NCBI GenBank assembly: GCA_018651725.1 | Contig: JABIDK010000001.1 | Location: 748 to 64,747 of the forward strand | Direction of reading: 5' to 3' | Origin: Candidatus Falkowbacteria bacterium | Lineage (GTDB): Bacteria > Patescibacteriota > Patescibacteriia > JAACEG01 | Length of the DNA stretch: 64,000 nucleotides | In this document: positions 1-64,000 of the stretch, in pieces | How the letters are laid out: each line of letters begins with the position of its first letter | How positions within the stretch are numbered: the stretch's first letter is position 1 | Notes under the pieces: generated by a model | The model's database searches: none | What the model was told of the DNA's origin: nothing | The model's input: only the letters and a program-made list of their open reading frames with translations | Made by a program: the position numbers and the translations under genes

Positions 1-164
1 TTTCCGTGTTTTTGTTTCCGTGTTTCTCCTACTTTGCGAGGAACAATAACTCTATTTTTATTATTAAGTTGAGGGATAGGCATAAATTTAGCTTATAGCT
101 TTTAGTTTCGCTAGCTTTTAAATTGATTTAAAACTGCTTTAATGATATAGTATTTTGTGATAAT

Positions 165-340
165 TGTCTATTAGACTTATTACATAATAAGCTATTACTG
201 CAATCCCCATATTTTGGTAAATTTCTTTTAAAAATTTTTGGCCTATACGCAGGTATAAGCAAAAAATTTTTAAAAGAAATTTCCTCAAAATCTGGAAATT
301 TCGCTACATAGCTTATTATGCAACAAGTCTATTAAAAAAA
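165..340. repeat. Nested inverted-repeat hairpin element, long form; a short form is at 60943-61018
   Basis: Arms ttattagacttattacataataagctattactgc and gctacatagcttattatgcaacaagtctattaa are reverse complements. The inner sequence carries a second palindrome (aaatttcttttaaaaattttt / aaaaatttttaaaagaaattt). A related copy lies at 60943-61018. Confidence 0.6.
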
Positions 341-367
341 CCTTCTTTTTAGAAGGTGTAAAATTTT

Positions 368-694
368 ATGCCAAAGCATTTTATTAAATTAAAATCAGAG
401 AAAACTATTTGTGGAAACTGTAAAGAAGAGTTTACTGGCGGTGGTTATGTTAACCATTGTCCGCATTGTTTGTGGAGTAAGCATGTTGACGAGGATATTC
501 CGGGAGACCGAAAATCAACCTGTTTAGGCTTAATGAAGCCAATTAAAGTTATCACAGGTAAAAGAGAAAAAATATCGATAAAACACTATTGTCAAAAATG
601 CGGAAAAGAAATGTTAAATAAAATTTCCCCAAACGATAATATGGAGGAAATTATTAAACTGTCTACTAAACACGACAAGCATGGAAATATATAA
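368..694 (+). CDS. Small zinc-ribbon protein (CxxC...CPHC...CQKCG), hypothetical
   Basis: ORF with three Cys pairs typical of zinc-ribbon folds, an A-rich upstream region and a hairpin just 5' of it. No recognisable family. Confidence 0.5.
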   Translation: MPKHFIKLKSEKTICGNCKEEFTGGGYVNHCPHCLWSKHVDEDIPGDRKSTCLGLMKPIKVITGKREKISIKHYCQKCGKEMLNKISPNDNMEEIIKLSTKHDKHGNI

Positions 695-700
695 AAAAAT

Positions 701-1525
701 TTAGTTTTTTGCTTTTGTGATTTTATATCTTAACCCTAACACAACAAAAATAAAAAGCAAGAGGCTGAAAAGTTGAGGAAACCTCATCCCGAAAAGAATA
801 GGAGTTGTGTCTATTTTTATGAATTCTAATACAAAACGAATCAAAGCGTAGTTTGCTAAATAAACAAGAAAGATGTTACCAAGAGCTAGTACTTTAGATT
901 GCTTTTTAAGCAATCTTTTTTTATGTAAAAACAATAGAAATAAAAAATTGCAGAAGTTTAAAATTGATTCGTATAGAAAGGTGGGGTGAAAATAATTTGC
1001 ATTTTGATATAAGTATAAAGGTCTGTGTAAAAAATCTATTGGAATTCCCCAAGGTAAGTTTGTTGGCAAGCCGTAAAGTTCTTGATTAAAATAATTCCCC
1101 CAGCGCCCGATAGCTTGTCCTAAAGCAATAGCCACAGCCACAATATCGGCTGTAAGCCAGAAGTTTAATTTATTTTTTTTAACGAAGTAATACCCAGCTA
1201 ATGCCCCACCGATTAGCCCTCCGTGAATTGCCAGACCGCCCTTCCAAACTTTAAAGATATCCAAAGGATGTTTTAAGTAATATGGAAACTCTAAAAAAAC
1301 ATCATAAATTCTAGCGCCAATAAATCCAAAAACAATTACATAAACAGCCAAATCAAGAATTTGTTGTTTAGGAATTTCATATTTCTTCCCTAATTTCTGC
1401 GCAACAACAATCCCAAGCACTATTGCCAAGCTAACAAAAAAACCATACCAATAAAATTGAAGTGGACCGATAGAAAATATAATTGGATCGGGATGATAGG
1501 AGTGGAGGAAGTTCATATTTTTCAT
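701..1525 (-). CDS. lgt: Prolipoprotein diacylglyceryl transferase
   Basis: Motifs GPLQFYWYG, GGLAIHGGLIGGALAGYYF and GRWGNYFNQELYG are characteristic of the Lgt family. The protein is multi-pass membrane and 274 aa long. Confidence 0.9.
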   Translation of the reverse strand: MKNMNFLHSYHPDPIIFSIGPLQFYWYGFFVSLAIVLGIVVAQKLGKKYEIPKQQILDLAVYVIVFGFIGARIYDVFLEFPYYLKHPLDIFKVWKGGLAIHGGLIGGALAGYYFVKKNKLNFWLTADIVAVAIALGQAIGRWGNYFNQELYGLPTNLPWGIPIDFLHRPLYLYQNANYFHPTFLYESILNFCNFLFLLFLHKKRLLKKQSKVLALGNIFLVYLANYALIRFVLEFIKIDTTPILFGMRFPQLFSLLLFIFVVLGLRYKITKAKN

Positions 1526-2328
1526 TATAACAACTCCTAAAAAGAAAAAAAGCCCTTGAAGTGAATTGTTTATACAAAATTCACTTCAAGAGCCGGAGTT
1601 ATCGCCATCGGTTTCTTCTCCTTTTAAAAAGAGGAAAAAAAATAATCGCAAACAGAGGGATCGTGGCCCACAATGGGACGCGAATTATTTCAATAGGTTC
1701 GTTAGTCCCTGGAAGCATCTCCAAGGAACAGACGAGGGTAGAAATTACTGAAAAAGCTACTAAAAAAAATAAAAATTTTCCGTATTTTTTTTCTTTATTC
1801 ATTTTCTTCTCCTTTTAGAGCCTTTTCAAGACATTTATTGTAGTGGATTGTTGTACTGCTTAATTCAACCCATAAAACTACGTTACAAGACGGACAACAA
1901 AAGCCCTTACCGCTCTGCTTTATTTCAACTTCATTGAAGCTAGTTACAGTTGTATGGCCGCAGTTAGTGCACGTATATCTTATTTCTTTTTTTATTTCTC
2001 TCCCTCTTATATTTTTTAATAAAAAGAGCCTCCTTTTTTAATATAAAAATATACCATAAAATCAATTAAAAGTCAATAGCAGCCAAGAAAAAAACCGCTT
2101 GATTAAGCAGTTTTTTTGTATAAATTGGCAATTTTTATCAGATGTTTTTTCTTTTATACATCTACCTTGTAAATAGTTGACAATAAATTGTCAACTGTCA
2201 ACTAAATATTTTTATTAATATTTATTTTTAAAATCTAAAGTGTAAATAGACTTATTCATATCACTTTAAATTCGGCCAAACTAAAACCCGACCTTGTTTT
2301 ATGGCCGGGTTTTAGTTAAATTTTTAAA

Positions 2329-3393
2329 TTACAGAGCGTCAAGATCGGCTGCCTGACCCTGAATAACTTTTCCTTGTTTTAATTTTGGTATTTTTTGAAC
2401 ATCGATTACATCGGATGTAGCTCCTAATTTTTTCAACGCGGCATTAAACTTTTCTACCCACCCTAAAAACTCTGTTTCTGTTATAGAACCACTAAAATAC
2501 GCGTTAAATTCAGGCTTTATTACGGTCACCATATTATATTTATAGGCTTCCTCTGCTTGTTCGCCGGCTTTTGTTTTCATCGCTTTAATAAATTGCTCTT
2601 TGCCGTCAGAAGTAAAATATTTCGATACAATCAATTCTCCTTTTTCTTGTTCTGCTTTTTTAGAAATACCTTGATTTAAATCAACTTCTTCAGCCGACAT
2701 TTCTTCGTACACTTTACCTTTTTCGTCAGTAAATTGTTTGTATGTTCCTTGTTGCTTAGATTGCTCTCTTGTTTTGTCTTGAAGCAACCGAAAACGAATT
2801 TTTTTCTCAAATAATTCATAGGCTTTATCATATCTTCCTCCATAGACAGACATATTTGCCAGTTCTTTATCTGTAAACACGCCTTCTGCGCTCATTTCTG
2901 CTGCCCACCCTTTAAATAATTTTACATTTTCTTGTTGTTTTTTAGTAAATTTTTTATCTACTTGTTCGATCGCAGATGCTTCATTAACCGTAACGCCAAA
3001 TTCAGGAGTATAATTTCCAACACTTATTATCCCGGCGGCAAGTATAGCCGCTACCACTCTCGTGCATTTATTTTTTGCCATTTCACCAAGTTTTGTCATA
3101 AATTCTTTTGAATCATTTTTAATAGACTCTAGCAGATTAGGGTCAATTTCCTTTATTTCTTCTTGAGCGGTTTCCGGGGTTAAACTCTCATAAATTTTTA
3201 AAACTTCTTCTGGGTCAATTCCTAATTCTTGTTCAAAATAATCAAGTTGCCCCTCTATTCGCGTAGCTTCTTCCAGCTTTGCTTCTTTTTCTTCTACAGA
3301 GAGATCTGAGCTCTCGATTTCTTGATTAAGTTTTTCTAATTTATTGGTGCCTTGTTTTAATTCCTCTCCTGTCGCTAAAGTTTCAAATTTCAT
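2329..3393 (-). CDS. Hypothetical acidic coiled-coil protein
   Basis: Long ORF, Glu/Lys-rich, no recognisable motif. Co-directional with recA. Confidence 0.5.
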   Translation of the reverse strand: MKFETLATGEELKQGTNKLEKLNQEIESSDLSVEEKEAKLEEATRIEGQLDYFEQELGIDPEEVLKIYESLTPETAQEEIKEIDPNLLESIKNDSKEFMTKLGEMAKNKCTRVVAAILAAGIISVGNYTPEFGVTVNEASAIEQVDKKFTKKQQENVKLFKGWAAEMSAEGVFTDKELANMSVYGGRYDKAYELFEKKIRFRLLQDKTREQSKQQGTYKQFTDEKGKVYEEMSAEEVDLNQGISKKAEQEKGELIVSKYFTSDGKEQFIKAMKTKAGEQAEEAYKYNMVTVIKPEFNAYFSGSITETEFLGWVEKFNAALKKLGATSDVIDVQKIPKLKQGKVIQGQAADLDAL

Positions 3394-3445
3394 AAAGTTG
3401 ATATTAATGTTATTTTATTAATTATTTTAAACCTCTGAAGCCAAG

Positions 3446-3886
3446 CTAATCTTTTTTTTCCGGAGTAATACGCCCTTCTTTTTTAGCCTCACTTATTTTT
3501 AATCTATTTTCAATATCTTTCCATTCCGGAAGCTTAACGCCAGCTTTCTCAAGATCTTTCTGTAGTTCTTCGTCTGACTTGCTATTAAATTCAATGCAAA
3601 TATCAGTATCCTTTATTAGGTCTTCTAGTAATTTTTCCGGTGACATTTTGACTAACCTCTCTATTTTTTCAGTATCTTCTGTCATTTTACCTTCTGCTGG
3701 CTCATAAGCTATATACTCCCATAAAGTAATCTCATCTCCTAATTCTAAAACATCTTGTTGTTCTTTTGTTAGCATGCCCTGTTGAACTAACTCTGCAATA
3801 GTAGTACTTCTAGATAAAATAAACTTTTCTCTGTTGTTATCTGACTCTTTTTTGTTTATGTTTATTTGATCAAGTTTTTCTGTCAT
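3446..3886 (-). CDS. Hypothetical protein immediately downstream of recA, at the position where recX usually sits; identity unproven
   Basis: The 146-aa acidic ORF follows the recA stop by 29 bp. No clear RecX repeat signature is visible by eye. Confidence 0.4.
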   Translation of the reverse strand: MTEKLDQININKKESDNNREKFILSRSTTIAELVQQGMLTKEQQDVLELGDEITLWEYIAYEPAEGKMTEDTEKIERLVKMSPEKLLEDLIKDTDICIEFNSKSDEELQKDLEKAGVKLPEWKDIENRLKISEAKKEGRITPEKKD

Positions 3887-3914
3887 ATATTTTATATGTT
3901 AAAAAAATAATAAA

Positions 3915-4946
3915 TTACTTAGCATCCTCTTTCTCTTTCTCTCTTACCGTTTCCCAGACTTTTTTCTTTATTTCTTTGATGAATTTTGGATTTTCTCGCA
4001 GAGTTCTTTTGGCGTTTTCTCTACCGACTCCTAACTTTTCCTCACCGTAGGTATAGGAGTTGCCTGATTTTTTTATTATGTTAAATTCTACTCCTTTATC
4101 TAGGACGTCTCCGGAGATTGAGATTCCTTCGTTGTACATGATTTCAAAAACAGTATTTTTAAACGGAGCAGCTACTTTATTTTTTACTACCTTAGCTTTT
4201 ACTTGGTTGCCGATAATTTGGTCGCCTTTTTTAATTTGGGCGCTTCTTCTAACTTCAATTCTAACCGATGAATAAAACTTTAAAGCCATTCCGCCGGTAG
4301 TTGTTTCCGGGTTGCCGAAGAACACACCAATTTTTAAACGGATTTGATTGATAAAAATTAAAACAGTGTTGCTTTTGTTAATTACGCCGGTTAATTTTCG
4401 AAGCGCTTGGCTCATTAGCCTGGCTTGAGTTCCCATTTGCCTGTCACCCATTTCTCCTTCAATTTCTGACTTTGGTACAAGCGCGGCAACTGAATCAACC
4501 ACGATAACGTCAACGGCGTTAGAGCGAACCAACGTTTCGGTAATCTCAAGGGCTTGTTCACCATTATCTGGTTGAGAAATTAACAACTCTTTTACATTCA
4601 CGCCAATTTTTTTAGCATACTCCGGATCAAGCGCGTGTTCAGCATCCACAAACGCTGCTACGCCCCCTTGTTTTTGCACTTCAGCTACAATATGTTGCGC
4701 TAAAGTTGTTTTTCCGGAAGCCTCCGGGCCGTAAATTTCTATAATTCTCCCGCGCGGCACTCCACCTACGCCAAGAGCAATATCAAGAGAAAGACAACCT
4801 GTTGAAACAGCCGAAACCTTTGCTTTCTTAGCTTCCCCCAGCTTCATAATAGAACCATCCCCAAACCGTTCTTTAATTTGAGCTACAGCCTCTTCCGCTG
4901 CCTTTAATTTTTCCTGCCCCTCATCTTTTTTGTTTTTATCGGTCAT
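3915..4946 (-). CDS. recA: Recombinase RecA
   Basis: Walker [30 protein letters not shown], and L2-loop region [23 protein letters not shown]. Confidence 0.95.
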
Positions 4947-4971
4947 AAAATTTTGTTTAAATGATTAATAA

Positions 4972-5331
4972 TTAAATACTTTCCACTACCAGTACCTTTC
5001 TATAAACAGTATTTGTCTGGCTATATTTTTTACTGGCTTCTATTTTTATAATATTAACTCCCATTTGTAAGCCAATGGTTTCTGTAAAATCTCCGTTACT
5101 TTCTGCTAAAATGCCTTTGTCGTTAATATAAATTTTTGCTTCTTTACAAGAGCTCCCTTTAATAGTTATTGATTTTTCGTTGGTTGTAAAATTATTATTT
5201 GGTTCAAAAATTTCCAAGTTTGGCGGATTAAAAATTTCTTGAGCCTCCACGCCTAAATAAGTAAAACACAACAAAAATATTATAGCAATAAAAAGATTTT
5301 TTAAAATTTTTGGTGTAACGCTAAATTTCAT
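4972..5331 (-). CDS. Hypothetical secreted protein (N-terminal signal peptide)
   Basis: Hydrophobic N-terminus IFLLCFTYLGVEA followed by a polar domain. Confidence 0.5.
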   Translation of the reverse strand: MKFSVTPKILKNLFIAIIFLLCFTYLGVEAQEIFNPPNLEIFEPNNNFTTNEKSITIKGSSCKEAKIYINDKGILAESNGDFTETIGLQMGVNIIKIEASKKYSQTNTVYRKVLVVESI

Positions 5332-5345
5332 AGTATATGGTAAAA

Positions 5346-7547
5346 TTAATTTTCTTCTTCGTTATTATTCTCTTTTTCTTCGTCCAAACTTTCCTGCGAA
5401 ACCAAAACCTCTCTTGATTTGGCTCCGTCGGCCGGACCGATTATCCCGAGTTCTTCCAAGGCCTCAATAAGTCTGGCAGCTTTATTATAGCCGATTCTCA
5501 TCCTTCTTTGTAGTAGTGATGCTGAGGCTTTTCTGCCCCTAACAACAATTTCTTTGGCCATTTCAATTAACTCTTCATCTTCGCCAAAATCATCGTTTTT
5601 CCCTGAAATACTAACCCCTCCTTGGCGTTCAACAACTGTTTCATCGTACTCAACTGAATCGTAATTAAGTTTTATATAGCTGGTAATTTTTTTAATTTCA
5701 CTTTCAGAGACAAACGCTCCTTGTAATCTTTTTGGTTTTGAGGTCTCAGCAGAAACAAAAAGCATGTCTCCGCGACCTAACAATTTTTCCGCTCCACTAC
5801 TGTCTAAAATTGTTCGTGAATCTACCAGAGAAGCAACACTAAAAGCAATTCGTGAAGTAATATTAGCTTTAATAAGCCCGGTAATAACATTAACCGATGG
5901 ACGCTGAGTAGCCAAAATTAAATATATTCCAACCGCTCGTGACATTTGTGCCAAGCGAATAATCAAAGCTTCAATTTCCGGACCGGCTGAGGCCATTAAA
6001 TCCGCCAACTCATCGATAATTATGATAACACTTGGCATTGTATTGCCGGCGGCTCGGTAAGAAAAAATATCGCGATTTTTTGCATCAGATAAAACTTCAA
6101 ACCGACGTTCCATCTCAGAGACTGCCCACTTTAGCGCATTAACCGTTTCTTTAACTTTTGTAATGACTGGTGTTAAAAGATAAGGAGTTTTGCCATAAAT
6201 CGGAAGCTCAACTCTTTTCGGGTCGATCATTATAAACTTCAAATCATCAGGAGAATTTTGATACATTAAACTTAAAATAATAGTGTTAATACAAATTGTT
6301 TTTCCTGAACCAGTCGAACCGGCAATTAAAAGATGCGGATTTCTTGTAAGATCGGTCATCCAAGTTTTTCCGGAGACGTCTTTGCCTAAGGTAATCATTA
6401 AATCAGACGGTCTGTTTTTGAATTCGTCGGAGGTAATAATATCTTTCAAGCGAACCTTTGCGGCTTGTTTATTCGGCACTTCTACTCCTACTAAAGACTT
6501 GCCCGGGATAGGTGCTTCAATTCTTATCGGGTGAGCTGCCAAGGCAAGAGCTAGATCGTTACTTAGTGTAATTATCTGAGACAGCTTAACTCCTTCAGCT
6601 GGTCGTAGAGTGTGCTGGGTAACAGTTGGCCCAACGCTTACTTTCCCCATCTCTACTTCTATGTTAAAATTCTCCAAAGTTTTTCTGATAGTCTCCATAT
6701 TCGCGTTAATGTCTCCGCTAGTTGGCTTGTCTCCGCCGTTATGGAGAAGATCAAGCGGTAGGTCTATTTTCTTTTTCTTAGGTTTATGATTAAATTTAAT
6801 TTCCTCTTGCTCCCCCTCTAAATCTTCTTCGTTGCCGGATATCTCTGTTTTTACAAAATCAACCTCTTTATCGTTATCGTCCTCTTCAATAAATTCCTCT
6901 TCCTCTTCATTTTCGTGCTCTTTACCAAACTTTTTTTGCTGTCTATAGTTGTGGAATTTGTCTTTAGATTGAATTGCAACTTTTAACCCTTTAGAAAAAA
7001 TTATCTTTAAAATATTAAGCCCGCTCAACAGGTTATCTAGAGAAACGTTAAAAATAAGAAGAATTGATCCAATAAAAGCAGAAACAAATATCACCAAGCT
7101 TCCCCAAAACCCTAAAAAGTATCCAGCTGGGTAACCTAAAATAAGACCAATATAACCTCCGCCTTCACCAAAGGACACCTGCTTTAAACTGCCCGTGAAA
7201 CTTTGATTTAAATCTTGAGTTAAATGAAAAATTCCATAAAAACTTAAAACAAAAAAAACAAGTCCGACATAATGTAAACTTGTTAAAACTTTTTTTCGAG
7301 CACTTACAATAAAGTAGGTAACAGCTGAAAGTAAAAAAGGAAAAATAATATAACCAATTCCGAAAAACTGTTTCAAAACCTCTTCCAACCACAAACCAAA
7401 TCTTCCAGCCAAATGAAATAAACTTAAAAAAGAAAGAACAATAAAAGCAATTAAAACCACAATTATAATCCCTTTTTTCGCCTCACTACTGATTGAAAAT
7501 TTATCTTTTTTATTATAACTATACTTTTTTCGTTTTCTCATAAACAT
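5346..7547 (-). CDS. ftsK: DNA translocase FtsK/SpoIIIE
   Basis: N-terminal TM segments, an acidic linker, Walker A GSTGSGKT, and a C-terminal winged-helix gamma domain (LLQRRMRIGYNKAARLIEALEELGII). Confidence 0.9.
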   Translation of the reverse strand: MFMRKRKKYSYNKKDKFSISSEAKKGIIIVVLIAFIVLSFLSLFHLAGRFGLWLEEVLKQFFGIGYIIFPFLLSAVTYFIVSARKKVLTSLHYVGLVFFVLSFYGIFHLTQDLNQSFTGSLKQVSFGEGGGYIGLILGYPAGYFLGFWGSLVIFVSAFIGSILLIFNVSLDNLLSGLNILKIIFSKGLKVAIQSKDKFHNYRQQKKFGKEHENEEEEEFIEEDDNDKEVDFVKTEISGNEEDLEGEQEEIKFNHKPKKKKIDLPLDLLHNGGDKPTSGDINANMETIRKTLENFNIEVEMGKVSVGPTVTQHTLRPAEGVKLSQIITLSNDLALALAAHPIRIEAPIPGKSLVGVEVPNKQAAKVRLKDIITSDEFKNRPSDLMITLGKDVSGKTWMTDLTRNPHLLIAGSTGSGKTICINTIILSLMYQNSPDDLKFIMIDPKRVELPIYGKTPYLLTPVITKVKETVNALKWAVSEMERRFEVLSDAKNRDIFSYRAAGNTMPSVIIIIDELADLMASAGPEIEALIIRLAQMSRAVGIYLILATQRPSVNVITGLIKANITSRIAFSVASLVDSRTILDSSGAEKLLGRGDMLFVSAETSKPKRLQGAFVSESEIKKITSYIKLNYDSVEYDETVVERQGGVSISGKNDDFGEDEELIEMAKEIVVRGRKASASLLQRRMRIGYNKAARLIEALEELGIIGPADGAKSREVLVSQESLDEEKENNNEEEN

Positions 7548-7635
7548 AAAAACTTAACAATTTTAAAGTTGTCTATAACATTATTATACCAAACCAACAA
7601 ATAAAGACAAGAGTTTATTTTAAGCAACAAAAAAA

Positions 7636-7660
7636 CCCGGCAATTAAGCCGGGTTTTTTT
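7636..7660. terminator. Bidirectional rho-independent terminator after rpoC
   Basis: aaaaacccggcaattaagccgggttttttt: a GC stem flanked by an A-run and a T-run. Confidence 0.7.
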
Positions 7661-7679
7661 ATATATTTTTTGCTAAACT

Positions 7680-10600
7680 CTATTTCTTTTTAAACCCTGT
7701 TCCTGCGGGGATTAATCTACCGATGATTACGTTTTCTTTTAATCCATCGAGCGGGTCGATTTTTCCGCTGAGTGAAGCTTCGATTAGGATCTTTGAGGTT
7801 TCTTGGAAGGAGGCGGCTGATAAAAAGCTTTTTGTGGAAAGAGAGTTTTTTGTTATTCCCAACAATAGCTCCTCTCCTTTAGCTTTTGTTTTGCCTGCTT
7901 TTTCCATTTTTTTATTTTCATCTTCAAAATCTCGTCTATCGATAACAGTGCCTGGCAAAAAATTAGTGTCTCCATCGGACGTGATATTCACCTTAGAAAA
8001 CATTTGTCTGGCGATTACCTCAACATGCTTATCGTTTAATGGCTGACCCTGAGAAGAATAAAGGTATTGAATCTCATTGATAATATATCTTTGAGTTTTA
8101 GTTCGGCCTGCTAACGTATGAAGTTGTTGTAAGTTAAGACTTCCTTCTGTTAGTTGCTGACCTTTTTGAACTTTTTCTCCGTTTTTAACCCAGATGTCAA
8201 AGCCCTTAGCAACTGAAAACTCTTTTATTTTATTTACTGTTCTAAAAACAGCCACTTTGGTTGAAAGCACTCTGGCTTCACCAAACTCTTTTGCTTTAAC
8301 TTTAGTGCCGTTGCTTCTTATGAATAAAAGATCTCCTTTTTCAACCTTGTCCCCTTCTTTTACTTTTATTTCAAGTTCACCTTCTTTCTTTGAGTCGTCA
8401 ATTTTCTTTTTAGTAGCAGTTCTAAAATCATATTTGTCTTCATCTTCGCCGATATATTCCAACTTTAAAACTTTTTGCCCGGGAACATTTTCTAGAACAA
8501 TTTTTCCAGTCGCATCTTTAATAGTTCTTTCTAATTGCGCTATTTTAACAACCCCATCTTCTTCAGCTAAAACAGCTCTTCTCTTCGGGTTTCTGGCTTC
8601 AAAAAGTTCTTCAACTCTTGGCAGACCTTGGGTAATGTCGTCTCCAGCTACACCACCGGTATGAAAGGTTCTCATAGTAAGCTGAGTTCCTGGTTCACCG
8701 ATTGATTGAGCGGCCACCACCCCAACGGTTGCTCCTTTTTTAACAAGTTTGTTGTACCCCAAATCCCAACCATAGCATTTTTGGCAAACACCTTTTTGTG
8801 ATTTGCAGGTAAGAACAGAGCGAATTTTTAAATTCTCAAGATCCAGTTCTTTTAACTTATCTCTTTCCGCTTCTGTAATAATCTGACCTTTTTTAAGGAC
8901 AATTTCTTTTGTTTTAGGATCTTTTACTTCTTCAAACGACACTCTTCCTAAAACTCTGTCGGCTAAGTTGCTGCTTAGTCTTTCGCTATTTTCTTTTGTC
9001 AGTTGTATACCTTCCCTTGTTTTACAGTCTTCTTCTTGCACAAACATATCTTGAACAACATCAACTAAACGTCTGGTTAAATAACCGGCATTAGCTGTTC
9101 GTAAAGCTGTATCAGACAAACCTTTTCTGGATCCATGAGTAGAAATGAAAAACTCCAGCACATCAAACCCTTCTTTAAAGTTACCCTTTGCCGGAAGTTC
9201 AATAATATCTCCGGAAGGACTGCTTACCAAACCTTTCATTCCAATCACCTGAGTTAACTGCCCCCAATGTCCTTTAGCCTTAGAATCAATAATAGAGAAA
9301 ACAGAGCCTTTAGTATCTAGTGATTCTTTCGCTAAGGCAACGATTTTTTCTTTAGCAAAGGTCCAAGTTTCAATTATTTTGCTGTGACGTTCCGCATCGG
9401 TTAAAAGACCGGCATCGTATTGTTGTTTAATTTCTTGAACTTGTTTTTCAGTTACTTCCAATATTCCTTGTCGTTCATCAATAAAAGGCAAGTCTCCCAT
9501 TCCCCAAGAAAGTCCGGAGATAGTTAAATATTTAAACCCTGTTCTTTTTAAATCATCTACAAATTGCCCGGCTCGTTCCAGTCCATAGTTGCTTAAAATT
9601 GATTTAACTAAGCCTTTTAATGAACCAGCGTCCATTTTCTCATTAAGGTACTCCATATCTCTTGGTAATATCTTGTTAAACAAAACTCTACCAATAGTTG
9701 TTGTGACTATTTTTTTCCCAATCCTAACTTTAATAAAGTTTTTAAGCTTAATGTTCTTTAAGTCGTAGGCCAAGATTGCCTGATTTTCGTTAGCAAAAAC
9801 TTTTATTTTTTTATCGTCAACTTTTTCTTGAGAAGAGGAGGTTAAATAATAACATCCCCAAACAATATCTTGACTTGGGCTAACCACCGGGTCGCCTGTT
9901 GCCGGTTTTAATAGATTTTTACTTGATTGCATTAACTCTTTGGCTTCTTTTTGGGCTTCCTTTGTTAAAGGAACATGAACAGCCATTTGGTCTCCGTCAA
10001 AGTCAGCGTTAAAAGCGCTACAAACCATTGGATGAATTTGGATAGCTTTTCCTTCTATCAGGATTGGTTTAAACGCTTGAATTCCGAGTCTATGCAAGGT
10101 TGGAGCACGGTTTAAAAGCACATAAGCATCCGCAATAACTTCTTCTAAAATATCCCAAACTTCCACTCGCCCTTCGTTAATAAAACGAATAGCGCTTCTT
10201 ACATTATGGATAACTTCATCGCGAATAAGTTTGCTGATCACAAAAGGCTTAAAAAGTTCCAAAGCCATTTTTTTCGGCAAACCGCACTCATTGATCTTTA
10301 GATGAGGACCAATCACAATCACGCTTCTGCCTGAGTAATCAACTCTTTTTCCCAAAAGATTTTGTCTAAACCGACCTTGTTTCCCTTTCAAAATATCAGA
10401 GATTGATTTTAACATTCTTTTTTGTCCGGTTGAAGATACTACTGTTTTTCCGTGTCTGGCGTTGTTATCGATTAAGGCGTCAACTGCCTCCTGTAACATT
10501 CTTTTTTCATTTCTGGAGATAACTTCAGGAGCATTTAATTTTTTAAGTTGTTTTAACCTGTTGTTTCGATTAATAACTCTGCGATACAAATCATTAAGAT

Positions 10601-11573
10601 CAGAGGTGGCAAATCGTCCACCATCAAGAGCTACCATTGGACGCAAGTCAGGCGGAATTACAGGAATAACAGTCATAACTGTCCATTCAGGTCGTACTTC
10701 GTTGTGTTTTAAATTTCTCAAAAGCTTTAATCTTTTTACAGCTTTTTCTTTTTTAATTCCTTTGTAGTTTTTTATTTCTTTGGAGACTATTTCTATTTCT
10801 TTTTCCGGGTCTATTTTTTCAAGTAATTTTCTGATTGCTTCTGCTCCAATTCCTGCTTCAAAAATATGTCCATACTTTAAAGATAAATCTTGATATTCTG
10901 CCTCAGATATAATTTTCAACTCTTTTAAATCTTTTAAGTCTTTTTCTGAAGCGCTAAAGTTTTCCTCTAACTCGCTCATTTCTTCTTCTTTTTCTTTAGC
11001 TAAAGCAACAAGTTCTTTTTCCACTTTTTTATTATCAGATTCTTTGACTTCTTTGCTTCTTGCTTGGTATTCCTTATTAATCTTTTTCTTTTTATTTTTA
11101 AATTCTTCTTTTAATTCTTCAAGTATGCCTATTTTTAGATCGTGTTGAACACTAATAATAATAAAATTTGCAAAATAAATAACTTTTTCCAAGGACTGAG
11201 GAGCTACCCCAAGTAATGTTCCTATTCTGGAAGGTACACTTCTGAGAAACCAAATATGTGTAACCGGAGAGGCTAAATCAATATGCCCCATTCGTTCTCG
11301 ACGAACAATGGTTCTGGTTACCTCTACTCCACACTTATCACAAACTATGCCTTTATAGCGAATTTTTTTATACTTTCCGCAATAACACTCCCAATCTTTA
11401 GAGGGGCCGAAAATCTTTTCGCAAAAAAGACCATCTTTTTCCGGTTTTTGAGTACGATAGTTAATTGTTTCCGGTCGTAAAATCTCTCCATGAGACCACC
11501 CTTTTATTACCTCCGGAGAAGCAAGCCGTAGTCTAATAGCGTCAAAATCCATTGACCTAATTAAGTTTTGCAT
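7680..11573 (-). CDS. rpoC: DNA-directed RNA polymerase subunit beta'
   Basis: NADFDGDQMAVHVP catalytic motif, zinc-finger CYCGKYKKIRYKGIVCDKCGVEV, 1297 aa. Confidence 0.97.
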   Translation of the reverse strand: MQNLIRSMDFDAIRLRLASPEVIKGWSHGEILRPETINYRTQKPEKDGLFCEKIFGPSKDWECYCGKYKKIRYKGIVCDKCGVEVTRTIVRRERMGHIDLASPVTHIWFLRSVPSRIGTLLGVAPQSLEKVIYFANFIIISVQHDLKIGILEELKEEFKNKKKKINKEYQARSKEVKESDNKKVEKELVALAKEKEEEMSELEENFSASEKDLKDLKELKIISEAEYQDLSLKYGHIFEAGIGAEAIRKLLEKIDPEKEIEIVSKEIKNYKGIKKEKAVKRLKLLRNLKHNEVRPEWTVMTVIPVIPPDLRPMVALDGGRFATSDLNDLYRRVINRNNRLKQLKKLNAPEVISRNEKRMLQEAVDALIDNNARHGKTVVSSTGQKRMLKSISDILKGKQGRFRQNLLGKRVDYSGRSVIVIGPHLKINECGLPKKMALELFKPFVISKLIRDEVIHNVRSAIRFINEGRVEVWDILEEVIADAYVLLNRAPTLHRLGIQAFKPILIEGKAIQIHPMVCSAFNADFDGDQMAVHVPLTKEAQKEAKELMQSSKNLLKPATGDPVVSPSQDIVWGCYYLTSSSQEKVDDKKIKVFANENQAILAYDLKNIKLKNFIKVRIGKKIVTTTIGRVLFNKILPRDMEYLNEKMDAGSLKGLVKSILSNYGLERAGQFVDDLKRTGFKYLTISGLSWGMGDLPFIDERQGILEVTEKQVQEIKQQYDAGLLTDAERHSKIIETWTFAKEKIVALAKESLDTKGSVFSIIDSKAKGHWGQLTQVIGMKGLVSSPSGDIIELPAKGNFKEGFDVLEFFISTHGSRKGLSDTALRTANAGYLTRRLVDVVQDMFVQEEDCKTREGIQLTKENSERLSSNLADRVLGRVSFEEVKDPKTKEIVLKKGQIITEAERDKLKELDLENLKIRSVLTCKSQKGVCQKCYGWDLGYNKLVKKGATVGVVAAQSIGEPGTQLTMRTFHTGGVAGDDITQGLPRVEELFEARNPKRRAVLAEEDGVVKIAQLERTIKDATGKIVLENVPGQKVLKLEYIGEDEDKYDFRTATKKKIDDSKKEGELEIKVKEGDKVEKGDLLFIRSNGTKVKAKEFGEARVLSTKVAVFRTVNKIKEFSVAKGFDIWVKNGEKVQKGQQLTEGSLNLQQLHTLAGRTKTQRYIINEIQYLYSSQGQPLNDKHVEVIARQMFSKVNITSDGDTNFLPGTVIDRRDFEDENKKMEKAGKTKAKGEELLLGITKNSLSTKSFLSAASFQETSKILIEASLSGKIDPLDGLKENVIIGRLIPAGTGFKKK

Positions 11574-11606
11574 AAAATTAGTATATTATTTTATTTTTTA
11601 ACTAAA

Positions 11607-14600
11607 TTATTTATTTTCCTTATCTTTGGAAGAACCTTTAATATCTCTTCCTTCTTTTAAAAGCTCAACATCAAGCCCAAGTCCTTTGAACTCTCTGACT
11701 AAAACATTAAAAGACTCAGGGATATTTACTTTTTGTATTTCTTCACCTTTAATTATTGACTCGTAAGCTTTGCTTCTACCGGGAACATCGTCTGACTTAA
11801 TGGTAAGCATCTCCTGTAAGATATGAGCAGCGCCATAGCCTTCAAGCGCCCAAACTTCCATTTCACCAAATCTTTGTCCACCAAACTGAGCTTTACCACC
11901 AAGAGGTTGTTGAGTAATAAGCGAGTAAGGACCAATTGAACGTTGGTGAATTTTATCCTCAACCATATGGTTAAGCTTTAACATATATTTATAGCCAACA
12001 ACTGTTTTGTCATCAAATCTATCGCCTGTTCGGCCGTCATATAAAGTTAATTTTCCATCTTCCGGGTAACCGTATTTTTTAAGTTCAGCTCTAATAATAT
12101 GTTCCGGGATACCATCAAGCGGAGGAGTAGCTACTTTATAATCACCTGCCTGAGCCGCCAAACCTAAATGAGTTTCAAGTAATTGACCCAAGTTCATACG
12201 AGAGATTACTCCCAAAGGCGATAGAATAACATCGATTGGAGTACCGTCTTCAAGGCAAGGCATATCTGCAACCGGTACAATTTTGGAAACAACTCCTTTG
12301 TTACCATGACGACCGGACATTTTATCTCCCACCTGAATTTTTCTTAGGTTTGCCACTGAAATTTGGATTGTTTTAATAACACCGGGCTGTAATTTATCTC
12401 CGTCTGCGCGAGAGAAAATTTGAATAGCAACAATTTTACCGTGTTCACCGTGTTCTAAAACAAGCGAAGTGTCCCGAACGTCTTTGGCTTTTTCTCCAAA
12501 AATTGCTCTAAGCAGTTTTTCTTCGCTGGATAGCTCGGTTTCTCCTTTTGGTGTAATTTTACCAACTAAAATATCTCCGGACTTAACTTCAGCCCCGATT
12601 CTTACAACTCCTTCATCGTCTAGGTTTTTTAATTTTTCTTCACCAATATTTGGAATGTCTCTGGTAACAATTTCAGGACCAAGTTTTGTGTCGCGAACAT
12701 CGATTGAATAGTTATTAATATGAATTGAGCTGTAGAAATCATCTTTTACCAATCTCTCTGAAATAATAATCGCGTCTTCATAGTTATAGCCTTCCCAAGA
12801 CATAAACGCTACCAAAATATTTCTACCAAGAGCAAGTTCTTTACCTTCAATTGACTGACCGTCTGATAGTGCTTGACCTTTTTTAACGTTTTCTTCAATC
12901 TCAACTATTGGATGCTGATTAATACAAGTGGATTGGTTTGATCGTACAAATTTTGATAGATCGTAAACATCCAAATCTCCTTTGCTGTTTAGTATCTCAA
13001 TTTTATCGGCAGAAACCGCTGACACTTTTCCGCTTTCTTTTGTTCTGACAACATGACCGGAGTCAAGAGCGGCTTTTTCTTCCACACCTGTTCCAACAAA
13101 AGGAGCTTGTGGGCTTACTAACGGAACAGCTTGGCGTTGCATGTTAGTTCCCATTAAAGCTCTAACCGCATCGTCGTGCTCTAAAAAAGGGATTAAAGAT
13201 GTTGCAATAGAAACAATCTGTTTTGGGGAAACATCCATAAAATCAACCTTGGAAACATCGTCAATATCCGGTACCCCGTATTTTCTAACCTCTACTTTGT
13301 CTTCTAAAAAATAACCATCTTTGTCAATTTCAGAGGTCGCGGTTGTAATAATCATTTTTTCTTCTTCAAATGCGTCTAGGAAAAGTATTTCATCTGTTAC
13401 TATTGGTTTTATGGCAATTGTTTTTAAATCTTTTATTTTGCTTAATTCTTTTGCTTTAGCTGAAGTAATTTTTTCATTCTTTTTTAAAACAACTTTAGCT
13501 CCTGATTTTATATCTTCTCTAGCGATTTTATCAACGGTTATCTTCGGATCATTTTTTATATCGTGTAAAACTTTTCTATAAGGAGTCTCTAAAAATCCAT
13601 ATTCATTAATATGAGCATAACTTGCCAAATGACCAACCAATCCAATGTTCGGTCCCTCCGGAGTGGCGATTGGACAAATTTTCCCATAGTGAGTTCTATG
13701 TACGTCACGAACTTCAAAACCGGCTCTTTCTCTGGTTAATCCGCCCGGCCCCATGGCAGACAGTCTTCTTTTATGTTCAAGCTCTGCTAAAGGATTTGTT
13801 TGATCCATAAACTGACAAAGCTGAGAAGACATAAAAAACTCTTTAACAGCAGAGATGAGCGGTCTGGAGTTAATTAAACGAGCCGGAGTCATATTTGTTT
13901 CATCAAGCGTACTCATTCGGTCTCTGATAATTCTTTCCATTCTAACAACTCCGATTCTAAATCTGTTTTGAACCAACTCACCGATAGTCCTGATTCTTCT
14001 GTTTCCAAGATGATCGATGTCGTCGGCTTCTTTTTGAGATATGTTTAAACTGATAATTTCTTCTACAATGTCAACTAAATTTTGGGGATCAAAAATTCTG
14101 TTTTCTTTAGTAATCGGTAGATCTTTATTAAAGCGTCTGTTTAATTTGTATCGTCCTACTTTTCCAAAATCATATCTATCAAAATTAAAAAACATGGCGT
14201 TAATTAACGATCTGACATTATCGATACCCGCTAAATCCCCCGGCCTGATTCTTTTATAGACCTCCATTAGACCTTCATCCTCACTTGTGGTAATATCTTT
14301 TTTCAAAGTGGCTTCAATATAATTAAAGTCCGGATGAGTTTCTACTTTTTGAAAAAGCTCTTTTATTTCTTCGTCGGTGCTATATCCAAAAGCTCGCAGT
14401 AAGGAGGTAACAGCGATTTTTCTTTTCCGGTCAATTTTAACCCAAATAACATTGTTAATATCTGTTTCAATCTCAAGCCAGGCTCCTCTGTTTGGAATAA
14501 TTTTTGCTCCGTAATAGTTTTTTCCTTTTACATTTTCTGAAGAGAAGAATACTCCTGCACTTCTAATAAGTTGAGAAACAATTGCTCTCTCAATACCATT

Positions 14601-15029
14601 TATAATAAAAGTCCCTGTTTCAGTCATTAATGGAATATCTCCCAGATAGATTTCCTGTTGGCTAAGTTTTTTGCCGTCTTTTTTAAGTTCAATGTCAACT
14701 CTCATCGGAGATTCGAAGGTAACATTTTTTTTGCGACTAGTGAGTTCGTCGAACTTTGGTTCATCAAAGTAATACTTTAAAAAAGAAAGCTCCAGTTTTT
14801 GTCCCCCGAAATCTTTAATCGGTGAAATTTCTTCAAAAATTTCTTTTATCCCCTGATCCAAAAACCATTTATATGATTCTTGTTGAACCTCTACCAGATC
14901 CGGCAAAGGAATAGCGTCTTTTTTGTTTTTTAGAGTTGATTCATACTTTCTTTTTTTACCTGGAAGATTTGTTTTTTCATCTTCTTGGTAAGCAAAAAAA
15001 ATACGATCCTTAATTTTTTGTTTAGCCAT
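11607..15029 (-). CDS. rpoB: DNA-directed RNA polymerase subunit beta
   Basis: Conserved RpoB blocks (GPGGLTRERAGFEVRDVHRTHYGKICPIATPEGPNIGLV, NMQRQAVPL, FGEMEVWALEGYGAA). The 1140-aa gene lies directly upstream of rpoC. Confidence 0.97.
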   Translation of the reverse strand: MAKQKIKDRIFFAYQEDEKTNLPGKKRKYESTLKNKKDAIPLPDLVEVQQESYKWFLDQGIKEIFEEISPIKDFGGQKLELSFLKYYFDEPKFDELTSRKKNVTFESPMRVDIELKKDGKKLSQQEIYLGDIPLMTETGTFIINGIERAIVSQLIRSAGVFFSSENVKGKNYYGAKIIPNRGAWLEIETDINNVIWVKIDRKRKIAVTSLLRAFGYSTDEEIKELFQKVETHPDFNYIEATLKKDITTSEDEGLMEVYKRIRPGDLAGIDNVRSLINAMFFNFDRYDFGKVGRYKLNRRFNKDLPITKENRIFDPQNLVDIVEEIISLNISQKEADDIDHLGNRRIRTIGELVQNRFRIGVVRMERIIRDRMSTLDETNMTPARLINSRPLISAVKEFFMSSQLCQFMDQTNPLAELEHKRRLSAMGPGGLTRERAGFEVRDVHRTHYGKICPIATPEGPNIGLVGHLASYAHINEYGFLETPYRKVLHDIKNDPKITVDKIAREDIKSGAKVVLKKNEKITSAKAKELSKIKDLKTIAIKPIVTDEILFLDAFEEEKMIITTATSEIDKDGYFLEDKVEVRKYGVPDIDDVSKVDFMDVSPKQIVSIATSLIPFLEHDDAVRALMGTNMQRQAVPLVSPQAPFVGTGVEEKAALDSGHVVRTKESGKVSAVSADKIEILNSKGDLDVYDLSKFVRSNQSTCINQHPIVEIEENVKKGQALSDGQSIEGKELALGRNILVAFMSWEGYNYEDAIIISERLVKDDFYSSIHINNYSIDVRDTKLGPEIVTRDIPNIGEEKLKNLDDEGVVRIGAEVKSGDILVGKITPKGETELSSEEKLLRAIFGEKAKDVRDTSLVLEHGEHGKIVAIQIFSRADGDKLQPGVIKTIQISVANLRKIQVGDKMSGRHGNKGVVSKIVPVADMPCLEDGTPIDVILSPLGVISRMNLGQLLETHLGLAAQAGDYKVATPPLDGIPEHIIRAELKKYGYPEDGKLTLYDGRTGDRFDDKTVVGYKYMLKLNHMVEDKIHQRSIGPYSLITQQPLGGKAQFGGQRFGEMEVWALEGYGAAHILQEMLTIKSDDVPGRSKAYESIIKGEEIQKVNIPESFNVLVREFKGLGLDVELLKEGRDIKGSSKDKENK

Positions 15030-15247
15030 AAAATTTATAAATTATATTTTAAAAAACACAAAAATGACTCATCTTTCCAAACAGAAAGACGAGTTTTTGA
15101 ATAAAAACAGTAAATTTAAGTTATTTTTTTCATTACGCTTTTTTTTACCTCCTTGTAATTAAGCGCCCTGCTGTCTCTTGTGACTTGTACAACAGGTATC
15201 AAAAAGTTAATTTTATTAAACCACACAATAAAAACCCTGTCAAATTC

Positions 15248-15550
15248 TTAACCTCTTAAAATTCCATTTTCCATATTATATACTTCTTTAAAGTTTAGTT
15301 TTTCCATCATTTCCAACATTATTTTGCTTCGACTCCCTGTTCTGCAGTAAATTAAGTATGTTTTGTCTTTGTTTAGATTTTCCAGTTCAGAAGAAAAATT
15401 TGGTGAATAAAAATCAAGATTAATAGAATTGTTTATATTTCCGGCGTGAAACTCCATTGGTGTCCGACAGTCAATAATCACAAAATTTTGGTTATCTTTA
15501 TTGCTTTCTATTATTTTCTCACTCTCTTCATAGCTGATATTTTTTGTCAT
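15248..15550 (-). CDS. Rhodanese-domain protein (single domain)
   Basis: Active-site loop YCRTGSRS, 100 aa. Confidence 0.75.
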   Translation of the reverse strand: MTKNISYEESEKIIESNKDNQNFVIIDCRTPMEFHAGNINNSINLDFYSPNFSSELENLNKDKTYLIYCRTGSRSKIMLEMMEKLNFKEVYNMENGILRG

Positions 15551-16551
15551 AAAACAATATTTTGTGGTTTGTTTGCTGAAAATTTATTAATATTGCTCGC
15601 GGTTGTTTCTAAAATTCTTTCTAATGCCTCTTGGCTGTAAAAGCCAATATGCGGAGTAAAAACAACATTTTCTTTGTTTAGTAAAATATGATCTCGAGCT
15701 AAATCAGCTAAAATATCGGACTTTTTTGCGTCGTATAATAACTGTTTTTCTTCTTTAATCAGTTCCTCCCCCTCTAAAACATCCAGCCCTGCGCCTGCTA
15801 AAATCTTTTTATCAAGCGCTTCAATTAGCGCTTCGGTCTCTATAACATCTCCTCTGGCGGTGTTAATTAGAACAGCTCCTTTTTTAATCAAATTAATATT
15901 ATTTTTGTTTATAAGGTGATAGGTGTGTTTATTGGATGGCAAATGAAGTGAAATTATATCAGATTTATTTAAAAGTTTTTCTAAAGAAGCATATTTAAAC
16001 CCTAAAACTTCAGATACTAGTCGATTTTGATTAACATCATAAACAATAACGTTCATTCCAAATCCTTTAGCGATTCTAATTACATGAAGCCCAATACTAC
16101 CGGCGCCAACCACGCCTAAAGTTTTTCCTTGCAAGTCAAAACCCTTAAGTCCGTCGATAGAATAGTCATGTTGAACAGTTTTAACATAGGCTTTATGAAT
16201 ATTTCGCGATAAAGCCAAGATTAAACCAAAAGTATGCTCAGCCACAGTGTTCTCGCCATAATAAGGAACATTGGACACAGCGATTTTTTTCTTTTTGCTT
16301 GTCTTGAGGTCAATATGATCAAATCCGGTTGAACGTGTAGCAATAAATTTTAATTTTGGCAATTTAGAGATAATTTTTTTATCAACCTCAGAATAAATAA
16401 AAACAGAAACAACCTCAAAGTTTTTAATTTTATCAACATTTTCCAAACTTAACTCTTCCTTGAAAAACTCAAGTTGATGTCCCTTTAATTTCTTCCTTAA
16501 AAAGGGCTTTTCCCACCCTTTAATTTCAAAAAATGCAATTTTCATATACAC
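15547..16551 (-). CDS. D-isomer-specific 2-hydroxyacid dehydrogenase (D-lactate or phosphoglycerate dehydrogenase-like)
   Basis: NAD-binding GVVGAGSIGLHVIRIAKGFGMNVIVYD and a catalytic His region. Overlaps the rhodanese gene by 4 nt. Confidence 0.8.
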   Translation of the reverse strand: MYMKIAFFEIKGWEKPFLRKKLKGHQLEFFKEELSLENVDKIKNFEVVSVFIYSEVDKKIISKLPKLKFIATRSTGFDHIDLKTSKKKKIAVSNVPYYGENTVAEHTFGLILALSRNIHKAYVKTVQHDYSIDGLKGFDLQGKTLGVVGAGSIGLHVIRIAKGFGMNVIVYDVNQNRLVSEVLGFKYASLEKLLNKSDIISLHLPSNKHTYHLINKNNINLIKKGAVLINTARGDVIETEALIEALDKKILAGAGLDVLEGEELIKEEKQLLYDAKKSDILADLARDHILLNKENVVFTPHIGFYSQEALERILETTASNINKFSANKPQNIVL

Positions 16552-16561
16552 ATACCCACTG

Positions 16562-16678
16562 TCATCCTGAGCGAGCGGAGCGAGTCGAAGGATCTAGAAG
16601 ATTTACTTACTAATTTAAGTTAAACCGTAAGCCAAATAGATTCTTCGACTCCACTTCGTTTCGCTCAGAATGACAAAA
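16562..16678. repeat. Long imperfect inverted repeat (arms about 33 nt, spacer about 45 nt), GC-rich in an AT-rich intergenic region
   Basis: The arm gtcatcctgagcgagcggagcgagtcgaagga pairs with cttcgactccacttcgtttcgctcagaatgac. Confidence 0.5.
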
Positions 16679-16689
16679 AGATTATTTTT

Positions 16690-17133
16690 TTAACTCTTTA
16701 AATTTTTTGTTAAACACTTCATATAATAAAGCCCAATAAGTTGAAATAAAATAGAGAAACCAACAATCCAAACGCTGGCTTCATGAAAAAAATCATGAAC
16801 AATTTTAGGAAAAATTACAGACAAAAATCCAACACTAAGACTGGCGCCGCAAACAGGCGCGCCAATCCCGCAAACCTGAAGAGCCGAAAAACCAAGCACA
16901 GTCGCAAGAAAACTTAAAAATGAGCCTTTATAAGTTCGCGCTGAGACAACTTTTTCTTTTATGCTTCTAACTAAACACGTCAAAGTAAGCGCAAAGGTAG
17001 TCATAAAAGTAATTGCCAATACATAATAAACCCCATTAAAAACAGTATCCGGAATCAAAAAATAACTACCAATAAAGGTAATCAAAAAAACGCTTTTACA
17101 GTAATTACTTTGAAAAACTTTTTTAAAATTCAT
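16690..17133 (-). CDS. Hypothetical integral membrane protein (about 4 TM)
   Basis: Hydrophobic segments throughout. Confidence 0.5.
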   Translation of the reverse strand: MNFKKVFQSNYCKSVFLITFIGSYFLIPDTVFNGVYYVLAITFMTTFALTLTCLVRSIKEKVVSARTYKGSFLSFLATVLGFSALQVCGIGAPVCGASLSVGFLSVIFPKIVHDFFHEASVWIVGFSILFQLIGLYYMKCLTKNLKS

Positions 17134-17201
17134 AAGAAAATACTAAGTTTAAAAAAATTTTATTTAATATCAAATCAAAATCTTTTATTATGATAAGTTT
17201 T

Positions 17202-18908
17202 CTAATTGTCTGTTTTGTCTTGATTGATGAAAAGAACCGTTTTCATCATTTCTTCAAATAACCTATTTTCTGGCCCTTTAACAGCCTCAAACATATAACA
17301 ACCCAAATCATTTTTATGTAGATAAACACTAGGCTCCAGCATTCCTGTAAGATTATATTTTTTAAATTCTAAATCGTTTATTTTAACATCCCCTTTGTAT
17401 ATATTTTGCGGTAATAATTTGTCGCAACTATCCCCCTTAAAAATATTAAACCTTTCTCCGGGGTGATCTTGAGAAATTGCGAAATTTTTTTCTCTTTCTT
17501 CTATTTTATATGTTCCGTCATTTGGATATTTTATACTCACTCCAACCTCCTCATTCCGATAAGTTTTCCAACCAGCTGTTTCGTTTTGATCAATAAATTT
17601 AAGAGTTTCTTGCCAGGTTTTATCTTCGCTACCCATTATAGCGTATTGTCCTATATCAAAAAAGACATATCTATCAGAGTAAGTAGAATTTGCCATAAAA
17701 TATCTTATTCCGTTTGTTTCTGAGTACTGTTTCGGACAATTTTTATTGTTGTTCCACCATGGCAAATCAGAATCAACGACTATTGGAAAAGAAATAATTC
17801 CATATTCAAGGCTATTATTTGGCCTGTTTATTTTTTCAAAAAAACATTTTTCGGATGAATAATCTTTCAAAAAATCTTCCTCAATAGATTCTTTTAATGT
17901 TTTATTTTTATCTTTATTAAAAATTTCTACTGACTGATCACCACAAACTATTACTTTATTGTTTTCTTTTTTTATTTCACATTTTTTTTCGTAGCTAAAT
18001 TTTACCCCTAGCTCTTTGTCTTCGTACACAGCCCATTTATCTTCTTTGATAAAATTAATAGTTTTAATAATTTCCCTGGCGATATCTTCGTCTGTTCTAA
18101 AGTCAAAACTATAGTAATAATCATCTATAATCCAAGCAATAGTAGTCGGAGATAACACTCCACAAATAGAGTACTCTATAGACTCGCTTGAAGCTTTCTT
18201 GAATATAATTTTTTTTCTGTCTCCTCTTTTAACACAGCCCGGATTATTATTCTCTGCCTTACTTAAATAGTTTTCTAGTTCATCTAAAGAAAAATATTTA
18301 TTGTCCTTGGTTAAGGTTATACCGCAAAATTCTCCTTCAGCAGAATTTTTTCCAAGATACTCTGGGTTGCATACTGCTATTTCGTTTATGCTTTTTTTTA
18401 ATGTCCAATTTTGCGGATAATTAAATTCTATACCCAATTTTTCGTTACGATAAGTTTTCCAGTCAGATGTATTAATCTCTGATTTTTTCTTTTGCTCTTT
18501 TTTCGGTTCGCACCAAGATAGACTTGATTCGCACCCCATCCCATTGCATTTAAAGTCTAGTTGGCATTTACCATTAATACATTCTTTATAACTATTCTCT
18601 TTCATAAGTTTCAAAGACGACAAACAACAACTTTGCCCCGCGCATTTTTCCTCCAGTAAGTCATAGTAATCTTTTTCAACCTGATCCTTCGACTCTTGCA
18701 CTGTTTGATAATTATTTTTTTCAGATATTTTACTTAAATAAAAATAACCAGCCACAACTAACCCAATAATAATTATCAAAAACAAAATTACCCCAACAAT
18801 TAAATGCCGCTTTTTATTTTTTGTTCTTGATTTTTCTTTTTTTAAAACTTCTTGAACTCTTTGATTAAAATCATCGTAACCCTGTTGATCGTTTTTGTTA
18901 TTAAACAT
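17202..18908 (-). CDS. Hypothetical protein with an N-terminal TM anchor and a Cys-rich extracytoplasmic region
   Basis: 568 aa. TM helix LIVGVILFLIIIIGLVVAGYFYL, then CAGQSCCLSS...CINGKCQLDFKCNGMGC. Confidence 0.55.
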   Translation of the reverse strand: MFNNKNDQQGYDDFNQRVQEVLKKEKSRTKNKKRHLIVGVILFLIIIIGLVVAGYFYLSKISEKNNYQTVQESKDQVEKDYYDLLEEKCAGQSCCLSSLKLMKENSYKECINGKCQLDFKCNGMGCESSLSWCEPKKEQKKKSEINTSDWKTYRNEKLGIEFNYPQNWTLKKSINEIAVCNPEYLGKNSAEGEFCGITLTKDNKYFSLDELENYLSKAENNNPGCVKRGDRKKIIFKKASSESIEYSICGVLSPTTIAWIIDDYYYSFDFRTDEDIAREIIKTINFIKEDKWAVYEDKELGVKFSYEKKCEIKKENNKVIVCGDQSVEIFNKDKNKTLKESIEEDFLKDYSSEKCFFEKINRPNNSLEYGIISFPIVVDSDLPWWNNNKNCPKQYSETNGIRYFMANSTYSDRYVFFDIGQYAIMGSEDKTWQETLKFIDQNETAGWKTYRNEEVGVSIKYPNDGTYKIEEREKNFAISQDHPGERFNIFKGDSCDKLLPQNIYKGDVKINDLEFKKYNLTGMLEPSVYLHKNDLGCYMFEAVKGPENRLFEEMMKTVLFINQDKTDN

Positions 18909-18980
18909 AAGAAAACTTTTTTAAATATTTTATTTTTTTACATAATATCATAAAAAAACCGTTTAAACAACAAAAAATAA

Positions 18981-19020
18981 AAGTTGTAAAAAAATGCGAC
19001 CGCACATTTTTACAACTTTT
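18981..19020. repeat. 40-bp near-palindromic element, copy 1, at the 3' side of the PaaX-like gene
   Basis: aaagttgtaaaaaaatgcgaccgcacatttttacaacttt. It is the exact reverse complement of the element at 19612-19651. Confidence 0.7.
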
Positions 19021-19067
19021 TTAAAGATAGACCGAATACATAAAATGTCTTTAATTGACTTATAAAC

Positions 19068-19595
19068 TTACAAATCAAATCTTTTCTTAAAAAGTAAGTC
19101 ATTGCTTATTTTGTCAACTACCATCAAAACTACAAATTTGGCAATTTCCAGGCGCTTGATAATATTTTGGATTTCTTCAAAATTGTCATATGGGCTTATC
19201 CAGACGCTGTTTTGGCATTTTTCAAACCCAAGGTCTATTAAAATATTTCGCAAATAATTACGCAACTCTTTTTTCTTTTCTGGAATATCAAAAATAACAA
19301 TTCTCCATTTCTTATCCCATTTTTCATTTTCTTTTTTTATTTTACCTTTGGCTATTAATAATTTTTTCAAGCCTTTTAAAGTAAACCCTTTTTTATTAAT
19401 ATATTTAAACCTTTTCAAGTGATAAATTTGAGCATAAATTCTTTTCTGCTCTTTTTTGTCTTCAATTCTTCTCCTTTTTTCGTTATAATAATCATCATAC
19501 CAAGCCCCACTTCTATTGATATTAACCTTAAGGATTCGTTCTAAATTATCAGCTAAATCCGTAATTAGTTCTTCAAGGTCAATTTTAACAGGCAT
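19068..19595 (-). CDS. PaaX-family / Cas2-like-fold putative transcriptional regulator
   Basis: C-terminal WRIVIFDIPEKKKELRNYLRNILIDLGFEKCQNSVWISPYD resembles the PaaX C-terminal (Cas2-like) domain. 175 aa. Confidence 0.5.
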   Translation of the reverse strand: MPVKIDLEELITDLADNLERILKVNINRSGAWYDDYYNEKRRRIEDKKEQKRIYAQIYHLKRFKYINKKGFTLKGLKKLLIAKGKIKKENEKWDKKWRIVIFDIPEKKKELRNYLRNILIDLGFEKCQNSVWISPYDNFEEIQNIIKRLEIAKFVVLMVVDKISNDLLFKKRFDL

Positions 19596-19611
19596 ATTTG
19601 TGGCTTATTAT

Positions 19612-19651
19612 AAAGTTGTAAAAATGTGCGGTCGCATTTTTTTACAACTTT
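19612..19651. repeat. 40-bp near-palindromic element, copy 2, in the divergent promoter region between the PaaX-like gene and tsaC
   Basis: aaagttgtaaaaatgtgcggtcgcatttttttacaacttt, which equals the reverse complement of 18981-19020. Confidence 0.7.
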
Positions 19652-19745
19652 ACGATTATAATTATGATACAATAAACCGAAATAACGGTCTTAAATATGA
19701 ATAAGTTTATTTACATTGTATTTATTATAGTATAGTTTTATAGAT

Positions 19746-20384
19746 ATGACAAAAACTGAAATTATAAAAATTAATTTGCAGAATCCGGAGAAGGATAAAA
19801 TTAAAAAAATCGCCAAAGTTATTAAAGTTGGTGGGGTTGTTGTTTTTCCGACCGACACTGTTTATGGATTGGGTGGTGATGCTTTGAATAAAAAAACAAT
19901 TAAAAAAATCTTTCAAATTAAAAAAAGAGCGTTAAATAAACCGCTCCTTATTAATATCGCTAGAAAAAAGGATTTAAAAAAATATGTAAAAAAAATTCCA
20001 AGTACTGCCAAGCCTTTAATAAAAAACTTTTGGCCCGGACCACTCACAATAATATTTGAAAAATCAGAAATTATCCCAAACGAACTAACCAATAATTCCC
20101 CCTACATCGGTATCAGAATTCCAAACAATAAAATTACTTTAAAATTAATAAAAGAAATTAATTCCCCTCTTATCTCAACAAGCGCTAATGTCTCCGGCAA
20201 GGCAACTCTAAATAATATAGAAGATATTATAAAAACCTTCAAAGATAGCGTTGATATTATAATAGACGGAGGCAATACAACTACAAATAAAGGCTCCACA
20301 ATAATAGATCTAACAAAAGAAAAACCCCTTATCCTAAGAAAAGGGGCAATAACAGACACAAAACTAATAGATTGTCTTGTTTAA
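19746..20384 (+). CDS. tsaC: L-threonylcarbamoyladenylate synthase (YrdC/Sua5 family)
   Basis: GGVVVFPTDTVYGLGGDALN and the overall YrdC-domain pattern. 212 aa. Confidence 0.85.
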   Translation: MTKTEIIKINLQNPEKDKIKKIAKVIKVGGVVVFPTDTVYGLGGDALNKKTIKKIFQIKKRALNKPLLINIARKKDLKKYVKKIPSTAKPLIKNFWPGPLTIIFEKSEIIPNELTNNSPYIGIRIPNNKITLKLIKEINSPLISTSANVSGKATLNNIEDIIKTFKDSVDIIIDGGNTTTNKGSTIIDLTKEKPLILRKGAITDTKLIDCLV

Positions 20385-20398
20385 ATTAAATAATTAAA

Positions 20399-22162
20399 TT
20401 ATTTTTCAAAGTAATCTTCAATTACTTTTTCAGCTAAAAGTTTAAAGCGATCAAGCCCTGCTATAGCCTGTGGTTCATCCCGGTCAATGCGTCGCTCAGG
20501 AAATCCGATGTCTATATCTCCTGCCTTTTTGTCTATTCCCTGATCCTTTCTCCATTGCAAAAGCGCCCTGGTTGGATCCACTCCTTTATAATAAACAATT
20601 TTTGAAGGTTTTTTTGTTGGATTTTTCGCAAAATGTTCCTCCCAAAATTCTTTAGAATTTATCGTATCCTGCGCTTCTAAAAATAAAATACTTTTATCTT
20701 CCAATGCTTTATCTATACTTAAATCAACTGAATGACCTGGATACTTTATTCCTTTTTCTTCACTCTTTTTCTCTTGAGAAAAATATTGTGAATTATCAAG
20801 AATAGCGGATTGTAGTCGTTGATCAGATATGCCAAATTCTTGTTTTAATAGCTGACGAAACGGTTCCAATTTTTTTAATTTTAATGATGCCATGGCTTGC
20901 GCATCACCACCATATCGAGTAAGTTCCCAAAATACTTTCGAAAGTTGTTTTTCAAAATTATAAAAATCCGGTGAATCTACTACATGTCTAATTGCGTCTT
21001 GATAGTCAGAATTTTCAATCGGGTTGTTATTTTTATCAAGCTTATATCGCGACCCGGTTTTTTTGTCCACTTTTGCTTCTTCGGGAATAAAAATAATTCC
21101 GGCGTTTAAATCCATACCCCTTTCTTCATTTGCCCAAACCCATTGATCATTCCAATAATCACCACGACTCATCTCGTCTCCTAATTGACCGCTAAAATAA
21201 TATTGTGAGGCAACATGGGCAGAAGGATAAGTAATAAAAATCTCATTCCCCTTTTCAGATCCATAATATGTATCAGCGACTTCTTCTGTGGCAAAATGGA
21301 TAGCCGCCCTGTCTACATAAGTTCCAGGCTCTCCCTGTCTTCCAAACCCACCTTCTGTAGTTATGAAAGCAAGAGATTCTAAGGCTTCTTCTTTGTTTTT
21401 AAACATGTTAAGCTCAAGAAATTTTACAAGAGCTTGTTCCTTTTCGTTTTCAATTAGATAAACACCAAGAGGTGAACGCAATCTTCCGTCTTCAACCATT
21501 TTCATAAAACCGCCAAAGTAAGCGCCCTTACCTGCGGTATGATGCATATGTCCAACATGATCACGAATCCCCTGTCTTGTAACGTGGGTAACCATTTCGC
21601 GTGGAAATCTTTTAAGTAAAAGCGTGTAATCTTCAAGCGACAGCGAAGCTAAATTTTCCTCAGAAAAATATTTTATAATATCTTCTTTTGAATACTCGCT
21701 CCTTGCCCACTTTTCTTCTTGTTCTTTATAAAAATTATCCAGCATTGCCCTGACACCCTCTATTCCCGATGGCGTTTCTTGTGATTTCAACTTTTCAGAA
21801 ACTGTCTGTAATTCAGTAATCCCTTTATCTTGCTGTTGTTTTAATTTCTCGTACGTTCGCTGTCCAACGACGGCATCGGCTCGAACCTTTTTTAACTTAA
21901 AATAATTTAACAGCTCCTTAAATCCTGAATTGGAAAGCTCGGTAATTTCGCTTTCCAATTTGCGGATAGCTTCCAGTTTTTTATCCAAAGATTTTTCGCG
22001 TTCACCGGTAGTTTCTTGCAATTCAGAGCGTCTTTCCGTTTGAGCCCTTTTTTCGGTAAAGTGTTCTGCTCGCTTAGCCCTAATTGTCTGAGCAGTCTGT
22101 TGTCGTTCTTCCGGCGATTTTTCTTTAGAAAAGTCTCTTATAAATTTTGGTGTTTTATCCAT
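20399..22162 (-). CDS. Large hypothetical protein (587 aa), no recognisable domain
   Basis: Long uninterrupted ORF with a charged N-terminal coiled-coil-like region. Confidence 0.55.
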   Translation of the reverse strand: MDKTPKFIRDFSKEKSPEERQQTAQTIRAKRAEHFTEKRAQTERRSELQETTGEREKSLDKKLEAIRKLESEITELSNSGFKELLNYFKLKKVRADAVVGQRTYEKLKQQQDKGITELQTVSEKLKSQETPSGIEGVRAMLDNFYKEQEEKWARSEYSKEDIIKYFSEENLASLSLEDYTLLLKRFPREMVTHVTRQGIRDHVGHMHHTAGKGAYFGGFMKMVEDGRLRSPLGVYLIENEKEQALVKFLELNMFKNKEEALESLAFITTEGGFGRQGEPGTYVDRAAIHFATEEVADTYYGSEKGNEIFITYPSAHVASQYYFSGQLGDEMSRGDYWNDQWVWANEERGMDLNAGIIFIPEEAKVDKKTGSRYKLDKNNNPIENSDYQDAIRHVVDSPDFYNFEKQLSKVFWELTRYGGDAQAMASLKLKKLEPFRQLLKQEFGISDQRLQSAILDNSQYFSQEKKSEEKGIKYPGHSVDLSIDKALEDKSILFLEAQDTINSKEFWEEHFAKNPTKKPSKIVYYKGVDPTRALLQWRKDQGIDKKAGDIDIGFPERRIDRDEPQAIAGLDRFKLLAEKVIEDYFEK

Positions 22163-22217
22163 AGGTTTTGCCTAATTAATTCTGTTTATATTATATCTTA
22201 AAAAATTATATTAATAA

Positions 22218-22247
22218 AGTAAAAAGGGAAGAGTATTATTCTTCCCT
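22218..22247 (-). terminator. Rho-independent terminator (minus strand) after ORF 22260-22550
   Basis: Hairpin gggaagagtattattcttccc, followed on the minus strand by a T-run. Confidence 0.6.
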
Positions 22248-22259
22248 TAGGGTTATTTG

Positions 22260-22550
22260 CTATCCATGGGCGGCAATAAGCACTTTATTGTTCCGGCCAT
22301 CATCATAAAATACCTTACGAGTTTTATGAACAACCGAATGAAAAACAACTAAATACGCCCATACGGCCATTGGACCGGTAAGTACAACCTCTTCAATGTT
22401 AATATCCATTGTGGCGATATTTCTGCCTACAATATTAACTGCTTCTTCCACCGGAGTAATTAGATTTAACCGTCCAGCCACTTCGGTAATCTCGCAACCA
22501 TTATATAGGTTAGTGTTTGTGAGACCGAGATTAATAGTCTTAACAACCAT
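22260..22550 (-). CDS. Hypothetical protein (96 aa), islet module A, distal gene
   Basis: ORF with GC and codon usage shifted from the flanking genes. No recognised family. Confidence 0.45.
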   Translation of the reverse strand: MVVKTINLGLTNTNLYNGCEITEVAGRLNLITPVEEAVNIVGRNIATMDINIEEVVLTGPMAVWAYLVVFHSVVHKTRKVFYDDGRNNKVLIAAHG

Positions 22551-22632
22551 TTTGTCACCTCTTTATTATTTATTTTACGCTGACTATTTACCAAGGAGCA
22601 ACGATATCTCCTTTTTCAATACAACGAAAAAA

Positions 22633-23019
22633 CTATCTCCGCCATTTTCTCGCTACATCGTCAAGTTTACTCTGGAAATAGGCATCAGAGTGTTCGTGTC
22701 CGGTCATATCGGACACTTTGTCCTCTCTAATTGAAGCGTAATCCCCAACAGGAAGTTTGGACCCTACATTTTTTCTAGCTATCATGCAACTACCCATCCC
22801 ATTGGTATACCGCATGTACTCAACGGTAAAAGAGGTTTTTATAGTCTCAAAATTAACCCTGACTTTGATACTATTAATTTTGTTTATGTTCGCAAACTCG
22901 AACACAAACATTGCGATAGGCTTGAACTGGTGTAACATGCACCAACTATTATGGGCGTTAAAATTATTCTCTTCCCTCCATGGGAGGGTAGTTAAAAACT
23001 CCCTTAATTCTTTTTCCAT
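22633..23019 (-). CDS. Hypothetical protein (128 aa), islet module A, proximal gene
   Basis: A GGAGAGGAGG RBS precedes the ATG. Repeat R1 lies directly upstream. Confidence 0.45.
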   Translation of the reverse strand: MEKELREFLTTLPWREENNFNAHNSWCMLHQFKPIAMFVFEFANINKINSIKVRVNFETIKTSFTVEYMRYTNGMGSCMIARKNVGSKLPVGDYASIREDKVSDMTGHEHSDAYFQSKLDDVARKWRR

Positions 23020-23070
23020 TTGTTCCTCCTCTCCGATATTTTATTCCCTCGGCAGCGGGGTTTTGGGTTT

Positions 23071-23133
23071 TTAAAGAACTTTTACTTCCTCTAAGTCTAC
23101 TTCACCGATTGAAATAAACTTGGAAAAAGTGGG
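23071..23133. repeat. Direct repeat R1 (about 63 bp), an upstream/leader element
   Basis: ttaaagaacttttacttcctctaagtctacttcaccgattgaaataaacttggaaaaagtggg. Nearly identical to 24747-24805 apart from a 6-bp indel. Confidence 0.7.
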
Positions 23134-23722
23134 AATTTTTGAACTTATGGTATTCCCAAACCATATTGTAAACGCTAACGTGGTTTACTTGTAATAATTT
23201 TGACTTGAAATTATCACACCGTCGCTGTTTTCGCATAAAGCGGATTAGAATCGGTTTACTCATTCCCGATTCAGCGATGCTTGTTTATTTATATAGCGTA
23301 GCTGTACGGATTTCTCCTGCAAGCTCTGCGCTTGACGACAAGAAGTCTAGCCTCTTTTTCTCTTTCGAGAATAAGGATAATCTTCATCCTGAGAATAAAA
23401 ATCATCCCTGTCGTCGTTCTCTATCAGATTGCTATGTCTGCAATCTTTGCAGACATGCTTGTAGTGTATCTTTGTACGATACATGCAATCCCGAAGAGGG
23501 AATTGGCAATGGTCCTTTTTCCAAGTCATAACCACCTCCAAAGAGTTAACGCACTCTAAAATATCTCTTTATTCCCAAAATTTTAACCCGCGTCACCAAG
23601 TTTTATATTTGGTATTCAGAAACATCCTTTCGCGCCGACGTTTCATCAAGGTACAGCCGGAACCCGTTTTTGTTGAAGCGGGTGAAAACAAAAATTGCTT
23701 CCACCCGTAAATAACCTAGCTC

Positions 23723-24373
23723 TTACTTTTTATCAATAAGAGCTTCAAGAATTTTGCCCCAGTCTTTACCGTACTCAGCAAAATCCGTACCAGTCCCATC
23801 GCATCTCCAGCACTTATATTTTTCATCATCGCGTTTTATGCTGCCAGCCCCGCTACAGCCTGAACACTCACGCTCAGTGCCGTTTATGCCAACTGTTGAA
23901 ATACAGTTGGTAAATATAGCTTTTGCTCCATCAATTTGAAATTGATGATAATTCAAATTATCAAGCATGGCTGAGGTTGGATGGTGATGATGATTCATGT
24001 CTGTAGCAACGGCTACAAATTTAGCACCGCTCTTTGCGGCCTCTAACGCGAGCGCCCATCCTACGGGCATTACCTTGCCAACATGCCTCAAGCCTTCACC
24101 ACCTTGCGCCATTTTTCCTGCCGGCATAAGAAGATCGCACAGGACTGCGTCCCAAAAAGGGTCTGTTTCATTTTTGTTTAAGCCTGGCCAATTCGTGCCG
24201 TCAATCTCATGCTCCTCAGCCCTCCTTAGAAGCTCTTTTTCATAACCTCTTTTGCTTAAGAGATTATAAGCTTCGTCATGAGATGAACATGTTGTTAGCG
24301 CATGTTCGCCACCCAAAGTCTGCTCTGCCGCCTTAAGGTGCCTCTCGTTGTCATCAATTACTAAAATATTCAT
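23723..24373 (-). CDS. Receiver-like (CheY-like) domain fused to a DnaJ-type CxxCxGxG zinc-finger C-terminus
   Basis: N-terminus MNILVIDDNERHL...DAVLCDLLMP matches the receiver-domain acidic pocket and phospho-acceptor Asp context. C-terminus carries CSGCSGAG and CWRCDGTG repeats. 216 aa. Confidence 0.55.
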   Translation of the reverse strand: MNILVIDDNERHLKAAEQTLGGEHALTTCSSHDEAYNLLSKRGYEKELLRRAEEHEIDGTNWPGLNKNETDPFWDAVLCDLLMPAGKMAQGGEGLRHVGKVMPVGWALALEAAKSGAKFVAVATDMNHHHHPTSAMLDNLNYHQFQIDGAKAIFTNCISTVGINGTERECSGCSGAGSIKRDDEKYKCWRCDGTGTDFAEYGKDWGKILEALIDKK

Positions 24374-24530
24374 AACATTTCTCCAGCCCCTGAAATACCC
24401 CGAGGCACGGGTTAGCCACGATATGCAGCTTTTTTTGAATTGGCAGTGTCGGCTTGCCAGGCCCCCGGGAGCTGCCCCTGAGTATTACAAGTCCGGTTTA
24501 AAGTCATGGACGTGGACTGATCTGCAAACC

Positions 24531-24725
24531 CTATACCGGCTCAGGATCCGGATGTAACCAAATGTCACATTGATCGCAAATGTCATAACCTTCAGCTACT
24601 TGGTTGTGACATCCTTTGCTGGCGCAGATTACCGGAGTGATTGTTGCCAAAAACTCCGGATGTGCTTGTTGTTTTAGCACCGCCAATCGGCGACGCCTCC
24701 TCATGTTATTATCCTTATCGGACAT
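24531..24725 (-). CDS. Small Cys-containing protein (64 aa), islet module B, first gene
   Basis: CASKGCHNQ...CDQCD. Repeat R2 lies immediately upstream. Confidence 0.4.
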   Translation of the reverse strand: MSDKDNNMRRRRRLAVLKQQAHPEFLATITPVICASKGCHNQVAEGYDICDQCDIWLHPDPEPV

Positions 24726-24746
24726 GGCAACACCTCATTATTTAGT

Positions 24747-24805
24747 TTTAAAGAACTTCCTCTAAGTCTACTTCACCGATTGAAATAAACTTGGAAAAAG
24801 TGGGG
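24747..24805. repeat. Direct repeat R2 (about 59 bp), second copy of the upstream/leader element
   Basis: ttaaagaacttcctctaagtctacttcaccgattgaaataaacttggaaaaagtgggg. Confidence 0.7.
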
Positions 24806-24968
24806 AATGTTTATTGAGCCTCCCCCTTAGTTAAATAGTTTTTGTAATGAACATCTAATCTTTATTATTCTTACAATATCACAAAGCAAATAAACTGTCA
24901 GTAAAAATGTAAAAAATGTAAATTTTTATTAAAATTTATTTTATTACCTCGTTTTTTTAGCTTAAATA

Positions 24969-24996
24969 TTGACAAAATTGATATATATAGTATAAT
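24969..24996 (+). promoter_or_regulatory. Sigma70-like promoter for the TrmB-family regulator gene
   Basis: TTGACA, a 16-nt spacer, then TATAAT. Two TTGACAAAAT-like motifs sit at about 24969 and 25015. Confidence 0.55.
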
Positions 24997-25057
24997 ATAA
25001 AAAATGACCCTTCTGTCGACAAAATTAAAAAATACTAAATAATTAACAAAAAAATTT

Positions 25058-25786
25058 ATGCTATTAAAAACATTACAAAAAATCGGGCTTAATGAAAAAG
25101 AGGCCAAGGTTTATTTGGCCTCCCTGGAATTGGGCGAAACAAACATACAAAGGATCTCCAAAAAATCAGGGGTAAAAAGAACAACTGTTTACGATATATT
25201 GGAATCGTTAAAAAAAAGAGGGCTAATCAGCACCTTTAAAAAAAATAAAAAAATCTTTTACTATGCGGAATCGCCAAAATCCCTAGACAAAGACCTTGAT
25301 GAAAAAAAAGAATTATTAAAACAGGCCATGTCGGAGCTAATGTCAATTTCCAATCTCATAGATAAAAAGCCGAAGATTAGATACTTTGAACATGTCGAGG
25401 GAATAAAAGAAGTTTATTTGGACACATTAAACTATCCGGAACAAGAAATGGTTTCATGGATCGCTGAAGAAGCTTTTTATAATTTTGATGTTGATTTTTT
25501 AAATAGCTATTATCATCCCAAAAGATTAAAGAAAAAAATTTGGACAAGAGAAATCGCCTCTGATGATCCGGAAACTCAAAAATATAAAAGAGATGATGAA
25601 AAAAGCCTAAGAAACACAAAACTATTATCAGCAGAAGACTTCCCTTTGGATGTAAGTATAAACCTGTACGGAAAAAATAAAATCGGCATTATGTCGTTTG
25701 ACGAAGAAATAGGCATAATAATAGAAAGTGAAAAAATTTATGTTACATTGAAAAGTATGTTTGAATTTGCTTGGGGTAAATTATAA
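25058..25786 (+). CDS. TrmB-family transcriptional regulator (N-terminal wHTH), paralog 1
   Basis: GLNEKEAKVYLASLELGETNIQRISKKSGVKRTTVYDILESLKKRGLI is a TrmB-type wHTH. It is a paralog of 30869-31618. Confidence 0.7.
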   Translation: MLLKTLQKIGLNEKEAKVYLASLELGETNIQRISKKSGVKRTTVYDILESLKKRGLISTFKKNKKIFYYAESPKSLDKDLDEKKELLKQAMSELMSISNLIDKKPKIRYFEHVEGIKEVYLDTLNYPEQEMVSWIAEEAFYNFDVDFLNSYYHPKRLKKKIWTREIASDDPETQKYKRDDEKSLRNTKLLSAEDFPLDVSINLYGKNKIGIMSFDEEIGIIIESEKIYVTLKSMFEFAWGKL

Positions 25787-25878
25787 ATTTTCGAAATAAA
25801 AAACAAATAAAAGATTTTTATAAAAGAAAAAGCGGTTAGGAGAGTTCTAACCGCTTATTTTATTTAGGTTAATTTAAA

Positions 25879-26139
25879 TTAATGAGCATACTTTGGTTCC
25901 GGAGGATTTTGTTTTCCGCACTTGGTGCAAATTTCAACTATTAAACCCTCGGTTCTTTTGATTGGTGCTTTGCAACACCGACTTTTTTCAATTATAAGCC
26001 CTCCAACTTGATGATACGGATTTGGCCCTGGACAAATATTTTTAAGTATTTTGCTTAAACATTTTTTACAAATACATGCCCTAATTTCGTCTTCCTCTAA
26101 ATCATTTTTGCATTGGCTACACATCCATCTTATCGACAT
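25879..26139 (-). CDS. Small Cys-rich (multi-CxxC) zinc-finger protein
   Basis: CSQCKN...CICKKC...CCKAP...CTKCG. Confidence 0.45.
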   Translation of the reverse strand: MSIRWMCSQCKNDLEEDEIRACICKKCLSKILKNICPGPNPYHQVGGLIIEKSRCCKAPIKRTEGLIVEICTKCGKQNPPEPKYAH

Positions 26140-26318
26140 TTTACTTCTCCCTAATTTTATTTATTTTTTTTAATTTTACACCCCTGACAAATTTATTTTT
26201 TTAGTTTTTTTATGTTAACATCTTGCAAAATTTTTGTAAAATAAATTAGTGGAATTTTTTATTTTAAGTAAAAAAAAGAGGACGACTAGGTGTCGTCCTT
26301 TGGGTTTGGGGTTATTGT

Positions 26319-26645
26319 TTAACGCAACTTAAAATGTTGCGTTCTTACTTTTTTGATCTCCATTTCCGGGTCGCAATTTATACATGCCCCGAGGAAAATT
26401 AACCGACCCTTTAAATGATTGCCGGAAAGCAAGGATTTGGCCGCCCTATGAATATTAGTGACCTTTTCGTACTCTTGTAAAAAATGCGTTGTCCCGCACT
26501 GGTCACAGATTACCCTACCCTGTTTTTTTACTTTTTTAACACATGAGGCACAAAGCCCCTCCCTTCTGTTGATTTCTAGAAAACATACCATACATTCGTA
26601 CGTTTTCCTTTTTACCGATATCGGTAATTGAAACAACTTTCCCAT
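26319..26645 (-). CDS. Small Cys-rich zinc-finger protein
   Basis: CMVCF...CASCV...CDQCG...CINCD. Confidence 0.45.
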   Translation of the reverse strand: MGKLFQLPISVKRKTYECMVCFLEINRREGLCASCVKKVKKQGRVICDQCGTTHFLQEYEKVTNIHRAAKSLLSGNHLKGRLIFLGACINCDPEMEIKKVRTQHFKLR

Positions 26646-26656
26646 GAAAATACCTC

Positions 26657-27256
26657 CTATTTATTTAACTGTTTAAATTCTAGTGGTACTTTAGTAATTT
26701 CATTTTGCTCTTTTAACATTTTATCTCGTTCTACTTGGTCTCCTTTTATTTTGTCTACAATTTTATCTGCTATTGTTTTTATATATTTTAAATATTCTTC
26801 TTTTTCAAATTTAGAATCAGGTATCTCTCTTATTATGAGATCTGCCGCATAAGTATCCTTATTTTTATTCAAGGTGGCGTCCATTGTAATTATAGTATCA
26901 CCATACTGGATAAAACCGTCTACTTTATGACAATAGTCAAGCGGTGTATGTAAGGATGAGTAAAATTTCACCTCACCATACTCATCATCTTCTAGCATTT
27001 TTTCTTTAGATAAGAAGTCAACTACTGTGGCATGAATATCGTTAGCTATAGCTGACTCCGGATCGGTCGGATCTCCAACCTGTACCTCTTTAGCGAATTT
27101 TAAAGACTCATCGTAAGATAAATAACCATCATTTTCTTCCGCCTTTTTATATAAGTCCCTAAATACTTTGCTTTTAGGATTTTCTCTAGTTAGACCAAAA
27201 ACATACTCCTCGAATTGTCTACCGGTCCAGCCTGACCCTTGGTTTGGATTGTACAT
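26657..27256 (-). CDS. Hypothetical protein (199 aa)
   Basis: ORF only. Confidence 0.5.
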   Translation of the reverse strand: MYNPNQGSGWTGRQFEEYVFGLTRENPKSKVFRDLYKKAEENDGYLSYDESLKFAKEVQVGDPTDPESAIANDIHATVVDFLSKEKMLEDDEYGEVKFYSSLHTPLDYCHKVDGFIQYGDTIITMDATLNKNKDTYAADLIIREIPDSKFEKEEYLKYIKTIADKIVDKIKGDQVERDKMLKEQNEITKVPLEFKQLNK

Positions 27257-27299
27257 ATTTTTTACAGATTAATAATAATAGCTTAGTTTCTAATTTTTG

Positions 27300-28217
27300 T
27301 CAAGGCAGACACTTAGCGCAGAACGATTTAAATAAATGTGTGCTTAAATATCTATCGCCTCGGTCGGGTAATATTGTTATAATATTGCCTGATTTTATTT
27401 TTTTAGCAATTTTTAGAGCGCCAACCACTGCTGCTCCGGAAGACATTCCAACGAACAAGCCTTCTTTTTGGGCGAGTTGCTTTGTTACTCTAAAAGCTTC
27501 TTCGTCTTTGACTGTAATTTTATCGTCCAGCATACCAAGATTGTAAATCCCCGGAACAATTGACTCTTCCATATTCTTTAGTCCTTGAATTGTATGATTT
27601 TTAGTTGGCTCTATCCCGATAATTTTAATTTTCTTATTTTGCTTTTTTAAATATTTCCCTGTTCCCATAATAGTTCCAGTTGTGCCAAGCCCGGCTACAA
27701 AATAATCTATCTTGCCTTTGGTTTGTTTAAAAATTTCCGGCCCGGTTGTTTTGTAGTGAGCTAAAATATTCGCCTGACTTTCAAACTGATTAGGCATATA
27801 ATATTTTTGTGGGTTTTTCTTTAAAATTTCATGCGCTTTTTTAATTGAACCATCGGTTCTAAATTTTCCGGGAGTAAGCACGGCTTCAGCTCCAAACGCC
27901 TCCAGAGTTCTTCGTCTTTCTATACTAACACACTCAGGCATTATCAGCTTTACCTTATAGCCCTTAGCCGCTCCAATCATAGCCAGTGAAATTCCGGTGT
28001 TCCCCGAAGTTGGCTCAAGAATAATTTTTCCTTTTTTAAGTTCACCGGATTTTTCCGCTGCTTCAATCATAAAAAGAGCTGTTCGATCTTTAATCGACCC
28101 GCCCGGGTTAGCGCCCTCAAATTTGGCAAATATTTTAACCTTGGAATTTTTATTTATATTTTTAAGCTCTATCAAAGGTGTATTACCAATTGAGCTTAGC
28201 AAAGTATAGTTTTTCAT
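27300..28217 (-). CDS. cysK: Cysteine synthase (O-acetylserine sulfhydrylase), PLP-dependent
   Basis: PLP-lysine region GGSIKDRTALFMIEAAE, EPTSGNTGISLA, glycine-rich GTTGTIMG. Confidence 0.85.
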   Translation of the reverse strand: MKNYTLLSSIGNTPLIELKNINKNSKVKIFAKFEGANPGGSIKDRTALFMIEAAEKSGELKKGKIILEPTSGNTGISLAMIGAAKGYKVKLIMPECVSIERRRTLEAFGAEAVLTPGKFRTDGSIKKAHEILKKNPQKYYMPNQFESQANILAHYKTTGPEIFKQTKGKIDYFVAGLGTTGTIMGTGKYLKKQNKKIKIIGIEPTKNHTIQGLKNMEESIVPGIYNLGMLDDKITVKDEEAFRVTKQLAQKEGLFVGMSSGAAVVGALKIAKKIKSGNIITILPDRGDRYLSTHLFKSFCAKCLP

Positions 28218-28220
28218 AAT

Positions 28221-28970
28221 TTATTCCATGAACAAAAACAGCATCATCACTCCTATTCCTAAGATAAATGAAACAAGTTGGATAAAGGATTTTTTAACGC
28301 CCATTTCTTTATTTAATTCGGGGATTAAGTCTGAGCCGGCGATATAAATAAATCCACCGGCAGCGAAGGGAACTAGAAATAAAGTAATATTTTCTACAAA
28401 AGAAGCGAGTATCAAAGCAACGATTACTCCAAAAATAGCTGTTAAAGCTGTTAAAAAATTAAAAAGCAAAGCTTTTCCCTTTGAGAATCCCCCGTGTAAA
28501 AGTACTCCGAAGTCACCTATTTCTTGAGGGATTTCGTGCAGAGCAACCGCTATTGTTGTGGCTATCCCCGCTGGGATACTCATCATAAAGCTTGCTCCAA
28601 TAATAAGCCCGTCTATAAAATTATGCACCGCGTCTCCGAATAAATTCATAAAAGCAAACGGATGCGGATGATCATCGCTGGTTGGAATATGACAATGACG
28701 CCAATGAATAAATTTTTCTATAATAAAGAAAAAAATTAATCCAGAGAGAACAGCTAGCGAAATATTCATTCCAAAGCCATGTTCCTCAACAATCTCCGGC
28801 AATAAATGCAAAAAGGCTCCACCGAAAAGAGACCCGGCAGAGAAACTAACCAAATAAAGTAAAATCTTTTTTAAATTTTCTATCCTAAGCGAAAGCGTAA
28901 AAAGTCCAACAAAAGAAATTAAGCTCACAATAAATACGCTCACTAGAGAATAAATCCAAACTTGTAACAT
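28221..28970 (-). CDS. ZIP-family metal (zinc) transporter
   Basis: HEIPQEIGDFGVLLHGGFSK and other His-rich TM motifs. Confidence 0.8.
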   Translation of the reverse strand: MLQVWIYSLVSVFIVSLISFVGLFTLSLRIENLKKILLYLVSFSAGSLFGGAFLHLLPEIVEEHGFGMNISLAVLSGLIFFFIIEKFIHWRHCHIPTSDDHPHPFAFMNLFGDAVHNFIDGLIIGASFMMSIPAGIATTIAVALHEIPQEIGDFGVLLHGGFSKGKALLFNFLTALTAIFGVIVALILASFVENITLFLVPFAAGGFIYIAGSDLIPELNKEMGVKKSFIQLVSFILGIGVMMLFLFME

Positions 28971-29100
28971 ATAACAATATACTTACACAAATAATTTATT
29001 TTGTACAGAATTGATTATGATCTTTTTTGTAAAGTAGGTTTTGGAGATTGTTGTACGCTCCTATTTTTTAATAAACAAAATTTCTTAAAATAAATGACCT

Positions 29101-30864
29101 TTAAAATTTCTGTTTTTCCCATAGTTTGTAAAACTTTCCTTTTCGCGCAATAAGCTCATCAAAAGTACCTACCTCTAAAACTTCGCCCTTATCCATAACT
29201 ACAATCCTATCCATTTCTTTGATGGTTGAAAGGCGATGGGCGACTACAATGACTGTAATATCTTGAAAAAAAGTATGCAGTGTTTCTTGAATTTTTTTCT
29301 CTGATTCAATATCTAAATGTGAAGTTGCTTCGTCAAGCAATAAAATTTCCGGTTCTCTGTAGATTGCCCTAGCAATTCCTACTCGTTGTTTTTCGCCACC
29401 GGAAAGTTTAATTCCCTTCTCGCCAACTAAAGATTTAACACCTTTTGGAAGTTTATAAGAAAAATCTTTTACATGAGCAATATCTAATGCTTTTTGTAAA
29501 AGTTTTTGATTTTTTCCTGTTTGTGAAAGGGTGATATTTTCTTCCAACGAAAGGTTAAAAAGCTCTGTTTCTTGTGGAACAACCGCGACTTTTTCCATAT
29601 AAGATGATCTTTTAATATCATGAAGCGAATTTTTGTCGAACATGATACTTCCTCCATAGTCATCGTACAATTTTAAAATTAATTTAAAAAGTGTTGATTT
29701 GCCGGTACCGGAAATTCCTACAATGCCGATTTTTTCTCCTTTTTTAATTTCTAAAGAAAAATTTTTCAGTACTTTTTGTCCGCGATATGAAAAATTAATA
29801 TTTTTAAGTGTTAATTTTTGCCAGTCTGGATTAAATAGTTTTGTTCCGGATTTTTCAACGGTTGGTTTTGTTCTTAAAATTTCTTTCATGCGAAACATAG
29901 CGATTTTGGCTGTCACAAACTCATTGTAGGTTGCGGCAAATTCGTAGGCTGATGCTTCTATTTTCCCAAAATACAAAATTACCATTGCTAAAATACCAAC
30001 TTCTAGGTTTCCTTGAAAAATTTGCCATAGTGTAAAGACAACAAGAACAATACGAAAAAACTCTTGATAAAGATTTAAAGATCCTTCTCGAATTCGAAAG
30101 TAAAAAATTCGTTTTTTTATTTTTTCTGATAATCGCTGACTTATTTTTACTAAGAATGGATAAATTTTTTCGCCAATTCTAAGAGACTTTACTATGGATA
30201 TGTTATTAATAGACTCAAAAGAGATCCCGCTAAAATTTTCCCATTCTAAATTGCAAATATGCGCCTGATCAACCGCTTTTTTTGTAAGATGATAAGAAAG
30301 AAGATAATAAGTAATAAAAAAGAGAATAAGCAGAACCGCAAAGAAAATGTTAAAAAAAGCAAGAATAATAACAATAGCGATCAAATTTATAGTCGATTTA
30401 ACAGCTGTGTTGATATACATTCTAATAATACGCTTCAAACTTTCTCCGCCTTGTAAAATTTTTTGCATTTTATTACCGGTATTTTCTTTTTCATGCCAAT
30501 CCATGTTGAGACTATAGAGATACCTGGTAGTATTTTTCCGAGCATCTATACCAATGTTTTCAGCTATTTGATAGATGTAATACTTACAAAGTTCATGAGT
30601 TATAAAATAATACAAGGCCACTACGGCAGTAGCACCAAGCAATTGCCAAACATAAAGAGTACTGTCCCCGCTTTGATAATTAGAAACAAAAGTAATAATT
30701 TCAGATAACACCCAGACAGGGAAAAGCCAAACAAGATCACTAGTTATTCTAATTATTGAACCAAGAAAAAACTTAGCTTTATACGGTTTTATAAAGCTCC
30801 AAACATCTTTTATAAGTTCGATGTTGGTATAATTTATGTGTTTTTTTAGATTTTTTTTAATCAT
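29101..30864 (-). CDS. ABC transporter, fused permease and ATPase (MsbA-like exporter)
   Basis: Six-TM N-terminal half, Walker A GISGTGKST, signature LSGGEKQRVGIARAI, Walker B ILLLDEATSHLD. Confidence 0.85.
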   Translation of the reverse strand: MIKKNLKKHINYTNIELIKDVWSFIKPYKAKFFLGSIIRITSDLVWLFPVWVLSEIITFVSNYQSGDSTLYVWQLLGATAVVALYYFITHELCKYYIYQIAENIGIDARKNTTRYLYSLNMDWHEKENTGNKMQKILQGGESLKRIIRMYINTAVKSTINLIAIVIILAFFNIFFAVLLILFFITYYLLSYHLTKKAVDQAHICNLEWENFSGISFESINNISIVKSLRIGEKIYPFLVKISQRLSEKIKKRIFYFRIREGSLNLYQEFFRIVLVVFTLWQIFQGNLEVGILAMVILYFGKIEASAYEFAATYNEFVTAKIAMFRMKEILRTKPTVEKSGTKLFNPDWQKLTLKNINFSYRGQKVLKNFSLEIKKGEKIGIVGISGTGKSTLFKLILKLYDDYGGSIMFDKNSLHDIKRSSYMEKVAVVPQETELFNLSLEENITLSQTGKNQKLLQKALDIAHVKDFSYKLPKGVKSLVGEKGIKLSGGEKQRVGIARAIYREPEILLLDEATSHLDIESEKKIQETLHTFFQDITVIVVAHRLSTIKEMDRIVVMDKGEVLEVGTFDELIARKGKFYKLWEKQKF

Positions 30865-30868
30865 ATTT

Positions 30869-31618
30869 TTATTTTTTTAATAAATCCCAAATTAAATAAA
30901 ACATAGACCTTTGACTTTGGGCAAGCTCCTTGCTTTCAATAACTATTGCCATCATTTCTTTTTTAAAAGAAAACATAGCGATTTTGTCACCCCAAATCAT
31001 TATTAAACTGTGATGATCATAGCTCTTTGGAGAAATCTTTACTTCTCTCAATTCTTGTCGCCCGATTTTCTTTCTTTCTTGCGCTTTTAGCGAATCTTTT
31101 AAAATCGTTTTTACAGGTATTTTTTTCTTAATTCTATTCTTTAAAAAATTCGGCCAGTAATTGCCTAAATTTGCAAAATGGTCTTCAGCCGAGCTAAAGC
31201 CCAAAATTTCTTTGGCTTCATTTAAAACTTGTGCTAAAACAATTTTCATACCATCTGTTCCCTCGTAGAAATAGATTCCGGGCTTAGTTTTGCTGACATT
31301 ATCTATTGATGCTAGCTTAGGCAAAATTTGCTCTAAAAGATTTTCTCTTTGTTTAATAATTATTTTTAACTCTTTCGGATTTACTGCTAAAAATCTTTTC
31401 TTCTTGCCCTCTGAAGCGGTTTTTATAATACCTTCTTTAATCATCTCGTCAATAACGTCATAAATAGTAGTACGCTTAACTTCGGATTTACGCGCTATTT
31501 CTTTAATGGAAGTTTTGCCCAATTCTAAACAGGCTAAATATATTTTAGCCTGTTTTTCATTTAAACCAACTTGTTGTAAAGCAGAAACAAGCATTCTCAC
31601 TGTATTAAAAGTCGACAT
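30869..31618 (-). CDS. TrmB-family transcriptional regulator, paralog 2
   Basis: GLNEKQAKIYLACLELGKTSIKEIARKSEVKRTTIYDVIDEMIKEGII, a TrmB-type wHTH. Confidence 0.7.
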   Translation of the reverse strand: MSTFNTVRMLVSALQQVGLNEKQAKIYLACLELGKTSIKEIARKSEVKRTTIYDVIDEMIKEGIIKTASEGKKKRFLAVNPKELKIIIKQRENLLEQILPKLASIDNVSKTKPGIYFYEGTDGMKIVLAQVLNEAKEILGFSSAEDHFANLGNYWPNFLKNRIKKKIPVKTILKDSLKAQERKKIGRQELREVKISPKSYDHHSLIMIWGDKIAMFSFKKEMMAIVIESKELAQSQRSMFYLIWDLLKK

Positions 31619-31719
31619 TCTCGACTACATTTATATTATAGCATAATATGATATTTTGTCAATGCTTAAGCAATATTTTACAATATTTAACAAAATATCA
31701 TAATTTTATGTCGAAATAC

Positions 31720-31748
31720 TTGACAAAATAATAAAGGTATGTTATACT
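31720..31748 (+). promoter_or_regulatory. Consensus sigma70 promoter (TTGACA, 17-nt spacer, TATACT) embedded in TTGACAAAAT-type palindromic operator motifs
   Basis: The region reads cttgacaaaataataaaggtatgttatactg. Upstream motifs atgatattttgtcaatg and ttaacaaaatatcataatt form inverted repeats. Confidence 0.6.
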
Positions 31749-31780
31749 GATTCATCAAGCTAAAAATAGTTTGAAGTTCA

Positions 31781-32410
31781 TTGACAAACACTCACCTGCG
31801 AAAGGCCGCTCTCCTATTGTTGTCAGGGAGGCAGAAGTCGGAGCTACACTGCGTAAATGAGTTAAATTTTATGACAGTAAACCAAGGAAAGGAAAAAATG
31901 AAAAACAAAGGATTAAAAAGAGATCAAGAAATAAGAGAGACCGGAGTACTATTCAAAATTATTAATGTTATTAATGGTATGTTGCAAACAAAAAACGATC
32001 ATCTCAGTAAATATATTCTGGTTATTATGTATTTTATGTCACATGACAAATATACAACAGCCAGGAGTATTGCAAATTGTTTGGTCGAATTGTCAACATT
32101 GACCAAACTGCCAATGCCAAAAGTAATGATTGAGGCTGAAATTATTTACGAAACCTCAATTAAAAAAGCAGAGAATCGCATCCTGAGAAAAGTTATGAAA
32201 ATACTTGGCGATTACAAGCGAAAAAATCAGCTTACTGAACAAGTGTCATTTATGGGACGTCCTGACGAAATGGAGTCAAAAATTTGTAATGCTTTTGGTG
32301 AGGTGTTGGGTTATGACAACATCCCCATCGGAACCAATGTTGCATGGAGATTGACTGAGAAAGGCAGAAAAAAAGCTGAAAAAATAATCATAAGGTATTA
32401 TTACACTTAA
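31781..32410 (+). CDS. Hypothetical protein; the true start is likely the internal ATG at about 31899, after an AGGAAAGGA RBS
   Basis: The first roughly 40 codons of the ORF are GC-rich and look like structured leader rather than coding sequence. Confidence 0.45.
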   Translation: MTNTHLRKAALLLLSGRQKSELHCVNELNFMTVNQGKEKMKNKGLKRDQEIRETGVLFKIINVINGMLQTKNDHLSKYILVIMYFMSHDKYTTARSIANCLVELSTLTKLPMPKVMIEAEIIYETSIKKAENRILRKVMKILGDYKRKNQLTEQVSFMGRPDEMESKICNAFGEVLGYDNIPIGTNVAWRLTEKGRKKAEKIIIRYYYT

Positions 32411-32428
32411 ACAAAAAAGGAGAAAACA

Positions 32429-33076
32429 ATGAAAATAGAGGAATTTTTCCAAATTGCTGAGAACGAAGGCGTTGTCGATATCGAGGATACAACTATCGTT
32501 GGTGACATCAAGCTGGAAGGCAAGGTATTTAGAAAAGGAATTAAGTTATTAGAGGGCAATGAGCTTGAAGGCGAAATCGTGATGCGCGAATGCAAATTTC
32601 TTGATGATGTTAATTTGGAAGGCGGTATTTTTTATAATAACGTAAAAATTTCGGGTTGCGCTTTTTTCGGCGATCTTTTGATTGGCTTTCTTAGTAAAAA
32701 ACTATTGATTCAAAAAACAGAGCTACAAGGCGGGATATCATTTGTTGGTTCTTCTGACGAACAAAACTCCGGAATTTTTCTTTTCGATAATGGCATTCTT
32801 GGAAATATTGATTTTTCCGGTCACGACATAGGGCTCGCAGTAAGAATTATAAGATGCCAATGTCATGGAAGCCTTATATTGGGTGATGCAAAATTTGAGC
32901 AAGATCTTTCAATCCTTGAGTCTAAAATTAAAAATGTTATAACCTTTCAACATTATGATATTGGGTCGGGTTGCGAAATTATGGGCAATGTTTTCACCGA
33001 CGATCCGGAAATAGCACAACTGTTGGCACTGTCCAAGGTTGGTGTTTATACGAACCTGCAAAAAAAGGAGAAATAA
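32429..33076 (+). CDS. Hypothetical repeat protein with a beta-helix-like periodicity (recurring LEG / G.I motifs)
   Basis: IVGDIKLEGKVFRKGIKLLEGNELEGEIVMRECKFLDDVNLEGGIFYNNVKISG... Confidence 0.5.
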   Translation: MKIEEFFQIAENEGVVDIEDTTIVGDIKLEGKVFRKGIKLLEGNELEGEIVMRECKFLDDVNLEGGIFYNNVKISGCAFFGDLLIGFLSKKLLIQKTELQGGISFVGSSDEQNSGIFLFDNGILGNIDFSGHDIGLAVRIIRCQCHGSLILGDAKFEQDLSILESKIKNVITFQHYDIGSGCEIMGNVFTDDPEIAQLLALSKVGVYTNLQKKEK

Positions 33077-33077
33077 A

Positions 33078-33518
33078 ATGAAAATAACATCGGAAATGAT
33101 ACCGAAAAATGCGGTGGTCATGGGGAAAATGCTGGCTATAGAAGCGTATGACGAAGGAAAAGATCCTTCTGAAATATTGCTGAAAGCTCACCGTTTCGTG
33201 CAACAAAGTGAAGAATGTTGCTGCAATTCGGCAATTTCTATTGCTGAATTCGCGCTCTGCGTAGAGTGCGAAAATGTGGCTGAGCATATAAAAAACTTCA
33301 CGTACTGCAAAAAATCGCCACAGTGGAGTGAGCGCAAGCCTGTGTCAGCGTTCAGAATCGACCCACCGTTTGACAGCTATACGCTCGTAATAAAGCGACC
33401 CTTTAACGAAGAAGGCCGACAACGAGAGTTGGCTTCTGTTCGAGAGGACATAGATGAGCTTAAGGCGAAAGGAGAGATCGCTGCCAACTGGGGTGGCGTT
33501 ATGATTACTGGTGATTAA
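33078..33518 (+). CDS. Hypothetical Cys-rich protein (EECCCNS...CVEC)
   Basis: ATG at 33078 with RBS aaggag. The ORF-track start at 33039 overlaps the previous gene, so I prefer 33078. Confidence 0.45.
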   Translation: MKITSEMIPKNAVVMGKMLAIEAYDEGKDPSEILLKAHRFVQQSEECCCNSAISIAEFALCVECENVAEHIKNFTYCKKSPQWSERKPVSAFRIDPPFDSYTLVIKRPFNEEGRQRELASVREDIDELKAKGEIAANWGGVMITGD

Positions 33519-33536
33519 GGAGGTAAAAAACACCAA

Positions 33537-33575
33537 GCCGTTGTCTGTTATTTAAGACAACGGCTTTTTTCTTTT
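33537..33575 (+). terminator. Rho-independent terminator ending the 31.8-33.5 kb operon
   Basis: gccgttgtctgttatttaagacaacggcttttttctttt. Confidence 0.75.
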
Positions 33576-33610
33576 AGAGAAAATTTTTTACAAGTTTGTT
33601 AGGGAGCTTT

Positions 33611-34327
33611 TTAATTTTTTTGAAAAACTATATTCCACTGCCCTTGTTCTTTTTTATTAGGAGTTAAATCAATAGGTTCTTGGATAATTTTCAGTCCATT
33701 CTTTTTTCCAAGACAAAACAATTCTTTTGCGGTGAAAAAATGCGCCTTATTACCTTCTGGTGTTCTGTAAGTTGCGCCGCGGTCATTCTTAACTAACTTG
33801 TTAACAGCAGGGACTTTGGCTGTAGTTGATTTAACGCGCAAAAAGAACAGCCCTTTCTTTTTCAATACTCTATTTGTCTCAGAAAAACAAAGTTCAGCCC
33901 CTTTCCAATCATTAAATTGAAACACTTGAATACTGACAACAGAGTCAAAATATTGATTAACGAAGGGTAAATCATGGGCATCACCTAAAACTAAATTTGC
34001 GTGCAATTTGCGAGCTTTCAATTTTTTGTTTGCAGTTTCTATGCCTGTTTTTGTCAGCTCTAAGCCGACAACATTAAAACCAGCCTGAGCAAGCTGCAAC
34101 ATATGCCTGCCCTCGCCACTGCCAATATCAAGTATTTTAGGTCCAAGTTTTGTTTTATATTTTTTCAAAAAATCCTCAAATACAAAATCCCTGCCACCGC
34201 CCCAGCTTTTTTGATACCTATTTTCCCAATCTTTTCTAGTAATCGCCACGTCTGATTGTATTTTTTTATTTGTCATACTTTTTAAAATAACTAATCTCCT
34301 ATAAAATAATTCTTTTTTCTTAGTCAT
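33611..34327 (-). CDS. Class I SAM-dependent methyltransferase
   Basis: Motif I ILDIGSGEGRHMLQLAQAGFNVVGLE. Confidence 0.75.
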   Translation of the reverse strand: MTKKKELFYRRLVILKSMTNKKIQSDVAITRKDWENRYQKSWGGGRDFVFEDFLKKYKTKLGPKILDIGSGEGRHMLQLAQAGFNVVGLELTKTGIETANKKLKARKLHANLVLGDAHDLPFVNQYFDSVVSIQVFQFNDWKGAELCFSETNRVLKKKGLFFLRVKSTTAKVPAVNKLVKNDRGATYRTPEGNKAHFFTAKELFCLGKKNGLKIIQEPIDLTPNKKEQGQWNIVFQKN

Positions 34328-34339
34328 GTTGTTTTAATT

Positions 34340-34915
34340 TTATTTTTTACCAAACATATTTCTAAAAAATCTCCATCTTTCTATAATGTGAAAAAGTGTG
34401 ACCCAGAACATCATAACTCCTGATAAGACATGTAGCTTCATCATAGAGAAAGAGAAAGGCAAAGAAAAATAAATTTCTAGAGCCAAAAACATTCCAAGAA
34501 TGCCGGAGAGTAGAAAAGAAAATAACAAAACTGTGTTCCAAATTTTTTTATGTGTTAAAAGGGTAATTTTTTTTAATCTTTGCAAAATAAAAGAAATAGC
34601 ATACAAAATTATAACAACCATGGATAGCTCCCAAACTTTATATTTTTTTGCAATAGTTATTTGTTCTAGAGAATTATTTTTTTCTAAGTTAATACTTTTG
34701 TTCTCTGCAGCGTGAGTACTAGCAGAAAGTTTACCATTATCACAAAAACTGTCTTTATCGCTGTCAACAAACCTGCCACATTGACCGGTACAATCAGTTT
34801 CATTAAAAGGACAATCACTCGCGGAATGCGCTATTGGAATAAAGCTAACGCTAAAAAGCCAGCTACAAATTACCACGCTAAAAATTAAAAATTGTTTTAA
34901 ATTGATATTATGCAT
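34340..34915 (-). CDS. Hypothetical membrane protein with a Cys-rich N-terminal region
   Basis: Signal/TM segment, CPFNETDCTGQCGRF...FCDNG, then TM helices. Confidence 0.5.
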   Translation of the reverse strand: MHNINLKQFLIFSVVICSWLFSVSFIPIAHSASDCPFNETDCTGQCGRFVDSDKDSFCDNGKLSASTHAAENKSINLEKNNSLEQITIAKKYKVWELSMVVIILYAISFILQRLKKITLLTHKKIWNTVLLFSFLLSGILGMFLALEIYFSLPFSFSMMKLHVLSGVMMFWVTLFHIIERWRFFRNMFGKK

Positions 34916-34929
34916 AGTTTATTATTTTT

Positions 34930-35502
34930 TTAATCTATTTTTTGATTCAGGTCATCTTCTTTTATAGGGGGTTCCTTTGCGTCTAGTGGTGATTCATTCT
35001 GTTTAGTTTCGTCTTTCGTCTTGTCTTCTGTTTTATTATGACTACAGCAATGCGCTATTTCTTGATTTAGTTTTTCTCCTTCCCCGGCTATTTTTGTTAT
35101 TACTAGATCAATAATCATCCCTATTATTCCGCCAAAGATTAACACCATCCAAAAGCCTTGTTTGGCAAGTTCTGGGTTCGGACCCATCAAGGCTCCAAGT
35201 GCAAGAGGCAAAGAAATTAAAAGACCAACTTTGGCTCCGCGAATATACGCTGGAATTCTAAGATCAAGCATTGGATGTTTTGTGATAAACCCGGCGATTG
35301 CCACTACAACCCCGATAGTAAATCTATTAGCAATGGTTGACCACATCATCATATTTGACCAAGACCAAACTTGATATTTGACCATTTCAGCCGGCATATT
35401 CGAGTTTGAAGAAAACCCGGCAAAACAAAGCAGACCAAAAATTATCCCCAACGCTGATCCTAAAACAATTCGCCTTGATAAAAAAGTACATTTTTTTGTC
35501 AT
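34930..35502 (-). CDS. Hypothetical integral membrane protein
   Basis: Multiple hydrophobic helices and a charged C-terminal tail. Confidence 0.5.
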   Translation of the reverse strand: MTKKCTFLSRRIVLGSALGIIFGLLCFAGFSSNSNMPAEMVKYQVWSWSNMMMWSTIANRFTIGVVVAIAGFITKHPMLDLRIPAYIRGAKVGLLISLPLALGALMGPNPELAKQGFWMVLIFGGIIGMIIDLVITKIAGEGEKLNQEIAHCCSHNKTEDKTKDETKQNESPLDAKEPPIKEDDLNQKID

Positions 35503-35534
35503 AAATTTTTATGTTAAATGGGACCGTCCCTAAA

Positions 35535-35780
35535 TTAATAAATTAATTTCTCTTTTTCTTTTCGAGAAAGTTGTTTTATGCGAAGTTCTTCTTTTGAAGC
35601 GCTGGAACGGTCATGGAATTTTGTGCTGTAAACTAATTTTACCGGTCTTCTGGCGCGTGTGTATTTTGATCCTAAGTTATCGTCGTTGTTATGTTCGTTA
35701 ACTCGTCGTTTAATGTTGGTTGTAATTCCGGTGTAAAGTGTATTGTCAGAACACTTTAGAATGTATACAAAATATTTCAT
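35535..35780 (-). CDS. GIY-YIG nuclease-domain protein (UPF0213-like)
   Basis: FVYILKCSDNTLYTGITTNIKRRVNEHN, 81 aa. Confidence 0.8.
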   Translation of the reverse strand: MKYFVYILKCSDNTLYTGITTNIKRRVNEHNNDDNLGSKYTRARRPVKLVYSTKFHDRSSASKEELRIKQLSRKEKEKLIY

Positions 35781-35787
35781 GGCTTTT

Positions 35788-36483
35788 TTATTTCTTCATA
35801 TAATGCTTTCTATCTTTCTCGTTTAGTTTTTCAAGAGAATATCTAAGCATTGTTCGCGGCATTTTTTTATAATGTTTATCTAAAAAATTTTTTAATTCTT
35901 TTTCGTTTCTTTTCCCCATTTCGCGAAGCATCCAGCCAACTGCTTTATGAATTAGGTCGTGTTCATCTTTTAATAATATCTTTGAAATTTTTATTGTATC
36001 TTTAAAGTCGTTGTTTCTTATAAAAGTAAAGGTAGAAAGAATAGCAATTCGACGGTCCCATAAATTTTTTGACTTTACTAGCTCGTACAAAATATTTCTT
36101 TTTTTGTTTAATAAGTAGTCACCAACAATTTTTGGCGCGGAAAGATCAACTAAGTCCCAGTTATTTATATTTTTAGTATTTTTTAAGTAAAATTTATAGA
36201 TTTTTTCTTTGTTGCTTTCTATTTTATATTTATGAATAAGAATAAAAAGTGCAATTAATCGTTCCTCGTGAATTTTATTGTTTAACAGTTTCTGAATATC
36301 ATTAATTAATAAAGTTTTATATTTGATAGCAATCTTTCTTTGAATCGGCACTTTAATCCCTAAAAAAATATCCCCCTCCCCATACTGGCCTTTGCCGGTT
36401 TTAAAAAATCCTTGCAAAATTTTGGCTTGCCTAGAGTTAGCAAGACTTTTTAACTCTTTTTTTAATTCCAGTACATTATTCAT
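35788..36483 (-). CDS. DNA alkylation repair enzyme (AlkC/AlkD-like HEAT-repeat glycosylase family)
   Basis: The N-terminal ELKSLANSRQAKILQGFFKTGKGQYGEGDIFLGIKVP pattern and a HEAT-like repeat architecture. Confidence 0.7.
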   Translation of the reverse strand: MNNVLELKKELKSLANSRQAKILQGFFKTGKGQYGEGDIFLGIKVPIQRKIAIKYKTLLINDIQKLLNNKIHEERLIALFILIHKYKIESNKEKIYKFYLKNTKNINNWDLVDLSAPKIVGDYLLNKKRNILYELVKSKNLWDRRIAILSTFTFIRNNDFKDTIKISKILLKDEHDLIHKAVGWMLREMGKRNEKELKNFLDKHYKKMPRTMLRYSLEKLNEKDRKHYMKK

Positions 36484-36570
36484 ATTTAAATTTTAACATT
36501 GACGAAAAAATAAAACTATAGCAAAATTAAGAAAACGAACCCTACAATTTAACAAAAGGAGATACAGTTA

Positions 36571-36810
36571 ATGAACATCACTAGAAATCAAAATAAAATT
36601 GTTATTACTCTAAAACCGGGCGATTGCTTTAATGTTGTAACATCAGCTGGCGGGAGACGACACCTTATTGAGGTCACAGACACTGTCAATGGAATAACAA
36701 TTCGTACGGAAAATGTAAATAGTATCAAAGAGGTTTCCGGCTTTATCTGTAAACCAGAGAGGAGTCTTAAGGACTACCGAACACTCACTTACATGGTAAA
36801 AGACATTTAA
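36571..36810 (+). CDS. Small hypothetical protein (79 aa)
   Basis: RBS aaaaggag; followed by a terminator at 36846-36880. Confidence 0.4.
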   Translation: MNITRNQNKIVITLKPGDCFNVVTSAGGRRHLIEVTDTVNGITIRTENVNSIKEVSGFICKPERSLKDYRTLTYMVKDI

Positions 36811-36845
36811 AGGAATCAATAGTGGTTCCAAATTTTCTAAAACCG

Positions 36846-36880
36846 CCCTTGGGAGAATAACTTCCCAGGGGTTTTTTATT
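36846..36880 (+). terminator. Rho-independent terminator
   Basis: cccttgggagaataacttcccaggggttttttatttt. Confidence 0.7.
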
Positions 36881-37166
36881 TTCTAATTTTTGGCGGATCA
36901 GTGTATCTTTTTGGATTCTTTTTGTATTTTTCTTCCAATCTTTCCAGCTGCAAATCAATGCTAGGTTTAATTTTATATTTAGCCTCAAATATTTCAATTA
37001 AATTTCTCATACTGGCTGCCCATTTTTTAGGGTCATTTTCAAAAATCTCCTTAGCATGTTTAACAATATGTCTTTTTAAAGAAAGATCTGTTTCGTCTTT
37101 AGAAATATCTTTAATCCATTTCGTAAGATATTTTCTTTTATCTTTTTTTAATAATTTTTGTAACAT
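36876..37166 (-). CDS. Small hypothetical basic protein (96 aa)
   Basis: ORF only. Confidence 0.4.
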   Translation of the reverse strand: MLQKLLKKDKRKYLTKWIKDISKDETDLSLKRHIVKHAKEIFENDPKKWAASMRNLIEIFEAKYKIKPSIDLQLERLEEKYKKNPKRYTDPPKIRK

Positions 37167-37281
37167 ATTTTAATGATATCATAGTTATGATAAATTTGTA
37201 AAATTAAAAAAAGAAAGCCATCGAACTTTACATTCAATGGCTTTTTGTTTGTTGTCCGTTAGTTAACGGAGTAGATTTGTT

Positions 37282-37905
37282 TTAGGACGATTTTTCAATT
37301 AGTTTTGCTTTAATTTGCGCCTTTTTCATTTTTTTGAATTGTGTGCGGTAGTTGGACACCATACTAACTCCGAAAATTTTAATATCATAGACCATGTAAC
37401 CGTCATTTACTTGAATCATTTTGTAAACAACAGAGTTATCCTCCTCTGGGTCAAGGTTTTTTCCGGCAAGATAGGTATAAACGCTAAACCTCTTTCTTTT
37501 TTTTGGCTTTACTTTAATTTTCTTTTCTTTTTTACAGATAATTTGAACATCTTTATGATTTTGTTTGATGTTATCGAAATAAAAATTGATTATTAGGCAC
37601 TGGAATAGCTTTGCAAATTCATTAAATTCAGTTTCGCTGAAATGTTTATAGTGTTTTCTGCCGAGGGCCGAGCGAAAGATCAGTTTAAAATTAACTAATG
37701 TACAAAGAATCTTTGCTACTTCTTCTTTTTGTTGCTTTTCTGGCAGGTCTAGAGTTTCTGGATTTTCAAATACCGCTAACACTTGATTGATTTTTACTTC
37801 AACTAGTTTAGTTGGAGTTGACAGAGCAAGATTCTGTCCGTAAACAGGAAAGCTAAACAACAAAAAAATTAACATTGATGCAAATAAAAAAGTTCGCTTA
37901 AACAT
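37282..37905 (-). CDS. Secreted protein, possibly MlaC/Ttg2D-like phospholipid-binding ABC auxiliary component
   Basis: Signal peptide, then ALGRKHYKHFSETEFNEFAKLFQCLIINFY, which resembles the MlaC pattern. Confidence 0.4.
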   Translation of the reverse strand: MFKRTFLFASMLIFLLFSFPVYGQNLALSTPTKLVEVKINQVLAVFENPETLDLPEKQQKEEVAKILCTLVNFKLIFRSALGRKHYKHFSETEFNEFAKLFQCLIINFYFDNIKQNHKDVQIICKKEKKIKVKPKKRKRFSVYTYLAGKNLDPEEDNSVVYKMIQVNDGYMVYDIKIFGVSMVSNYRTQFKKMKKAQIKAKLIEKSS

Positions 37906-37996
37906 AACCCCTCCCTTGTTTTAGGTTGTAATGAGCTTTTTCGTGATTATTAATTTTATAGTGTACATATTATGATTAAAATTGTCAATAAGCTAA

Positions 37997-40405
37997 CTAT
38001 TTTACCTTCTTTTCTTTCTTTAGTATCTCTATAGTTGTTTTAATAACCGTGTCCGGATTAAGGGAAATACTATCAATTCCGCACTCTACTAAAAATGTGG
38101 CAAAGTCAGGGAAGTCACTTGGGGCTTGACCGCAGATACCGATTTTCTTTTTTTGTTTTTTGGCTTTTTCTATGGCTAATTTAACTAAAGTTTTAACAGC
38201 TAGATTTCTTTCGTCGTAAACATGACTTACTAACGCGCTGTCTCGATCAACTCCCAGAGTTAGTTGGGTTAAGTCATTGGAACCGATTGAAAAGCCGTCA
38301 AAAATTTTAGCGAACTCTTCCAGTAAAATTACATTGGATGGAATTTCAGTCATTACATAAATCTCTAAATCATTTTTACCTTGGCGAAGCCCTTGCTTTT
38401 GCATTATTTGAATTACTTTTTGCCCCTCATCTATTGTTCTACAGAACGGAATCATTATTTTAAGATTTTTTAACCCAAGTTTTTGACGAACTTTTTGAAT
38501 CGCTTTACACTCCATCTCAAAAGCCGGACGATACTCTTTGCTGTAATAGCGTGAAGCTCCGCGCCAGCCAATCATTGGGTTGTCTTCGGTTGGTTCGAAT
38601 AAGTGTCCGCCGATTAAGTTGGCATATTCATTGGATTTAAAGTCGGACAATCTAACGATTACATCTTTTGGATAAAAAGCAGCTGTAATTATCGCTACAC
38701 CTTCGGCTAGCTTATCGATAAAAAATTGTTTTTTATCTTTGTAGCCTTTGGTTATCTCTTCTATTTTTTCAATATCGTCTTTTGTTAAGCGTTTTGCTTT
38801 TTTAAGTTTATCAAAATTTATCAAAGCCAAAGGATGAATTTTAATGTAACTGTTTATAATAAACTCTTCTCTTGCTAGACCCACTCCATCGTTTGGAATA
38901 AAGGATTCGGCAAAAGCGTTTTCCGGTGAACCAATGTTCATCATTATTTTTGTCTTTGGGCGTTTTAGATTTTTTATGTTATGACGAATAATTTTATGTT
39001 TTAAAAGTCCTTCATAAACATACCCCTTTTCACCCTCAGCGCAAGATACGGTTATTGGTTTTTTGTTTTTTAACTTTTTTGTAGCATCTCCGGACCCAAC
39101 GATACACGGCACCCCAAGCTCACGCGATACAATTGCAGCGTGACAGGTGCGACCGCCTTTGTCTGTAACGATTGCTCCGGCGATTTTCATTATCGGCACC
39201 CAGTCCGGATCGGTCATGTCGGTTACTAAAATCTGTCCTTTTTTGAATTTTTTAATGTCAGCTATATCTTTGATGACATTAATTTGTCCGGCTCCAATTT
39301 TAGATCCAACTGAAGCACCAACAACCATTGGTTTTTTGCGTTCCAGTAATTTATATTCTTCCAAAACATTTGGATTTTTCTGTGAGTGAACTGTTTCCGG
39401 TCGCGCTTGAACAATATATAGCTTATTGTTTCGCCCGTCTTTTGCCCACTCCATATCCATTGGTTTATTATAGTGTTTTTCAATGGTCATTGCCCAGTTA
39501 GCCAAAGTTAAAATCTCTAAATCGCTAATGCTGAATTTTTCACGATCGCGTTCAGATACTTTAATATCTTTAACCGGGTTTTTAGAGTTGTGAGTATAAA
39601 CCATTTTAACTGATTTAGTACCGATTTTTCTTGATAAAATTGCCGGAAAATTCTTTTTTAAAAGTGGTTTAAAAACATAAAATTCATCCGGTGTTACTTT
39701 TCCCTGAACAATATTTTCACCCAAACCGTAAATAGAGTTAATTAAAACCGTATCTTTAAAGCCTGATTCAGTGTCGATTGAGAACATTACTCCGGACGAA
39801 GCTAAGTCTGAGCGAACCATTTTTTGGACACCAATTGAAAGTCCGATTTCAAAGTGGTCGAATTTCTTAGTTTCCCGATAAACAATTGCTCGATTAGTAA
39901 AAAGTGAAGCAAAGCATTTCTTACAGGCTCTTAGTAAGTCTTTCTCTCCGCGAATATTTAAAAAAGTTTCCTGCTGTCCGGCAAAAGAAGCATCCGGCAA
40001 ATCTTCAGCTGTAGCCGAGGACCTAACTGCCACATCTGTTCCGCGTCCGCTTTCTTTATTTAAAGCGTTTAATTTTTTATAGGCTTTTATAATTTCTTTT
40101 TCTAGCTCTTCTGGCAAGGATGATCCCAAAATAAGTTTCCGAACTTTATTTCCGCGATAGTAAAGATTGTCGATGTTAGTTGCATCAAGTCCGCGTAAAA
40201 TAACTTTAATTTGATCTTTAATTCCGGCTTGCTCTAAAAAATAATGATAAGCTTGCGCAGTAACAGCAAACCCGTTAGGTACATTAACGCCTTTCTTAGT
40301 AAGTTGACTATACATCTCTCCCAAGGAGGCATTCTTCCCGCCTACTTTAGGAACATCTTTAATTCTAAGATCCTTAAACCAAAGTACAAAAGGTTGTTTT
40401 TTCAT
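37997..40405 (-). CDS. ppsA: Phosphoenolpyruvate synthase (pyruvate, water dikinase)
   Basis: Phospho-His domain GGRTCHAAIVSRELGVPCIVG, ATP-grasp N-terminus, C-terminal PEP-utilising TIM barrel; 802 aa. Confidence 0.9.
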   Translation of the reverse strand: MKKQPFVLWFKDLRIKDVPKVGGKNASLGEMYSQLTKKGVNVPNGFAVTAQAYHYFLEQAGIKDQIKVILRGLDATNIDNLYYRGNKVRKLILGSSLPEELEKEIIKAYKKLNALNKESGRGTDVAVRSSATAEDLPDASFAGQQETFLNIRGEKDLLRACKKCFASLFTNRAIVYRETKKFDHFEIGLSIGVQKMVRSDLASSGVMFSIDTESGFKDTVLINSIYGLGENIVQGKVTPDEFYVFKPLLKKNFPAILSRKIGTKSVKMVYTHNSKNPVKDIKVSERDREKFSISDLEILTLANWAMTIEKHYNKPMDMEWAKDGRNNKLYIVQARPETVHSQKNPNVLEEYKLLERKKPMVVGASVGSKIGAGQINVIKDIADIKKFKKGQILVTDMTDPDWVPIMKIAGAIVTDKGGRTCHAAIVSRELGVPCIVGSGDATKKLKNKKPITVSCAEGEKGYVYEGLLKHKIIRHNIKNLKRPKTKIMMNIGSPENAFAESFIPNDGVGLAREEFIINSYIKIHPLALINFDKLKKAKRLTKDDIEKIEEITKGYKDKKQFFIDKLAEGVAIITAAFYPKDVIVRLSDFKSNEYANLIGGHLFEPTEDNPMIGWRGASRYYSKEYRPAFEMECKAIQKVRQKLGLKNLKIMIPFCRTIDEGQKVIQIMQKQGLRQGKNDLEIYVMTEIPSNVILLEEFAKIFDGFSIGSNDLTQLTLGVDRDSALVSHVYDERNLAVKTLVKLAIEKAKKQKKKIGICGQAPSDFPDFATFLVECGIDSISLNPDTVIKTTIEILKKEKKVK

Positions 40406-40438
40406 AAAAATAAAATAATAAGTTAAATTTCTTTTTTA

Positions 40439-41755
40439 TTATTTTACCACAGTATTTATTTTTTGAGAAATTTTGATAAATAACCCTAAAATTAAAAACA
40501 GCAACAGTAAACCAAAGTGACTACTCCAGAGCCAGTGGTCGAAGAACATTATTATAAGAAGAGAACAGGTGGCTATAAAAAAGATATTGTTTTTAAGATT
40601 TCTTTTTCGTAATAACATTATTATAAAGCTTAAAAATAAAATAAGTCCGATTATGCCGAGCTCAGTTAAAATTAAAAGATAAGTATTATGAACCGGCTGG
40701 AAGTACCAGGCCGGCATATCTTTTTTTAGTTTGTTGTAGTTGGCGATTGTGTAGTTTCCGACACCAAACCCTTTTATTTGATTGTCTTTAATTAAATTTT
40801 TGGCTTGAGTTGTATAGTCTATTCGCTCTTCAATAGATTGAATTTCCAAGCGGTTGTTTATTGTAAAGCGTGGTAGAAAAATTTCTTTAAAATTAAAGAT
40901 AAAAAAAGAAGTGATTATTAGGAAAAGAAAAAGAATTTTGGATAAAGCCTGTATATTTTTTCTAAAATTAAATATTATAAAAAATATAAAACCCATTCCA
41001 AAGACTAGCCAGGCACTACGTGAAAAGGTAGTTAGTAAACCGGAAAATAAAATAATTAAAGAGACAAGCAAAAAGAGACGAGTGTACAAGTCTTTTTTGT
41101 TTTGCTCCTCTTTTTTATTAACTTTTAAATACAGGTTGATTGCAAAAAATAAAGCAATCACTAGATAACCACCTAAAATATTTGGATGAGCTTGCCCGCC
41201 GTAAGATCTAAGCCAGCGCCTTTCTTCTGTTTGGATTACAGATACGCCCAGCTCCAGTGGATTATGCGCGCTAATGCCCAGATATTTATTAGCAGGTATA
41301 TCTTGATTAAAAAATTGCCATAGTCCGAAGCCGCTTTGTAAAGTAGCTGATAAAATAAAGACAAGAAGAAGTTTTTTCCAGTTGAACTTTATATTTAAAA
41401 CTACAAAAAATAACGCAACAGCAGAGGTAATTTTAATCACTGAATATAGAGCCAGCTGTTTATCCAGAGACCAGATAATTGAGAGGAGAGACCACGCGAT
41501 TAAGAGTATCGAGATTTTTGTGATGTTTGGGACTTTTGGGATACGATATTTAAAGATACGAATTTTGGTAAGTATAAACAATCCAAAAAGCAAGATTAAA
41601 ATTAAATCACTCAAGTAAAAACAAATCGTGCCGTACTCCCATTTAGCGTTATTAATAAAAAGCTCCCGCGTAATATAGCAAGTTTGTAGCGGAAATAAAA
41701 AAACGAATAAATATAATAAGTATTCAATTATTTTGTTTAAGTTTAACTTAGACAT
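40439..41755 (-). CDS. O-antigen ligase / polymerase-like polytopic membrane protein
   Basis: About 10-12 TM helices with a central periplasmic loop. Confidence 0.55.
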   Translation of the reverse strand: MSKLNLNKIIEYLLYLFVFLFPLQTCYITRELFINNAKWEYGTICFYLSDLILILLFGLFILTKIRIFKYRIPKVPNITKISILLIAWSLLSIIWSLDKQLALYSVIKITSAVALFFVVLNIKFNWKKLLLVFILSATLQSGFGLWQFFNQDIPANKYLGISAHNPLELGVSVIQTEERRWLRSYGGQAHPNILGGYLVIALFFAINLYLKVNKKEEQNKKDLYTRLFLLVSLIILFSGLLTTFSRSAWLVFGMGFIFFIIFNFRKNIQALSKILFLFLIITSFFIFNFKEIFLPRFTINNRLEIQSIEERIDYTTQAKNLIKDNQIKGFGVGNYTIANYNKLKKDMPAWYFQPVHNTYLLILTELGIIGLILFLSFIIMLLRKRNLKNNIFFIATCSLLIIMFFDHWLWSSHFGLLLLFLILGLFIKISQKINTVVK

Positions 41756-41762
41756 AGGCCTA

Positions 41763-42650
41763 TTAATAAACTCGGTTTATTAGCGAAAGAAATTTATTGT
41801 AATAATGTTTCCGTTTGTCTTTGTCGTGGAATTTTAGCATCTTATCGTTTATTATTATATTTGTGTTTTTGTTGGCTTGTTCTTTTAGATGTTTTGGCAT
41901 TTTTTTAAGTTGGATTTTTTTGGCTAGCTTTTCAAATCTAGAAACAAGGCGACATTGTTTTTTTGACGCGGTTTTGGTGTTTGTAAAAGCAATATTTTTA
42001 AAAACATTTGGCAGATATTTTTTAAGCCACTCATTTTCTTTAATAAATTTTTCGTAAGTTTGATTTTTGTTATAAAGCACAACAAGACTTGCTAACCAGT
42101 AGTGAAAATAAATATCGTTTTTATGTAAGGCGATATTTTGAAAGTTTAAATTGTCTTCGCTGGTGTAAAATGTTAAGCAAATTTTGTTTTTTTGATTTTT
42201 AGGAGTTGGGCGCCCGCCAAATAAATATGATAGTAAAATAGTTATAAAACGAGTTAGCCAAATACGATTTTTCTTGGTAACAATAAAAAAATCAAGATCA
42301 CTTTTTGATCTTGTATTTTTTTGAGGCATAAAATTACCTATTGCAACCACTTGCACAAATGGAATTAATCCAAAAACCTTGACAACTCTTTTTGTTTTTT
42401 TATATTTATTTAAACTTTCTTTTTCCCGTTTTTTGCGAGTATTAATAATCTCTTCACGATTGGATAAAAAATAAAAATCTTCTTTGTGATTTATATTTCC
42501 ATGATCTAAAAATTTTTTGACATCATCCAGGGAGTAATCTTGTTGCGGAAAATATAAAAATTTCCAAATTTCTTCTTTGGTTAATGGATAATCAAACATA
42601 TCAAAAAAGACAATGGTAGATAAGATAGATTTTTTTAAGTCGTTTTCCAT
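41763..42650 (-). CDS. Hypothetical protein (295 aa)
   Basis: ORF only. Confidence 0.5.
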   Translation of the reverse strand: MENDLKKSILSTIVFFDMFDYPLTKEEIWKFLYFPQQDYSLDDVKKFLDHGNINHKEDFYFLSNREEIINTRKKREKESLNKYKKTKRVVKVFGLIPFVQVVAIGNFMPQKNTRSKSDLDFFIVTKKNRIWLTRFITILLSYLFGGRPTPKNQKNKICLTFYTSEDNLNFQNIALHKNDIYFHYWLASLVVLYNKNQTYEKFIKENEWLKKYLPNVFKNIAFTNTKTASKKQCRLVSRFEKLAKKIQLKKMPKHLKEQANKNTNIIINDKMLKFHDKDKRKHYYNKFLSLINRVY

Positions 42651-42722
42651 GGTTTTATAATACCAAAAAAATACAATTTAAAAAGGGCAGAGCTGTTTTG
42701 CTCTGCCCCGGAGATGGAAAAA

Positions 42723-42929
42723 TTAATAATGGCACGGAGGAATTCCTCCGTTTAGGTCGGCTTCGGTAAGGAGGCCGTGCTTTAGTTTGAATTCTTCCTC
42801 AGACAATTGCTCGTCTGACTTCTTCTGCAATTTTTTTGCTTCTTTTTCTAACTTCTCATAGTCATGTTTGATTTGTTCGCTCATAATTTTTCTCCTTTTC
42901 GGTTGGTGAAACAAATTCTCCTTTTTCAT
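42723..42929 (-). CDS. Small hypothetical protein
   Basis: Short ORF; it overlaps an alternative small ORF at 42862-43068. Confidence 0.3.
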   Translation of the reverse strand: MKKENLFHQPKRRKIMSEQIKHDYEKLEKEAKKLQKKSDEQLSEEEFKLKHGLLTEADLNGGIPPCHY

Positions 42930-43139
42930 TTTTTATGTAACCATACATAGCGGCTAGCTCCGGGTCTTGCGGTATTTGCCTTGTGCATGGCAACGCCCCT
43001 GTGTCGGTATTAGTATGGCTGAAAGGGCTTTTTTCTTTAAGTTTTTTATTATCAAATCCAAATCCCATTTTATTATCTCCTTTTTTGAGGGTTCGTAAAA
43101 TTATATTATTATATTCTAAACAAATTAAAAAATCAATAG

Positions 43140-44186
43140 TTACTCTGTTTTTGGTCTGTCTACCTCTAAAGGCTCGATACTTGGTGTTTTGCCCGAAATT
43201 TTAACTACATCTTTGTCTACTTTTTTAAGTTCTTTGTAAGCGTGATTATAGTGATTGACTGTTGTCCCGAGGGAGGCGCCTATTTTTTTGAAGTAATCTT
43301 CATAGCTGTTAATGTGTCTGCCGAGCATCTCTACCCTTTTTCTGATTTCTTTGGCTGATTCTTCTATTTGAAGGGCGTTTAATCCTTGGACAACCATTTG
43401 CAAGTAAGCGTAAAATGATGTTGGTGAAGTTATGATAACATGTTTATCTGTGAAAGCGTATTCAATTAAATCTCGAGTATTTACTTTAACCGCGCCAACT
43501 TGGTTAACCAGTAAATCGTAGTAAATTCCCTCGGCTGGAATAAACATAAAAGCAAAGTCCATTGTTCCTTTTTCCGGTTTAATATATTTAGCTGTTTCAT
43601 CGATTCTTTTTTTAAGATCCAGCTTAAATTCCTTTTCAAATTTTTCTCTTTGAATAGGGTCTTTTTCAGAGACAATGCGATTATAGTTTTCCAATGAGAA
43701 TTTAGAGTCTACAGGAATAATTTTGTCTTTTACAAAAACAGCCGCATCCACAATATCGCCATCACCAAAGGCGTACTGCATCTTATAGGTTGATGGTGGT
43801 AGGACATTTTTTAAAATTAGCTCCAGTTGATATTCGCCTAAAATTCCGCGGTGTTTAGGGTTTTTTAAAATGTCTTCCAGGTTTTGCAAAGGAGTCTTTA
43901 AGTCTAAAACTTGTTTAGAGGTGCTGTCCAGTTGAGTTAACTTTTCTGTAATATTAGTAATTATTTTAGTGCTTTCGGAAAATTGATTTTGCATTAAACG
44001 AGAAGATTCTCCCAGTCTAGTGTCTAAAGTTTTAGTAATTTCATTGATTTGATTTTGTAAAAGAATTAAACCTTTGTCGTCCTTTTGTTTGTCGGTTGCT
44101 TCACTGAATTTTTTATTTAAAAAATATAAAATAATACCGAATCCAGCTAAAACTATTAAAATAATAACAATTTGAAATATGTTCAT
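43140..44186 (-). CDS. rmuC: DNA recombination protein RmuC
   Basis: N-terminal TM, long coiled coil, C-terminal DFAFMFIPAEGIYYDLL motif of the RmuC family. Confidence 0.8.
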   Translation of the reverse strand: MNIFQIVIILIVLAGFGIILYFLNKKFSEATDKQKDDKGLILLQNQINEITKTLDTRLGESSRLMQNQFSESTKIITNITEKLTQLDSTSKQVLDLKTPLQNLEDILKNPKHRGILGEYQLELILKNVLPPSTYKMQYAFGDGDIVDAAVFVKDKIIPVDSKFSLENYNRIVSEKDPIQREKFEKEFKLDLKKRIDETAKYIKPEKGTMDFAFMFIPAEGIYYDLLVNQVGAVKVNTRDLIEYAFTDKHVIITSPTSFYAYLQMVVQGLNALQIEESAKEIRKRVEMLGRHINSYEDYFKKIGASLGTTVNHYNHAYKELKKVDKDVVKISGKTPSIEPLEVDRPKTE

Positions 44187-44196
44187 AAAAAGTAAA

Positions 44197-44234
44197 TTAT
44201 CAGCCAGGGGGCTGATCAGCCCCCTGGCTGATAA
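44197..44234. repeat. Perfect 38-bp GC-rich palindrome in the divergent intergenic region
   Basis: ttatcagccagggggctgatcagccccctggctgataa. Confidence 0.7.
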
Positions 44235-44426
44235 GATTAAGTTTAAGTAATTTTAAGGTTATAATAGCACAGAGCTTTGTTTAAAAGCAAATATTGACAT
44301 TTAGACTCTAAAATAGTATTCTTCTAGTATTAGTAAGATTGTTGATAAGACGAAAGATGGATATTTTGCTTTGATTTTTAATTTATTTTTATTAGCATTT
44401 CAATAAAAAAAATAACCATTAAGATA

Positions 44427-45758
44427 TTGTTGTTGTTTATAAAATTTTTCTTAAAGCTTAAAAAAGTTTTAGGAATGGTTTTTGTTTTGGCTTTGTATAA
44501 GCCATTTTTTTATTTATTTAAGTTTTTTTATAAATACGGAGGGAAGTTTTTTATTTTAAAGGCTTATAAGCCATATAGAATAGTAAAGAAATATTTTCAA
44601 GAACATTTTTTTTCTGTTAAGAATAAATTTCTGCATATTTTCGGAAGCCGTTATCTTGTTCACACGATAATTATCTTTATAGCTATCTTCGTGACTACCT
44701 CTAATATTAAAGCATACGAGAAAAAAGGTTCATTAATTAAGTTTGACAATAAAATGTTGGTTGGCCAGCTGATCAAGGCGGGAGAATTTGAAGGTGCTGA
44801 AGAGTTGATAGAAGAAAACATAGATATAGGCACTATTAGCGCTAAAAAAAGAAATTATTTTTACGTTGAAGAAACAAAAAGTAGTCTTGTCTACAGTCCA
44901 CAGCTTGATATTGATGAAAGTGTAGAAGCTCTTGGTATTGTTGTGAGAGGTAACGGAGATACTTTAAGATCCACGATAATAGACACAAGTGAAACTCCTA
45001 AGACAAGGACAGAGGTTGAGTATTATATAGTTCAGAGCGGGGATACAGTCTCCGCTATTGCCAAAAAATATAACGTGACTAGCAACACCATTATTTGGGA
45101 AAATAAACTTAATAAGTATGGTTTTATTAATTTAGGACAAAAATTAACAATCCTGCCTACTACCGGAGTTGTTTATAAGGTTAAAAAGTACGATACAATC
45201 AGTAAAATCGCTAATAACTACAACGTTGAAGAATCAGAGATAATGGAAACAAATAAAATAGCTAGCGCTTCTTCTTTGCAAATTGGACAGAGTTTGATTA
45301 TTCCGGGAGGACGAAAAGCTTATGTCGCGCCTAAAGTAACAACCGCTAAGGTCGCCAGGAGTACTAAAACAACTACCTATAAAGCCAGTATCACAAGCTC
45401 TGATAAATTTTTATGGCCGGCTAGCTGTCGTACGATTACTCAATATTATCATTGGCGTCATCACGGCGTTGATATCGCTTGTAAACATGGTACTCCGATT
45501 TATGCTGTAGAGGACGGTACTGTGAGTGCTTCAGGTTGGTCAACCGGTTATGGAAAACGAATAATAATAAACCACGGAAACGGTACCAAAACTCTATATG
45601 CTCACTTTACCAAGCTTTACGTTCGAGCCGGACAAGCAGTAAATCGCGGAGATGCAATCGGTGCCATGGGTTCAACTGGTTGGTCAACCGGATCACATCT
45701 GCACTTTGAAGTTAGAAAAGCAGGCTCCAAGAAAAATCCGTTGAGTTATATAAGGTAG
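44427..45758 (+). CDS. LysM-domain M23-family peptidoglycan endopeptidase
   Basis: Two LysM repeats (YIVQSGDTVSAIAKKYNVT, YKVKKYDTISKIANNYNVE) and a C-terminal M23 motif HHGVDIA...GYGKRIIINHGNG...HLHFE. Confidence 0.85.
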   Translation: MLLFIKFFLKLKKVLGMVFVLALYKPFFYLFKFFYKYGGKFFILKAYKPYRIVKKYFQEHFFSVKNKFLHIFGSRYLVHTIIIFIAIFVTTSNIKAYEKKGSLIKFDNKMLVGQLIKAGEFEGAEELIEENIDIGTISAKKRNYFYVEETKSSLVYSPQLDIDESVEALGIVVRGNGDTLRSTIIDTSETPKTRTEVEYYIVQSGDTVSAIAKKYNVTSNTIIWENKLNKYGFINLGQKLTILPTTGVVYKVKKYDTISKIANNYNVEESEIMETNKIASASSLQIGQSLIIPGGRKAYVAPKVTTAKVARSTKTTTYKASITSSDKFLWPASCRTITQYYHWRHHGVDIACKHGTPIYAVEDGTVSASGWSTGYGKRIIINHGNGTKTLYAHFTKLYVRAGQAVNRGDAIGAMGSTGWSTGSHLHFEVRKAGSKKNPLSYIR

Positions 45759-45871
45759 TTATTAGATCTGTTACGATAGCGGGTCTAACTCTTGATTTTT
45801 TATAAGAAGTATGTATAATAGACAATAAGTCTAATAAAAACAAAAAAGAAACCAACAAAAGGAGGGGTAAA

Positions 45872-46093
45872 ATGAGGGTTTTAACAGGAGAAAGACCGTG
45901 TAAAAGGTGTGATTTTGACGATGGACTGGGGTTAACTTGCCCTGACTGTGGAGAGGAATTTTGCTCCGCATGTTTTGTCCCTAACTACGAGGATCCTGAG
46001 GGGAGGATATATTGTCCAAGATGCGAGGCATTAATCATCACTACTCCGGCAACCCTATTCAAAACAGTTATTTCAAGGATTCCCGTACTTTAA
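45872..46093 (+). CDS. Small zinc-ribbon protein
   Basis: CKRCD...CPDCG...CSAC...CPRC. Strong RBS aaaggagggg; terminator at 46133-46159. Confidence 0.5.
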   Translation: MRVLTGERPCKRCDFDDGLGLTCPDCGEEFCSACFVPNYEDPEGRIYCPRCEALIITTPATLFKTVISRIPVL

Positions 46094-46132
46094 TTTTTTG
46101 CCCGCATTAGGTGGGTTAAATCTCTCTATCTG

Positions 46133-46159
46133 AGGTCGATAAAACGACCTCTTTTTTTT
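46133..46159 (+). terminator. Rho-independent terminator
   Basis: gaggtcgataaaacgacctctttttttt. Confidence 0.75.
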
Positions 46160-46494
46160 GGAAAATATTATTAGGTACCTAAGTTAAGGGATTTTAAGAG
46201 ATATTTTGGTAAAATTACAGTGAATTTACTGTGGAGAACTATTAAATATCGCAAAAGCAGATAACTTTATTAGTTATATACGAACTTATTAACTTCTTGC
46301 TTTATTATAGCCAGATATAGCCTTTAAAATTCTATTCAAGAAATAGCAAGTCGCATAAACATTGGATTTTAAGGTGGATATACCTGTGGATAACTTGGGG
46401 AAAACATGTGGAATAAATAGATAGCCATATAAACCTTCTAGCATTTTAGCGTGTAAACAAGCTAAAAAACAGTGTTTTTGTAGGATGTTTATAT

Positions 46495-46510
46495 TGTTTC
46501 ACGTGAAACA
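46495..46510. repeat. parS-type palindrome, copy 1
   Basis: tgtttcacgtgaaaca matches the chromosomal parS consensus TGTTNCACGTGAAACA. Confidence 0.75.
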
Positions 46511-46534
46511 TAGTAAGATTAAAAGATTAACAAA

Positions 46535-46550
46535 TGTTTCACGTGAAACA
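46535..46550. repeat. parS-type palindrome, copy 2
   Basis: aatgtttcacgtgaaacatt. Confidence 0.75.
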
Positions 46551-46620
46551 TTGTGGAATTGATAAAAATTTGTTATTATATGCTTAAAAGCTTATTAAAC
46601 ATAGCTTTAAAGGGATTTTT

Positions 46621-47016
46621 ATGAACTTAAAACTTAAAAAAACAATTATTGAACTTATATTTTGGTCTCATTTAGTGATAGTTTTTATTTGGTTTGGGTT
46701 ATTTTTTGTGCCAAATTCTCTATGGAGCAATAAAACAGCTTTTCATTTTTGGTTTATCGTTGATATTACAACTATCCAATTTTTTTGGGGGCTTATATTG
46801 TATAAATATACAAAAAAAGTAAATATAATTTGTCCGATGACTACTTTAATGCAAAAATTAAGAGGTTTTCCCCTAAAAACAAAGGAGAATTTCGCTCATT
46901 CTTTTATAGTGGAGTGCTTAGGAAGGTTAAATGTTAAGGTTAGCTATAAAACTATTAATTTACTTTTATTAATTACTGTTGTTTTGGTATCGATTCAGTA
47001 TTATTTGTTAGACTAA
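46621..47016 (+). CDS. Hypothetical small membrane protein
   Basis: Three hydrophobic helices; the ORF lies between parS copies. Confidence 0.45.
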   Translation: MNLKLKKTIIELIFWSHLVIVFIWFGLFFVPNSLWSNKTAFHFWFIVDITTIQFFWGLILYKYTKKVNIICPMTTLMQKLRGFPLKTKENFAHSFIVECLGRLNVKVSYKTINLLLLITVVLVSIQYYLLD

Positions 47017-47019
47017 CAA

Positions 47020-47035
47020 TGTTTCACGTGAAACA
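47020..47035. repeat. parS-type palindrome, copy 3
   Basis: aatgtttcacgtgaaacatt. Confidence 0.75.
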
Positions 47036-47127
47036 TTAATCAAAAAAATATAACAAGGTGAATTCCGAAGGAAGAGAAAGTGGTCTGGGCCAAAACACGA
47101 CAACATAACGATGTGATGTAATGATAA

Positions 47128-47143
47128 TGTTTCACGTGAAACA
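47128..47143. repeat. parS-type palindrome, copy 4
   Basis: aatgtttcacgtgaaacatt. Confidence 0.75.
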
Positions 47144-47233
47144 TTGTATTAAAAAAACCGCACAAATATGCGGTTTTTTGATTTTGTTTAGGCTAGAGGT
47201 CGTATGTTTTCTTACTTTTTTATTTTTTTGATA

Positions 47234-48733
47234 CTATTTAACCCAGTGTTTTTCTTTTATTTCTTTGTCTTCTTCCTCTTTTTTTTCTTTTATTTTGCCT
47301 TTAGCTTGTTTTCTTAGATCCTTTAAGTCCATTTTATCAAGTTCTTTGGCTCGTTTTTTCAAGTATGTTTTAGTATTATTTTTGGGATTTTCTATTACTT
47401 CGGCTAATAAACAATCTAAAATTGCTCCAAATTTGGGACTAGGAGACATTTTCAGGTCTTTTATCAATGTTTCACCACTCACCTTAAGACTTTTTACGGA
47501 AATTGGATCTTTGCTGACTTTATCGATTAAATACTCTAAATGGCGTAATTTGTAGGGTTTTGCCTTTGGGACACCAGACCCAAGCCTGTCTGAAATGCGT
47601 AAATCCATTAAATCTTTCATATTCTCTTTACCTACTTTTTTTACCAGTCTCCTGATTCCGGCATCTGAAACATCACCAACATTATAGTAAAACATGTGGT
47701 TTTTAATCAAATGAGTTACTTTTTCAACGTCTTGGCTGGAAAAAGCCATTCTTTTCATTATTTTTTTAGCTATTTTAGCGCCAACGATGTCGTGGTTGTA
47801 GAAAGTAGCATCAATTCCTTGTCCGCGTTTGGTTTGCGGTTTGGCAATATCATGAAATAAAGCTGCCAATCTAACGCGGTAGTCCTTGCTTGGACAGTGT
47901 TTTAGTGACATTATTAAATGTTTAAAGATAGTATAGGTATGATGCTTGTTTTGATTCATTCCTACACCAAGCTCTAATTCTGGGATAATATATTGCAAAA
48001 GCTTAGCGTTTCGTAGCAAAAGTATACCTTCTTCAGGAGTTTCTGACTGTAAAATCTTAATAAACTCATCGTGAATTCGTTCGTTGGCTATTTTTTTGAT
48101 TAATTTAGCGTTATTTCTGATAGCTTTTAAGGTTTTCGGCTCTATTTTCCAACCTAAAACAACCGCAAATCTAATCGCACGCATCATTCTAAGCGCATCT
48201 TCATTAAAACGCTCGTTCGGATCACCAACCGCCCTAATTAACTTGTTTTTAAGGTCTTTTTGACCGTTAAACAGATCTGTAACTTGATAGTTGTTATCTG
48301 TTGTTTGGTTTTTTGTGTTTTTTGATTGCGCCCGATGTTTCACGTGAAACATTGCCAGTGCATTTACTGTAAAATCTCGTCTTTCTAGGTCTTCTTTTAG
48401 GGTTTTAGCAAATTTTACGCTATCTGGTCGTCTTTTGTCGCTATATTTTGACTCGATTCTGTAGGTTGTTATCTCTACTATATCTATTGTTTCGTCATTA
48501 TTGTTTTTGATTTTTATGCCTACAGTCCCAAATTTATTCTCATAAACAGTTTCAGGGAATATTTTTTGTATTTCTTTTGGTCTGGCGTTTGTAGTGATAT
48601 CCCAATCCTTTGGTTTATTATTTATCAATAAATCACGAACGCAACCACCAACAAGATAAGCCTCAAAATTGGCCTTTTCTAGTGTTTTTAGTGTATTTTG
48701 TACGTATTTTGGGATTTTCATAGTCATAGTCAT
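47234..48733 (-). CDS. cca: CCA-adding tRNA nucleotidyltransferase with a C-terminal HD domain
   Basis: GGCVRDLLINNKPKDWDITT and RRDFTVNALA head motifs, HD region ALFHDIAKP. Contains an in-frame parS-derived insertion (MFHVKH...). Confidence 0.85.
   Translation of the reverse strand: MTMTMKIPKYVQNTLKTLEKANFEAYLVGGCVRDLLINNKPKDWDITTNARPKEIQKIFPETVYENKFGTVGIKIKNNNDETIDIVEITTYRIESKYSDKRRPDSVKFAKTLKEDLERRDFTVNALAMFHVKHRAQSKNTKNQTTDNNYQVTDLFNGQKDLKNKLIRAVGDPNERFNEDALRMMRAIRFAVVLGWKIEPKTLKAIRNNAKLIKKIANERIHDEFIKILQSETPEEGILLLRNAKLLQYIIPELELGVGMNQNKHHTYTIFKHLIMSLKHCPSKDYRVRLAALFHDIAKPQTKRGQGIDATFYNHDIVGAKIAKKIMKRMAFSSQDVEKVTHLIKNHMFYYNVGDVSDAGIRRLVKKVGKENMKDLMDLRISDRLGSGVPKAKPYKLRHLEYLIDKVSKDPISVKSLKVSGETLIKDLKMSPSPKFGAILDCLLAEVIENPKNNTKTYLKKRAKELDKMDLKDLRKQAKGKIKEKKEEEDKEIKEKHWVK
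48336..48351. repeat. parS-type palindrome, copy 5, in frame inside the cca coding sequence
   Basis: gatgtttcacgtgaaacatt, translated as MFHVKH within Cca. Confidence 0.75.
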
Positions 48734-48777
48734 TTAAGCATATAATCATTTAAACATTTAAGCAAGTTGTTTTGCAA

Positions 48778-48793
48778 TGTTTCACGTGAAACA
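48778..48793. repeat. parS-type palindrome, copy 6
   Basis: aatgtttcacgtgaaacatt. Confidence 0.75.
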
Positions 48794-48860
48794 TTATAAA
48801 ATACTTTTAGGAAGCGGGGAAACTTAGTGTTTCCCCGAGATTGGAAGCATAAAAGTACGA

Positions 48861-49094
48861 TTATGCTGATAAATCAGTTGCACGAATATTTTTTACAACA
48901 CTTTTTGTAAATATTACTGCCTTTTCCGGTGAGTCGAATGCTGGGTTTGTGGAAAGTAACGTTGTATGGAAAAAACCATCATGGTATATATTAACTGCAC
49001 CTGCCCATTTACCGGTTTTTTTATCCTGACCATACGGTTCGCAACGAATATCGTTGTCTTTATTCTGGATAACTAATGCTGTATATCTTGTCAT
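48861..49094 (-). CDS. Small hypothetical protein (77 aa)
   Basis: ORF only. Confidence 0.4.
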   Translation of the reverse strand: MTRYTALVIQNKDNDIRCEPYGQDKKTGKWAGAVNIYHDGFFHTTLLSTNPAFDSPEKAVIFTKSVVKNIRATDLSA

Positions 49095-49185
49095 GACACC
49101 CTCCTTTTGCTGATTTAACTTAGTTTAGCCTCCTAAAAGTATTTTATTTTCTAAAGAACAAGATTTTAGATCGTTTAATTGTTAA

Positions 49186-49201
49186 TGTTTCACGTGAAAC
49201 A
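49186..49201. repeat. parS-type palindrome, copy 7
   Basis: aatgtttcacgtgaaacatt. Confidence 0.75.
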
Positions 49202-49243
49202 TTCTTAGCGTTTTATTCTCATGTTTTTTACTTTTTTGAGGAT

Positions 49244-49259
49244 TGTTTCACGTGAAACA
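49244..49259. repeat. parS-type palindrome, copy 8
   Basis: attgtttcacgtgaaacaat. Confidence 0.75.
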
Positions 49260-49274
49260 ATTTTGTGTTTTGTG

Positions 49275-50240
49275 TTATATTTTGATGTTTTTGGCTAACT
49301 GAATGTATTTTTGAGCTGTTTGAGGTAGTTTGTGACCGAGTATTTGCTGGATTTCGCTTACTTTAGTGCCTTTTTTTGCTAAATTAACTGCGAATGTATG
49401 TCGTAGCGAATGACAAGTAGCTTGTTTTTTGATTTTTGTTTTTTTAAAGACTTGTAGAAAGGCTTTTTGAATGGCTCTTTCGGTTAATTTTTGATTTTTT
49501 TGTCCTTTAAATAAATAATTATCTGATAATGTTTCACCCGCCACCAGAACGGTGTCGGGCAGGCGTGAAACATTATCGTCATATGATTGTTCTTGCCCGC
49601 CTGCAACGCTGTAGCAACTGCGGGCAGGTGTTCCAATATATTTTTTTAGCTTTTCAACAATATTTTTTGGTAAACCTAATGTTCTTTTTTGGTGTTTTCC
49701 GTTATTAGTTATTTTAACTTGATTTTTAAAAAAGTCCAGTGTTTTTACCTTAATATTAACTATTTCTGATATTCTAAGGCCTGTTAAGTACATTAATTCA
49801 AAAATTAGCCGATGTTTTGGGTTTTGGGTTGATTTTAGTATTTTGTTTACCTCTTTATCTGTTAAAATAACTGGTTGTTTTTTATCAAGCTTGGCCCGAC
49901 CGATTTTTCCATGCGGAGCAAAAAATTTACGATGTAAAATGCTCTCAAAATAGAACTTTAAAGCACTATGGGTGGTATTTAAGGTAGAACGTGACTTTTT
50001 TTCTTTAACTAGTTTCTCTAAGTAGCTAATTATATCTTTACTTTGAATATTTTTAGGGCTTTTACTCGCAAAACTAACTATTTCTGAGATATAATAAAGG
50101 TAGCTTTTAATGGTTTTACTATCAAAATTCAACTCAACCATTGTTTTCTTTAGCTTATGAAGTGGATTTTTACTGGGGTATTTGTAGGGAATCATGTTAA
50201 TATTTAAACAAGCGAAACGACGATGTTTCACGTGAAACAT
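49275..50240 (-). CDS. Tyrosine recombinase / integrase (XerC/XerD-like); start codon uncertain
   Basis: C-terminal catalytic region HSLRHTFAVNLAKKGTKVSEIQQILGH...YIQ. The annotated N-terminus MFHVKH is encoded by a parS copy, so the real start is probably an internal Met. The ORF contains in-frame GC-rich palindromic insertions. Confidence 0.75.
   Translation of the reverse strand: MFHVKHRRFACLNINMIPYKYPSKNPLHKLKKTMVELNFDSKTIKSYLYYISEIVSFASKSPKNIQSKDIISYLEKLVKEKKSRSTLNTTHSALKFYFESILHRKFFAPHGKIGRAKLDKKQPVILTDKEVNKILKSTQNPKHRLIFELMYLTGLRISEIVNIKVKTLDFFKNQVKITNNGKHQKRTLGLPKNIVEKLKKYIGTPARSCYSVAGGQEQSYDDNVSRLPDTVLVAGETLSDNYLFKGQKNQKLTERAIQKAFLQVFKKTKIKKQATCHSLRHTFAVNLAKKGTKVSEIQQILGHKLPQTAQKYIQLAKNIKI
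49530..49572. repeat. Split parS: the two half-sites are separated by a 27-bp GC-rich insert, inside the integrase ORF
   Basis: tgtttcac | ccgccaccagaacggtgtcgggcaggc | gtgaaaca. Confidence 0.65.
49596..49630. repeat. GC-rich 35-bp element, copy A, in frame in the integrase ORF
   Basis: cccgcctgcaacgctgtagcaactgcgggcaggtg. A near-identical copy lies at 60860-60893. Confidence 0.65.
50224..50239. repeat. parS-type palindrome, copy 9
   Basis: gatgtttcacgtgaaacatt. Confidence 0.75.
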
Positions 50241-50303
50241 TTGTTATCACGTACATTTTTTGGTTTAGGTTAAGGCCCGTGTGTTTTCTTATCTTTTTAT
50301 TAA

Positions 50304-50319
50304 TGTTTCACGTGAAACA
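50304..50319. repeat. parS-type palindrome, copy 10
   Basis: aatgtttcacgtgaaacatt. Confidence 0.75.
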
Positions 50320-50561
50320 TTAATATGATTGGAAATTTGTTGTTAATTACGTTATAATAATAGCATGAATAAAATAAAAAGTCAAATAGTTCGGATATAA
50401 CGAAGGTTTATTTAATAATCTTGTATTTTTTAAAAAGTTTGATATACTTTAAGTAGGTAGTTTTAACAAGCTGTAAGTTCGCATAACATACAAAATTAAG
50501 CTATTAAAAATCAATAAGTTCGTTAATAACTTCTTATATGAAATAAAATTAAGGTAACTAT

Positions 50562-51110
50562 ATGGGAAATTCTGATGAAATTAACAACATAATAAATCCA
50601 GTCATTAAGGGAGAACGACCAACCTACCATCTAATTACAGAAGAAAAACTAAACGATTTAATACAAAATAGTTTTGCAGGTAGTATTTGTTTTGTATTAT
50701 TTTCTATTTTAGTTGGTGCAGCTATCACTGAAAAAGACTGGATTTATTTTCTGATTGGAGTAGTATTTTTTTCATTTTCGCTATATTTTTATTGGCGCAA
50801 AATAAAGTTTATAAGAAAAACCAAGAAATCTGGTGAAGTTCGTTCATTCGAATATGAAGCAACAGAGAATGACGATAGTAAATTGACGGTAGTAAAAGCA
50901 ATTTATGGAACTCCACCCGACAATACTGTAGATATTACTAACATTTTAAACGACAAGATTAGTGAAAATAAACTTTCATTCGTAGCATCCAATAAATTAG
51001 CAGGTGATCCACGTAAGGGGTTTATAAAAACACTTGAAATTGAATATAAAACGGGCAATAAGATTATCAAGAAAAAATATAGCGAAAATGAAAATGTAAA
51101 TTTGCCATAA
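50562..51110 (+). CDS. Hypothetical membrane protein (2 TM plus a C-terminal soluble domain)
   Basis: ORF with a hydrophobic pair of helices. Confidence 0.5.
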   Translation: MGNSDEINNIINPVIKGERPTYHLITEEKLNDLIQNSFAGSICFVLFSILVGAAITEKDWIYFLIGVVFFSFSLYFYWRKIKFIRKTKKSGEVRSFEYEATENDDSKLTVVKAIYGTPPDNTVDITNILNDKISENKLSFVASNKLAGDPRKGFIKTLEIEYKTGNKIIKKKYSENENVNLP

Positions 51111-51179
51111 AATTTTTTACATCATATAGCACGGGATATATGGTTCGCGAACTAAATTAAATATTTATTTTATAATTTT

Positions 51180-51761
51180 ATGAATACAAAGTGCATTATA
51201 ATCCACGGCTGTCCATCTAACGCCGAAAAAGCCATGGACCCGGAAACTCGAACTTATGACAAACACTGGCTACCATGGACTAAACAACAATTAGAAGAAC
51301 GTGGCATTAAAACGGAAACTCCTCTCATGCCTTCCCCCTGGGAACCTGTTTACGAAGATTTTAAGTCAGAGTTTGAAAAACTTGAAATTGATGAGAACAC
51401 AGTTTTAATAGGTCATAGTTGTGGTAGTGCTTTTTTAGTTCGTTGGCTTGGTGAGTCGAAAAGAAAAATCTCTAAACTTTTTTTAGTTGCACCCTGGAAA
51501 ACTACCGACAGGCATGGAACCAAAAATGAATGCAAAGAAAAATTTTACACCTATGATATTGATGAAAGTATTAAAGACTGTGTAGAAGAGATTGTTATGT
51601 TTACCGCCAACGATGAAGACCCTAAGGGTAAAAAAAGTTTAAAAATTTTTCACGACGTACTAGGTGGCGAAATAATTGAATTACAAAACCACGGACACTA
51701 CACAATGGGTGACATGGGAACCGAAAAGTTTCCTGAGTTGGTTGATAAAATTGTAAAATAA
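51180..51761 (+). CDS. Alpha/beta-fold serine hydrolase (YdeN/RBBP9-like)
   Basis: Nucleophile elbow LIGHSCGSAF; 193 aa. Confidence 0.65.
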   Translation: MNTKCIIIHGCPSNAEKAMDPETRTYDKHWLPWTKQQLEERGIKTETPLMPSPWEPVYEDFKSEFEKLEIDENTVLIGHSCGSAFLVRWLGESKRKISKLFLVAPWKTTDRHGTKNECKEKFYTYDIDESIKDCVEEIVMFTANDEDPKGKKSLKIFHDVLGGEIIELQNHGHYTMGDMGTEKFPELVDKIVK

Positions 51762-51899
51762 ATATTTAATTCTTAACGCTTGTTCCCCCAAATTTTTGAA
51801 ATAATAATTAATTATAATAAAGTATTTCAAAAACTTCGTTTATTCGGATATGTTACGTGAAATAGCCCAAAGAAATCCGTAGTAATGCTAGATTTTGTG

Positions 51900-51931
51900 C
51901 AAAGAAAAAAGGGAATACACGAATGCATTCC
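51900..51931 (-). terminator. Rho-independent terminator on the minus strand
   Basis: Minus-strand reading is gggaatgcattcgtgtattcccttttttc. Confidence 0.65.
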
Positions 51932-52250
51932 CTAAAAGTTTGATGTCCTTTGAAACGTCGCAATTTAAGCGATATTCGCTTTCGGGATGCAAGGTCGGTA
52001 TTTCAAGGACGACTCCATCTTAGCTGGCGCCAAAACTTCACAGTCTCCCGACTATCCTACACACTACACTCCTATCTCCGAACTGGCTATGTGTGGGAAT
52101 CGAACCCACCACACAAGAAATTTTTTTCCGTGCTGTAGCCAAGCAACCGTTTACAAACTTTTCTTAAATTTAGCAGATATAAAAAATAAGTCAAGTACCC
52201 ACGTAAAATAACAAAAAAATTTCTTTCTGGTAGTTTCTTTAAAGTTTGTA
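51932..52250 (-). ncRNA. Candidate structured ncRNA containing a tRNA-like T-arm (GTGGGTTCGATTCCCAC); not a canonical tRNA
   Basis: The minus strand at 52093-52109 reads gtgggttcgattcccac followed by acatagcc. The roughly 350-nt interval has no convincing ORF and is bounded by terminators at 51900-51931 and 52250-52284. I found no matching 5' acceptor strand. Confidence 0.3.
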
Positions 52251-52284
52251 AATAAAAAGCCCTGTGAGATTTTCTTCACAGAGC
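52250..52284 (-). terminator. Rho-independent terminator for ORF 52313-52498
   Basis: Minus-strand reading is ctctgtgaagaaaatctcacagggctttttattt. Confidence 0.6.
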
Positions 52285-52312
52285 TAGGTAATGCTTTTAA
52301 AACGAGATAGGC

Positions 52313-52498
52313 TTATATGTCTTCAAGTGGACACCATTCCGGTAATTTTCGCCAATCAGTTACTAGCTTACGATTAAGCTTTCTTTCGTCTTCATAGGTC
52401 TGAAAACAAAGTGTGTGATAGGGTTTAACCGGGGTTAAGGTGATACTGCTTGAATGTGGACAATTGCCACAATTTTCTACCACATAAATTTTTGCCAT
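52313..52498 (-). CDS. Small Cys-containing protein (61 aa)
   Basis: Strong RBS taggagg; ENCGNCPHS...C...C. Confidence 0.45.
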   Translation of the reverse strand: MAKIYVVENCGNCPHSSSITLTPVKPYHTLCFQTYEDERKLNRKLVTDWRKLPEWCPLEDI

Positions 52499-52694
52499 TA
52501 TTTCCTCCTATTTTAATATTTACACATCTTAATAATTATTTTATATATTTGAACATATAAAGTCAATACATAATTTTGAAAGAAATATTAAACTTTAAAA
52601 TGTTGACAAAATTCGCGACCGCGAATTATATCAACATTTTAGGGGTTGTGATAAGTGGAGTGGTATCGTTTTTTTTAAAAGTATAATTAAAATT

Positions 52695-53171
52695 ATGAGA
52701 AAAAAACGTATTATAGTTTGTGGAATTGTTTATAGTAACAACAAGGTATTACTGGGACGAAAAGCAAAAGGAGTCCCACCATATCCTGATGTTTGGCATA
52801 CTTTGGGTGGTGGCGTAAAAGATACTGATAAGGCGGAGCAGTTGCTATTGAATAATACGTATAATGCTTCATATTTTTTAGAAGAGTTAAGACGTGAATT
52901 AGCAGAAGAAGCTGGAATAAAAATAAATAACTCAACAAATATTTGCCCGAAGTATCGCGATAATCCGCGAGAAGCTATTGCAGCGAATAAAGATGGCGAT
53001 GAAACTAAATATATCTTTTTGGAATACTTATGCGAGTTGGATTTAAGTTCTAGTGATGGTCGTCCAGGAGATGATATTGCAGAACTCCAGTGGGTTGAAA
53101 AAAAAGATCTTAGAAACATAAAACTTACACCACCAAGCCAAGAAATGTATCAAGAATTAGGATGGATGTAA
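52695..53171 (+). CDS. NUDIX hydrolase
   Basis: Nudix box GG..........EELRRELAEEAGI. Confidence 0.75.
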   Translation: MRKKRIIVCGIVYSNNKVLLGRKAKGVPPYPDVWHTLGGGVKDTDKAEQLLLNNTYNASYFLEELRRELAEEAGIKINNSTNICPKYRDNPREAIAANKDGDETKYIFLEYLCELDLSSSDGRPGDDIAELQWVEKKDLRNIKLTPPSQEMYQELGWM

Positions 53172-53254
53172 AAAATTTGATGCATTTGCTTGACTTTTTG
53201 AGTGAATATGTTATAATTATATTATAAATTAGTTAAAAATAACTAAAAATAGAA

Positions 53255-53869
53255 ATGAAGTATATTGATTTTTACCAACATTTTAAAGATTATCCAATTA
53301 TACAATTGGCTGATGTAAAGAATATTGAGAGTGATTTTGACCATAGACGTCTTTATGAATGGCAAAAAAAGGGATATTTGAAAAGAGTGACTAATAATTT
53401 TTATATTTTTGCTGATAAAAAGTTGTCTGATTTTGAAATGAATTTTGTAGCTAATAAATTGTATCAACCATCTTATTTAAGTCTTGAGTATGCTTTAGGG
53501 TTTTATAGTTTAATTCCAGAAATTGTTTTTTTGCATACCTGTATTACCACTAAGAAGACGAAGCAAATAACTTCTAGCATTGGTAATTTTTCTTATCGTA
53601 GCATAAAAAAAGAATTGTTTTTTGGTTATAAGTTAGTCCAAAAGGATAATATGTTTTTAAAAATTGCTGATCCGGAAAAAGCTTTGTTAGATTTTTTATA
53701 TTTGAGGAGTGATATAAAAAATAAAAATGATGTTTATGAGCTACGAATTAATAAGGATGTTTTTAAGGAGATAATTAATCATGAGAAGATAAATAATTAT
53801 TTAAAAAAGTTTAATTCTAAGCAATTAATTAAAAAAATAAAAATAGTAAATAATTATGTTAAGTCTTAA
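53255..53869 (+). CDS. AbiEi-family antitoxin (type IV TA), putative
   Basis: N-terminal wHTH-like region and the PSYLSLEYALGFYSLIPE motif typical of AbiEi. Overlaps the downstream toxin gene by 14 nt. Confidence 0.6.
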   Translation: MKYIDFYQHFKDYPIIQLADVKNIESDFDHRRLYEWQKKGYLKRVTNNFYIFADKKLSDFEMNFVANKLYQPSYLSLEYALGFYSLIPEIVFLHTCITTKKTKQITSSIGNFSYRSIKKELFFGYKLVQKDNMFLKIADPEKALLDFLYLRSDIKNKNDVYELRINKDVFKEIINHEKINNYLKKFNSKQLIKKIKIVNNYVKS

Positions 53870-54626
53870 TGAAATAAAAAAATATTATCCTGATTTGCAG
53901 GGGTTTGAAAGGGGAATTTTGCGAGAACATCTCCAGTATAAAATTTTGGATATCATTTATAGCAGTAAATTTGGTAGAAAGTTGTCATTTTTAGGTGGAA
54001 CAGCTATGAGAATTTGTTATGACGGAAATAGGTTTTCAGAAGATTTGGATTTTGATAATTTTGGGTTAAGTAAAAAGGAATTTGAAGAAATGTCTGAATT
54101 AATTCGAAAGGAGTTAAGTCGTGAGGGTTATAACGTAGAGTATCGAAACGTTTACAAGGGCGCTTATCATACATATCTTAAATTTTCTGATATTTTGTTT
54201 GAAAATAAACTAACAGCAATGAAGAGTGAGAAAATTATGATTCAGATAGATACTGTGCAAGAGAGTGTTGACTATACGCCGAATATTTTAGTGTTGGCAA
54301 AGTTTGATGTTTTTCGAAACATTAAAGTGACTCCGGTTGATATAATTTTATCTAAAAAAATTGGGGCTGTGTTCGGTAGAAAAAGAGTTAAGGGAAGAGA
54401 CTTTTATGATATTGTTTTTTTAAAAGGGTTTACGGATTTTAATTATGACTACTTAAAAGAAAAGTTTGATATTAAAAACAAACAGGATTTAAAAAAGAGG
54501 TTGCTGGAAAAAATTGCTGATCTTGATTTAAAAAAGTTAGCGCGAGATGTGGAGCCGTTTTTGATTAATCAAGACGAAAAAGCAAGAGTTACAGATTTTA
54601 GGGAGTATATTGAACAAAAACTGTGA
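53856..54626 (+). CDS. AbiEii/AbiGii-family nucleotidyltransferase toxin (DUF1814)
   Basis: LSFLGGTAMRICYDGNRFSEDLDFD is the hallmark GGTAL...RFSEDLD motif of AbiEii. Confidence 0.8.
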   Translation: MLSLNEIKKYYPDLQGFERGILREHLQYKILDIIYSSKFGRKLSFLGGTAMRICYDGNRFSEDLDFDNFGLSKKEFEEMSELIRKELSREGYNVEYRNVYKGAYHTYLKFSDILFENKLTAMKSEKIMIQIDTVQESVDYTPNILVLAKFDVFRNIKVTPVDIILSKKIGAVFGRKRVKGRDFYDIVFLKGFTDFNYDYLKEKFDIKNKQDLKKRLLEKIADLDLKKLARDVEPFLINQDEKARVTDFREYIEQKL

Positions 54627-54868
54627 TTACTTTAATAGGCTTGCCTTATAATTTTTTGATAATGTCTTTTTCAGAGATAAAAAAGCAAGCAAAAGCTAAT
54701 AATATTTACTATCACAAATCAACTAATCGTTATCGCGCTAATGTTTATTTGCGCGATGAAAAAGTTTCTTTGGGGGATTTGAAAAATAACGTAACAAAGT
54801 TTTTGAATAAGTGGGAGTTGTTGGGTGCGGAGAAAAAAGTGAGTAGCAGGAAGAAAATGGTGGCGTAA
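54623..54868 (+). CDS. Small hypothetical protein (81 aa)
   Basis: Overlaps the stop of the upstream gene by 4 nt. Confidence 0.35.
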   Translation: MITLIGLPYNFLIMSFSEIKKQAKANNIYYHKSTNRYRANVYLRDEKVSLGDLKNNVTKFLNKWELLGAEKKVSSRKKMVA

Positions 54869-54941
54869 TTAGGGAAAAGTTTTATAAAAGAAAAAAAGAA
54901 GGTGGTTAGACCTTCTTTTTGGGTTTAAGGTTGTCTGAAGT

Positions 54942-55175
54942 TTATTTCAGATCTTTTTTGCAAATTTCGGCGAATTCACGAAAGGCTTTTTCTGTTTCTT
55001 CGTCGACTTTGACGCATCTTACTCCCAGGAAGTGGTTTGTGTCAGTTTTTTCCATTGCTTCCTGAATTTGTTTTGTTAATTCCTGGAGTCTTGGAGTTTC
55101 ATTTTCAAACTCCTTAAAGTTGGGGTGTTGAAGATGTGGTGTCAACAGATCATTTGCCTCTCCTAAAAACATCAT
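54942..55175 (-). CDS. Small hypothetical protein (77 aa)
   Basis: ORF with RBS ggaggaat. Confidence 0.4.
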   Translation of the reverse strand: MMFLGEANDLLTPHLQHPNFKEFENETPRLQELTKQIQEAMEKTDTNHFLGVRCVKVDEETEKAFREFAEICKKDLK

Positions 55176-55347
55176 TGGTTATTCCTCCTTTAAGATAGAA
55201 TTGTACGATACTTGTTTCTTTGTTGATTAAAAATATATTAACATAGCAACGTTGTTTGTCAATAAAATGTTAAATTTTATTTTTAATATAAAAAACAGCG
55301 GAAATATTTCTGCTGTTTTTTTATGATCAATATTTTTATATAATATT

Positions 55348-55905
55348 TTACACTCTTTCTACGTATTCTCCGGTTTCGGTGTTTATTCTGATTGTGTCGT
55401 CGGTGTTTACGAATAAGGGGGCGCTGATGAAGGCGCCTGTTTCTAGTTCGATTTGCTTGGTGGCACCGGAGGCTGTGTCGCCTTTTATGCCGGGAGGGGC
55501 TGAGGTTACTTTTAGTTCTATTTTAATCGGAAGTTTGATTGAAACCGGTTTGTTTTCAAAATTTAAAACATTGACTTCAGTTCCTTCTTTTAGAAAGTTT
55601 ATTTGAGAGCCGATTATTTTTTTTGATAAAGAAAACTGCTCAAAAGAAGTTTGGTCCATAAAGTGGTAGTCGTCTCCTTCGTTGTAAAGATAGTCGGCTT
55701 TGGTTCTTTCGATGTTGGCTTCTTCGGCTTTATCTGATCCCTTAAAGGTGTGCTCTAAAACGCTGCCGCTAAGTAAATTTTTTAACTTGGTTTTAAGCAC
55801 GGCTCCACCACGACCCATTTTTAAGTGTTGAGAAGTAACTACCGTATATGGTTCGTTGTTTATTTTTACAATTGAACCGAGTTTTATTTCGTTGAAGTTG
55901 AGCAT
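55348..55905 (-). CDS. efp: Elongation factor P
   Basis: KMGRGGAVLKTKLKNLLSGSV (conserved loop with the modified Lys), 185 aa. Confidence 0.9.
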   Translation of the reverse strand: MLNFNEIKLGSIVKINNEPYTVVTSQHLKMGRGGAVLKTKLKNLLSGSVLEHTFKGSDKAEEANIERTKADYLYNEGDDYHFMDQTSFEQFSLSKKIIGSQINFLKEGTEVNVLNFENKPVSIKLPIKIELKVTSAPPGIKGDTASGATKQIELETGAFISAPLFVNTDDTIRINTETGEYVERV

Positions 55906-55910
55906 AGAAA

Positions 55911-56135
55911 TTATCTGCTAACAAACGGAACTAGCGCCATAATTCTGGATCTTTTTATTGCAGAACCTAGTTGGCGTTGGTGTTTTGAGCAGACATGACT
56001 TTTTCTTTTTGGTCTGATTTTTGCGTAAGAAGACATAAATCTTCGAAGAGTTACGGCGTCTTTGTAGTCTATTTCTTCCACATTGTTAACACAAAAGTGA
56101 CAATATGGTTTAAAGGGGGTATTTTTTTTAGGCAT
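55911..56135 (-). CDS. rpsR: 30S ribosomal protein S18
   Basis: CHFC...IDYKDAVTLRRFMSSYAKIRPKRKSHVCSKHQRQLGSAIKRSRIMALVPF. Confidence 0.9.
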   Translation of the reverse strand: MPKKNTPFKPYCHFCVNNVEEIDYKDAVTLRRFMSSYAKIRPKRKSHVCSKHQRQLGSAIKRSRIMALVPFVSR

Positions 56136-56156
56136 AATAATATTTGTTTAATTTGT

Positions 56157-56663
56157 TTAAAAAGGTATTTCCTCCACGTTAATTTCGTCGTCAGATGATT
56201 TTTTTTCTGTTGAAGGGCTTGGCTCTTGTGAGTTGATATCTTCATCTACGTTTATAACCGGTTCGGCTGCGGGGGTTACTGGAGCGGCTGTTGCTTGCGG
56301 AGCGTTTTGTCCGAAAGTTTGTCCGCTTCTTGGGGTTCCGCCGTCTAGCATAATCATATTATCGGCGATGATTTCGGTGCGATATCTTTTTACTCCGTCT
56401 TGTCCGACCCAGTCTCTGGTTTGAATTCTTCCTTCCAGATAAATTCTTTTTCCTTTGGTTAGATATTGTCCGCAGATTTCAGCCAGCTTTCTCCAGGTTA
56501 CAACATTGTGGAACTCTGTTTTTTCTTGTTTTTGTCCACTTTGATCTGTCCAGCTAAAGCCGGTTGCTATACTAAAAGAGGTAACGGTTTGGCCGTTTGG
56601 AGTGGTTTTCATCTCCGGGTCACGAGTTAATCGACCGATTACCATTGCTTTGTTTAAATCCAT
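56157..56663 (-). CDS. ssb: Single-stranded DNA-binding protein
   Basis: OB-fold N-terminus MDLNKAMVIGRLTRDPE...TEFHNVVTWRKLAE and an acidic C-terminal tail DDEINVEEIPF. Confidence 0.9.
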   Translation of the reverse strand: MDLNKAMVIGRLTRDPEMKTTPNGQTVTSFSIATGFSWTDQSGQKQEKTEFHNVVTWRKLAEICGQYLTKGKRIYLEGRIQTRDWVGQDGVKRYRTEIIADNMIMLDGGTPRSGQTFGQNAPQATAAPVTPAAEPVINVDEDINSQEPSPSTEKKSSDDEINVEEIPF

Positions 56664-56694
56664 AGAGTTAGAAATTAAAAATTATTATATTTAA

Positions 56695-57282
56695 TTATAT
56701 TGCACTGTCTAAAAGCTCATCTAATTTTTTGTCTAATTCGTCGATGCTGGCTTTTTGGCCCAGGCCACTCTCTCTGGCTTCGCCATTCACCTTGTCTTTA
56801 GGTTCTTTTTTCTTGGTTTCTTCAGGTTTGTCGTCTGTTGTTTCAGCTTTCTCTGGTTTAGTTTCAACTTTTTCTTCTTTATCTTTCTTTGCTGTTTTTT
56901 CAGTTTTAGGTTTCTCTTCCTTCTTCTCTACTGTTTTTTCAATAACTTGTTTTTCAACTTTCACCTTGTCTTGATTGTCCGGTGAAAAAGGTTTAGATCT
57001 TTTTACTTCTTTTACGATTTGAAATCGAATAACATCGGTGTTGATGTTTAGTTTTTGAGTAATTTTCTCCGGTGTATCAGGTTCACCAGCAAAAATCACT
57101 AAGGTGTAATACCCGTAGCGAAAGTGTTTAATTTGGTAGGCTAATTTTTTCTTGCCCCAATCTTGAGTACTTTGGATGTCCCCACCATTTTCTTTAACAG
57201 TAGAAATAACCTTTTGGTTGATTTCCTTTACTTCATCGTCCGAATATTTGTTCGGAACAATGAAAAGCAGTTCATAGTTCAT
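56695..57282 (-). CDS. rpsF: 30S ribosomal protein S6 with a long K/E-rich C-terminal extension
   Basis: MNYELLFIVPNKYSDDEVKEINQKVISTVKENGG...YYTLVIFAG; the core is about 100 aa and the low-complexity tail about 90 aa. Confidence 0.9.
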   Translation of the reverse strand: MNYELLFIVPNKYSDDEVKEINQKVISTVKENGGDIQSTQDWGKKKLAYQIKHFRYGYYTLVIFAGEPDTPEKITQKLNINTDVIRFQIVKEVKRSKPFSPDNQDKVKVEKQVIEKTVEKKEEKPKTEKTAKKDKEEKVETKPEKAETTDDKPEETKKKEPKDKVNGEARESGLGQKASIDELDKKLDELLDSAI

Positions 57283-57412
57283 TTGTTTTTATTGCAAAAT
57301 CTACAACGTCAGATAGTAACAACCATTTGACATCGCAGAACTCTTTTGATAGAGTATGGACTTTACAATTAATTATTTGTATAATAAATTAAATTAATCT
57401 TTAAAAGATTCT

Positions 57413-58627
57413 ATGTTGTATTATTTTATTTTAGGGCAAAACAAAAATTTGTCAATAGTGGAGATATTAAATAGAGAGGAGATAAAAAGGCTTAAGTTAG
57501 ATAAAAAAGCTGTTTTTTTAGTTGAAAATGTTTTATTTTTGGAAACAGATTTGGAAATTGACGCTCAAAACTTAATAAATTGCTTGGGAGGAACAATAAA
57601 AATAGGTAAAATTGAGAGAAAGTACAAGGATTTTAGCGAAATAAAGACCGAAGATATTATTGAGCTTATTAAAGGCAAAGGCGGGAAAGTGCACTTTGGA
57701 TTTAGCGTGGTTGGGATTAAGAGTAAAAAGTTTATAAAAAATCTGGCAATTAATATAAAAAAAGATTTTAGAAGCGAAAAAATAAACTCTCGCTGGGTAG
57801 AAGCAAAGGAGTTGGAACTTTCATCGGTGGTGGTTGAAAAGAATAAGCTTTTGAAAAAAGGAGCAGAGATTTATTTTTTCAGGAGTGAAAACACTGTTTA
57901 TGTTGGTAAAACTTTGGCTGTTCAGGACTTTGAAGGTTACAGTAAAAGAGACTACGGTCGACCAGGAAGAGATGTTTTATCCGGCATGATTCCGCCGAAG
58001 TTGGCGCAGATAATGATTAATTTAACTGGAATTGTAAATTATAATACTTTTTTAGATCCATTTTGTGGGTCAGGGACATTTTTACAAGAAGCGATTTTAA
58101 TGGGACAGAAAAATATTATCGGCTCTGATATTAGTGAAAAAGCAATCAGCAACAGTACTGAGAATTTGGAGTGGCTAAAAAATAATTGGGGAATCAAGAG
58201 TTTGGATTACGAATTATTTTGTTTGGATGTAAAAAAATTATCCAAGAAAATTGAATTTGAATCTGTTGACGGAATTGCCACCGAGCCGTATCTTGGGCCA
58301 ACAAGCTTAATCATGGGGCGAACATCAAAAATTGAAAGTTTAGTACAAGAGCTGTCTGAGTCGTATCTGGATAGTTTTAAAGAGCTTAAAAAGGTGCTTA
58401 GGAAAAAGAAAAAACTTGTAATAATTTTTCCTGTTTTAAAGGGCAAAGATTTAATTCATCTTAATATTTTGCCGCAGATTAAAGCTTTAGGATTTAAAAT
58501 AGACCCATTTGTTCCAAACGAGTTTAGCAATTTAATCCAAACAACTCCACGCGGGTCAATCCTCTATTCTCGACCTACGCCAAACCAAAGAGTTGTTAGA
58601 GAGATATTTGTTTTTGAGAAAAAATAA
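57413..58627 (+). CDS. Putative RNA (guanine-N2 / adenine-N6) methyltransferase, UPF0020/THUMP-type class I MTase
   Basis: Motif I DPFCGSGTFLQEAILMGQ and a downstream motif resembling NPPY context. 404 aa. Confidence 0.6.
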   Translation: MLYYFILGQNKNLSIVEILNREEIKRLKLDKKAVFLVENVLFLETDLEIDAQNLINCLGGTIKIGKIERKYKDFSEIKTEDIIELIKGKGGKVHFGFSVVGIKSKKFIKNLAINIKKDFRSEKINSRWVEAKELELSSVVVEKNKLLKKGAEIYFFRSENTVYVGKTLAVQDFEGYSKRDYGRPGRDVLSGMIPPKLAQIMINLTGIVNYNTFLDPFCGSGTFLQEAILMGQKNIIGSDISEKAISNSTENLEWLKNNWGIKSLDYELFCLDVKKLSKKIEFESVDGIATEPYLGPTSLIMGRTSKIESLVQELSESYLDSFKELKKVLRKKKKLVIIFPVLKGKDLIHLNILPQIKALGFKIDPFVPNEFSNLIQTTPRGSILYSRPTPNQRVVREIFVFEKK

Positions 58628-59698
58628 TTAGTTCGCGAATAAAAAGTGGCAGACATCGCCGTCTTTTATGATATAGTCCTTGCCTTCGGTGCGGATTAGG
58701 CCTTTTTCTTTGGCGATTGTTTCGCTGGTGCATTCGATGAGCTGGTCTATGTTTATTACCTCGACGCGGATGAAGCCTTGTTCAAAGTCGGAGTGGATTA
58801 CGCCGGCGGCTTGGGGGCCGGTGGCTCCTTTTTTTACTGTCCAGGCTTGGTTGATATTTTTTGCAGCCGCGGAGTAAAAAGTTATAAGATCTAAAATTTG
58901 ATATGAAGCTAAAATCAGTTTATTTAAACCACTTTCTTTGATTCCAAGTTCTTGTCTGTATTCTTTTGCATCTTCTTCGCTTAGTTCAGCTAGGTCGGCT
59001 TCCATTTTTATATTCATTTCAATGGCGGCGTAGTCATCTTTGAATTTACTTACGGTCTCTGATTTTTCATCTATGTTTCGCAGATAGATCATTGGCTTTA
59101 AAGTAAGTAGATTTAAATCTTTAACTAAACTTTTTTCTTCGTCATCAAGATTGGCTTTAATCGCCAATTTTTCATTTTTTAGAAGACCCTCGATTTTTTC
59201 TAGGATAGAAATTATTTTTTCAGTTTGCTTGTCTGCTCCGGAACGTAATGTTTTTTTAAGGCGGTCTATTTTGTTTGAGACAATTTCAAGGTCAGCTAAA
59301 ATTAACTCCAGATTAATTGTTCTTAAATCATCTTCGGGATCAATTTTATTGTGGACATGAACAATATCGCTGTTCTCAAAGTCACGCACAACTTGGCAGA
59401 TTGCATCTACCTCTCTGATGTTGGCTAGAAATTTATTGCCCAAACCCTCGCCTTGGCTGGCGCCCTTAACAAGCCCGGCGATATCAACGAACTCTATAAT
59501 AGTGGGAACTTTTTCCGTGGCTTGAAGAACCTCGGCTAGCTTATCCAGCTTTTTATCCGGCACTTTAACGGTACCGACGTTGGGGTCGATAGTGCAAAAA
59601 GGATAATTTTCCGCGTCAACTCGCTTTTTGGTTAAGGTTTTGAATAAGGTGGATTTACCAACGTTGGGCAAGCCCACGATTCCGATTGAGAAAGACAT
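58628..59698 (-). CDS. ychF: Ribosome-binding ATPase YchF (Obg-family GTPase)
   Basis: G1 [14 protein letters not shown], a TGS-like C-terminus, 356 aa. Confidence 0.92.
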
Positions 59699-59705
59699 AG
59701 GGTTA

Positions 59706-59735
59706 GTCTATAAAGTCTATAAAGTCTATAAAGTC
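59706..59735. repeat. Three tandem copies of a 9-mer
   Basis: gtctataaa gtctataaa gtctataaa. Confidence 0.6.
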
Positions 59736-59834
59736 ATTATTGAATATCCTAACACTCTGGAAAATTTTTGCAAATAAAAAACGGCGGACTTGTTAAAAGT
59801 CGCCGTTTGGGTTGGTGAGCTTGATTGCTCTTTG

Positions 59835-60650
59835 TTACATGTATTTTTGGAGTATTTCTCTTAAAGCGTCCGGGAGGTTGTCTTGTTCTATAAGTTCGTC
59901 AAGTGGTAACATTTCACCTCTCCAATGACAACGAACTTGGTTGAGCTCGCCCCTTTTAGACGCATTGGACAAAAGTTGATCTAATGTTTCAATGTCATCG
60001 GCAAAGACATCAGCCCCCCTTGAGCATAGACATGATTCGTTGATATTTGGTTTTTCAACTTTTTCCAATATTTCTCTTAGTTGGGGAGAGGGGTTAAATT
60101 CCTTGAGAAATTTTTTATACTCTTTGTTGTTTAAAGTAGCCATTTCTTCAAGAAAATCATAAGACAGTTTTGATAGTTCAGCTATTAATAAATATTCTTC
60201 TCTATCGTTAAGGGCTAGGCGAGCGGTTTGACAGGTAAGGCACATACAGTCCCTGTTTTCGATGGTTGGTTTGCCTGTAATCTTTACGCCTGATTTTTCT
60301 ATGGCACATGCAAGGGTGTTTACAGCTTCCGGGCCGTAGCGATCTGCAGGACAAATATTTTTTGCCAGAACGATTGCTTCGTTCTCTGAGCTAACACCAT
60401 GTTTTTTAGCCCAGGCGATAATAGCTTTGTTGCAGCCTGTGTTCGTGCCAAACGCCTCAAATAATTTAGAGCCTTCTTTCATTGTAAGCTCATTTATCAG
60501 CATAAATTCCTCGATAACAAAGTCCTCGGCCTTTTGGGTGTAGCTCCCGTTACTCTGTTGATGATCTTTGATATTATTCGCTGCAAAACATAGCAAATTA
60601 ATATCAGTGGGGTTGTCTTTTATGAAAGCAATAACTGCGTCAGGTGTCAT
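59835..60650 (-). CDS. Hypothetical protein (271 aa) with CxC / CxxC pairs
   Basis: CMCLTC ... CLCSRG; no family recognised. Confidence 0.5.
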   Translation of the reverse strand: MTPDAVIAFIKDNPTDINLLCFAANNIKDHQQSNGSYTQKAEDFVIEEFMLINELTMKEGSKLFEAFGTNTGCNKAIIAWAKKHGVSSENEAIVLAKNICPADRYGPEAVNTLACAIEKSGVKITGKPTIENRDCMCLTCQTARLALNDREEYLLIAELSKLSYDFLEEMATLNNKEYKKFLKEFNPSPQLREILEKVEKPNINESCLCSRGADVFADDIETLDQLLSNASKRGELNQVRCHWRGEMLPLDELIEQDNLPDALREILQKYM

Positions 60651-60859
60651 TTTTCCTCTCCTTGGTTTTAGTTTTTTGTTGAAAGAAACACTTAAAATTA
60701 GTTGTACCTCCTTGTGTTGGTGATATTTATGGTTTTGAAAGAGCGGGATAGTTTGATTGATTAAGTTACTTTATAGCAATAAATAGGCTAAATGTCAAGC
60801 CTAACCAAACAAAAAAAGCAGTTTTGGGCTGCCTTTTTTTGTTTTTATTTTTATTTTGT

Positions 60860-60893
60860 CCCGCCTGCAACGTTGTAGCACTGCGGGCAGGTG
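60860..60893. repeat. GC-rich 34-bp element, copy B
   Basis: cccgcctgcaacgttgtagcactgcgggcaggtg, followed by tgaaa. Compare 49596-49630. Confidence 0.65.
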
Positions 60894-60942
60894 TGAAATT
60901 TATCTTATTGTAAAGATAATATGTAATCTCTTGGTAGAGAAG

Positions 60943-61018
60943 TTTGTTATTAGACTTGTTACATAATTAACTATTACTGCAATCCTCACATAGTTAATTG
61001 TACAACAAGTCTAATATA
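60943..61018. repeat. Short form of the hairpin element seen at 165-340, with compensatory arm changes
   Basis: ttattagacttgttacataattaactattactgcaatcctcacatagttaattgtacaacaagtctaata. The arms still pair with each other, but they differ from copy 1 by paired substitutions (aagc/gctt becomes taac/gtta). Confidence 0.6.
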
Positions 61019-61041
61019 TTTATTTAATTGTAATGAACTTT

Positions 61042-61257
61042 TTATAGATAAGCGGCTGCTGAAACAGCTGCTCCGCCAACAATGGCTGAACAAACAGCGG
61101 CTACGGAAAAGGCAACGGTTTTAATACCTTGGTTTTCTATTCTAATAGATTCCATTTCAGTATCTAAAGCATTGTTTTCTCCGCCACAACTACCGCAGCT
61201 TTCTTCGTCGTCAAGATTAATTTTTTGATAACTATTCATAGTTACACCCCCTTTCAA
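61042..61257 (-). CDS. Small protein with a CGSCGG motif and an Ala/Gly-rich hydrophobic C-terminus (membrane peptide or bacteriocin-like)
   Basis: C-terminal GIKTVAFSVAAVCSAIVGGAAVSAAAYL. Confidence 0.4.
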   Translation of the reverse strand: MKGGVTMNSYQKINLDDEESCGSCGGENNALDTEMESIRIENQGIKTVAFSVAAVCSAIVGGAAVSAAAYL

Positions 61258-61315
61258 AATTAACTTATTATGCTATTATTATAGCATAATAAAACGGCTT
61301 TGTCAATGCCAAAAA

Positions 61316-61879
61316 ATGGCTTATTTTATGGAAAAACAAATCATACATAAAGGCGAGAAAATAGATTTTTGTTTTAAGAAGAGGAAGGGGACGAAAAATT
61401 TGAGGATAGCTGTTTATCGGAGTGGCGAGGTTGTGGTTAGTGTTCCTTGGTGGGCAAGCTTGAAAAGAGCAGAGAATTTTGTGGTGGAAAAAGCGGATTG
61501 GATATTAGGGAAAATAAAAAAGAGAAAGGGGAAAGCAGGATTGCTATTTAAAAGAGATAGACAAGAATATTTAAGGCTTAAAAAATCTGCTTTTGAGTTT
61601 ATTGAAGAGAGCTTGGAGAAGTATAATAAAATTTATAACTTAGAGTATAAAAGAATTTCTATTCGAGATCAAAGAACGCGCTGGGGAAGTTGTTCGTCCA
61701 AGAAGAATTTGAACTTTAACTACAAAATTATTTTATTGCCTAAAAGATATGCTGATTATATAATCGTTCACGAGTTGTGTCATTTACAAGAATTTAACCA
61801 CTCCAGAGATTTTTGGTCGTTGGTTAGTGTGGCTATCCCGGAGTATAAAAAAATAGTTAAGGAGCTGAGAGAAATTTAA
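61316..61879 (+). CDS. YgjP/DUF45-family zinc metallohydrolase (M48/SprT-like, HExxH)
   Basis: RWGSCS...YIIVHELCHLQEFNHSRDFW. Confidence 0.75.
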   Translation: MAYFMEKQIIHKGEKIDFCFKKRKGTKNLRIAVYRSGEVVVSVPWWASLKRAENFVVEKADWILGKIKKRKGKAGLLFKRDRQEYLRLKKSAFEFIEESLEKYNKIYNLEYKRISIRDQRTRWGSCSSKKNLNFNYKIILLPKRYADYIIVHELCHLQEFNHSRDFWSLVSVAIPEYKKIVKELREI

Positions 61880-61961
61880 AAGATTAATTTTGATTAGTTA
61901 TTTTTTGTGCTATAATATTGTTAGTTAAAAGTTGTTTGAATAATCTCTCGATCTTGTTTTT

Positions 61962-63215
61962 ATGTATAAAAAATTAAAAGCGTTATCTCTGAAAATAGAC
62001 AATAAAATTAAAGCGATTTTGTTAATGGAAAATAGTTTGATTCAGAAAGACAAGGAGGCTGAAGATGTTAAGGGAACTGATGTTGGAGAAGTTGAAATTA
62101 AAAAGCACTTGAAGCCGGGGAGGATAGTAGTTTCCAGATTAAATTTTAACGGAGCAAGGATTTTTTATTTAAGGTTAAAAGTTTCTTACTTTGGCTTTTT
62201 TTCTTTTGCAGTTGATATCGTTCTGTCGATCACCGAACAAATCATCGCCATCTTCGGCGATCCCGCCATCGCCTTCAACCTCCTCTATAACCAACACCAA
62301 GAAATTTCCTGCCCAATTCCATATTCCCAATTCAAAAAAGCTCAACACCACGCCAAAGTATTTTCTTATGCCGGTCTAGCCACCATGGTATTAATGTTGT
62401 CCTTCAGTACAATGATAACAAATTTCCTAATGGGCCCAACCGAAAAAATGATGGCCGCTAGTTATGGTCTAGTTCAAGAATCCTGGACAGAGTTAAGCTC
62501 TGCAATTGCCCAGCACTCTAACGGAGATGACTCAGGCTGGTTTAAGTATCTTGCCAAGACCGATATGGAGGCTGGAGAAAATTTAACTGTAGCAACAATA
62601 CCAGCTAATTGGAATGAAACTACCGACGCTGATTTTAATTCTTATACTAGCAAGAGTAGCAATTTATCGATAACCTCGAATAGTATTACTTTGTTGAAGC
62701 CAAATGGTGCAGCTTGTTCGGCTGATAGCCAGTGTGTGGACGGTTATGTGTGTTGTGCAGGAAACTGTGAAACAGAGACTACTCTATCATGGCCTGGATC
62801 AACTCACTCAAATTGTGATTGTTTGGATCGAGGAGGAAGTGTTTTTACTATTCCGAGTGGACAGGTTAATGCAGGAACAAAGATCTGTAAAATAACCGGA
62901 ACAAATTTGACCGGCGCTCCTTCGGGATGGGCAAAGGCAAGGAACTGGCAACAATACACCGGAACATACTACGAGGCGGACGCGTGTGGTAAAAACGGCA
63001 TACAGTCTTCGCCTACAAGCTTTAGCGATGCGCAAGGACTACGCTACTATAATAACGGAGGTTGTTCAAGTCAAAGATGGGCTTGCTCACACATGTATTT
63101 CAACCCACCTTATAATAAATGGGCAGGTGCGTCTAACTATGACCAAAAACATTCTTGTAACCGGGGGTCTGAGACTAATCCAAATTTATATAGGAGCGCC
63201 TTAGGGATATACTAA
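61962..63215 (+). CDS. Hypothetical protein with a Cys-rich C-terminal domain; GC-shifted; true start uncertain
   Basis: Hydrophobic segment, then a Ser/Thr/Asn-rich region and many Cys (CSADSQCVDGYVCCAGNCE...). GC content is distinctly higher from about 62200. Confidence 0.45.
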   Translation: MYKKLKALSLKIDNKIKAILLMENSLIQKDKEAEDVKGTDVGEVEIKKHLKPGRIVVSRLNFNGARIFYLRLKVSYFGFFSFAVDIVLSITEQIIAIFGDPAIAFNLLYNQHQEISCPIPYSQFKKAQHHAKVFSYAGLATMVLMLSFSTMITNFLMGPTEKMMAASYGLVQESWTELSSAIAQHSNGDDSGWFKYLAKTDMEAGENLTVATIPANWNETTDADFNSYTSKSSNLSITSNSITLLKPNGAACSADSQCVDGYVCCAGNCETETTLSWPGSTHSNCDCLDRGGSVFTIPSGQVNAGTKICKITGTNLTGAPSGWAKARNWQQYTGTYYEADACGKNGIQSSPTSFSDAQGLRYYNNGGCSSQRWACSHMYFNPPYNKWAGASNYDQKHSCNRGSETNPNLYRSALGIY

Positions 63216-63450
63216 GGTAGGTGTATTTTTTTAGAAATGAAAAAAGGAAAAAGGGGTCAGGTACTTTTTTATTAAAAATATGACATAGTTCAGGCATGCA
63301 ACCTCTCCAATTCTTTACGATGTATGTTTACTTGGTGATAAATTTAGTTGGAAAAATAAAAAGGGTTAAGAAGGATAATAAGAAAAGAAAAAAGGCTCGA
63401 AATTGTTTTTCGAGCCTTTGTGGTTTTTGGGGTAGAGAAATTATTTTTAT

Positions 63451-64000
63451 CTATCCTAAGTTTTGGACTGTTTCTGCTAGTGGAGTGAAGTCAACGCTTT
63501 CTTTGTCTATTTGACAAAGCTCGTCCGGGCTAAGGTACTTTACGTTTTTTTTCTTCGGAACCTCAATACCTTTTTCTTTTAGCAGCTGTCTAAGCTTCTC
63601 GTTTTCTTCTTGTGATTCTACATAGGCGTCAATAACTTTGAGAATTCTTTCTGTCTCGTCCCTTAGGGCAACGATGATATTATTATACTCTGAGAATTTA
63701 TGTCGAGCTTCTTCAAGCATTGGCAGAACATATTTTTTTGTCTCTTCGGACTGTTTTTTTATCCTGGGTATTGGAAACGGACCAATCATTGTTCCCAAAT
63801 TAGAGAGGCGATCGCAACCTTTGCCAATAATTGATTTTACATTTGTGGCTATTCTTGCATAATATTCTTTATTTGTTTCTCCTGGTCGTTTGGTTTGGTT
63901 ATCAACAATATTAGCCACTTCATCATTAAACTCTTGGCGTAGTTCTTCGTCGGTTGTTTTGTTATTTTCTTTTGTATCATGTAGAAGTATCCCAGCTAAG
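63451..64000 (-). CDS. HD-domain (p)ppGpp hydrolase (RelA/SpoT-type HD, small alarmone hydrolase-like); 5' end runs off the window
   Basis: The reading frame continues upstream of the annotated Met into ...LLHDTKE...ELRQEFNDEVANIVD, matching the RelA/SpoT HD hydrolase motif. Confidence 0.6.
   Translation of the reverse strand, partial: LAGILLHDTKENNKTTDEELRQEFNDEVANIVDNQTKRPGETNKEYYARIATNVKSIIGKGCDRLSNLGTMIGPFPIPRIKKQSEETKKYVLPMLEEARHKFSEYNNIIVALRDETERILKVIDAYVESQEENEKLRQLLKEKGIEVPKKKNVKYLSPDELCQIDKESVDFTPLAETVQNLG

Follow-up and report, generated by a model that had tools for sequence, protein, structure and literature searches.

A gene on the minus strand of the 64,000-nucleotide stretch of Candidatus Falkowbacteria DNA analysed here (the window, to which all positions refer) encodes a divergent CheY-type receiver from a large, undescribed family seen only in the ultra-small Patescibacteria (CPR). 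In this protein, a predicted zinc knuckle made of two CxxCxGxG units is inserted near the C-terminus, ahead of the last helix, and we refer to the family as the REC-knuckle family. We favour, with moderate confidence, the reading that it is an orphan, still active receiver that signals by protein contacts and forms a split response regulator with a TrmB-family partner. The features of the locus are as follows.

23723..24373, minus strand: complete ORF of 216 aa plus stop codon, encoding an atypical receiver (REC) protein into which a zinc knuckle is inserted (94 homologue clusters; AF2 pLDDT 91.2)
23906..24373, minus strand: receiver core, residues 1-156, strand 1 to strand 5 (secondary structure of the model, hhalign to classic REC, PDB profile matches)
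24152-24256, minus strand: variable insert of lower confidence after helix 2, residues 40-74, within the receiver core
24350..24355, minus strand: acidic pair D7-D8, which ends strand 1, in MNILVIDD (aligned to CheY D12/D13)
24134..24136, minus strand: D80, the putative phospho-acceptor that ends strand 3, in DLLMP within DAVLCDLLMP (aligned to CheY D57, with P84 aligned to P61)
24059..24121, minus strand: extended, family-specific loop between strand 3 and helix 3, residues 85-105 (AGKMAQGGEGLRHVGKVMPVG), with G99 and G105 invariant
23978..24004, minus strand: T124, which ends strand 4, followed by the DMNHHHHP loop specific to the family (H128, H129, H131 and P132 each in at least 92/94)
23789..23866, minus strand: zinc knuckle, two CxxCxGxG units with one predicted Cys4 centre, at a hairpin tip after strand 5
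23843-23866, minus strand: CSGCSGAG, residues 170-177
23789-23812, minus strand: CWRCDGTG, residues 188-195
23726..23770, minus strand: GKDW motif and final helix 5, found in every relative, whether it has the finger or not (K203 90/92, W205 92/93)
24374..24440, minus strand: conserved leader abutting the REC start codon (CCTCGGG..GGGG..GGAG at 24381-24405), common to five other independent loci
24531..24725, minus strand: 64-aa Cys4 ORF in a variable slot between promoter and REC gene, species-specific
24755..24811, minus strand: copy 1 of a duplicated 57-nt leader
23084-23140: copy 2 of the duplicated leader, ahead of a 128-aa/96-aa/587-aa unit
24726..25057: divergent promoter region, AT-rich (24% GC), that separates the TrmB gene from the REC operon, with sigma-70-like sites on both strands
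25058..25786, plus strand: divergent TrmB-family winged-helix regulator, a recurrent neighbour of the family (Pfam TrmB, E = 1.3e-18)

Receiver homology and predicted fold

Searched alone against Pfam, NCBIfam, PHROGs, PADLOC and the PDB, the protein returned weak zinc-finger matches only, and the single-sequence search of the PDB gave nothing meaningful. The initial annotation had pointed to the Pfam receiver and DnaJ_CXXCXGXG profiles; with the query alone, Response_reg found no match even at E <= 1, and the DnaJ profile responded below its threshold, at 15.3 bits against a cut-off of 32.7. Among 37 aligned relatives, 18 match PF00072 (E <= 0.01; best E = 2.5e-7), and the best score among relatives reaches 29.9 bits, where the Pfam Response_reg cut-off is 30.2. 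A profile built from the family and searched against the PDB had receiver domains as all of its top matches (8pdc, CKI1, AHK4, RpfC and others), and in these alignments the DD pair and the Asp of DLLMP fall on the acidic pair and the phospho-Asp.

Aligned by hhalign to a set of classic receivers (CheY, Spo0F, PhoB, NtrC and OmpR), the family gave a probability of 96.6% (E = 5e-10) over residues 2-99, with D7/D8 matched to D12/D13 of CheY, D80 to D57 and P84 to P61. The finger-less relatives, compared with classic receivers in the same way, reached 97.8% (E = 7e-13). An N-terminal receiver with an acidic pocket and a phospho-acceptor Asp had been proposed before these comparisons; the strings quoted for it are all present, and the residues occupy the expected positions in the profile alignments. 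Homology at the level of sequence covers strand 1 to strand 3 only, the C-terminal half being remodelled, and beyond strand 3 the assignment as a receiver rests on structure prediction.

The AF2 model of the query (pLDDT 91.2, pTM 0.86) shows alternating strands and helices, and its top 16 PDB matches in Foldseek are receivers (CKI1, NtrC1, PhoP and others). For P0086, a finger-less relative of 156 aa modelled at pLDDT 92.3, the top 50 PDB matches are all receivers at a probability of 1.00, with alignments that span the whole protein and target-normalised TM-scores of up to 0.74. The predicted structure is that of a (beta-alpha)5 flavodoxin-like receiver. The initial proposal had been staked on this fold and on the alignment of the Asp residues to the acidic pocket, and it withstands both comparisons, with AlphaFold models at pLDDT 91-92 and receivers as almost all of the best PDB matches.

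Family size and distribution

A search of 5.8 billion proteins yielded 94 clusters of homologues, most of which derive from Patescibacteria MAGs, and one member, from Candidatus Falkowbacteria, shares at least 90% identity with the query. With clusters defined at 50% identity, an exhaustive HMMER profile search over 1.84 billion representatives identified 1311 clusters at E <= 1e-3; at the stricter limits of 1e-10 and 1e-30, 957 and 298 remained. Because ordinary receivers were not pulled into this search, the family is, as judged from sequence, sharply separated from them. All 52 loci retrieved from GTDB species representatives resemble Patescibacteria MAGs, and the few that carry labels of other phyla are taken to be mislabelled. 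A metagenome scan with the single query protein added only eight loci.

Members of the family currently go by the names 'CheY-like', 'CheY-like chemotaxis protein', 'response regulator' or 'hypothetical'. The initial annotation had not recognised the pairing of a receiver with CxxCxGxG motifs as a known architecture, and we likewise found no description of it in Pfam, NCBIfam, PHROGs, PADLOC or the literature searched. The family is a lineage-specific receiver variant, in which a putative output module is embedded and a histidine site added, and not a new kind of system. A mobile-element origin was rejected, as neither 50,697 phage records nor 72,556 plasmid records contained homologues; the best PHROG match of the query (E = 2.4e-4) is of unknown function.

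Pocket, histidines and phospho-donor

Residues of the classic receiver pocket are nearly invariant over the homologue clusters: D7 is found in 91/91, D8 in 88/91, D80 in 93/94, T or S at position 124 in 94/94 and K203, the candidate Lys, in 90/92, and D75 is kept in 92/94. T124 directly follows predicted strand 4 (residues 119-123), a placement taken from the secondary structure of the model and not from sequence alignment. The end of strand 5 (AKAIFTN) has no Lys. K203 is found 12-47 residues past this point, after the family-specific hairpin and finger insertion and just before helix 5, in a near-invariant G-K-D-W motif, and the topology of the model suggests that it should be on the pocket face. 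That the 94 divergent clusters retain DD, D, T/S and K at frequencies of 94-100% implies selection on the pocket. Since this stand-alone, heavily remodelled receiver appears to retain both the fold and the acidic pocket (D7, D8, D80, T124 and probably K203), we infer that it binds Mg2+ and takes a phosphoryl group on D80.

A search for an orphan histidine kinase nearby had been suggested. The window encodes neither a histidine kinase nor a canonical receiver, and the flanks of 52 other loci (819 kb in total) hold only three kinases, none of them within 5 kb of a family gene. Kinase frequencies are reported to be lowest in CPR bacteria (PMC10805038). Because no cognate histidine kinase is linked, the phospho-donor would most likely be a small molecule such as acetyl phosphate, or else an unlinked or non-canonical donor.

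The family-specific features, namely the long loop, the histidines and the hairpin, match the classic receiver residues in their degree of conservation. G99 and G105 in the loop between strand 3 and helix 3 are present in 94/94 clusters each, and H12 is found in 83/92, H128 in 92/94, H129 in 93/94 and H131 in 92/94. Of these histidines, the last three are placed, together with P132, in the loop between strand 4 and helix 4. Such near-invariant histidines are without explanation in ordinary receiver chemistry. By the predicted topology, the strand 3-helix 3 loop, the H12/HHxHP cluster and the hairpin after strand 5 should all be found where the strands have their C-terminal ends, on the active-site face. 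There, they would line the pocket and probably tune its specificity for a donor or a metal.

The same residues lend themselves to another explanation, in which the receiver scaffold has turned into a site for metal binding or catalysis. A transition metal would be bound by the acidic pocket together with H12, H128, H129, H131 and D125, or these residues would perform phosphoryl transfer or hydrolysis on a substrate, which could include a His-Asp relay within one domain; the protein would then be a sensor or an enzyme, and TrmB would merely regulate its expression. We regard this main rival as rather unlikely, yet of real weight in view of the conserved histidines and the two PHPT1-like neighbours described below. 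It is consistent with the conservation of the four histidines, D125 and N127 at the level of the classic residues, with their position in loops that face the pocket according to secondary structure, with the sharp distinctness of a family of 1311 clusters into which ordinary receivers are not drawn, and with the lack of linked kinases. Homologues of the phosphohistidine phosphatase PHPT1 (Janus/Ocnus) at two loci fit as well: at locus L002, one occupies the slot between the TrmB and REC genes (Pfam E = 3e-10; E = 1e-3 to human PHPT1, 2ai6), and at L049, another PHPT1-like gene directly follows the family gene. However, such a neighbour is found in only 2 of ~70 loci, the family bears no likeness to a known enzyme family in Pfam, NCBIfam or the PDB, and its structural neighbours are all signalling receivers. 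That the family represents a self-sufficient CPR module, where the histidine cluster over the pocket takes up phosphoryl groups or metal without a kinase, the knuckle signals to a TrmB-type regulator and a possible intradomain His-to-Asp relay is reset by PHPT1-like phosphatases, seems to us decidedly unlikely.

The decoy receiver that the initial annotation had considered would be a pseudo-receiver, a phosphorylation-independent adaptor that binds through its receiver fold and zinc knuckle. The lack of a linked kinase, the scores of the query below the Pfam thresholds and the remodelling of the C-terminal half would all agree with such a role, but the near-invariance of DD, D, T/S and K makes it improbable. 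Known pseudo-receivers, such as the N-domain of KaiA, FrzS and the plant PRRs, are likewise divergent receiver folds without a cognate kinase. They typically lose the acidic, phospho-accepting pocket, whereas the REC-knuckle family keeps it almost invariantly.

A predicted zinc knuckle, inserted near the C-terminus

The pair of CxxCxGxG units is an optional insertion near the C-terminus, at the tip of a hairpin between strand 5 and the last helix. In the model of the query, the Cys motifs are at the hairpin tip between strands 160-162 and 201-203, while the model of the short form runs from strand 5 through a two-stranded hairpin into helix 5; the flanks of the insertion are kept in the short forms. 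The last 15 residues (GKDWGKILEALIDKK) correspond to the receiver's final helix, helix 5, and align with the C-termini of the cysteine-free members (P0059, P0061, P0062 and P0083-P0092). Because this helix is conserved in cysteine-free relatives, the finger is inserted and not C-terminal. The initial annotation had described a receiver fused to a zinc finger, with two DnaJ-type units at the C-terminus. The motifs themselves and their kind (DnaJ CR or anti-TRAP) stand, but their terminal place and the fusion have to be given up, as the final helix follows the finger.

The number of CxxC motifs after HHxHP differs among the 94 members, with none in 23, two in 60 and four in five, and some family members carry much larger Cys arrays. 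C170 is conserved in 72/75, C173 in 70/74 and C188 in 70/70. Because they are conserved across the 94 homologue clusters, the motifs quoted at the outset are not chance occurrences.

By its matches, the knuckle is a module of the DnaJ-CR/anti-TRAP type. The query matches the NCBIfam RtpA (anti-TRAP) profile at E = 7.8e-4, with 19.5 bits against a cut-off of 65. Seven of the 37 relatives match DnaJ_CXXCXGXG (best E = 1.5e-5) and eight match Anti-TRAP (best E = 9.3e-5). The model of the knuckle superposes on DnaJ-like or CR-type mini-proteins of phages in BFVD, at an rmsd of 0.9-1.8 Å over 33-42 residues.

Anti-TRAP (RtpA, PF15777, NF058604), at ~53 aa, has two CxxCxGxG motifs and a single zinc centre, and its knuckle binds and inhibits the regulatory protein TRAP. 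By analogy, it shows a precedent for such a knuckle binding and blocking a regulator. The motif count and spacing of the REC-knuckle protein fit anti-TRAP, with the likeness confined to the zinc-knuckle module and scores below the cut-off. The two motifs should form one Cys4 centre, as in anti-TRAP, where DnaJ has two. The cysteine-rich domain of DnaJ (PF00684) comes with four repeats, two zinc centres and a J-domain, where the protein studied here has two repeats and no J-domain. Anti-TRAP and the DnaJ CR thus share with the family the paired CxxCxGxG motifs as a zinc knuckle, which is predicted here; unlike them, the REC-knuckle module is embedded in another domain and scores far below the family cut-offs.

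The phosphorylation-controlled, DnaJ-like zinc-finger chaperone or holdase of the initial annotation, prompted by the resemblance of the motifs to the DnaJ cysteine-rich domain, is highly improbable, considering that the predicted single zinc centre resembles anti-TRAP and not DnaJ, that both the J-domain and the C-terminal substrate-binding domain of DnaJ are absent, that the DnaJ_CXXCXGXG score is less than half of its cut-off, that a quarter of the family does without the finger and that the genome of a relative encodes a separate, full-length DnaJ (L074, 6893-7996). Under the favoured reading of an active, orphan receiver, the knuckle would lie beside the helix 4-strand 5-helix 5 face, the usual output face of receivers, and act as a docking module that is sensitive to phosphorylation.

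A divergent TrmB-family neighbour

The most likely docking target would be the divergently encoded TrmB winged-helix regulator next door, and the REC and TrmB pair would control their shared promoter region and probably other genes. A divergent TrmB gene is located immediately upstream of the family gene in the window and at loci L002, L004, L005, L008, L071 and L074. This arrangement is found in 12 of the 52 GTDB species loci and in 12 of the 23 closer loci (at least 145 bits, with upstream sequence present), and is rare beside the short forms. TrmB paralogues are abundant (the window has two, and L030 has seven within 10 kb), and from their density in these loci about one adjacent TrmB would be expected (binomial P ~2e-10). 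With matches from the same locus set aside, 13 of 19 adjacent TrmB genes had another REC-adjacent TrmB as their best match, compared to 12 of 36 non-adjacent ones. The initial annotation had passed over this recurrent neighbour at 25058-25786.

The divergent TrmB regulator may simply control the REC gene without binding its product. No TrmB-REC fusions were seen among the longer family members inspected, and nothing was found on Patescibacteria TrmB proteins with response regulators in the literature searched. In Thaumarchaeota, REC-only genes are divergent from ArsR-type HTH genes, and archaea also have receivers fused to a Cys-rich TackOD1 domain (Galperin et al. 2018, PMC5847659). The REC-TackOD1 proteins resemble the REC-knuckle family in combining a receiver with a Cys-rich, presumably zinc-binding output, and the REC-only genes in being paired divergently with a winged-helix regulator, for which signalling by protein-protein contacts has been proposed (PMC5847659). 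These systems differ from the one described here in that they belong to TACK archaea and not Patescibacteria, that TackOD1 is appended whereas the knuckle is inserted, and that the regulator is ArsR and not TrmB.

Comparison with classic receivers and significance

Among the closest known systems are the stand-alone receivers of the CheY/Spo0F type (PF00072). The REC-knuckle family shares with them the predicted fold, the acidic pair, the Asp in a D-x-x-M-P context and the Thr that ends strand 4, and as a single-domain protein it, too, must act through protein contacts. To this plan the family adds a 20-residue strand 3-helix 3 loop, the H12/HHxHP cluster and the hairpin with its knuckle. Moreover, the Lys is displaced from the end of strand 5, the likeness in sequence stops after strand 3, and kinase or chemotaxis genes are absent near the REC-knuckle genes.

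Patescibacteria, which account for a large part of bacterial diversity, have tiny genomes with very few genes for two-component kinases, and their sensing and regulation are little understood. With at least 1300 clusters and a preserved pocket, the REC-knuckle family offers a concrete candidate for a signalling route specific to this lineage. A response regulator built by insertion rather than by the appending of domains would be an unusual route, and the family merits its own profile in domain databases. Its significance would be much greater if phospho-chemistry independent of kinases, or metal chemistry, were demonstrated.

Upstream region and other neighbours

Clustering of the genes within +/-4 kb of the family genes returned only TrmB, antisense shadow ORFs, which are an artefact, and a family of ~120 aa. 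The latter precedes the finger-less forms on the same strand, often overlapping them, and, in L070 and L049, forms a fusion with the receiver. It has no detectable homology to REC or to PDB entries and is absent from the window. No Rfam matches or tRNAs were found in the window, and the 157-nt GC-rich spacer gave no sign of a structured RNA, its fold energy being no better than that of shuffles (z = -0.05).

The slot between the TrmB and REC genes, which holds the 64-aa Cys4 ORF in the window, is taken by unrelated small ORFs in other genomes. The 64-aa ORF was rejected as a conserved partner, as its only homologues are identical copies. No terminator-like site was found between it and the REC gene, and co-transcription of the two is plausible from the sequence. 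The REC ORF itself begins at an ATG, with a GGAG located 9 nt upstream. The initial annotation had noted a duplicated leader ahead of the 64-aa ORF, and this duplication is real: the two 57-nt copies are 95% identical and share an exact core of 49 nt, where zero matches are expected by chance.

Upstream sequences of the receiver gene

The DNA directly 5′ of the receiver gene (window 23723-24373, minus strand; a 216-aa atypical REC protein with an inserted zinc knuckle, or finger) holds a leader of about 60 nt that is common to six independent loci, while the encoded receiver proteins are just 51-57% identical. L-numbers below denote other CPR loci in their own coordinates.

Window 24374-24440, minus strand: conserved leader, directly 5′ of the receiver start codon
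L002 ~7935-8000: same leader
L010 ~9935-10000: same leader
L011/L072 ~9935-10000: same leader
L062 ~1700-1766: same leader
L073 ~3935-4000: same leader

Each locus has exactly one instance of the leader pattern CCTCGGG N2-10 GGGG N1-5 GGAG, and the 64-kb window has a single occurrence against 0 expected. Preceding the pattern is a short hairpin whose stem sequence varies among loci with complementarity kept. A putative CCUC/GGGG stem in the leader was backed by RNAalifold with one covarying pair in the few sequences from the six loci. The entire spacer before the receiver gene folded no better than shuffles (z = −0.05).

A direct repeat was found in two copies that are 95% identical and share a 49-nt exact core.

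23084-23140, minus strand: 57-nt repeat, before the 128-, 96- and 587-aa genes
24755-24811, minus strand: 57-nt repeat, before the 64-aa ORF and the receiver gene

These copies precede two transcription units, one with the 64-aa ORF and the receiver gene and the other with genes of 128, 96 and 587 aa. The 3′ end of the repeat (GTTCTTTAAAA) is similar to a GTTCTTT-R-A-W-A box that precedes the receiver gene at several other loci (L002, L010, L011, L062, L063, L065 and L073), so the repeat may correspond to the 5′ half of the leader typical of this family.

In the unit that follows the copy at 23084-23140, the 96-aa ORF (22260-22550, minus strand) resembles Csx3/Crn3 ring nucleases in its C-terminal half (PADLOC E-value of 8.8e-7; weak Pfam and NCBIfam matches). 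Its 587-aa (20399-22162) and 128-aa (22633-23019) neighbours belong to no recognisable family.

Base composition also varies here: GC3 rises to 0.40-0.46 across 22600-24800, compared with about 0.28 elsewhere in the window, and the 157-nt spacer 24374-24530 has 53.5% GC against 34% for the genome. The TrmB gene (25058-25786, plus strand), a winged-helix regulator beside this segment, has an ordinary GC3 of 0.31.

Gene neighbourhoods

Grouped around the receiver gene are four short ORFs (64-108 aa) that are rich in Cys and resemble zinc ribbons.

23347-23541, minus strand: TTG start; absent from the public contig's gene calls
24531-24725, minus strand: the 64-aa ORF
25879-26139, minus strand: Cys-rich ORF
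26319-26645, minus strand: just short of the Pfam DZR_2 cut-off

In the interval 24969-25043, a promoter that matches the sigma-70 consensus perfectly (TTGACA, 16 nt, TATAAT) is directed at the TrmB gene. Close to where this gene begins, the window, L002 and L010 have similar TGTCG-N7-8-GGTC boxes, which may represent an operator. A second TrmB paralogue (30869-31618, minus strand), 37% identical to the first, adjoins an ABC-transporter-like gene (29101-30864). The CPR contig L030 carries seven TrmB paralogues in 10 kb (572-10449), so these genomes show a strong expansion of this regulator family.

Receiver forms without Cys motifs (finger-less) are directly preceded by a gene of a ~120-aa family in at least 14 loci, and are fused to it in two. 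This family matched neither REC nor any PDB entry.

L006 5654-6004: ~120-aa family gene
L043 9631-9990 and 10459-10827: ~120-aa family genes
L010 11870-12253: ~120-aa family gene
L070 5086-5892: fused to receiver
L049 2010-3056: fused to receiver

Both L010 and L070 hold a finger-bearing form and a ~120-aa/finger-less pair within 1.5 kb.

In two CPR loci unrelated to each other, a family member immediately adjoins a homologue of the eukaryote-type 14-kDa phosphohistidine phosphatase (PF05005 E-value of 3e-10; human PHPT1, 2ai6, E-value of 1e-3).

L002 7525-7845, plus strand: Janus/Ocnus (PF05005) homologue
L049 3077-3598, plus strand: Janus/Ocnus (PF05005) homologue

Follow-up and report, generated by a model that had tools for sequence, protein, structure and literature searches.

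The three genes that lie divergently from the TrmB-family regulator gene trmB2 form a genuine operon, which is restricted to one lineage and is carried on the chromosome of Candidatus Falkowbacteria (Patescibacteria/CPR). Our sequence comparison suggests that this operon is lineage-specific cargo, which TrmB2 probably represses and which occupies a regulatory socket that is conserved beside TrmB. The relevant features of the window (the whole 64,000-nt stretch of DNA analysed) are as follows.

30869..31594, minus strand: gene for the TrmB-family regulator TrmB2 (PF01978)
31611..31625, no strand assigned: candidate operator O1, palindrome GTCGA-CATTC-TCGAC, over the predicted trmB2 transcription start
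31635..31662, minus strand: trmB2 promoter TTGACA-16-TATAAT, 12/12 consensus matches, TG-extended
31647..31702, no strand assigned: 16-nt inverted repeat TATGATATTTTGTCAA / TTAACAAAATATCATA between the two promoters
31710..31724, no strand assigned: candidate operator O2, GTCGA-AATAC-TTGAC, overlapping the operon –35 box
31720..31748, plus strand: operon promoter TTGACA-17-TATACT, sigma-70-type with TG extension, 11/12 consensus matches
31755..31897, plus strand: non-coding 5' leader, ~143 nt between the predicted transcription start and ATG 31898
31898..32410, plus strand: P1, 170 aa, basic (pI 9.6), mostly helical by prediction, orphan
32429..33076, plus strand: P2, 215 aa, acidic (pI 4.7), with an 11/22-residue hydrophobic period
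33078..33518, plus strand: P3, 146 aa, orphan, Cys-rich
33535..33576, both strands: intrinsic terminator, 12-bp stem (33535-33566) with 6 G-C pairs and an 8-nt loop

The unit comprises the promoter at 31720-31748, three tightly packed genes and the terminator at 33535-33576. As the original prediction proposed, the three genes stand alone as a transcription unit of unrecognised function, with its own promoter and terminator. A Shine-Dalgarno sequence (AAGGA/AAGGAG) lies ahead of each of P1, P2 and P3. The promoter is of textbook quality, its 17-nt spacing lying within the 16–18 nt of sigma-70 promoters, and the predicted clean terminator (33537-33575) was recovered as a G+C-rich hairpin followed by a T-run (TTTTTTCTTTT after the stem). 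T-runs flank this hairpin on both sides, and the convergent methyltransferase gene and the operon end at one common bidirectional terminator. The predicted divergence from a TrmB gene is supported by a PF01978 match of 52.6 bits (cut-off 25.6) over residues 14-82 of TrmB2. Minor corrections concern the genes themselves: the sizes of 170 and 215 aa hold, whereas the third protein has 146 rather than 147 residues, and P1, assigned the right length, begins at ATG 31898 rather than at about 31899. The unit had also been described as GC-richer than its neighbours, which applies to P3 only (GC 0.459, z = 2.7; GC3 0.466, z = 3.3); P1 and P2 (0.335 and 0.375) fall within what is seen across the genes of the window (0.345 +/- 0.042). 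By composition, P1 and P2 are native, and P3 is not.

The trmB2 gene leads what appears to be an operon, trmB – ABC exporter – ZIP – PALP. Its start is probably ATG 31594 (241 aa) rather than the called ATG 31618, judging from its orthologues, which begin MLLxTLQQIGLNEKQ and align with M9 of the called ORF. No Pfam family matches the C-terminal half (residues ~90-249), in which a sugar/effector-binding domain was not detected and an unrecognised effector domain is possible. In an alignment of orthologous intergenic regions, both the –35 and –10 boxes of trmB2 are kept. The inverted repeat between the two promoters, with arms 94% complementary and 24 nt apart, is specific to the window. The pattern GTCGA-N5-TYGAC occurs at only two sites in the 64 kb (three strand-matches), against 0.03 expected, and by sequence these two palindromic candidate operators, O1 and O2, are located at core promoter elements. 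O1 sits 9 nt beyond the trmB2 –10 box, and the 3' arm of O2 doubles as the first five bases of the operon's –35 hexamer. Another candidate, TTGACAAAAT, was rejected as a specific TrmB site, as its five copies all occupy promoter-like positions and two of them do not adjoin a TrmB gene.

A genome scan with TrmB2 identified four related loci (L011–L014), of which L011, L012 and L013 are the TrmB-orthologue loci of three related Parcubacteria genomes. TrmB2 is 45-48% identical to the regulators of these three, and the N-terminal winged-helix region is almost invariant. The operon promoter aligns with the divergent promoters of all three. Each of these loci contains exactly two GTCGA-N5-TYGAC sites, at positions matching O1 (9 nt past the –10 box of trmB) and O2 (overlapping the divergent –35 box); the overlap with the –35 box is seen in L011, with its 12/12 promoter, and in L013. 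In L014, O2 is degenerate. The operator assignment draws on four loci with the paired sites, a closely related pair among them. The predicted link to TrmB thereby extends beyond adjacency, to paired sites conserved beside TrmB orthologues in three related genomes. The promoter and the paired sites are kept in sequence and spacing, and the divergent promoter of the sister loci drives unrelated orphan genes: tblastn found nothing of P1-P3 there at E < 0.3, and the cargo proteins of these loci match no Pfam family. Between L012 and L013, whose TrmB proteins are 93% identical, the DNA is homologous only as far as the start codon of the cargo, and then again in a repeated intergenic element past the stop; the R1 repeat units of both loci bear a hairpin and a palindrome. 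A look-up with TrmB2 itself returned the same cargo at every location found, and a metagenome scan with the methyltransferase gave distant matches only.

Based on the placement of these sites, a TrmB2 dimer would bind O1 over its own transcription start, resulting in autorepression, and would also bind O2 over the operon –35 box, repressing P1-P2-P3. A ligand would then release TrmB2, so that P1-P2-P3 and the trmB – ABC exporter – ZIP – PALP operon would be induced together. Archaeal TrmB proteins bind palindromic inverted repeats, for example TATCAC-N5-GTGATA, and act as repressors from sites located at or downstream of the transcription start (PMC4158304). TrmB2 resembles the archaeal TrmB/TrmBL1/Tgr repressors (palindromic operators TACT-N3-AGTA; TGM, TATCAC-N5-GTGATA) in its N-terminal winged-helix domain, in a candidate operator made of inverted half-sites around a 5-nt spacer, in having one site over a transcription start and one over a core promoter element, as reported for repression (PMC4158304), and in apparently controlling itself at the head of an operon with a transporter. 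It differs from them in its bacterial (CPR) host, in the half-site (GTCGA / TCGAC), to which binding by TrmB2 is proposed from sequence, in the missing match to a sugar-binding C-terminal domain, and in its divergent targets, which are orphan genes rather than sugar-metabolism genes.

In the searched data, P1, P2 and P3 are absent outside one near-clonal organism, in which ten contigs carry the unit at 99.9-100% identity. A word-indexed search of 5.8 billion clusters returned self-matches only for all three. In a full HMMER search of concatenated P1+P2+P3 against 1.84 billion representative proteins, P1 and P3 again matched only themselves, and P2 gave three weak matches (E = 8e-5 to 5e-4). 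Sequence searches of the PDB returned nothing for any of the three proteins, no PADLOC family matched at E <= 1, and a scan of 2.9 million viral contigs revealed no relatives. Consistent with the earlier description, P1 and P3 have no recognised family in Pfam, NCBIfam, PADLOC or PHROGs, and P2 has sub-threshold matches only. P1 and L012_B share 28% identity over 46 aa (pairwise E = 1e-3, z = 6.1), a similarity that is marginal after 45 comparisons, in which no other remote similarity among the cargo proteins stood out. AlphaFold2 models computed without an alignment were unusable for P1 (pLDDT 41.9) and P3 (pLDDT 48.4); the assignment of P1 as a winged-helix protein was dropped, its model showing no canonical winged-helix pattern.

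The predicted beta-helix-like character of P2 is supported by its hydrophobic autocorrelation, which peaks at lag 11 (0.28) and lag 22 (0.27), and by sub-threshold matches to Pentapeptide_3 (PF13576; its best family, E = 3.9e-4, 21.0 bits against a 27-bit gathering cut-off) and to bactofilin (PF04519; 14.9 bits against 27.9). Its only distant relatives also match Pentapeptide_3, P0004 above the cut-off (38.2 bits) and P0005 below it (21.6 bits). P2 can therefore be described as a borderline Pentapeptide_3-like protein, apparently with beta-solenoid-type repeats, and it carries a C-terminal motif, TDDPxxAxLxxLxKxGxY. Qnr, MfpA and McbG are characterised pentapeptide-repeat proteins. Like proteins of this class, P2 is acidic, predicted to be cytoplasmic and all-repeat, with Pentapeptide_3 as its best family; unlike them, it has a period of 11/22 rather than 5/20, without tandem five-residue repeats (lag 5 gives a small Gly signal only), and it has no gyrase or toxin context. 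P3 contains six Cys and one His (C47 C48 C49, C61-x2-C64, H70, C77), in agreement with the predicted Cys cluster, here CCC-x11-C-x2-C. Because the structure predictions for P1 and P3 are unusable, roles can be proposed from charge, repeat period and Cys pattern only. All three products are predicted to be cytoplasmic. Speculatively, they would act together, the basic P1 in nucleic-acid binding, the acidic beta-solenoid P2 as a scaffold or DNA mimic and P3 in metal binding.

Since P1-P3 lack homologues and domains, and AlphaFold2 confidence is low for P1 and P3, their frames might be chance ORFs in non-coding or decaying DNA. We regard this as extremely improbable. In a 3-periodic Markov analysis, the in-frame scores are 0.177 (P1), 0.161 (P2) and 0.101 (P3) bits per codon, compared with 0.19 +/- 0.09 for real genes and <=0.08 for shadow ORFs; the other five frames all score negative, so that the signal is frame-specific and above every shadow ORF. 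Chance ORFs of 146-215 codons are, moreover, unlikely at 34% GC, stop codons being AT-rich; the consensus promoter, the terminator and three Shine-Dalgarno sequences are present; and a C-terminal region of 75 aa in P2 is 39% identical to an unrelated metagenomic protein. P1, P2 and P3 are real genes with the coding signature of their host. A related question is whether P1 begins at TTG 31781 (209 aa), which would make most of the leader coding. Its frame stays open from 31775 onward, and the NCBI annotation already places the start at an upstream ATG (31871, 179 aa). This reading is nevertheless very unlikely: in the P1 frame, 31781-31897 scores –0.10 bits per codon against +0.177 for P1, no Shine-Dalgarno sequence precedes 31781 or 31871 whereas AAGGAAAGGA precedes ATG 31898, and TTG 31781 would be only ~26 nt away from the predicted transcription start. 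The leader, which the original prediction had considered might prove unconserved and coding from 31781, is indeed unconserved but non-coding by these measures. Its predicted length of about 140 nt stands, and it contains a GC-rich patch of 60 nt (31793-31852; GC 0.583 against an intergenic background of 0.23, ranking among the highest 0.4% of 60-nt windows). As in riboswitch and leader-RNA operons, a long 5' UTR separates a strong promoter from the first gene. A cis-regulatory RNA (riboswitch, attenuator or thermometer) acting after transcription starts would also fit the pairing potential of the CUCUCCU and AGGGAGG segments, the complementarity of UUCAUU (31777-82) to AAUGAA at the start codon, and the long leaders of the sister units. 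The predicted structure, however, was not borne out: folding z-scores against shuffles are –1.07, +0.95, +0.50, –0.91 and +0.51, and the centroid structures are almost empty. Rfam gave no match to 31749-31897 at E <= 10 and none at gathering score in the whole window, and no homologues were found beyond copies of the unit at 99.9-100% identity. The sister leaders are unstructured too, and a structure common to them was rejected (z –1.5 to +0.6, pairings inconsistent). By eye, the leader segment GAAGTTCATTGACAAACACTCACC resembles AAGTTCTTTAAAA...ATCACC, an element that the sister units share; membership in that family was tried and rejected, as an nhmmer profile of the other ten copies misses the operon leader. 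A cis-regulatory role, as originally suggested, is quite unlikely, and the leader would be an ordinary long 5' UTR rather than a riboswitch.

P1-P3 might have been acquired recently, as a mobile, phage-derived or defence cassette with only an incidental link to TrmB, given that all three are orphans, that P3 is shifted in GC3, that other orphan genes occupy the slot in relatives, and that a pair which we take from sequence motifs to be AbiEii/AbiEi-like adjoins the TrmB orthologue in L013 and L015. We consider this unlikely, since P1-P3 belong to no PADLOC or PHROGs family and have no relatives among the viral contigs, neither an integrase or other mobility gene nor a tRNA gene was found, flanking direct repeats are absent too, P1 and P2 are native in GC and coding signature, the cassette is fixed in all sampled populations, and the promoter and O2 are ancestral rather than imported. 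The reading that we favour is the lineage-specific cargo operon, probably under TrmB2 repression. A broader and doubtful extension is that TrmB regulators of Parcubacteria/CPR would define conserved expression sockets, each made up of a divergent promoter, a long leader and a pair of operators, into which unrelated, fast-turning-over orphans would be exchanged. Repeated intergenic elements, such as the AAGTTCTTTAAAA motif and, in L012 and L013, the R1 units, would mark the cassette boundaries of this integron-like system without a known integrase, and P1-P2-P3 would be one cargo. Like integron arrays, in which a fixed promoter serves swappable promoterless cassettes, a conserved promoter and leader drive unrelated ORFs across related genomes, and homology between L012 and L013 breaks at the cargo boundaries described above. 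Unlike them, the TrmB2 locus has no integrase that we could find, neither a nearby tyrosine-recombinase integrase nor attC-like flanking repeats. No recombinase was found among the neighbouring genes scanned (part of the window), and no repeats flank 31700-33600, leaving P1-P3 without cassette-flanking repeats. As for the repeated elements in the sister units, they are putative recombination sites at most.

Taken alone, the operon is another set of hypothetical genes from a CPR genome, and a large share of CPR genes have no annotation. The added value is the regulatory context, namely a concrete candidate operator, GTCGA-N5-TYGAC, for a bacterial TrmB-family regulator. We know of no experimentally characterised transcription factors in the phylum, and a literature search returned no paper linking TrmB with the candidate phyla radiation. 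In related genomes, one regulator–promoter module precedes different orphan genes. Should this arrangement prove general, it would give reduced-genome symbionts a route to acquire and control lineage-specific genes, and would provide a handle for finding co-regulated orphan genes.

The best reading of the unit encoding the three orphan proteins P1, P2 and P3 is that of orphan cargo, specific to its lineage, under a conserved TrmB–operator–promoter socket. It is divergent from a TrmB-family gene, trmB2 (PF01978, 52.6 bits), and its features are arranged as follows.

31662–31635, minus strand: trmB2 promoter (12/12 consensus matches)
31720–31748, plus strand: operon promoter TTGACA-17-TATACT with TG extension (consensus scan, 11/12)
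31898 (ATG)–32410, plus strand: P1, 170 aa
32429–33076, plus strand: P2, 215 aa
33078–33518, plus strand: P3, 146 aa
33535–33566, both strands: terminator hairpin of 12 bp (6 G–C pairs), T-runs on either side

Each gene is preceded by a Shine–Dalgarno sequence (AAGGA/AAGGAG), with spacers of 18 nt (P1–P2) and 1 nt (P2–P3), and the T-runs flanking the hairpin indicate that it ends both the P1–P3 unit and the convergent methyltransferase gene. The original prediction, which had located the promoter, the three ORFs, the terminator and the divergent TrmB gene, was largely right in this physical description. In NCBI, P1–P3 carry the accessions MBT4277147-9 and are annotated as hypothetical proteins from MAGs of Candidatus Falkowbacteria. 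Under a 3-periodic third-order Markov model trained on 40 long window ORFs, the annotated frames of P1, P2 and P3 score 0.177, 0.161 and 0.101 bits per codon, respectively, as compared with 0.19 ± 0.09 for left-out real genes, a maximum of 0.08 for shadow ORFs, and −0.24 to −0.98 for the five alternative frames of each gene.

The description of the operon as GC-shifted was overstated: the mean GC of the window is 0.342, P1 (0.335) and P2 (0.375) are ordinary, and P3 alone is shifted (GC 0.459, z = 2.7; GC3 0.466, z = 3.3). Recent acquisition of P1–P3 is given a low probability. The leader spans ~143 nt from the predicted transcription start near 31755 to the ATG at 31898, and its patch at 31793–31852 reaches a GC of 0.583 (top 0.4% of 60-nt windows), the O1–O2 intergenic background being 0.227. 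The structured leader RNA of the original prediction is unsupported, since five cuts of the leader showed no excess folding stability over dinucleotide shuffles (z = −1.07, +0.95, +0.50, −0.91 and +0.51) and the leader matched no Rfam family at a threshold as loose as E ≤ 10, so that a leader RNA controlling the operon is improbable. Across the whole window, Rfam gave no gathering-level match. Ten contigs from several studies carry all further copies of the locus, at 99.9–100% identity. An N-terminally extended P1 is likewise of low probability, because 31781–31897 scores −0.10 in the P1 frame under the same coding model, indicating that P1 coding sequence does not reach into the leader.

The socket reading draws on comparison with related loci. 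Scanning the genome collection with TrmB2 recovered CPR genomes (Moranbacteria, Buchananbacteria and the Parcubacteria group), the source species being absent; TrmB2 is 45–48% identical to the regulators of four loci, L011–L014, and only 36% identical to TrmB1, its paralogue in the window. Intergenic alignment of the TrmB2 locus and its relatives reveals conserved −35 and −10 boxes of the divergent promoter pair, a conserved block GTCGAnnnTTnCGACTACATT directly after the trmB −10 box, and a conserved GTCGA directly upstream of the divergent −35. The motif GTCGA-N5-TYGAC has just two occurrences in the 64-kb window, 31611–31625 (O1, a perfect palindrome) and 31710–31724 (O2); its shuffle expectation is 0.03, and no shuffle reached three strand-matches. 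Exactly two sites are found in each of L011, L012 and L013, with the geometry of the window: O1 begins 9 nt past the trmB −10 box, and the divergent −35 takes its first five bases from the TTGAC arm of O2. Palindromic inverted repeats, TATCAC-N5-GTGATA among them, are bound by characterised TrmB proteins, which repress where the site overlaps the transcription start (PMC4158304). From these operator habits and the phylogenetic footprint of conserved paired sites, we infer that TrmB2 would repress its own gene through O1 and the P1–P3 promoter through O2. The called TrmB2 start (ATG 31618, minus strand, 249 aa) falls within the O1 spacer, and the orthologues begin MLLxTLQQIGLNEKQ, equivalent to the internal ATG 31594 (minus strand, 241 aa); the annotation is probably eight codons too long. 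A 16-nt inverted repeat (31647–31702, 94% complementary), which covers the trmB2 −35 and a site 24 nt off and is absent from the orthologous loci, may serve as an additional protein-binding site specific to this lineage.

The cargo behind this socket differs among loci. No match to P1–P3 was found in the sister TrmB loci by tblastn at E < 0.3. The L013 slot, from the TrmB orthologue to a 68%-identical methyltransferase orthologue, holds three different small ORFs, and the cargo ORFs of L012 and L011 are different again; none in these three loci belongs to a Pfam family. The TrmB proteins of L012 and L013 are 93% identical, and DNA homology spans TrmB, the intergenic region and a ~105-nt leader, breaking off at most a few bases from the cargo start codon. 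Both loci carry a repeated element, ...GTAGAAGAAAGTTCTTTAAAA...CCCACTTTyGGG...AAAGGAGA, in their leaders and in the spacers between cargo genes. The P1–P3 leader is, in GAAGTTCATTGACAAACACTCACC, only loosely like the sister-unit repeated element and went undetected by a profile built from its other copies, and we do not claim membership in that family; the sister leaders have no significant structure either. The promoter and ~105-nt leader occur three times across L012 (500–2360) and L013 (1260–2540), with a TrmB paralogue on the divergent side and a different orphan ORF behind each copy. L013 cargo genes are separated by R1 repeat units of ~95–140 nt, each with a ~11-bp perfect hairpin, a 13-bp-arm palindrome (CAAAATTACAAAC-A-GTTTGTAATTTTG), a AAGTTCTTTA motif and a Shine–Dalgarno sequence; these look like cassette boundaries, but no recombinase was seen. 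Immediately downstream of the TrmB orthologue in L013 (3451–4794) and L015 (742–2097) lie genes of 246–250 aa and 194 aa, which from recognised motifs we take to be an AbiEii toxin/AbiEi antitoxin pair. The neighbourhood of these TrmB regulators seems to collect accessory modules.

P1, P2 and P3 returned only self-matches among 5.8 billion protein clusters. A HMMER search of their concatenation against 1.84 billion representatives added three weak P2 matches (E = 8e-5 to 5e-4): P0004, a genuine Pentapeptide_3 protein (38.2 bits) with a repeat unit, by eye, of 22 residues (44 per pair); P0005 (154 aa), encoded alone on short contigs and 39% identical to the last 75 residues of P2, including TDDPxxAxLxxLxKxGxY; and P0006, a long repetitive protein. 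P2 itself scores 21.0 bits against Pentapeptide_3, under the 27-bit cut-off, and more weakly against the Bactofilin and LbH models; its hydrophobic pattern has periods of 11 and 22 residues. No match to P1–P3 was found in PADLOC, PHROGs, NCBIfam, PDB sequences or viral contigs, and AlphaFold2 models made without an alignment were unusable (pLDDT 41.9 for P1, 48.4 for P3). P1 is basic (pI 9.6), P2 acidic (pI 4.7), and P3 carries C47-C48-C49, C61-x2-C64, H70 and C77; charge complementarity and this Cys/His cluster suggest no more than a small cytoplasmic complex with a metal site. P1 residues 46–89 align with a 113-aa cargo ORF of L012 (178–519) at 28% identity over 46 aa. No other pair of cargo proteins rises above noise; this similarity (pairwise E = 1e-3, shuffle z = 6.1; marginal after multiple testing) could mark a fast-evolving shared domain.

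The window holds further putative regulatory elements.

22633–25057 (unit at 22633–24900), minus strand: second TrmB-linked unit, an array of small orphan ORFs divergent from TrmB1 (25058–25786)
18980–19019, 19612–19651 and 52599–52638: three 40-nt palindromic elements (AAAGTTGTAAAAA..GCGACCGC..TTTTTACAACTTT)

The TrmB1-linked cargo is GC-rich (0.40–0.535) and comprises ORFs of 64 aa, 216 aa (with a DnaJ-like CxxCxGxG segment), ~60 aa and 128 aa, some Cys-rich. The sister-unit core motif appears there twice, within a 57-nt repeat (95% identical; 23084–23140 and 24755–24811) adjoining AAGTTCTTTAAAA, ~20–60 nt ahead of start codons; the spacer at 24374–24530 (GC 0.535) has no Rfam match. Two of the three 40-nt elements flank a PaaX-like regulator gene with a Cas2-like middle domain (19068–19595) and are probably its operators. 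Eight copies of the palindrome ATGTTTCACGTGAAACAT, mostly intergenic, fall within 4 kb (46487–50321) and resemble the operators of a single regulon. In the region 22429–43076, contigs from no fewer than ten metagenome assemblies (L001–L010 and L026–L034; ENA, Logan, JGI, NCBI) match the window at 99.9–100% identity over up to 14.8 kb. Either the organism forms a widespread population of remarkable clonality, or it is a contaminant shared through reagents or water systems; its species is missing from the GTDB representatives that were scanned.

A divergent repressor–target pair is of a known kind. Judged from four loci, including two that are closely related, a defined candidate operator for a CPR TrmB regulator appears new, as does one socket ahead of unrelated orphan genes in close relatives. 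This variant merits a systematic survey.

Follow-up and report, generated by a model that had tools for sequence, protein, structure and literature searches.

[quoted passage not shown] The number of parS sites ranges from 1 to 20-23 across species, and reviews describe the reason for this variation, and for the clustering of sites, as an open question (PMC7333895). Myxococcus xanthus has 24 parS with the consensus TGTTCCACGTGGAACG, 22 of them in ~3 kb; the cluster lies 4 kb upstream of parAB and ~35 kb from oriC, and ParB binds this fragment in vitro (PMC3899335). In Corynebacterium glutamicum all ten parS (parS1-10) fall on the same side of oriC, at a distance of 73 kb, and 9/10 are intergenic; each is ParB-bound in ChIP-seq and serves as an SMC loading site, and a single parS suffices (PMC7083940). 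A literature search returned no paper tying parS or ParB to Patescibacteria. To our knowledge, nothing is known about chromosome segregation in this phylum.

The DNA analyzed here is a 64-kb window, meaning the whole stretch, of chromosomal DNA from a low-GC Patescibacteria MAG ("Candidatus Falkowbacteria"), a lineage with no cultured representative. It contains the core genes rpoB, rpoC, recA, ftsK, efp, rpsF-ssb-rpsR and ychF, and the same gene context appears on independent assemblies of up to 359 kb. Exact matching across the window recovered ten exact copies of TGTTTCACGTGAAACA in 3,825 bp (46495 through 50319), in agreement with the positions listed in a preliminary description of this DNA. 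The chance expectation from shuffled sequence is a mean of 0.02 copies with a maximum of 1. The palindrome had been called the chromosomal ParB consensus, and it is the exact TGTTTCAC-GTGAAACA parS of ParB biochemistry (PMC7383237). All ten copies are 16-bp inverted repeats that fit TGTTNCACGTGNAACA. The sites and genes of the island are given below, with strand where one applies.

46495..46510: parS site 1 (TGTTTCACGTGAAACA), exact match between the 73-aa and 131-aa genes
46535..46550: parS site 2, 40 bp after site 1 and ~70 bp ahead of the 131-aa gene
46621..47016, + strand: 131-aa membrane protein, function not known, with parS pairs on both sides
47020..47035: parS site 3, 4 bp past the 131-aa gene's stop codon
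47128..47143: parS site 4, in a convergent gap directly before a terminator-like hairpin (47152-47179)
47234..48733, - strand: CCA tRNA nucleotidyltransferase (PolyA_pol head and HD domains)
47467..47475, + strand: lone parS half-site within the CCA-enzyme gene, new to this analysis
48336..48351: parS site 5, within the CCA-enzyme gene, contributing MFHVKH in-frame to a variable loop absent from most homologs
48778..48793: parS site 6, 45 bp ahead of the start codon of the CCA-enzyme gene
48861..49094, - strand: 77-aa ORF inside the island, no family match
49186..49201: parS site 7, in the gap separating the 77-aa and recombinase genes
49244..49259: parS site 8, 58 bp from site 7
49275..50195, - strand: Xer-like tyrosine recombinase with an in-frame GC-rich insertion
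49529..49573: split eleventh site, also new, made of facing half-sites ATGTTTCAC / GTGAAACAT at 49529 and 49565, in-frame in the recombinase gene and parted by a 27-bp GC-rich insertion
50224..50239: parS site 9, ~30 bp ahead of the ATG (50195) where the recombinase probably starts
50304..50319: parS site 10, at the middle of a perfect palindrome of 28 bp, the only one among the ten copies

The mechanical start of the recombinase ORF, at 50240, is the site 9 palindrome itself.

The only repeat unit common to the sites is an 18-20 bp palindrome, and the DNA between them is unrelated. The AA..TT flanks are present on 6/10 copies, and eight reach the 18-bp palindrome ATGTTTCACGTGAAACAT. The four close pairs noted earlier are real, with start-to-start distances of 40, 108, 58 and 80 bp; the range first given for them, 38-108 bp, was nearly right. 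Nine of the ten sites are intergenic, site 5 being the exception, and every gap among five consecutive genes holds one or two sites. Half-site matches number 20 versus 0.5 expected, and all fall within the island.

The remainder of the sequence is free of such sites. No further TGTTTCACGTGAAACA-like copy with ≤2 mismatches exists in the 64-kb window, and no parS-like site at the same tolerance was detected in the flanks, which extend from window -19.3 kb to +65.6 kb. In the ~85 kb of chromosome read, all perfect sites occupy one 3.8-kb locus and the other ~81 kb is empty. The palindrome scan with mismatches that had been proposed as a check, when run over these ~85 kb, returns a single locus and not scattered sites. 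The 297 bp separating dnaA from dnaN, at window -9.6 to -9.4 kb, contain a cluster of eight DnaA boxes (≤1 mismatch). This cluster marks oriC, and therefore the array is 56-60 kb away. The suggestion that the array sits at the origin is not correct, since the DnaA-box cluster is ~56-60 kb to its left, but within the ~85 kb read the sites are origin-proximal and non-dispersed, as parS sites are. The distance differs in relatives. The array locus of L134 is 1.4-3.3 kb from dnaN. A homologous DnaA-box cluster adjoins RmuC in L135, whose sequence ends within RmuC before any array; in the window, RmuC is two genes from the array.

The array locus is conserved in related species, and the individual sites turn over. 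In relatives whose CCA enzyme is 58-73% identical, this locus holds 4-17 perfect palindromes. L128 carries 17 perfect sites there in 3.4 kb, L129 carries 10, and L134 has 2 perfect sites plus 1 with a mismatch. L130 and L131 have 6 and 10 sites, respectively, with a variant core. Distant Patescibacteria have 4-13 sites adjoining the CCA gene. Counts at the array locus are 6-13 each in L164, L172, L173, L180, L189, L192 and L194, and 4 in L177 and L214. The CCA-enzyme gene is the constant neighbor of the arrays across Patescibacteria. The order recombinase-CCA-array-M23-RmuC is kept in relatives at ~70% protein identity, and the 131-aa membrane protein also adjoins the array in relatives (57-59% identity). 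Neighboring sites are never closer than 36 bp across the arrays, with a mode of 36-46 bp, which is expected if every site must be occupied. Sites internal to ORFs account for 72/129 of the total; in-frame palindromes occur in the genes for CCA, the Xer-like recombinase and a Wzy_C membrane protein, and ORFs remain open across up to 13 sites. The variant TGTTCCACGTGGAACA also falls within the canonical parS consensus, and in one sister lineage every copy has switched to TGTTCCGCGCGGAACA. A canonical variant together with a wholesale switch fits sites that track one trans-acting dimeric reader.

This array, with its consensus parS sequence, single origin-proximal chromosomal locus and conserved position, is probably the chromosomal centromere of a Falkowbacteria-like Patescibacteria bacterium, a one-sided set of putative ParB-loading sites. 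Because arrays of this kind persist at this locus in related species, it most likely belongs to the chromosome itself and not to a mobile element. From the sequence we infer a ParB, its binding to the predicted sites and all that lies downstream of binding, and the following steps are drawn from established ParABS biology. CTP-bound ParB dimers would load as sliding clamps at each 16-bp palindrome. Ten loading sites in 3.8 kb would allow ParB to be re-loaded on either side of any transcription or protein roadblock, because one or two sites lie in each gap between the five consecutive genes. Re-loading would produce a single compact, very dense partition complex. The complex would be the handle for segregation, via ParA if present, and the loading point for SMC.

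The statement that the window has no parA or parB gene was upheld by Pfam, a local ParB HMM and Walker-motif scans. No ParB or ParA was found in the 85 kb read of this genome or in ~0.97 Mb of sequence surrounding CCA and dnaN in related Patescibacteria. The local ParB HMM recovered 63/63 positive controls. ParB is encoded within the same 8 kb in 63/120 parS-pair blocks from other phyla. We assume that ParB is encoded in this genome outside the ~85 kb read.

It is unlikely that the palindromes are operators or recombination sites of a non-ParB protein with a coincidental or co-opted match to parS. The candidate readers are the Xer-like recombinase, for which a site would consist of 7-bp arms and a 6-bp CACGTG spacer, or the abundant TrmB-type regulators. 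Such a reader would fit the failure to find ParB, the linkage of the recombinase to the array in close relatives, the rearranged gene order around the locus between relatives, the TrmB gene that adjoins the array in L130 and dnaN in this genome, and the placement of most sites in gaps beside gene starts. However, the match to the ParB site shared across bacteria is complete (16/16 positions) and covers two canonical variants, and distant arrays have no neighboring recombinase. The location of 72/129 sites inside ORFs is not operator placement. The sole placeable rearrangement junction (~36.5-38 kb) has no site, which counts against recombination sites. Tyrosine-recombinase core sites of the dif, sfx or lox type have two 9-13-bp inverted arms and an asymmetric 6-8-bp crossover spacer and always come with a recombinase. 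A site that is palindromic throughout, even at its center, confers no directionality on a recombinase, and the arms here are far shorter than those of dif, lox and sfx. Core sites of this type were rejected as candidates on three grounds: palindromy through the center, arms of ≤7 bp and the distant arrays that lack a recombinase.

Less likely still is a short selfish element of the REP, MITE or RPE-like type, spreading locally and with no centromere role. The in-frame insertions in the CCA, Xer and Wzy_C genes recall Rickettsia palindromic elements, and copy number differs greatly among relatives. Against this, each genome has one locus of ≤3.8 kb, with none in the remaining 81 kb here, and the locus is conserved over a large phylogenetic distance. 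The sequence is a known protein-binding site. The absence of any shared unit longer than the 18-20 bp palindrome shows that it is not a MITE or REP element, and terminal repeats and target duplications are absent. Dispersed repeats of the REP, MITE or RPE-like kind were set aside as a class on the single locus and the 18-20 bp unit.

The remaining proposal, that the array is the centromere of a plasmid, ICE or prophage, integrated or mobile, with the adjacent integrase as its marker, is largely refuted and very improbable. In its favor, the recombinase lies inside the island, an AbiE toxin-antitoxin pair follows 3 kb further right, an IS1595 transposase and a bAvd gene occur near the locus in a 90%-identical relative, and viral-collection contigs can carry up to 6 perfect chromosomal-type parS. 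Against it, the gene order is kept in species with only ~70% identical proteins, a housekeeping CCA enzyme is inside the island among core neighbors, distant arrays lack the recombinase, there is no plasmid similarity and no composition shift, the locus has no replication, partition, conjugation or phage genes, and the viral-collection parS loci have no proteins in common with these loci. The "integrase" is a conserved Xer-like neighbor in close relatives. A plasmid-type locus would have parA/parB together with replication or transfer genes, and none of these occurs in the ±10 kb around the array in this genome or any of its relatives; no direct repeats flank the island as attachment sites bounding presence or absence of an element would. 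Density need not indicate a plasmid, as had been presumed, with 22 parS in 3 kb on the M. xanthus chromosome (PMC3899335).

The centromere reading makes this an extreme case of compact parS, in a ~1-Mb genome and an ultrasmall cell. Its useful features are the identical perfect intergenic sites, the 17 sites in 3.4 kb of a relative and the arrays threaded through intact genes. Such arrays would mark the centromere region in Patescibacteria MAGs. Even as an ordinary parS cluster, the locus would broaden the range known for the system to include the phylum Patescibacteria. A bolder proposal, which we hold tentatively and at less than even chance, is that the centromere of this clade is an array tied to one locus, growing in place and invading coding sequence, and that the switched sub-lineage implies a third ParB-family DNA specificity. 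If true, the TGTTCCGCGCGGAACA switch would be a natural record of ParB-parS co-evolution, and the changed-core sister lineage offers a testable pair for the evolution of ParB-parS specificity. More radically, the genomes of this clade may be without a canonical ParB, with the sites read by another protein.

The putative centromere resembles the Myxococcus cluster in being a dense, one-sided group of canonical parS tens of kb from oriC, with density equal or higher in Myxococcus. Myxococcus has parAB nearby and varied sites, whereas here there is no parAB within 85 kb and the ten palindromes are identical and perfect; the array also sits at a CCA-enzyme locus and runs through ORFs in relatives. 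Site number, one-sidedness, distance from oriC and intergenic bias closely match C. glutamicum, but its B. subtilis-type 16-bp sites are spread over 35 kb, ~ten times less dense, and their function is experimentally established. Consensus and origin-proximal bias are the same as in Bacillus subtilis and Streptomyces coelicolor, whose sites extend over tens to hundreds of kb instead of being packed at a preferred spacing of ~40 bp. The F plasmid centromere sopC consists of 12 tandem 43-bp repeats of a SopB-specific sequence beside sopAB. Palindromes in L128, L130 and L131 are likewise ~40 bp apart. Unlike the tandem sopC repeats, the sites of the present array are separated by unrelated DNA and have a chromosomal consensus and context. 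The sister variant TGTTCCGC-GCGGAACA is changed at the same inner half-site base as NBS; the base is A in parS, C in NBS and G in the sister lineage, and it is nearly invariant among 1030 predicted parS (PMC3899335). NBS sites are scattered and coexist with parS, whereas the sister variant replaces parS at a single locus and so looks like a shifted centromere, not a second system.

The canonical parS palindrome TGTTTCACGTGAAACA was searched for with up to two mismatches allowed. Exactly ten matches were returned from the window, all perfect and all where the preliminary description had placed them; 100 dinucleotide-preserving shuffles gave a chance expectation of 0.02 matches on average. The copies have in common the palindrome plus one or two flanking bases and nothing more. 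The 18-bp form ATGTTTCACGTGAAACAT is reached by eight of the ten and AA..TT flanks are present in six, the DNA between copies is unrelated, and no longer repeat unit or MITE was found among them. Close pairs lie 40, 108, 58, and 80 bp apart, and nine sites fall in the gaps that separate five consecutive genes. A half-site search identified a split eleventh site and a lone half-site, both within the island, where chance would give 0.5 half-sites across the entire window.

Features of the parS island (window coordinates)
46495-50319, island of ten perfect parS palindromes
47234-48733, reverse strand, CCA tRNA nucleotidyltransferase (CCA-enzyme) gene
47467, lone parS half-site
48336, parS site within the CCA-enzyme gene, read as MFHVKH
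49275-50195, Xer-like tyrosine recombinase gene (the "integrase"); best NCBIfam matches XerA/integron-integrase, XerC, and XerD, all below cut-offs
49529 and 49565, half-sites of the split eleventh parS within the recombinase gene, with a 27-bp GC-rich insertion between them

The window sequence is identical to positions 80,295-144,294 of JABHZI010000001.1 (145,943 bp; MAG GCA_018656705.1), and independent assemblies carry the same genes on contigs of up to 359 kb. Candidatus Falkowbacteria belongs to the Parcubacteria group of the Patescibacteria. The genes in the window include rpoB, rpoC, ftsK, recA, lgt, PEP synthase, RmuC, an M23/LysM peptidase, the CCA enzyme, EF-P, S18, SSB, S6, and YchF. 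Window GC content is ~34% and does not change locally at the island, and no Rfam or tRNA match marks an RNA gene in the window. Promoter overlap was rejected as an account of the array, the promoter-like count being no higher than in shuffles. A 38-bp perfect GC-rich palindrome, TTATCAGCCAGGGGGCTGATCAGCCCCCTGGCTGATAA, lies at 44197-44234 in the divergent RmuC/M23 gap, 11 bp upstream of the RmuC start. No other palindrome in the window is as long, and this one is unique and was found in none of the other loci retrieved. An AbiEi-like antitoxin and AbiEii toxin pair (53255-54626) lies 3 kb to the right of the array and adjoins NUDIX and serine-hydrolase genes.

Neither ParB nor ParA was found by Pfam among 30 window ORFs, and a Walker-A scan found no ParA. 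A local HMM trained on 63 ParB ORFs from other phyla detected no ParB in 2,563 ORFs of Patescibacteria loci. These scans bear out the earlier statement that the window holds no parA or parB. ParB is also absent leftward on the contig through dnaN, from the right-flank gene list, and from the dnaN neighborhoods of four relatives; in total, no ParB gene was found in 85 kb of this genome or in ~0.97 Mb of related loci. A literature search found no paper linking parS or ParB with Patescibacteria. The array is nevertheless probably a ParB loading array, since its sites match the ParB consensus exactly, in two canonical forms. The parS and compact-centromere readings first proposed are supported, except that the cognate ParB was not located. 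By established ParB biology, CTP-ParB clamps would load at each palindrome and slide until CTP hydrolysis or a roadblock. One or two loading sites per intergenic gap would keep ParB dense across the whole island, and dense ParB would give a compact partition complex and an SMC loading point near the origin.

Contigs of related species were reached through CCA-enzyme homologs. Two loci, L128 and L129 (CCA enzymes 73% and 70% identical), keep the order recombinase-CCA-gap-two small genes-M23 peptidase-...-RmuC-Wzy_C and hold 17 and 10 copies of the window palindrome, respectively; 14 of the 17 crowd a 1.3-kb non-coding gap after the CCA gene. A metagenome scan with a CCA alignment gave 80 loci. 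Moranbacteria-like contigs carry 6-13 copies of TGTTCCACGTGGAACA located 0.5-4 kb upstream of the CCA gene, and two other loci have four copies of TGTTTCACGTGAAACA each. Among the 23 loci where 4 kb or more is available on either side of the CCA gene, 7 have at least four sites within 5 kb. The minimum spacing between sites is 36 bp and the commonest is 36-46 bp. Single sites come and go while the array keeps its position. Copies are identical within a genome and change together between lineages, three of which are named by their site forms TGTTTCAC, TGTTCCAC, and TGTTCCGC; the sites behave as targets of one predicted dimeric reader acting in trans.

Many sites in the relatives are coding: 72 of 129 sites in 15 loci fall within ORFs of at least 120 residues, and five loci (L164, L172, L180, L189, and L192) have the whole array inside one long ORF. 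The array-bearing ORF of L172 was checked and is of Wzy_C type, and the L180 ORF has the same peptides. These two ORFs (677 and 714 residues) remain open across 13 palindromes, which are read as MFHVEH, CSTWN, or VPRGT. No frame of TGTTCCACGTGGAACA or of the CGCGCG variant contains a stop codon, and TGTTTCACGTGAAACA has TGA in one frame. By our estimate an ORF this long does not stay open by chance in AT-rich DNA, and the L172 and L180 genes are therefore judged to be under selection.

Wzy_C-type membrane protein genes beside the CCA gene, with up to 13 TGTTCCACGTGGAACA sites
L172, 7736-9769
L180, 7596-9740
also in L164, L189, L192, L177, and L214

The sister lineage of the TGTTCCGC form (L130 and L131; CCA enzymes 65% identical) has a changed core. 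Canonical parS is missing from its two loci, which hold 6 and 10 copies, respectively, of the perfect palindrome TGTTCCGCGCGGAACA. Of these, five at 36-42 bp intervals sit within a CCA-enzyme loop, where they are read in-frame as MFRAEH, CSARN, and VPRGT. The TGTTCCGC-GCGGAACA core departs from parS at the inner half-site base in every L130 and L131 copy. At this position parS has A and the Noc site NBS has C (PMC7383237); across 1030 predicted parS the base hardly varies (PMC3899335). The simplest reading would be that this sub-lineage has a ParB with shifted specificity.

TGTTCCGCGCGGAACA sites
L130, 9951-10563
L131, 794-3363

Cumulative GC skew reaches a minimum near window 40.5 kb, and a second minimum appeared at dnaA once the sequence was extended to -19.3 kb (negative coordinates lie left of the window). 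Splitting the skew by gene strand showed that much of it tracks the coding strand. To the left of dnaA the replication-related skew is negative; it is positive between dnaN and ~0 kb, close to zero over the 2-36 kb block, and positive again from ~37 kb on. DnaA boxes (at most one mismatch) number eight in the 297-bp dnaA-dnaN gap and never exceed two per 300-bp stretch within the window. The strand-split skew and the box count rule out an origin inside the window at ~40.5 kb, and we conclude that oriC occupies the dnaA-dnaN gap near window -9.5 kb, which puts it 56-60 kb away from the parS array in this genome. Mapping against GC skew and dnaA thus upholds an origin-proximal position and not the coincidence with the origin that had been suggested. 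Between ftsH and dnaA lies a gene for a 690-aa protein whose sole match, to PcfJ, is weak (left-flank locus L133 6016-8088; window -13.3 to -11.2 kb); it is missing at this position in the relatives L135 and L136. TrmB-family HTH regulators are unusually common, with three in this genome's 85 kb; one adjoins dnaN here and another adjoins the array in L130.

TrmB-family HTH genes
window, 25058-25786
window, 30869-31618
L133, 11379-12104
L130, 12272-12961

L134 runs dnaA-dnaN-two small genes-CCA-recombinase, and its parS sites are 1.4-3.3 kb away from dnaN. The DnaA-box cluster of this genome (L132/L133 9716-9933) is matched in L135 (20840-21059) by one with the same box order and sequences, which adjoins RmuC ~10 kb from dnaN rather than filling the dnaA-dnaN gap; in L135 just 33 bp separate dnaA from dnaN. 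RmuC lies two genes away from the parS array in the window. DnaA-box clusters beside arrays were weakly seen in two other relatives (L176 and L214). oriC appears to have shifted relative to dnaA between close relatives, and the array locus is origin-proximal throughout, yet not the origin itself.

A 36-kb block (window ~1.6-37.9 kb) with genes from recA, ftsK, rpoC, and rpoB to DNA-alkylation repair and MlaC separates lgt from the PEP synthase gene. L135 has the order dnaA-dnaN-PBP-lgt-PEP synthase-Wzy_C-RmuC without this block, and one small ORF lies between its lgt and PEP synthase genes. The block's genes, including rpoBC, face oriC. Together with the near-zero replication-related skew of the block, this suggests that the recA-ftsK-rpoCB block was recently inserted or inverted, leaving rpoBC head-on to replication.

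The preliminary description also offered a mobile replicon, citing the plasmid-like density of sites and the adjacent integrase. The recombinase gene is a conserved CCA neighbor in close relatives and has no homolog beside distant arrays. The island has housekeeping content, no plasmid similarity was found, and no repeats bound the island; the case for a mobile replicon therefore falls away. Although the genome is AT-rich, the recombinase gene has a GC-rich in-frame insertion (region 49529-49640). Here 27 bp split a parS into two facing half-sites (CCGCCACCAGAACGGTGTCGGGCAGGC), three copies of a GCGGGCAGG-like motif fall within ~75 bp, and relatives' recombinases are shorter (263-299 aa in gene lists). 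Separately, 61 viral-collection contigs (L220-L280) each have a pair of perfect chromosomal-type parS separated by 20-50 bp. A locus holds as many as six sites (L270 6137-6460, six in ~310 bp), and just one of the 61 contigs encodes a ParB-like ORF. They are unrelated to the loci described here and may be phages or elements borrowing host ParB.

At least 120 genome blocks, drawn from many phyla, contain a pair of perfect parS spaced 20-50 bp apart, and 63 of them also encode ParB. Among the matches listed, 113 of the 8-kb blocks contain 2-3 sites, six contain 4-5, and a single one contains 7, and the ten of the window therefore stand above that sample. The parS cluster of Myxococcus xanthus is denser than the window array: it packs 22 sites into ~3 kb, lies 4 kb away from parA and 35 kb away from oriC, and is bound by ParB in vitro (PMC3899335). 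Numbers of parS across bacteria range from 1 to 20-23 (PMC7333895). A close parallel is Corynebacterium glutamicum, with ten parS over 35 kb on one side of oriC, 73 kb away, nine of the ten intergenic (PMC7083940). Dense chromosomal arrays are thus already a known kind of feature, here in a new phylum, and what goes beyond routine interest is that relatives have arrays read in-frame and, in one lineage, a switched core.

What the first reader, a model, noticed from the sequence alone, without database searches (positions are those of the whole stretch)
49520..49640. Integrase ORF carries in-frame GC-rich palindromic insertions, including a parS split by a 27-bp insert
Inside the tyrosine-recombinase gene, a parS is split in two: tgtttcac + ccgccaccagaacggtgtcgggcaggc + gtgaaaca. 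About 25 bp further along sits a 35-bp GC-rich element, cccgcctgcaacgctgtagcaactgcgggcaggtg, which recurs almost identically in intergenic DNA at 60860-60893, there followed by gtgaaa. Both are translated in frame (…NVSRLPDTVLVAGETL… and …TPARSCYSVAGGQEQ…) and are about 60% GC in a genome of about 33% GC. The annotated N-terminus MFHVKH is itself a parS. This resembles small palindromic mobile elements that insert in frame, such as the Rickettsia palindromic elements (RPEs) or Correia-like elements. The element copy at 60860 and the split-parS insert share cgggcagg[c/t]gtgaaa, which suggests this GC-rich element specifically targets parS.
Basis: seen in the sequence. Interest (0 to 1): 0.65.

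Follow-up and report, generated by a model that had tools for sequence, protein, structure and literature searches.

The report
GC-rich hairpin repeats inside integrase gene
Three copies of a tiny (27-33 bp) GC-rich hairpin repeat sit in this AT-rich Falkowbacteria genome: two are read through in frame inside a recombinase gene, one of them splitting a parS site at its centre, and near-identical copies occur in frame in unrelated genes of bacteria from several phyla.

Summary
In the Xer-like tyrosine recombinase gene (49275-50195, minus strand), a 27-bp GC-rich insert (A, 49537-49563) splits a parS. A 33-bp element (B, 49596-49628) lies 32 bp away, and a 32-bp near-copy (C, 60860-60891) is intergenic. 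Removing A restores AATGTTTCACGTGAAACATT and the peptide NVSRETL. The closest homolog (77% identity) has VSRET uninterrupted, and 17 of 19 aligned homologs lack the whole segment. AlphaFold2 places the inserted residues 189-224 in a disordered loop of an otherwise well-folded enzyme.

All three copies share the ends CCCGCC...CGGGCAGG. A scan of 185,579 species genomes found the B/C core, often as an identical 32-mer, in Patescibacteria, Verrucomicrobiota, Lentisphaerae and Bdellovibrionales, and once on a viral contig. It lies in frame in L25, an RNase J-like protein, a UvrD-type helicase, EamA and YgjP genes. All six B/C-type coding copies are 33 nt; 11 of 12 other B/C-type copies are 32 nt, one 30.

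Seven of 27 copies sit at the centre of longer palindromes, against 0.6% of controls. No transposase is nearby and no known RNA family matches.

This is a REP/RPE-like selfish hairpin repeat. Specific targeting of parS is not supported; a preference for palindrome centres is. MFHVKH is a longest-ORF artefact.

The parts
49275..50195 (-). Xer-like tyrosine recombinase gene (306 aa, start MIPYKY) that hosts elements A and B
   Evidence: Pfam Phage_integrase E 1e-33 plus N-terminal SAM-like domain. 100% identical to NCBI P0001 from Ca. Falkowbacteria. Catalytic R142, H262-x-x-R265, H288 and Y297 are conserved. The gene region is 100% identical in 5 other independent assemblies.
49530..49572 (.). 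parS split by element A: TGTTTCA | 27 bp | CGTGAAACA
   Evidence: Excising the 27 bp restores AATGTTTCACGTGAAACATT and the reading N-V-S-R-E-T-L. The closest homolog P0002 has ...YDDVSRETF... uninterrupted. The flanks form a 12-bp perfect stem around the insert.
49537..49563 (+). Element A: 27-bp short variant CCCGCCACCAGAACGGTGTCGGGCAGG, 74% GC, encoding (R)LPDTVLVAG on the minus strand
   Evidence: Model R1 gives 32 bits, E 4e-8. It has the same ends as B and C. Its inner stem CACC/GGTG is compensatory to CTGC/GCAG in the 27-nt copies L070 and L079. 27 bp is 9 codons.
49596..49628 (+). Element B: 33-bp core CCCGCCTGCAACGCTGTAGCAACTGCGGGCAGG, encoding PARSCYSVAGG (residues 190-200)
   Evidence: Absent from P0002 and from all other homologs. 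Lies within the pLDDT<50 loop 189-224.
60860..60891 (+). Element C: 32-bp intergenic copy CCCGCCTGCAACGTTGTAGCACTGCGGGCAGG
   Evidence: 56 bits. It lies between a terminator-like hairpin (60808-60836) and an AT-rich inverted repeat, in the 665-bp gap between the genes at 59835-60650 (-) and 61316-61879 (+). Identical in the NCBI record (L095).
46495..50319 (.). Context: array of 10 perfect parS sites (TGTTTCACGTGAAACA) plus the split one
   Evidence: (0.02 expected by chance). One further site is in frame inside the CCA-adding enzyme gene (48336-48351...AMFHVKH...).

Best explanation
A, B and C are copies of a family of very small (27-33 bp), GC-rich, imperfectly palindromic repeats with conserved ends: 5'-CCCG(CC)-[variable inner stem-loop]-(G)CGGG-CAGG-3', usually followed by YGT. 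The family behaves as non-autonomous selfish DNA of the REP/RPE kind.

Copies are scattered among housekeeping genes in several bacterial phyla. They land in intergenic DNA, inside coding sequences and, disproportionately, at the centre or loop of pre-existing palindromes.

In this Falkowbacteria lineage, an ancestor shared with P0002 already carried a parS in frame in a surface loop of the Xer-like recombinase. A short-variant copy (A) later landed at the centre of that parS. This destroyed one of eleven clustered ParB sites and added nine codons. A B/C-type copy (B) landed 32 bp away and added eleven codons.

Coding copies survive only when they keep the frame, carry no stop codon and lie in a permissive loop. 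They are simply translated, and the recombinase stays intact.

Shown: the insertion status, family membership, in-frame tolerance, enrichment at palindrome centres, and absence of a linked transposase.

Inferred: mobility itself, mobilisation in trans by an unidentified enzyme that recognises the hairpin (probably as single-stranded or cruciform DNA), and loss of ParB binding at the split site.
For: - **Insertion.** Seventeen of 19 aligned homologs have about 6 residues where this protein has about 38. P0002 (77% identity) has VSRET intact and lacks both A and B. Excising the 27 bp restores a perfect 20-bp parS.
- **Family in the window.** CGGGCAGG occurs only 3 times in the window, and the covariance model finds exactly the 3 copies.
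- **Family elsewhere.** The genome scan returned the same core in low-GC genomes of other lineages. An identical 32-mer is present in a Parcubacteria genome (L077), three times in one Verrucomicrobiota MAG (L013, L074, L089), and in L020, L048 (Bdellovibrionales) and L014 (Lentisphaerae). It also occurs on a viral contig, L092.
- **In-frame copies in real genes.** These are ribosomal L25/Ctc, a beta-CASP RNase J-like protein, a UvrD/PD-(D/E)XK helicase, EamA, YgjP and a 771-aa membrane protein. They use four different frame and orientation combinations, so no peptide is conserved.
- **Frame selection.** All six coding B/C-type copies are 33 nt, whereas 11 of 12 other B/C-type copies are 32 nt and one is 30 nt. 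In L081 the extra base is at a different position and removes an in-frame TAG.
- **Permissive loop.** pLDDT is below 50 for residues 189-224 only, and the flanking regions score 85-95. The catalytic residues are kept.
- **Palindrome centres.** Seven of 27 copies have perfect flanking stems of at least 7 bp, against 0.57% of 10,000 control positions. There are also nested copies (L029) and repeated composite hairpins (L070/L079, L017/L086).
- **Hairpin constraint.** The inner stems differ by compensatory changes: TGC/GCA, TGCCA/TGGCA, CTGC/GCAG and CACC/GGTG.
- **Not an assembly artefact.** The integrase region is 100% identical in 5 other assemblies made with different assemblers.
- **Non-autonomous.** Among 116 ORFs within 3 kb of 24 copies, no family occurs more than twice, and all recurrent families are housekeeping. 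A tblastn search with Y1-transposase queries found nothing.
Against: - There is no DNA-level filled/empty pair. P0002's contig could not be fetched, so the empty site rests on the protein sequence VSRET.
- Local copy number is low: 3 copies in about 75 kb examined.
- No consistent target-site duplication was seen: AAGCAGA in L092, TGTTC offset in B, and none in A.
- No mobilising enzyme was identified.
- The collection scan pattern imposed the ends, an internal AACG and the trailing YGT. Conservation of those features among the hits is therefore partly circular, and the short-variant hits are less secure than the B/C-type ones.
- Identity of a 32-mer across phyla is not what ordinary decaying selfish repeats show. 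It could point to a conserved host function or a templated origin instead.
Confidence: 0.7

Rival explanations
1. The repeats are recombination sites for a tyrosine recombinase, possibly the host gene's own product. As duplex DNA the core reads as two imperfect inverted 12-bp arms around an 8-9-bp spacer, like lox, FRT or dif. Alternatively it folds like an attC.
For: The architecture is CCCGCCTGCAAC / GCTGTAGC(A) / ACTGCGGGCAGG, with 8 of 12 arm positions symmetric (direct reading). Two direct copies lie inside a recombinase gene whose relatives NCBI names 'site-specific tyrosine recombinase/integron integrase'.
Against: In 24 other loci no recombinase is recurrent nearby. Copies lie in frame in unrelated housekeeping genes in both orientations. 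The variable inner stems change in a compensatory way, which fits a hairpin rather than a duplex site. No attC R'/R'' consensus (GTTRRRY/RYYYAAC) is present. Recombination between A and B would delete 59 bp and shift the frame, yet 6 assemblies show only the full arrangement.
Confidence: 0.07
2. The hairpin is a host-beneficial RNA or DNA signal, such as an mRNA stabiliser, a terminator-like element or a protein binding site. Cross-phylum identity would then reflect function, and the coding copies would be incidental.
For: Identical 32-mers occur in 4 phyla. All three window copies and 4 of the 6 coding copies elsewhere have the same orientation relative to transcription. C lies in a likely 3' UTR just upstream of a terminator-like hairpin. 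REPs are proposed to act as RNA elements (PMC3733652).
Against: There is no match to any of 4227 Rfam families, even at E up to 10. The fold z-scores of B and C are weak, -1.4 to -2.0. Copies occur in both orientations inside genes and with no consistent gene neighbourhood. Density is low.
Confidence: 0.13
3. The extra residues are an adaptive, lineage-specific loop expansion of the recombinase, and the similarity to C is coincidental or a local duplication.
For: The same loop carries unrelated insertions in P0002 and P0083, so it is an evolvable site.
Against: The same nucleotides occur intergenically, and in other phyla in different reading frames that give unrelated peptides. The segment is predicted to be disordered. 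GC is 69-74% in a 34% GC genome.
Confidence: 0.03
4. The inserts are assembly or sequencing artefacts.
For: All B/C-type carriers found are metagenome-assembled genomes. There were no hits in cultured-organism plasmid or phage collections.
Against: The sequence is identical in 6 assemblies from different samples and assemblers. Reading frames and flanking genes continue through every copy. Carrier genomes span 33-61% GC.
Confidence: 0.02

Closest known systems
REP elements, including intragenic REPs (GTAG- and CGTC-tagged families; Di Nocera et al. 2013, PMC3733652)
   Same: Both are 20-40-bp GC-rich imperfect palindromes with a short conserved unpaired tag next to the stem. Both are dispersed among housekeeping genes, have subfamilies with compensatory stem changes, and include some families shared by distant taxa. 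Copies inside ORFs are translated, and in that paper many lie in DNA replication or repair genes, including in the verrucomicrobium Opitutus terrae.
   Different: The tag here is CAGG(YGT), not GTAG or CGTC. The CGTC-family stem and loop rules (8-9-bp stems starting with A/T pairs, 4-5-nt loops, CCA tail) are not met. No RAYT was found. Local copy number is low. Two of the three local copies are intragenic. An identical 32-mer occurs in four phyla.
Rickettsia palindromic elements (RPE; Ogata et al. 2000/2002, own knowledge; RPE-4 and RPE-6 equated with CGTC REPs in PMC3733652)
   Same: Both are palindromic selfish DNA inserted in frame in protein-coding genes of a reduced, AT-rich genome, tolerated in surface loops and translated.
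   Different: RPE-1 is about 100-150 bp and confined to Rickettsia. This element is 27-33 bp, GC-rich against an AT-rich background, and found across phyla.
Mobile GC clusters of yeast mitochondrial DNA, and byp elements of Magnusiomyces (own knowledge)
   Same: Both are 30-50-bp GC-rich palindromes scattered in a very AT-rich genome, sometimes inside coding sequences.
   Different: Those are organellar, GC clusters have a defined target duplication, and byps are skipped by the ribosome. Here the copies are open in frame and nothing suggests bypassing.
Insertion into palindrome loops: IS1397/ISKpn1 into REP/PU loops (own knowledge); IS1111 and ISPpu9 into REPs (PMC5896051, PMC12288879 abstracts)
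   Same: The target is the loop or centre of a pre-existing palindrome, as seen for A in parS and for the copies nested in other hairpins.
   Different: Those are full insertion sequences that encode their own transposase. Here the inserted unit is itself only a 27-33-bp hairpin.
Bacterial MITEs (Correia, QMITE1/2; PMC5896051, PMC11602168)
   Same: Both are non-autonomous and may overlap ORFs.
   Different: MITEs are 50-800 bp with terminal inverted repeats and target duplications, and are reported as largely genus-specific. This element is shorter, shows no consistent duplication and crosses phyla.

Membership tests
REP / REPIN-RAYT system | 20-40-bp GC-rich imperfect palindrome, dispersed in many copies | tested here: inconclusive
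   Size and palindromy are met. Dispersal across genomes is met. Only 3 copies were found in about 75 kb of this genome, and the whole-genome count is unavailable.
REP / REPIN-RAYT system | Conserved GTAG or CGTC tag at one end of the stem | tested here: not met
   The conserved unpaired end is CAGG plus YGT. GTAG occurs only inside the loop of B/C-type copies. YGTC follows in 6 of 26 aligned copies. The CGTC-family stem and loop rules are not met.
REP / REPIN-RAYT system | Cognate RAYT (Y1 HUH transposase) gene, typically flanked by REPs | tested here: inconclusive
   There was no tblastn hit to RAYT or IS200 TnpA queries (written from memory) in the window or in 104 loci. No such family is recurrent near copies. 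Whole genomes were not searchable.
Rickettsia palindromic elements (RPE) | In-frame insertion in ORFs, translated, in permissive protein regions | tested here: met
   Translation is inferred from open frames, not measured.
Rickettsia palindromic elements (RPE) | Sequence homology to RPE consensus and restriction to Rickettsia | tested here: not met
   The carriers are Patescibacteria, Verrucomicrobiota, Lentisphaerae and Bdellovibrionales. Length is 27-33 bp, against about 100-150 bp for RPE-1.
MITE (IS-derived) | Terminal inverted repeats plus a target-site duplication of fixed length, with a related autonomous IS | tested here: not met
   Flanks show no consistent duplication. No transposase is associated. 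The whole element is a single hairpin.
Integron attC or lox/dif-like recombination site | Conserved R''/R' boxes (RYYYAAC / GTTRRRY), or symmetric recombinase-binding arms, linked to a recombinase | tested here: not met
   No GTTRRRY/RYYYAAC pair is present in the core (reading). Arms are only 8 of 12 symmetric. No recombinase is recurrent near other copies.
parS (ParB binding site) | 16-bp palindrome TGTTNCACGTGAAACA (own knowledge: Bacillus-type consensus), clustered near the origin | tested here: met
   There are ten perfect copies at 46495-50319. The split copy becomes perfect after excising the 27 bp. The cumulative GC-skew minimum lies at about 38-40 kb in the window. ParB binding was not tested.

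The most novel reading that the evidence does not exclude
The 27-33-nt hairpin is an actively spreading, inter-phylum mobile unit in its own right, far below MITE size. It would home into the tips of DNA hairpins or cruciforms (parS, other REP-like hairpins, even copies of itself) through a still unknown hairpin-recognising enzyme or a templated copying mechanism. New copies would be made from a conserved master, which would explain identical 32-mers in Patescibacteria, Verrucomicrobiota, Lentisphaerae, Bdellovibrionales and a viral contig.
Probability: 0.2. Interest if true: 0.8.

Novelty: new variant of a known kind. Interest (0 to 1): 0.5.

Why it matters
This extends selfish palindromic DNA translated inside essential genes, known from Rickettsia RPEs and intragenic REPs, to the Candidate Phyla Radiation, with a family that I did not find described.

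Two aspects could be pursued:
- A 32-mer that is identical across at least four phyla is unusual for small repeats, which are typically genus-specific. It implies either recent inter-phylum spread or a strong sequence-specific constraint.
- The enrichment at palindrome centres, including a functional centromere-like parS site, gives a concrete handle on the insertion mechanism: recognition of a hairpin or cruciform target.

Practically, these repeats add spurious low-complexity loops to protein models and split motifs such as parS. Annotation and motif scans of CPR genomes should take them into account.

Tried and rejected
- **P0002 DNA for an empty-site comparison.** The sample file was too large, and the single metagenome scan did not contain that contig. 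All other assemblies of this population carry both inserts, so no empty-site strain was found.
- **More of the source genome.** Only about 11 kb of extra sequence was obtained, and it held no new copies.
- **Rfam.** Nothing at gathering thresholds in the window or in 16 loci, and nothing at E up to 10 on the two regions.
- **Annotated plasmid and phage collections.** No match.
- **Full-text literature search for the sequence.** Only chance primer matches. Keyword searches found the REP and MITE literature but not this family.
- **Linked transposase.** None found by Pfam on neighbouring ORFs or by tblastn with Y1-transposase queries.
- **Target-site duplications.** Inspected by eye. They are inconsistent in length and offset, so I do not claim any.
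- **C as a decayed parS insertion.** Considered and rejected: the flank match is only 4/8 and 6/8.
- **Other readings considered and rejected.** attC or lox-like sites, translational bypass, ribozyme or intron, CRISPR repeat, adapter or vector contamination.

Full report
**Origin of the window.** The integrase protein is 100% identical to an NCBI protein from Candidatus Falkowbacteria. A look-up places the window at about 80,295-144,294 of JABHZI010000001.1 in GCA_018656705.1. Window GC is 34%. There are no tRNAs and no Rfam families at gathering score in the window.

**The observation.** At 49530-49572 the sequence reads TGTTTCAC + 27 bp + GTGAAACA. The insert is equally well written as CCCGCCACCAGAACGGTGTCGGGCAGG (A, 49537-49563) between TGTTTCA and CGTGAAACA. 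Thirty-two bp further on lies CCCGCCTGCAACGCTGTAGCAACTGCGGGCAGG (B, 49596-49628). CCCGCCTGCAACGTTGTAGCACTGCGGGCAGG (C, 60860-60891) is intergenic.
- The octamer CGGGCAGG occurs only at these three places in 64 kb.
- A covariance model of the family, run with filters off, finds exactly these three copies.
- The elements are 69-74% GC.
- Ten perfect parS sites lie between 46495 and 50319, where 0.02 are expected by chance.

**The host gene.** It is a Xer-like tyrosine recombinase: Pfam Phage_integrase with E 1e-33, plus an N-terminal SAM-like domain. The longest ORF starts MFHVKH, which is the translation of a parS. The NCBI protein and all homologs start 15 codons downstream at MIPYKY. The gene is therefore 49275-50195, and that parS (50224-50239) is upstream DNA, not an N-terminus.

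**The segments are insertions.**
- In an alignment of 19 homologs, 17 have about 6 residues between ...KKYI and DNYLF..., where this protein has about 38.
- The closest relative, P0002 (77% identity), reads ...KQLYDDVSRETFTKKQNDYLF. VSRET is parS read in frame and uninterrupted, and neither A nor B is present.
- Here the same place reads ...SYDDNVSR[LPDTVLVAG]ETLSDNYLF, with PARSCYSVAGG a few residues upstream.
- Removing the 27 bp restores AATGTTTCACGTGAAACATT and N-V-S-R-E-T-L.
- The likely history: a parS-bearing loop was present in the common ancestor with P0002, and A and B were added later in this lineage.
- P0002's DNA could not be fetched, so the empty site is known only at the protein level.
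- AlphaFold2 gives mean pLDDT 81. The only internal low-confidence stretch (pLDDT below 50) is residues 189-224, which is exactly B, the spacer, and the split parS with A. The flanking regions score 85-95. The catalytic R, H-x-x-R, H and Y are conserved.
- The integrase region is 100% identical in five other assemblies from different samples and assemblers. That rules out an assembly artefact, but it also means no empty-site strain was found.

**The family beyond this genome.** One scan of 185,579 species-representative genomes used a pattern that fits A, B and C (CCCGCC N3-5 AACG N4-12 CGGGCAGGYGT). It returned 84 stretches. Most lie in genomes of about 58-76% GC with unrelated interiors, and I treat those as chance matches.

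Among the remaining loci (33-61% GC), the B/C core reappears almost unchanged:
- Patescibacteria: L009, L068, L021, L077, L045.
- One Verrucomicrobiota MAG, three times: L013, L074, L089.
- Two other Verrucomicrobia: L020, L081.
- Lentisphaerae (L014) and Bdellovibrionales (L048).
- A 33% GC contig labelled Gammaproteobacteria (L049) and an unclassified MAG (L029).

Eight copies share the identical 32-mer CCCGCCTGCAACGCTGTAGCACTGCGGGCAGG. These are seven genomic loci from five genomes in four phyla, plus one viral contig, L092.

Shorter variants have the same ends but different inner stems. They occur in Bacteroidota (L070, L079, L028), Clostridia (L015, L080), Saccharibacteria (L036), Omnitrophota (L052) and another Patescibacteria MAG (L017, L086). 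A resembles the 27-nt variants: CCCGCC[CACC]AGAAC[GGTG]TCGGGCAGG against CCCGCC[CTGC]CAAAC[GCAG]TCGGGCAGG. The difference is a compensatory change in the inner stem.

One caveat applies. The scan pattern imposed the ends, the AACG and the YGT, so their conservation among the hits is partly circular. The source genome itself is not in that collection.

**In-frame copies are common.** In six other loci the core lies inside long ORFs. Five of them are recognisable conserved genes:
- Ribosomal protein L25/Ctc, in the inter-domain linker.
- A beta-CASP RNase J-like metallo-beta-lactamase.
- A UvrD-type helicase with a PD-(D/E)XK nuclease domain.
- An EamA transporter.
- A YgjP-like peptidase.

The sixth is a 771-aa membrane protein. 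The encoded peptides differ with frame and orientation: LPAVATALQAGG, PARSCYSVAGG, PACNVVATAGR and PPATLVALRAG. Nothing is conserved at the protein level.

All six B/C-type coding copies are 33 nt. Of the 12 other B/C-type copies, 11 are 32 nt and one is 30 nt. In L081 the extra base sits at a different position (GCTGGTAGC), and it also removes the TAG that would otherwise be in frame. This is the signature of selection on reading frame acting on a sequence that lands indiscriminately.

**Where it lands.** I measured the longest perfect stem formed by the DNA flanking each copy. Seven of 27 copies have at least 7 bp, against 0.57% of 10,000 control positions:
- A in parS: 12 bp.
- L077: 13 bp.
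- L070 and L079: 14 and 9 bp.
- L068, L017 and L086: 7 bp each.

Some of these are related pairs, so about five are independent. In L068, L009, L017 and L086 the outer arms belong to another widespread hairpin repeat (GTCATTCC...GGAATC). A pair of that repeat is also present in this window at 16556-16676. L029 shows a copy nested in the loop of an inverted copy of the same family. L079 carries further composite copies. B, C and about two-thirds of all copies are not in palindromes. So the family prefers palindrome centres rather than parS specifically. C's flanks match parS at only 4/8 and 6/8 positions.

**What it is not.**
- No Rfam family matches, even at E up to 10.
- There is no match in the plasmid or phage collections.
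- The neighbours are housekeeping genes. Among 116 ORFs within 3 kb of 24 copies, no family occurs more than twice.
- No Y1 transposase was detected.
- As isolated hairpins, B and C fold only modestly better than shuffled sequence (z -1.4 to -2.0). The strong z-score for A (-4.8 to -6.6) comes largely from the parS arms.

**Comparison with known systems.** REPs are 20-40-bp tagged palindromes. Some REP families are shared by distant taxa, and intragenic, translated copies are documented, many in replication and repair genes, with the most in Opitutus terrae and Rickettsia conorii (RPE-4 and RPE-6) (PMC3733652). The present family works like these but fails their defining tags: it has CAGG/YGT rather than GTAG/CGTC, and it breaks the CGTC stem and loop rules. 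No RAYT was found. MITEs are larger and reported as largely genus-specific (PMC11602168). Palindrome-loop targeting is known for whole insertion sequences, for example IS1111 into a REP (PMC5896051), but to my knowledge not for a unit this small.

**Verdict.** The interpretation 'small palindromic element inserted in frame' is right. 'Targets parS' should be replaced by 'tends to sit at palindrome centres'. It is a new variant of the REP/RPE kind. The unexplained feature is sequence identity across phyla. The mechanism of spread remains inferred.

Noticed in passing
window 46495-50319: Very dense parS array: 10 perfect TGTTTCACGTGAAACA sites plus the split one within 3.8 kb, usually extended to AATGTTTCACGTGAAACATT. 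Two are inside coding sequences and read in frame: the CCA-adding enzyme at 48336-48351 (...AMFHVKH...) and the recombinase. The parS-bearing loop of the recombinase is itself an insertion shared only with P0002.
   Followed up: partly
window 16556-16676: Inverted pair, about 45 bp apart, of a different GC-rich repeat (GTCATCCTGAGCGAGCGGAGCGAGTCGAAGGATC / its reverse complement) in an intergenic gap. It resembles the outer hairpin arms (GTCATTCC...GGAATC) that host the core in L009, L017, L068 and L086. This is a REPIN-like arrangement.
   Followed up: no
window 44198-44235: Perfect 38-bp GC-rich palindrome TTATCAGCCAGGGGGCTGATCAGCCCCCTGGCTGATAA in AT-rich intergenic DNA, upstream of the LysM/M23 peptidase gene.
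   Followed up: no
window 60808-60836 and 60948-61017: Next to element C lie two other structures. One is a terminator-like hairpin with A/T runs on both sides (AAAAAAAGCAGTTTTGGGCTGCCTTTTTTT). The other is a roughly 27-bp AT-rich imperfect inverted repeat (TATTAGACTTGTTACATAATTAACTA...TAGTTAATTGTACAACAAGTCTAATA). Both sit in an unusually long 665-bp intergenic gap.
   Followed up: no
window 61316-61879 and L021 475-1365: Element C lies about 420 bp upstream of a YgjP-like peptidase gene. In an unrelated Patescibacteria genome (L021) the same core is inserted inside the YgjP-like gene, alongside a second GC-rich repeat (VIPSVVEGS). This is probably coincidence.
   Followed up: partly
window ~38000-40000; L093 19661-20818: The cumulative GC skew reaches its minimum near 38-40 kb, 6-10 kb from the parS array. 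dnaN lies about 9 kb beyond the left end of the window, and a 16S rRNA gene lies about 1 kb beyond the right end, at the end of the contig.
   Followed up: no
proteins P0009, P0027 (homologs): Two more distant Xer-like homologs end in ...KKMFHVKH and ...KKIFHPKHR. This means a parS overlaps the 3' end of the gene in other CPR lineages, so this recombinase gene seems habitually embedded in parS clusters.
   Followed up: no
P0002 contig: In the closest relative's contig, an IS1595-family transposase gene and a bAvd/23S_rRNA_IVP protein (accessory protein of diversity-generating retroelements) flank the recombinase gene. Neither is present at the corresponding place in this window.
   Followed up: no
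L092 2964-3030: On the viral contig, a 7-bp direct repeat AAGCAGA flanks the identical 32-mer on both sides. This is the only clean candidate for a target-site duplication, though the same word occurs a third time just upstream.
   Followed up: partly
L013 1420-1475, L074, L089: The three copies in one Verrucomicrobiota MAG share extended flanks, ATCCG[core]CGTAATCCGCGG. In that genome the repeated unit is therefore longer than the 32-mer.
   Followed up: no
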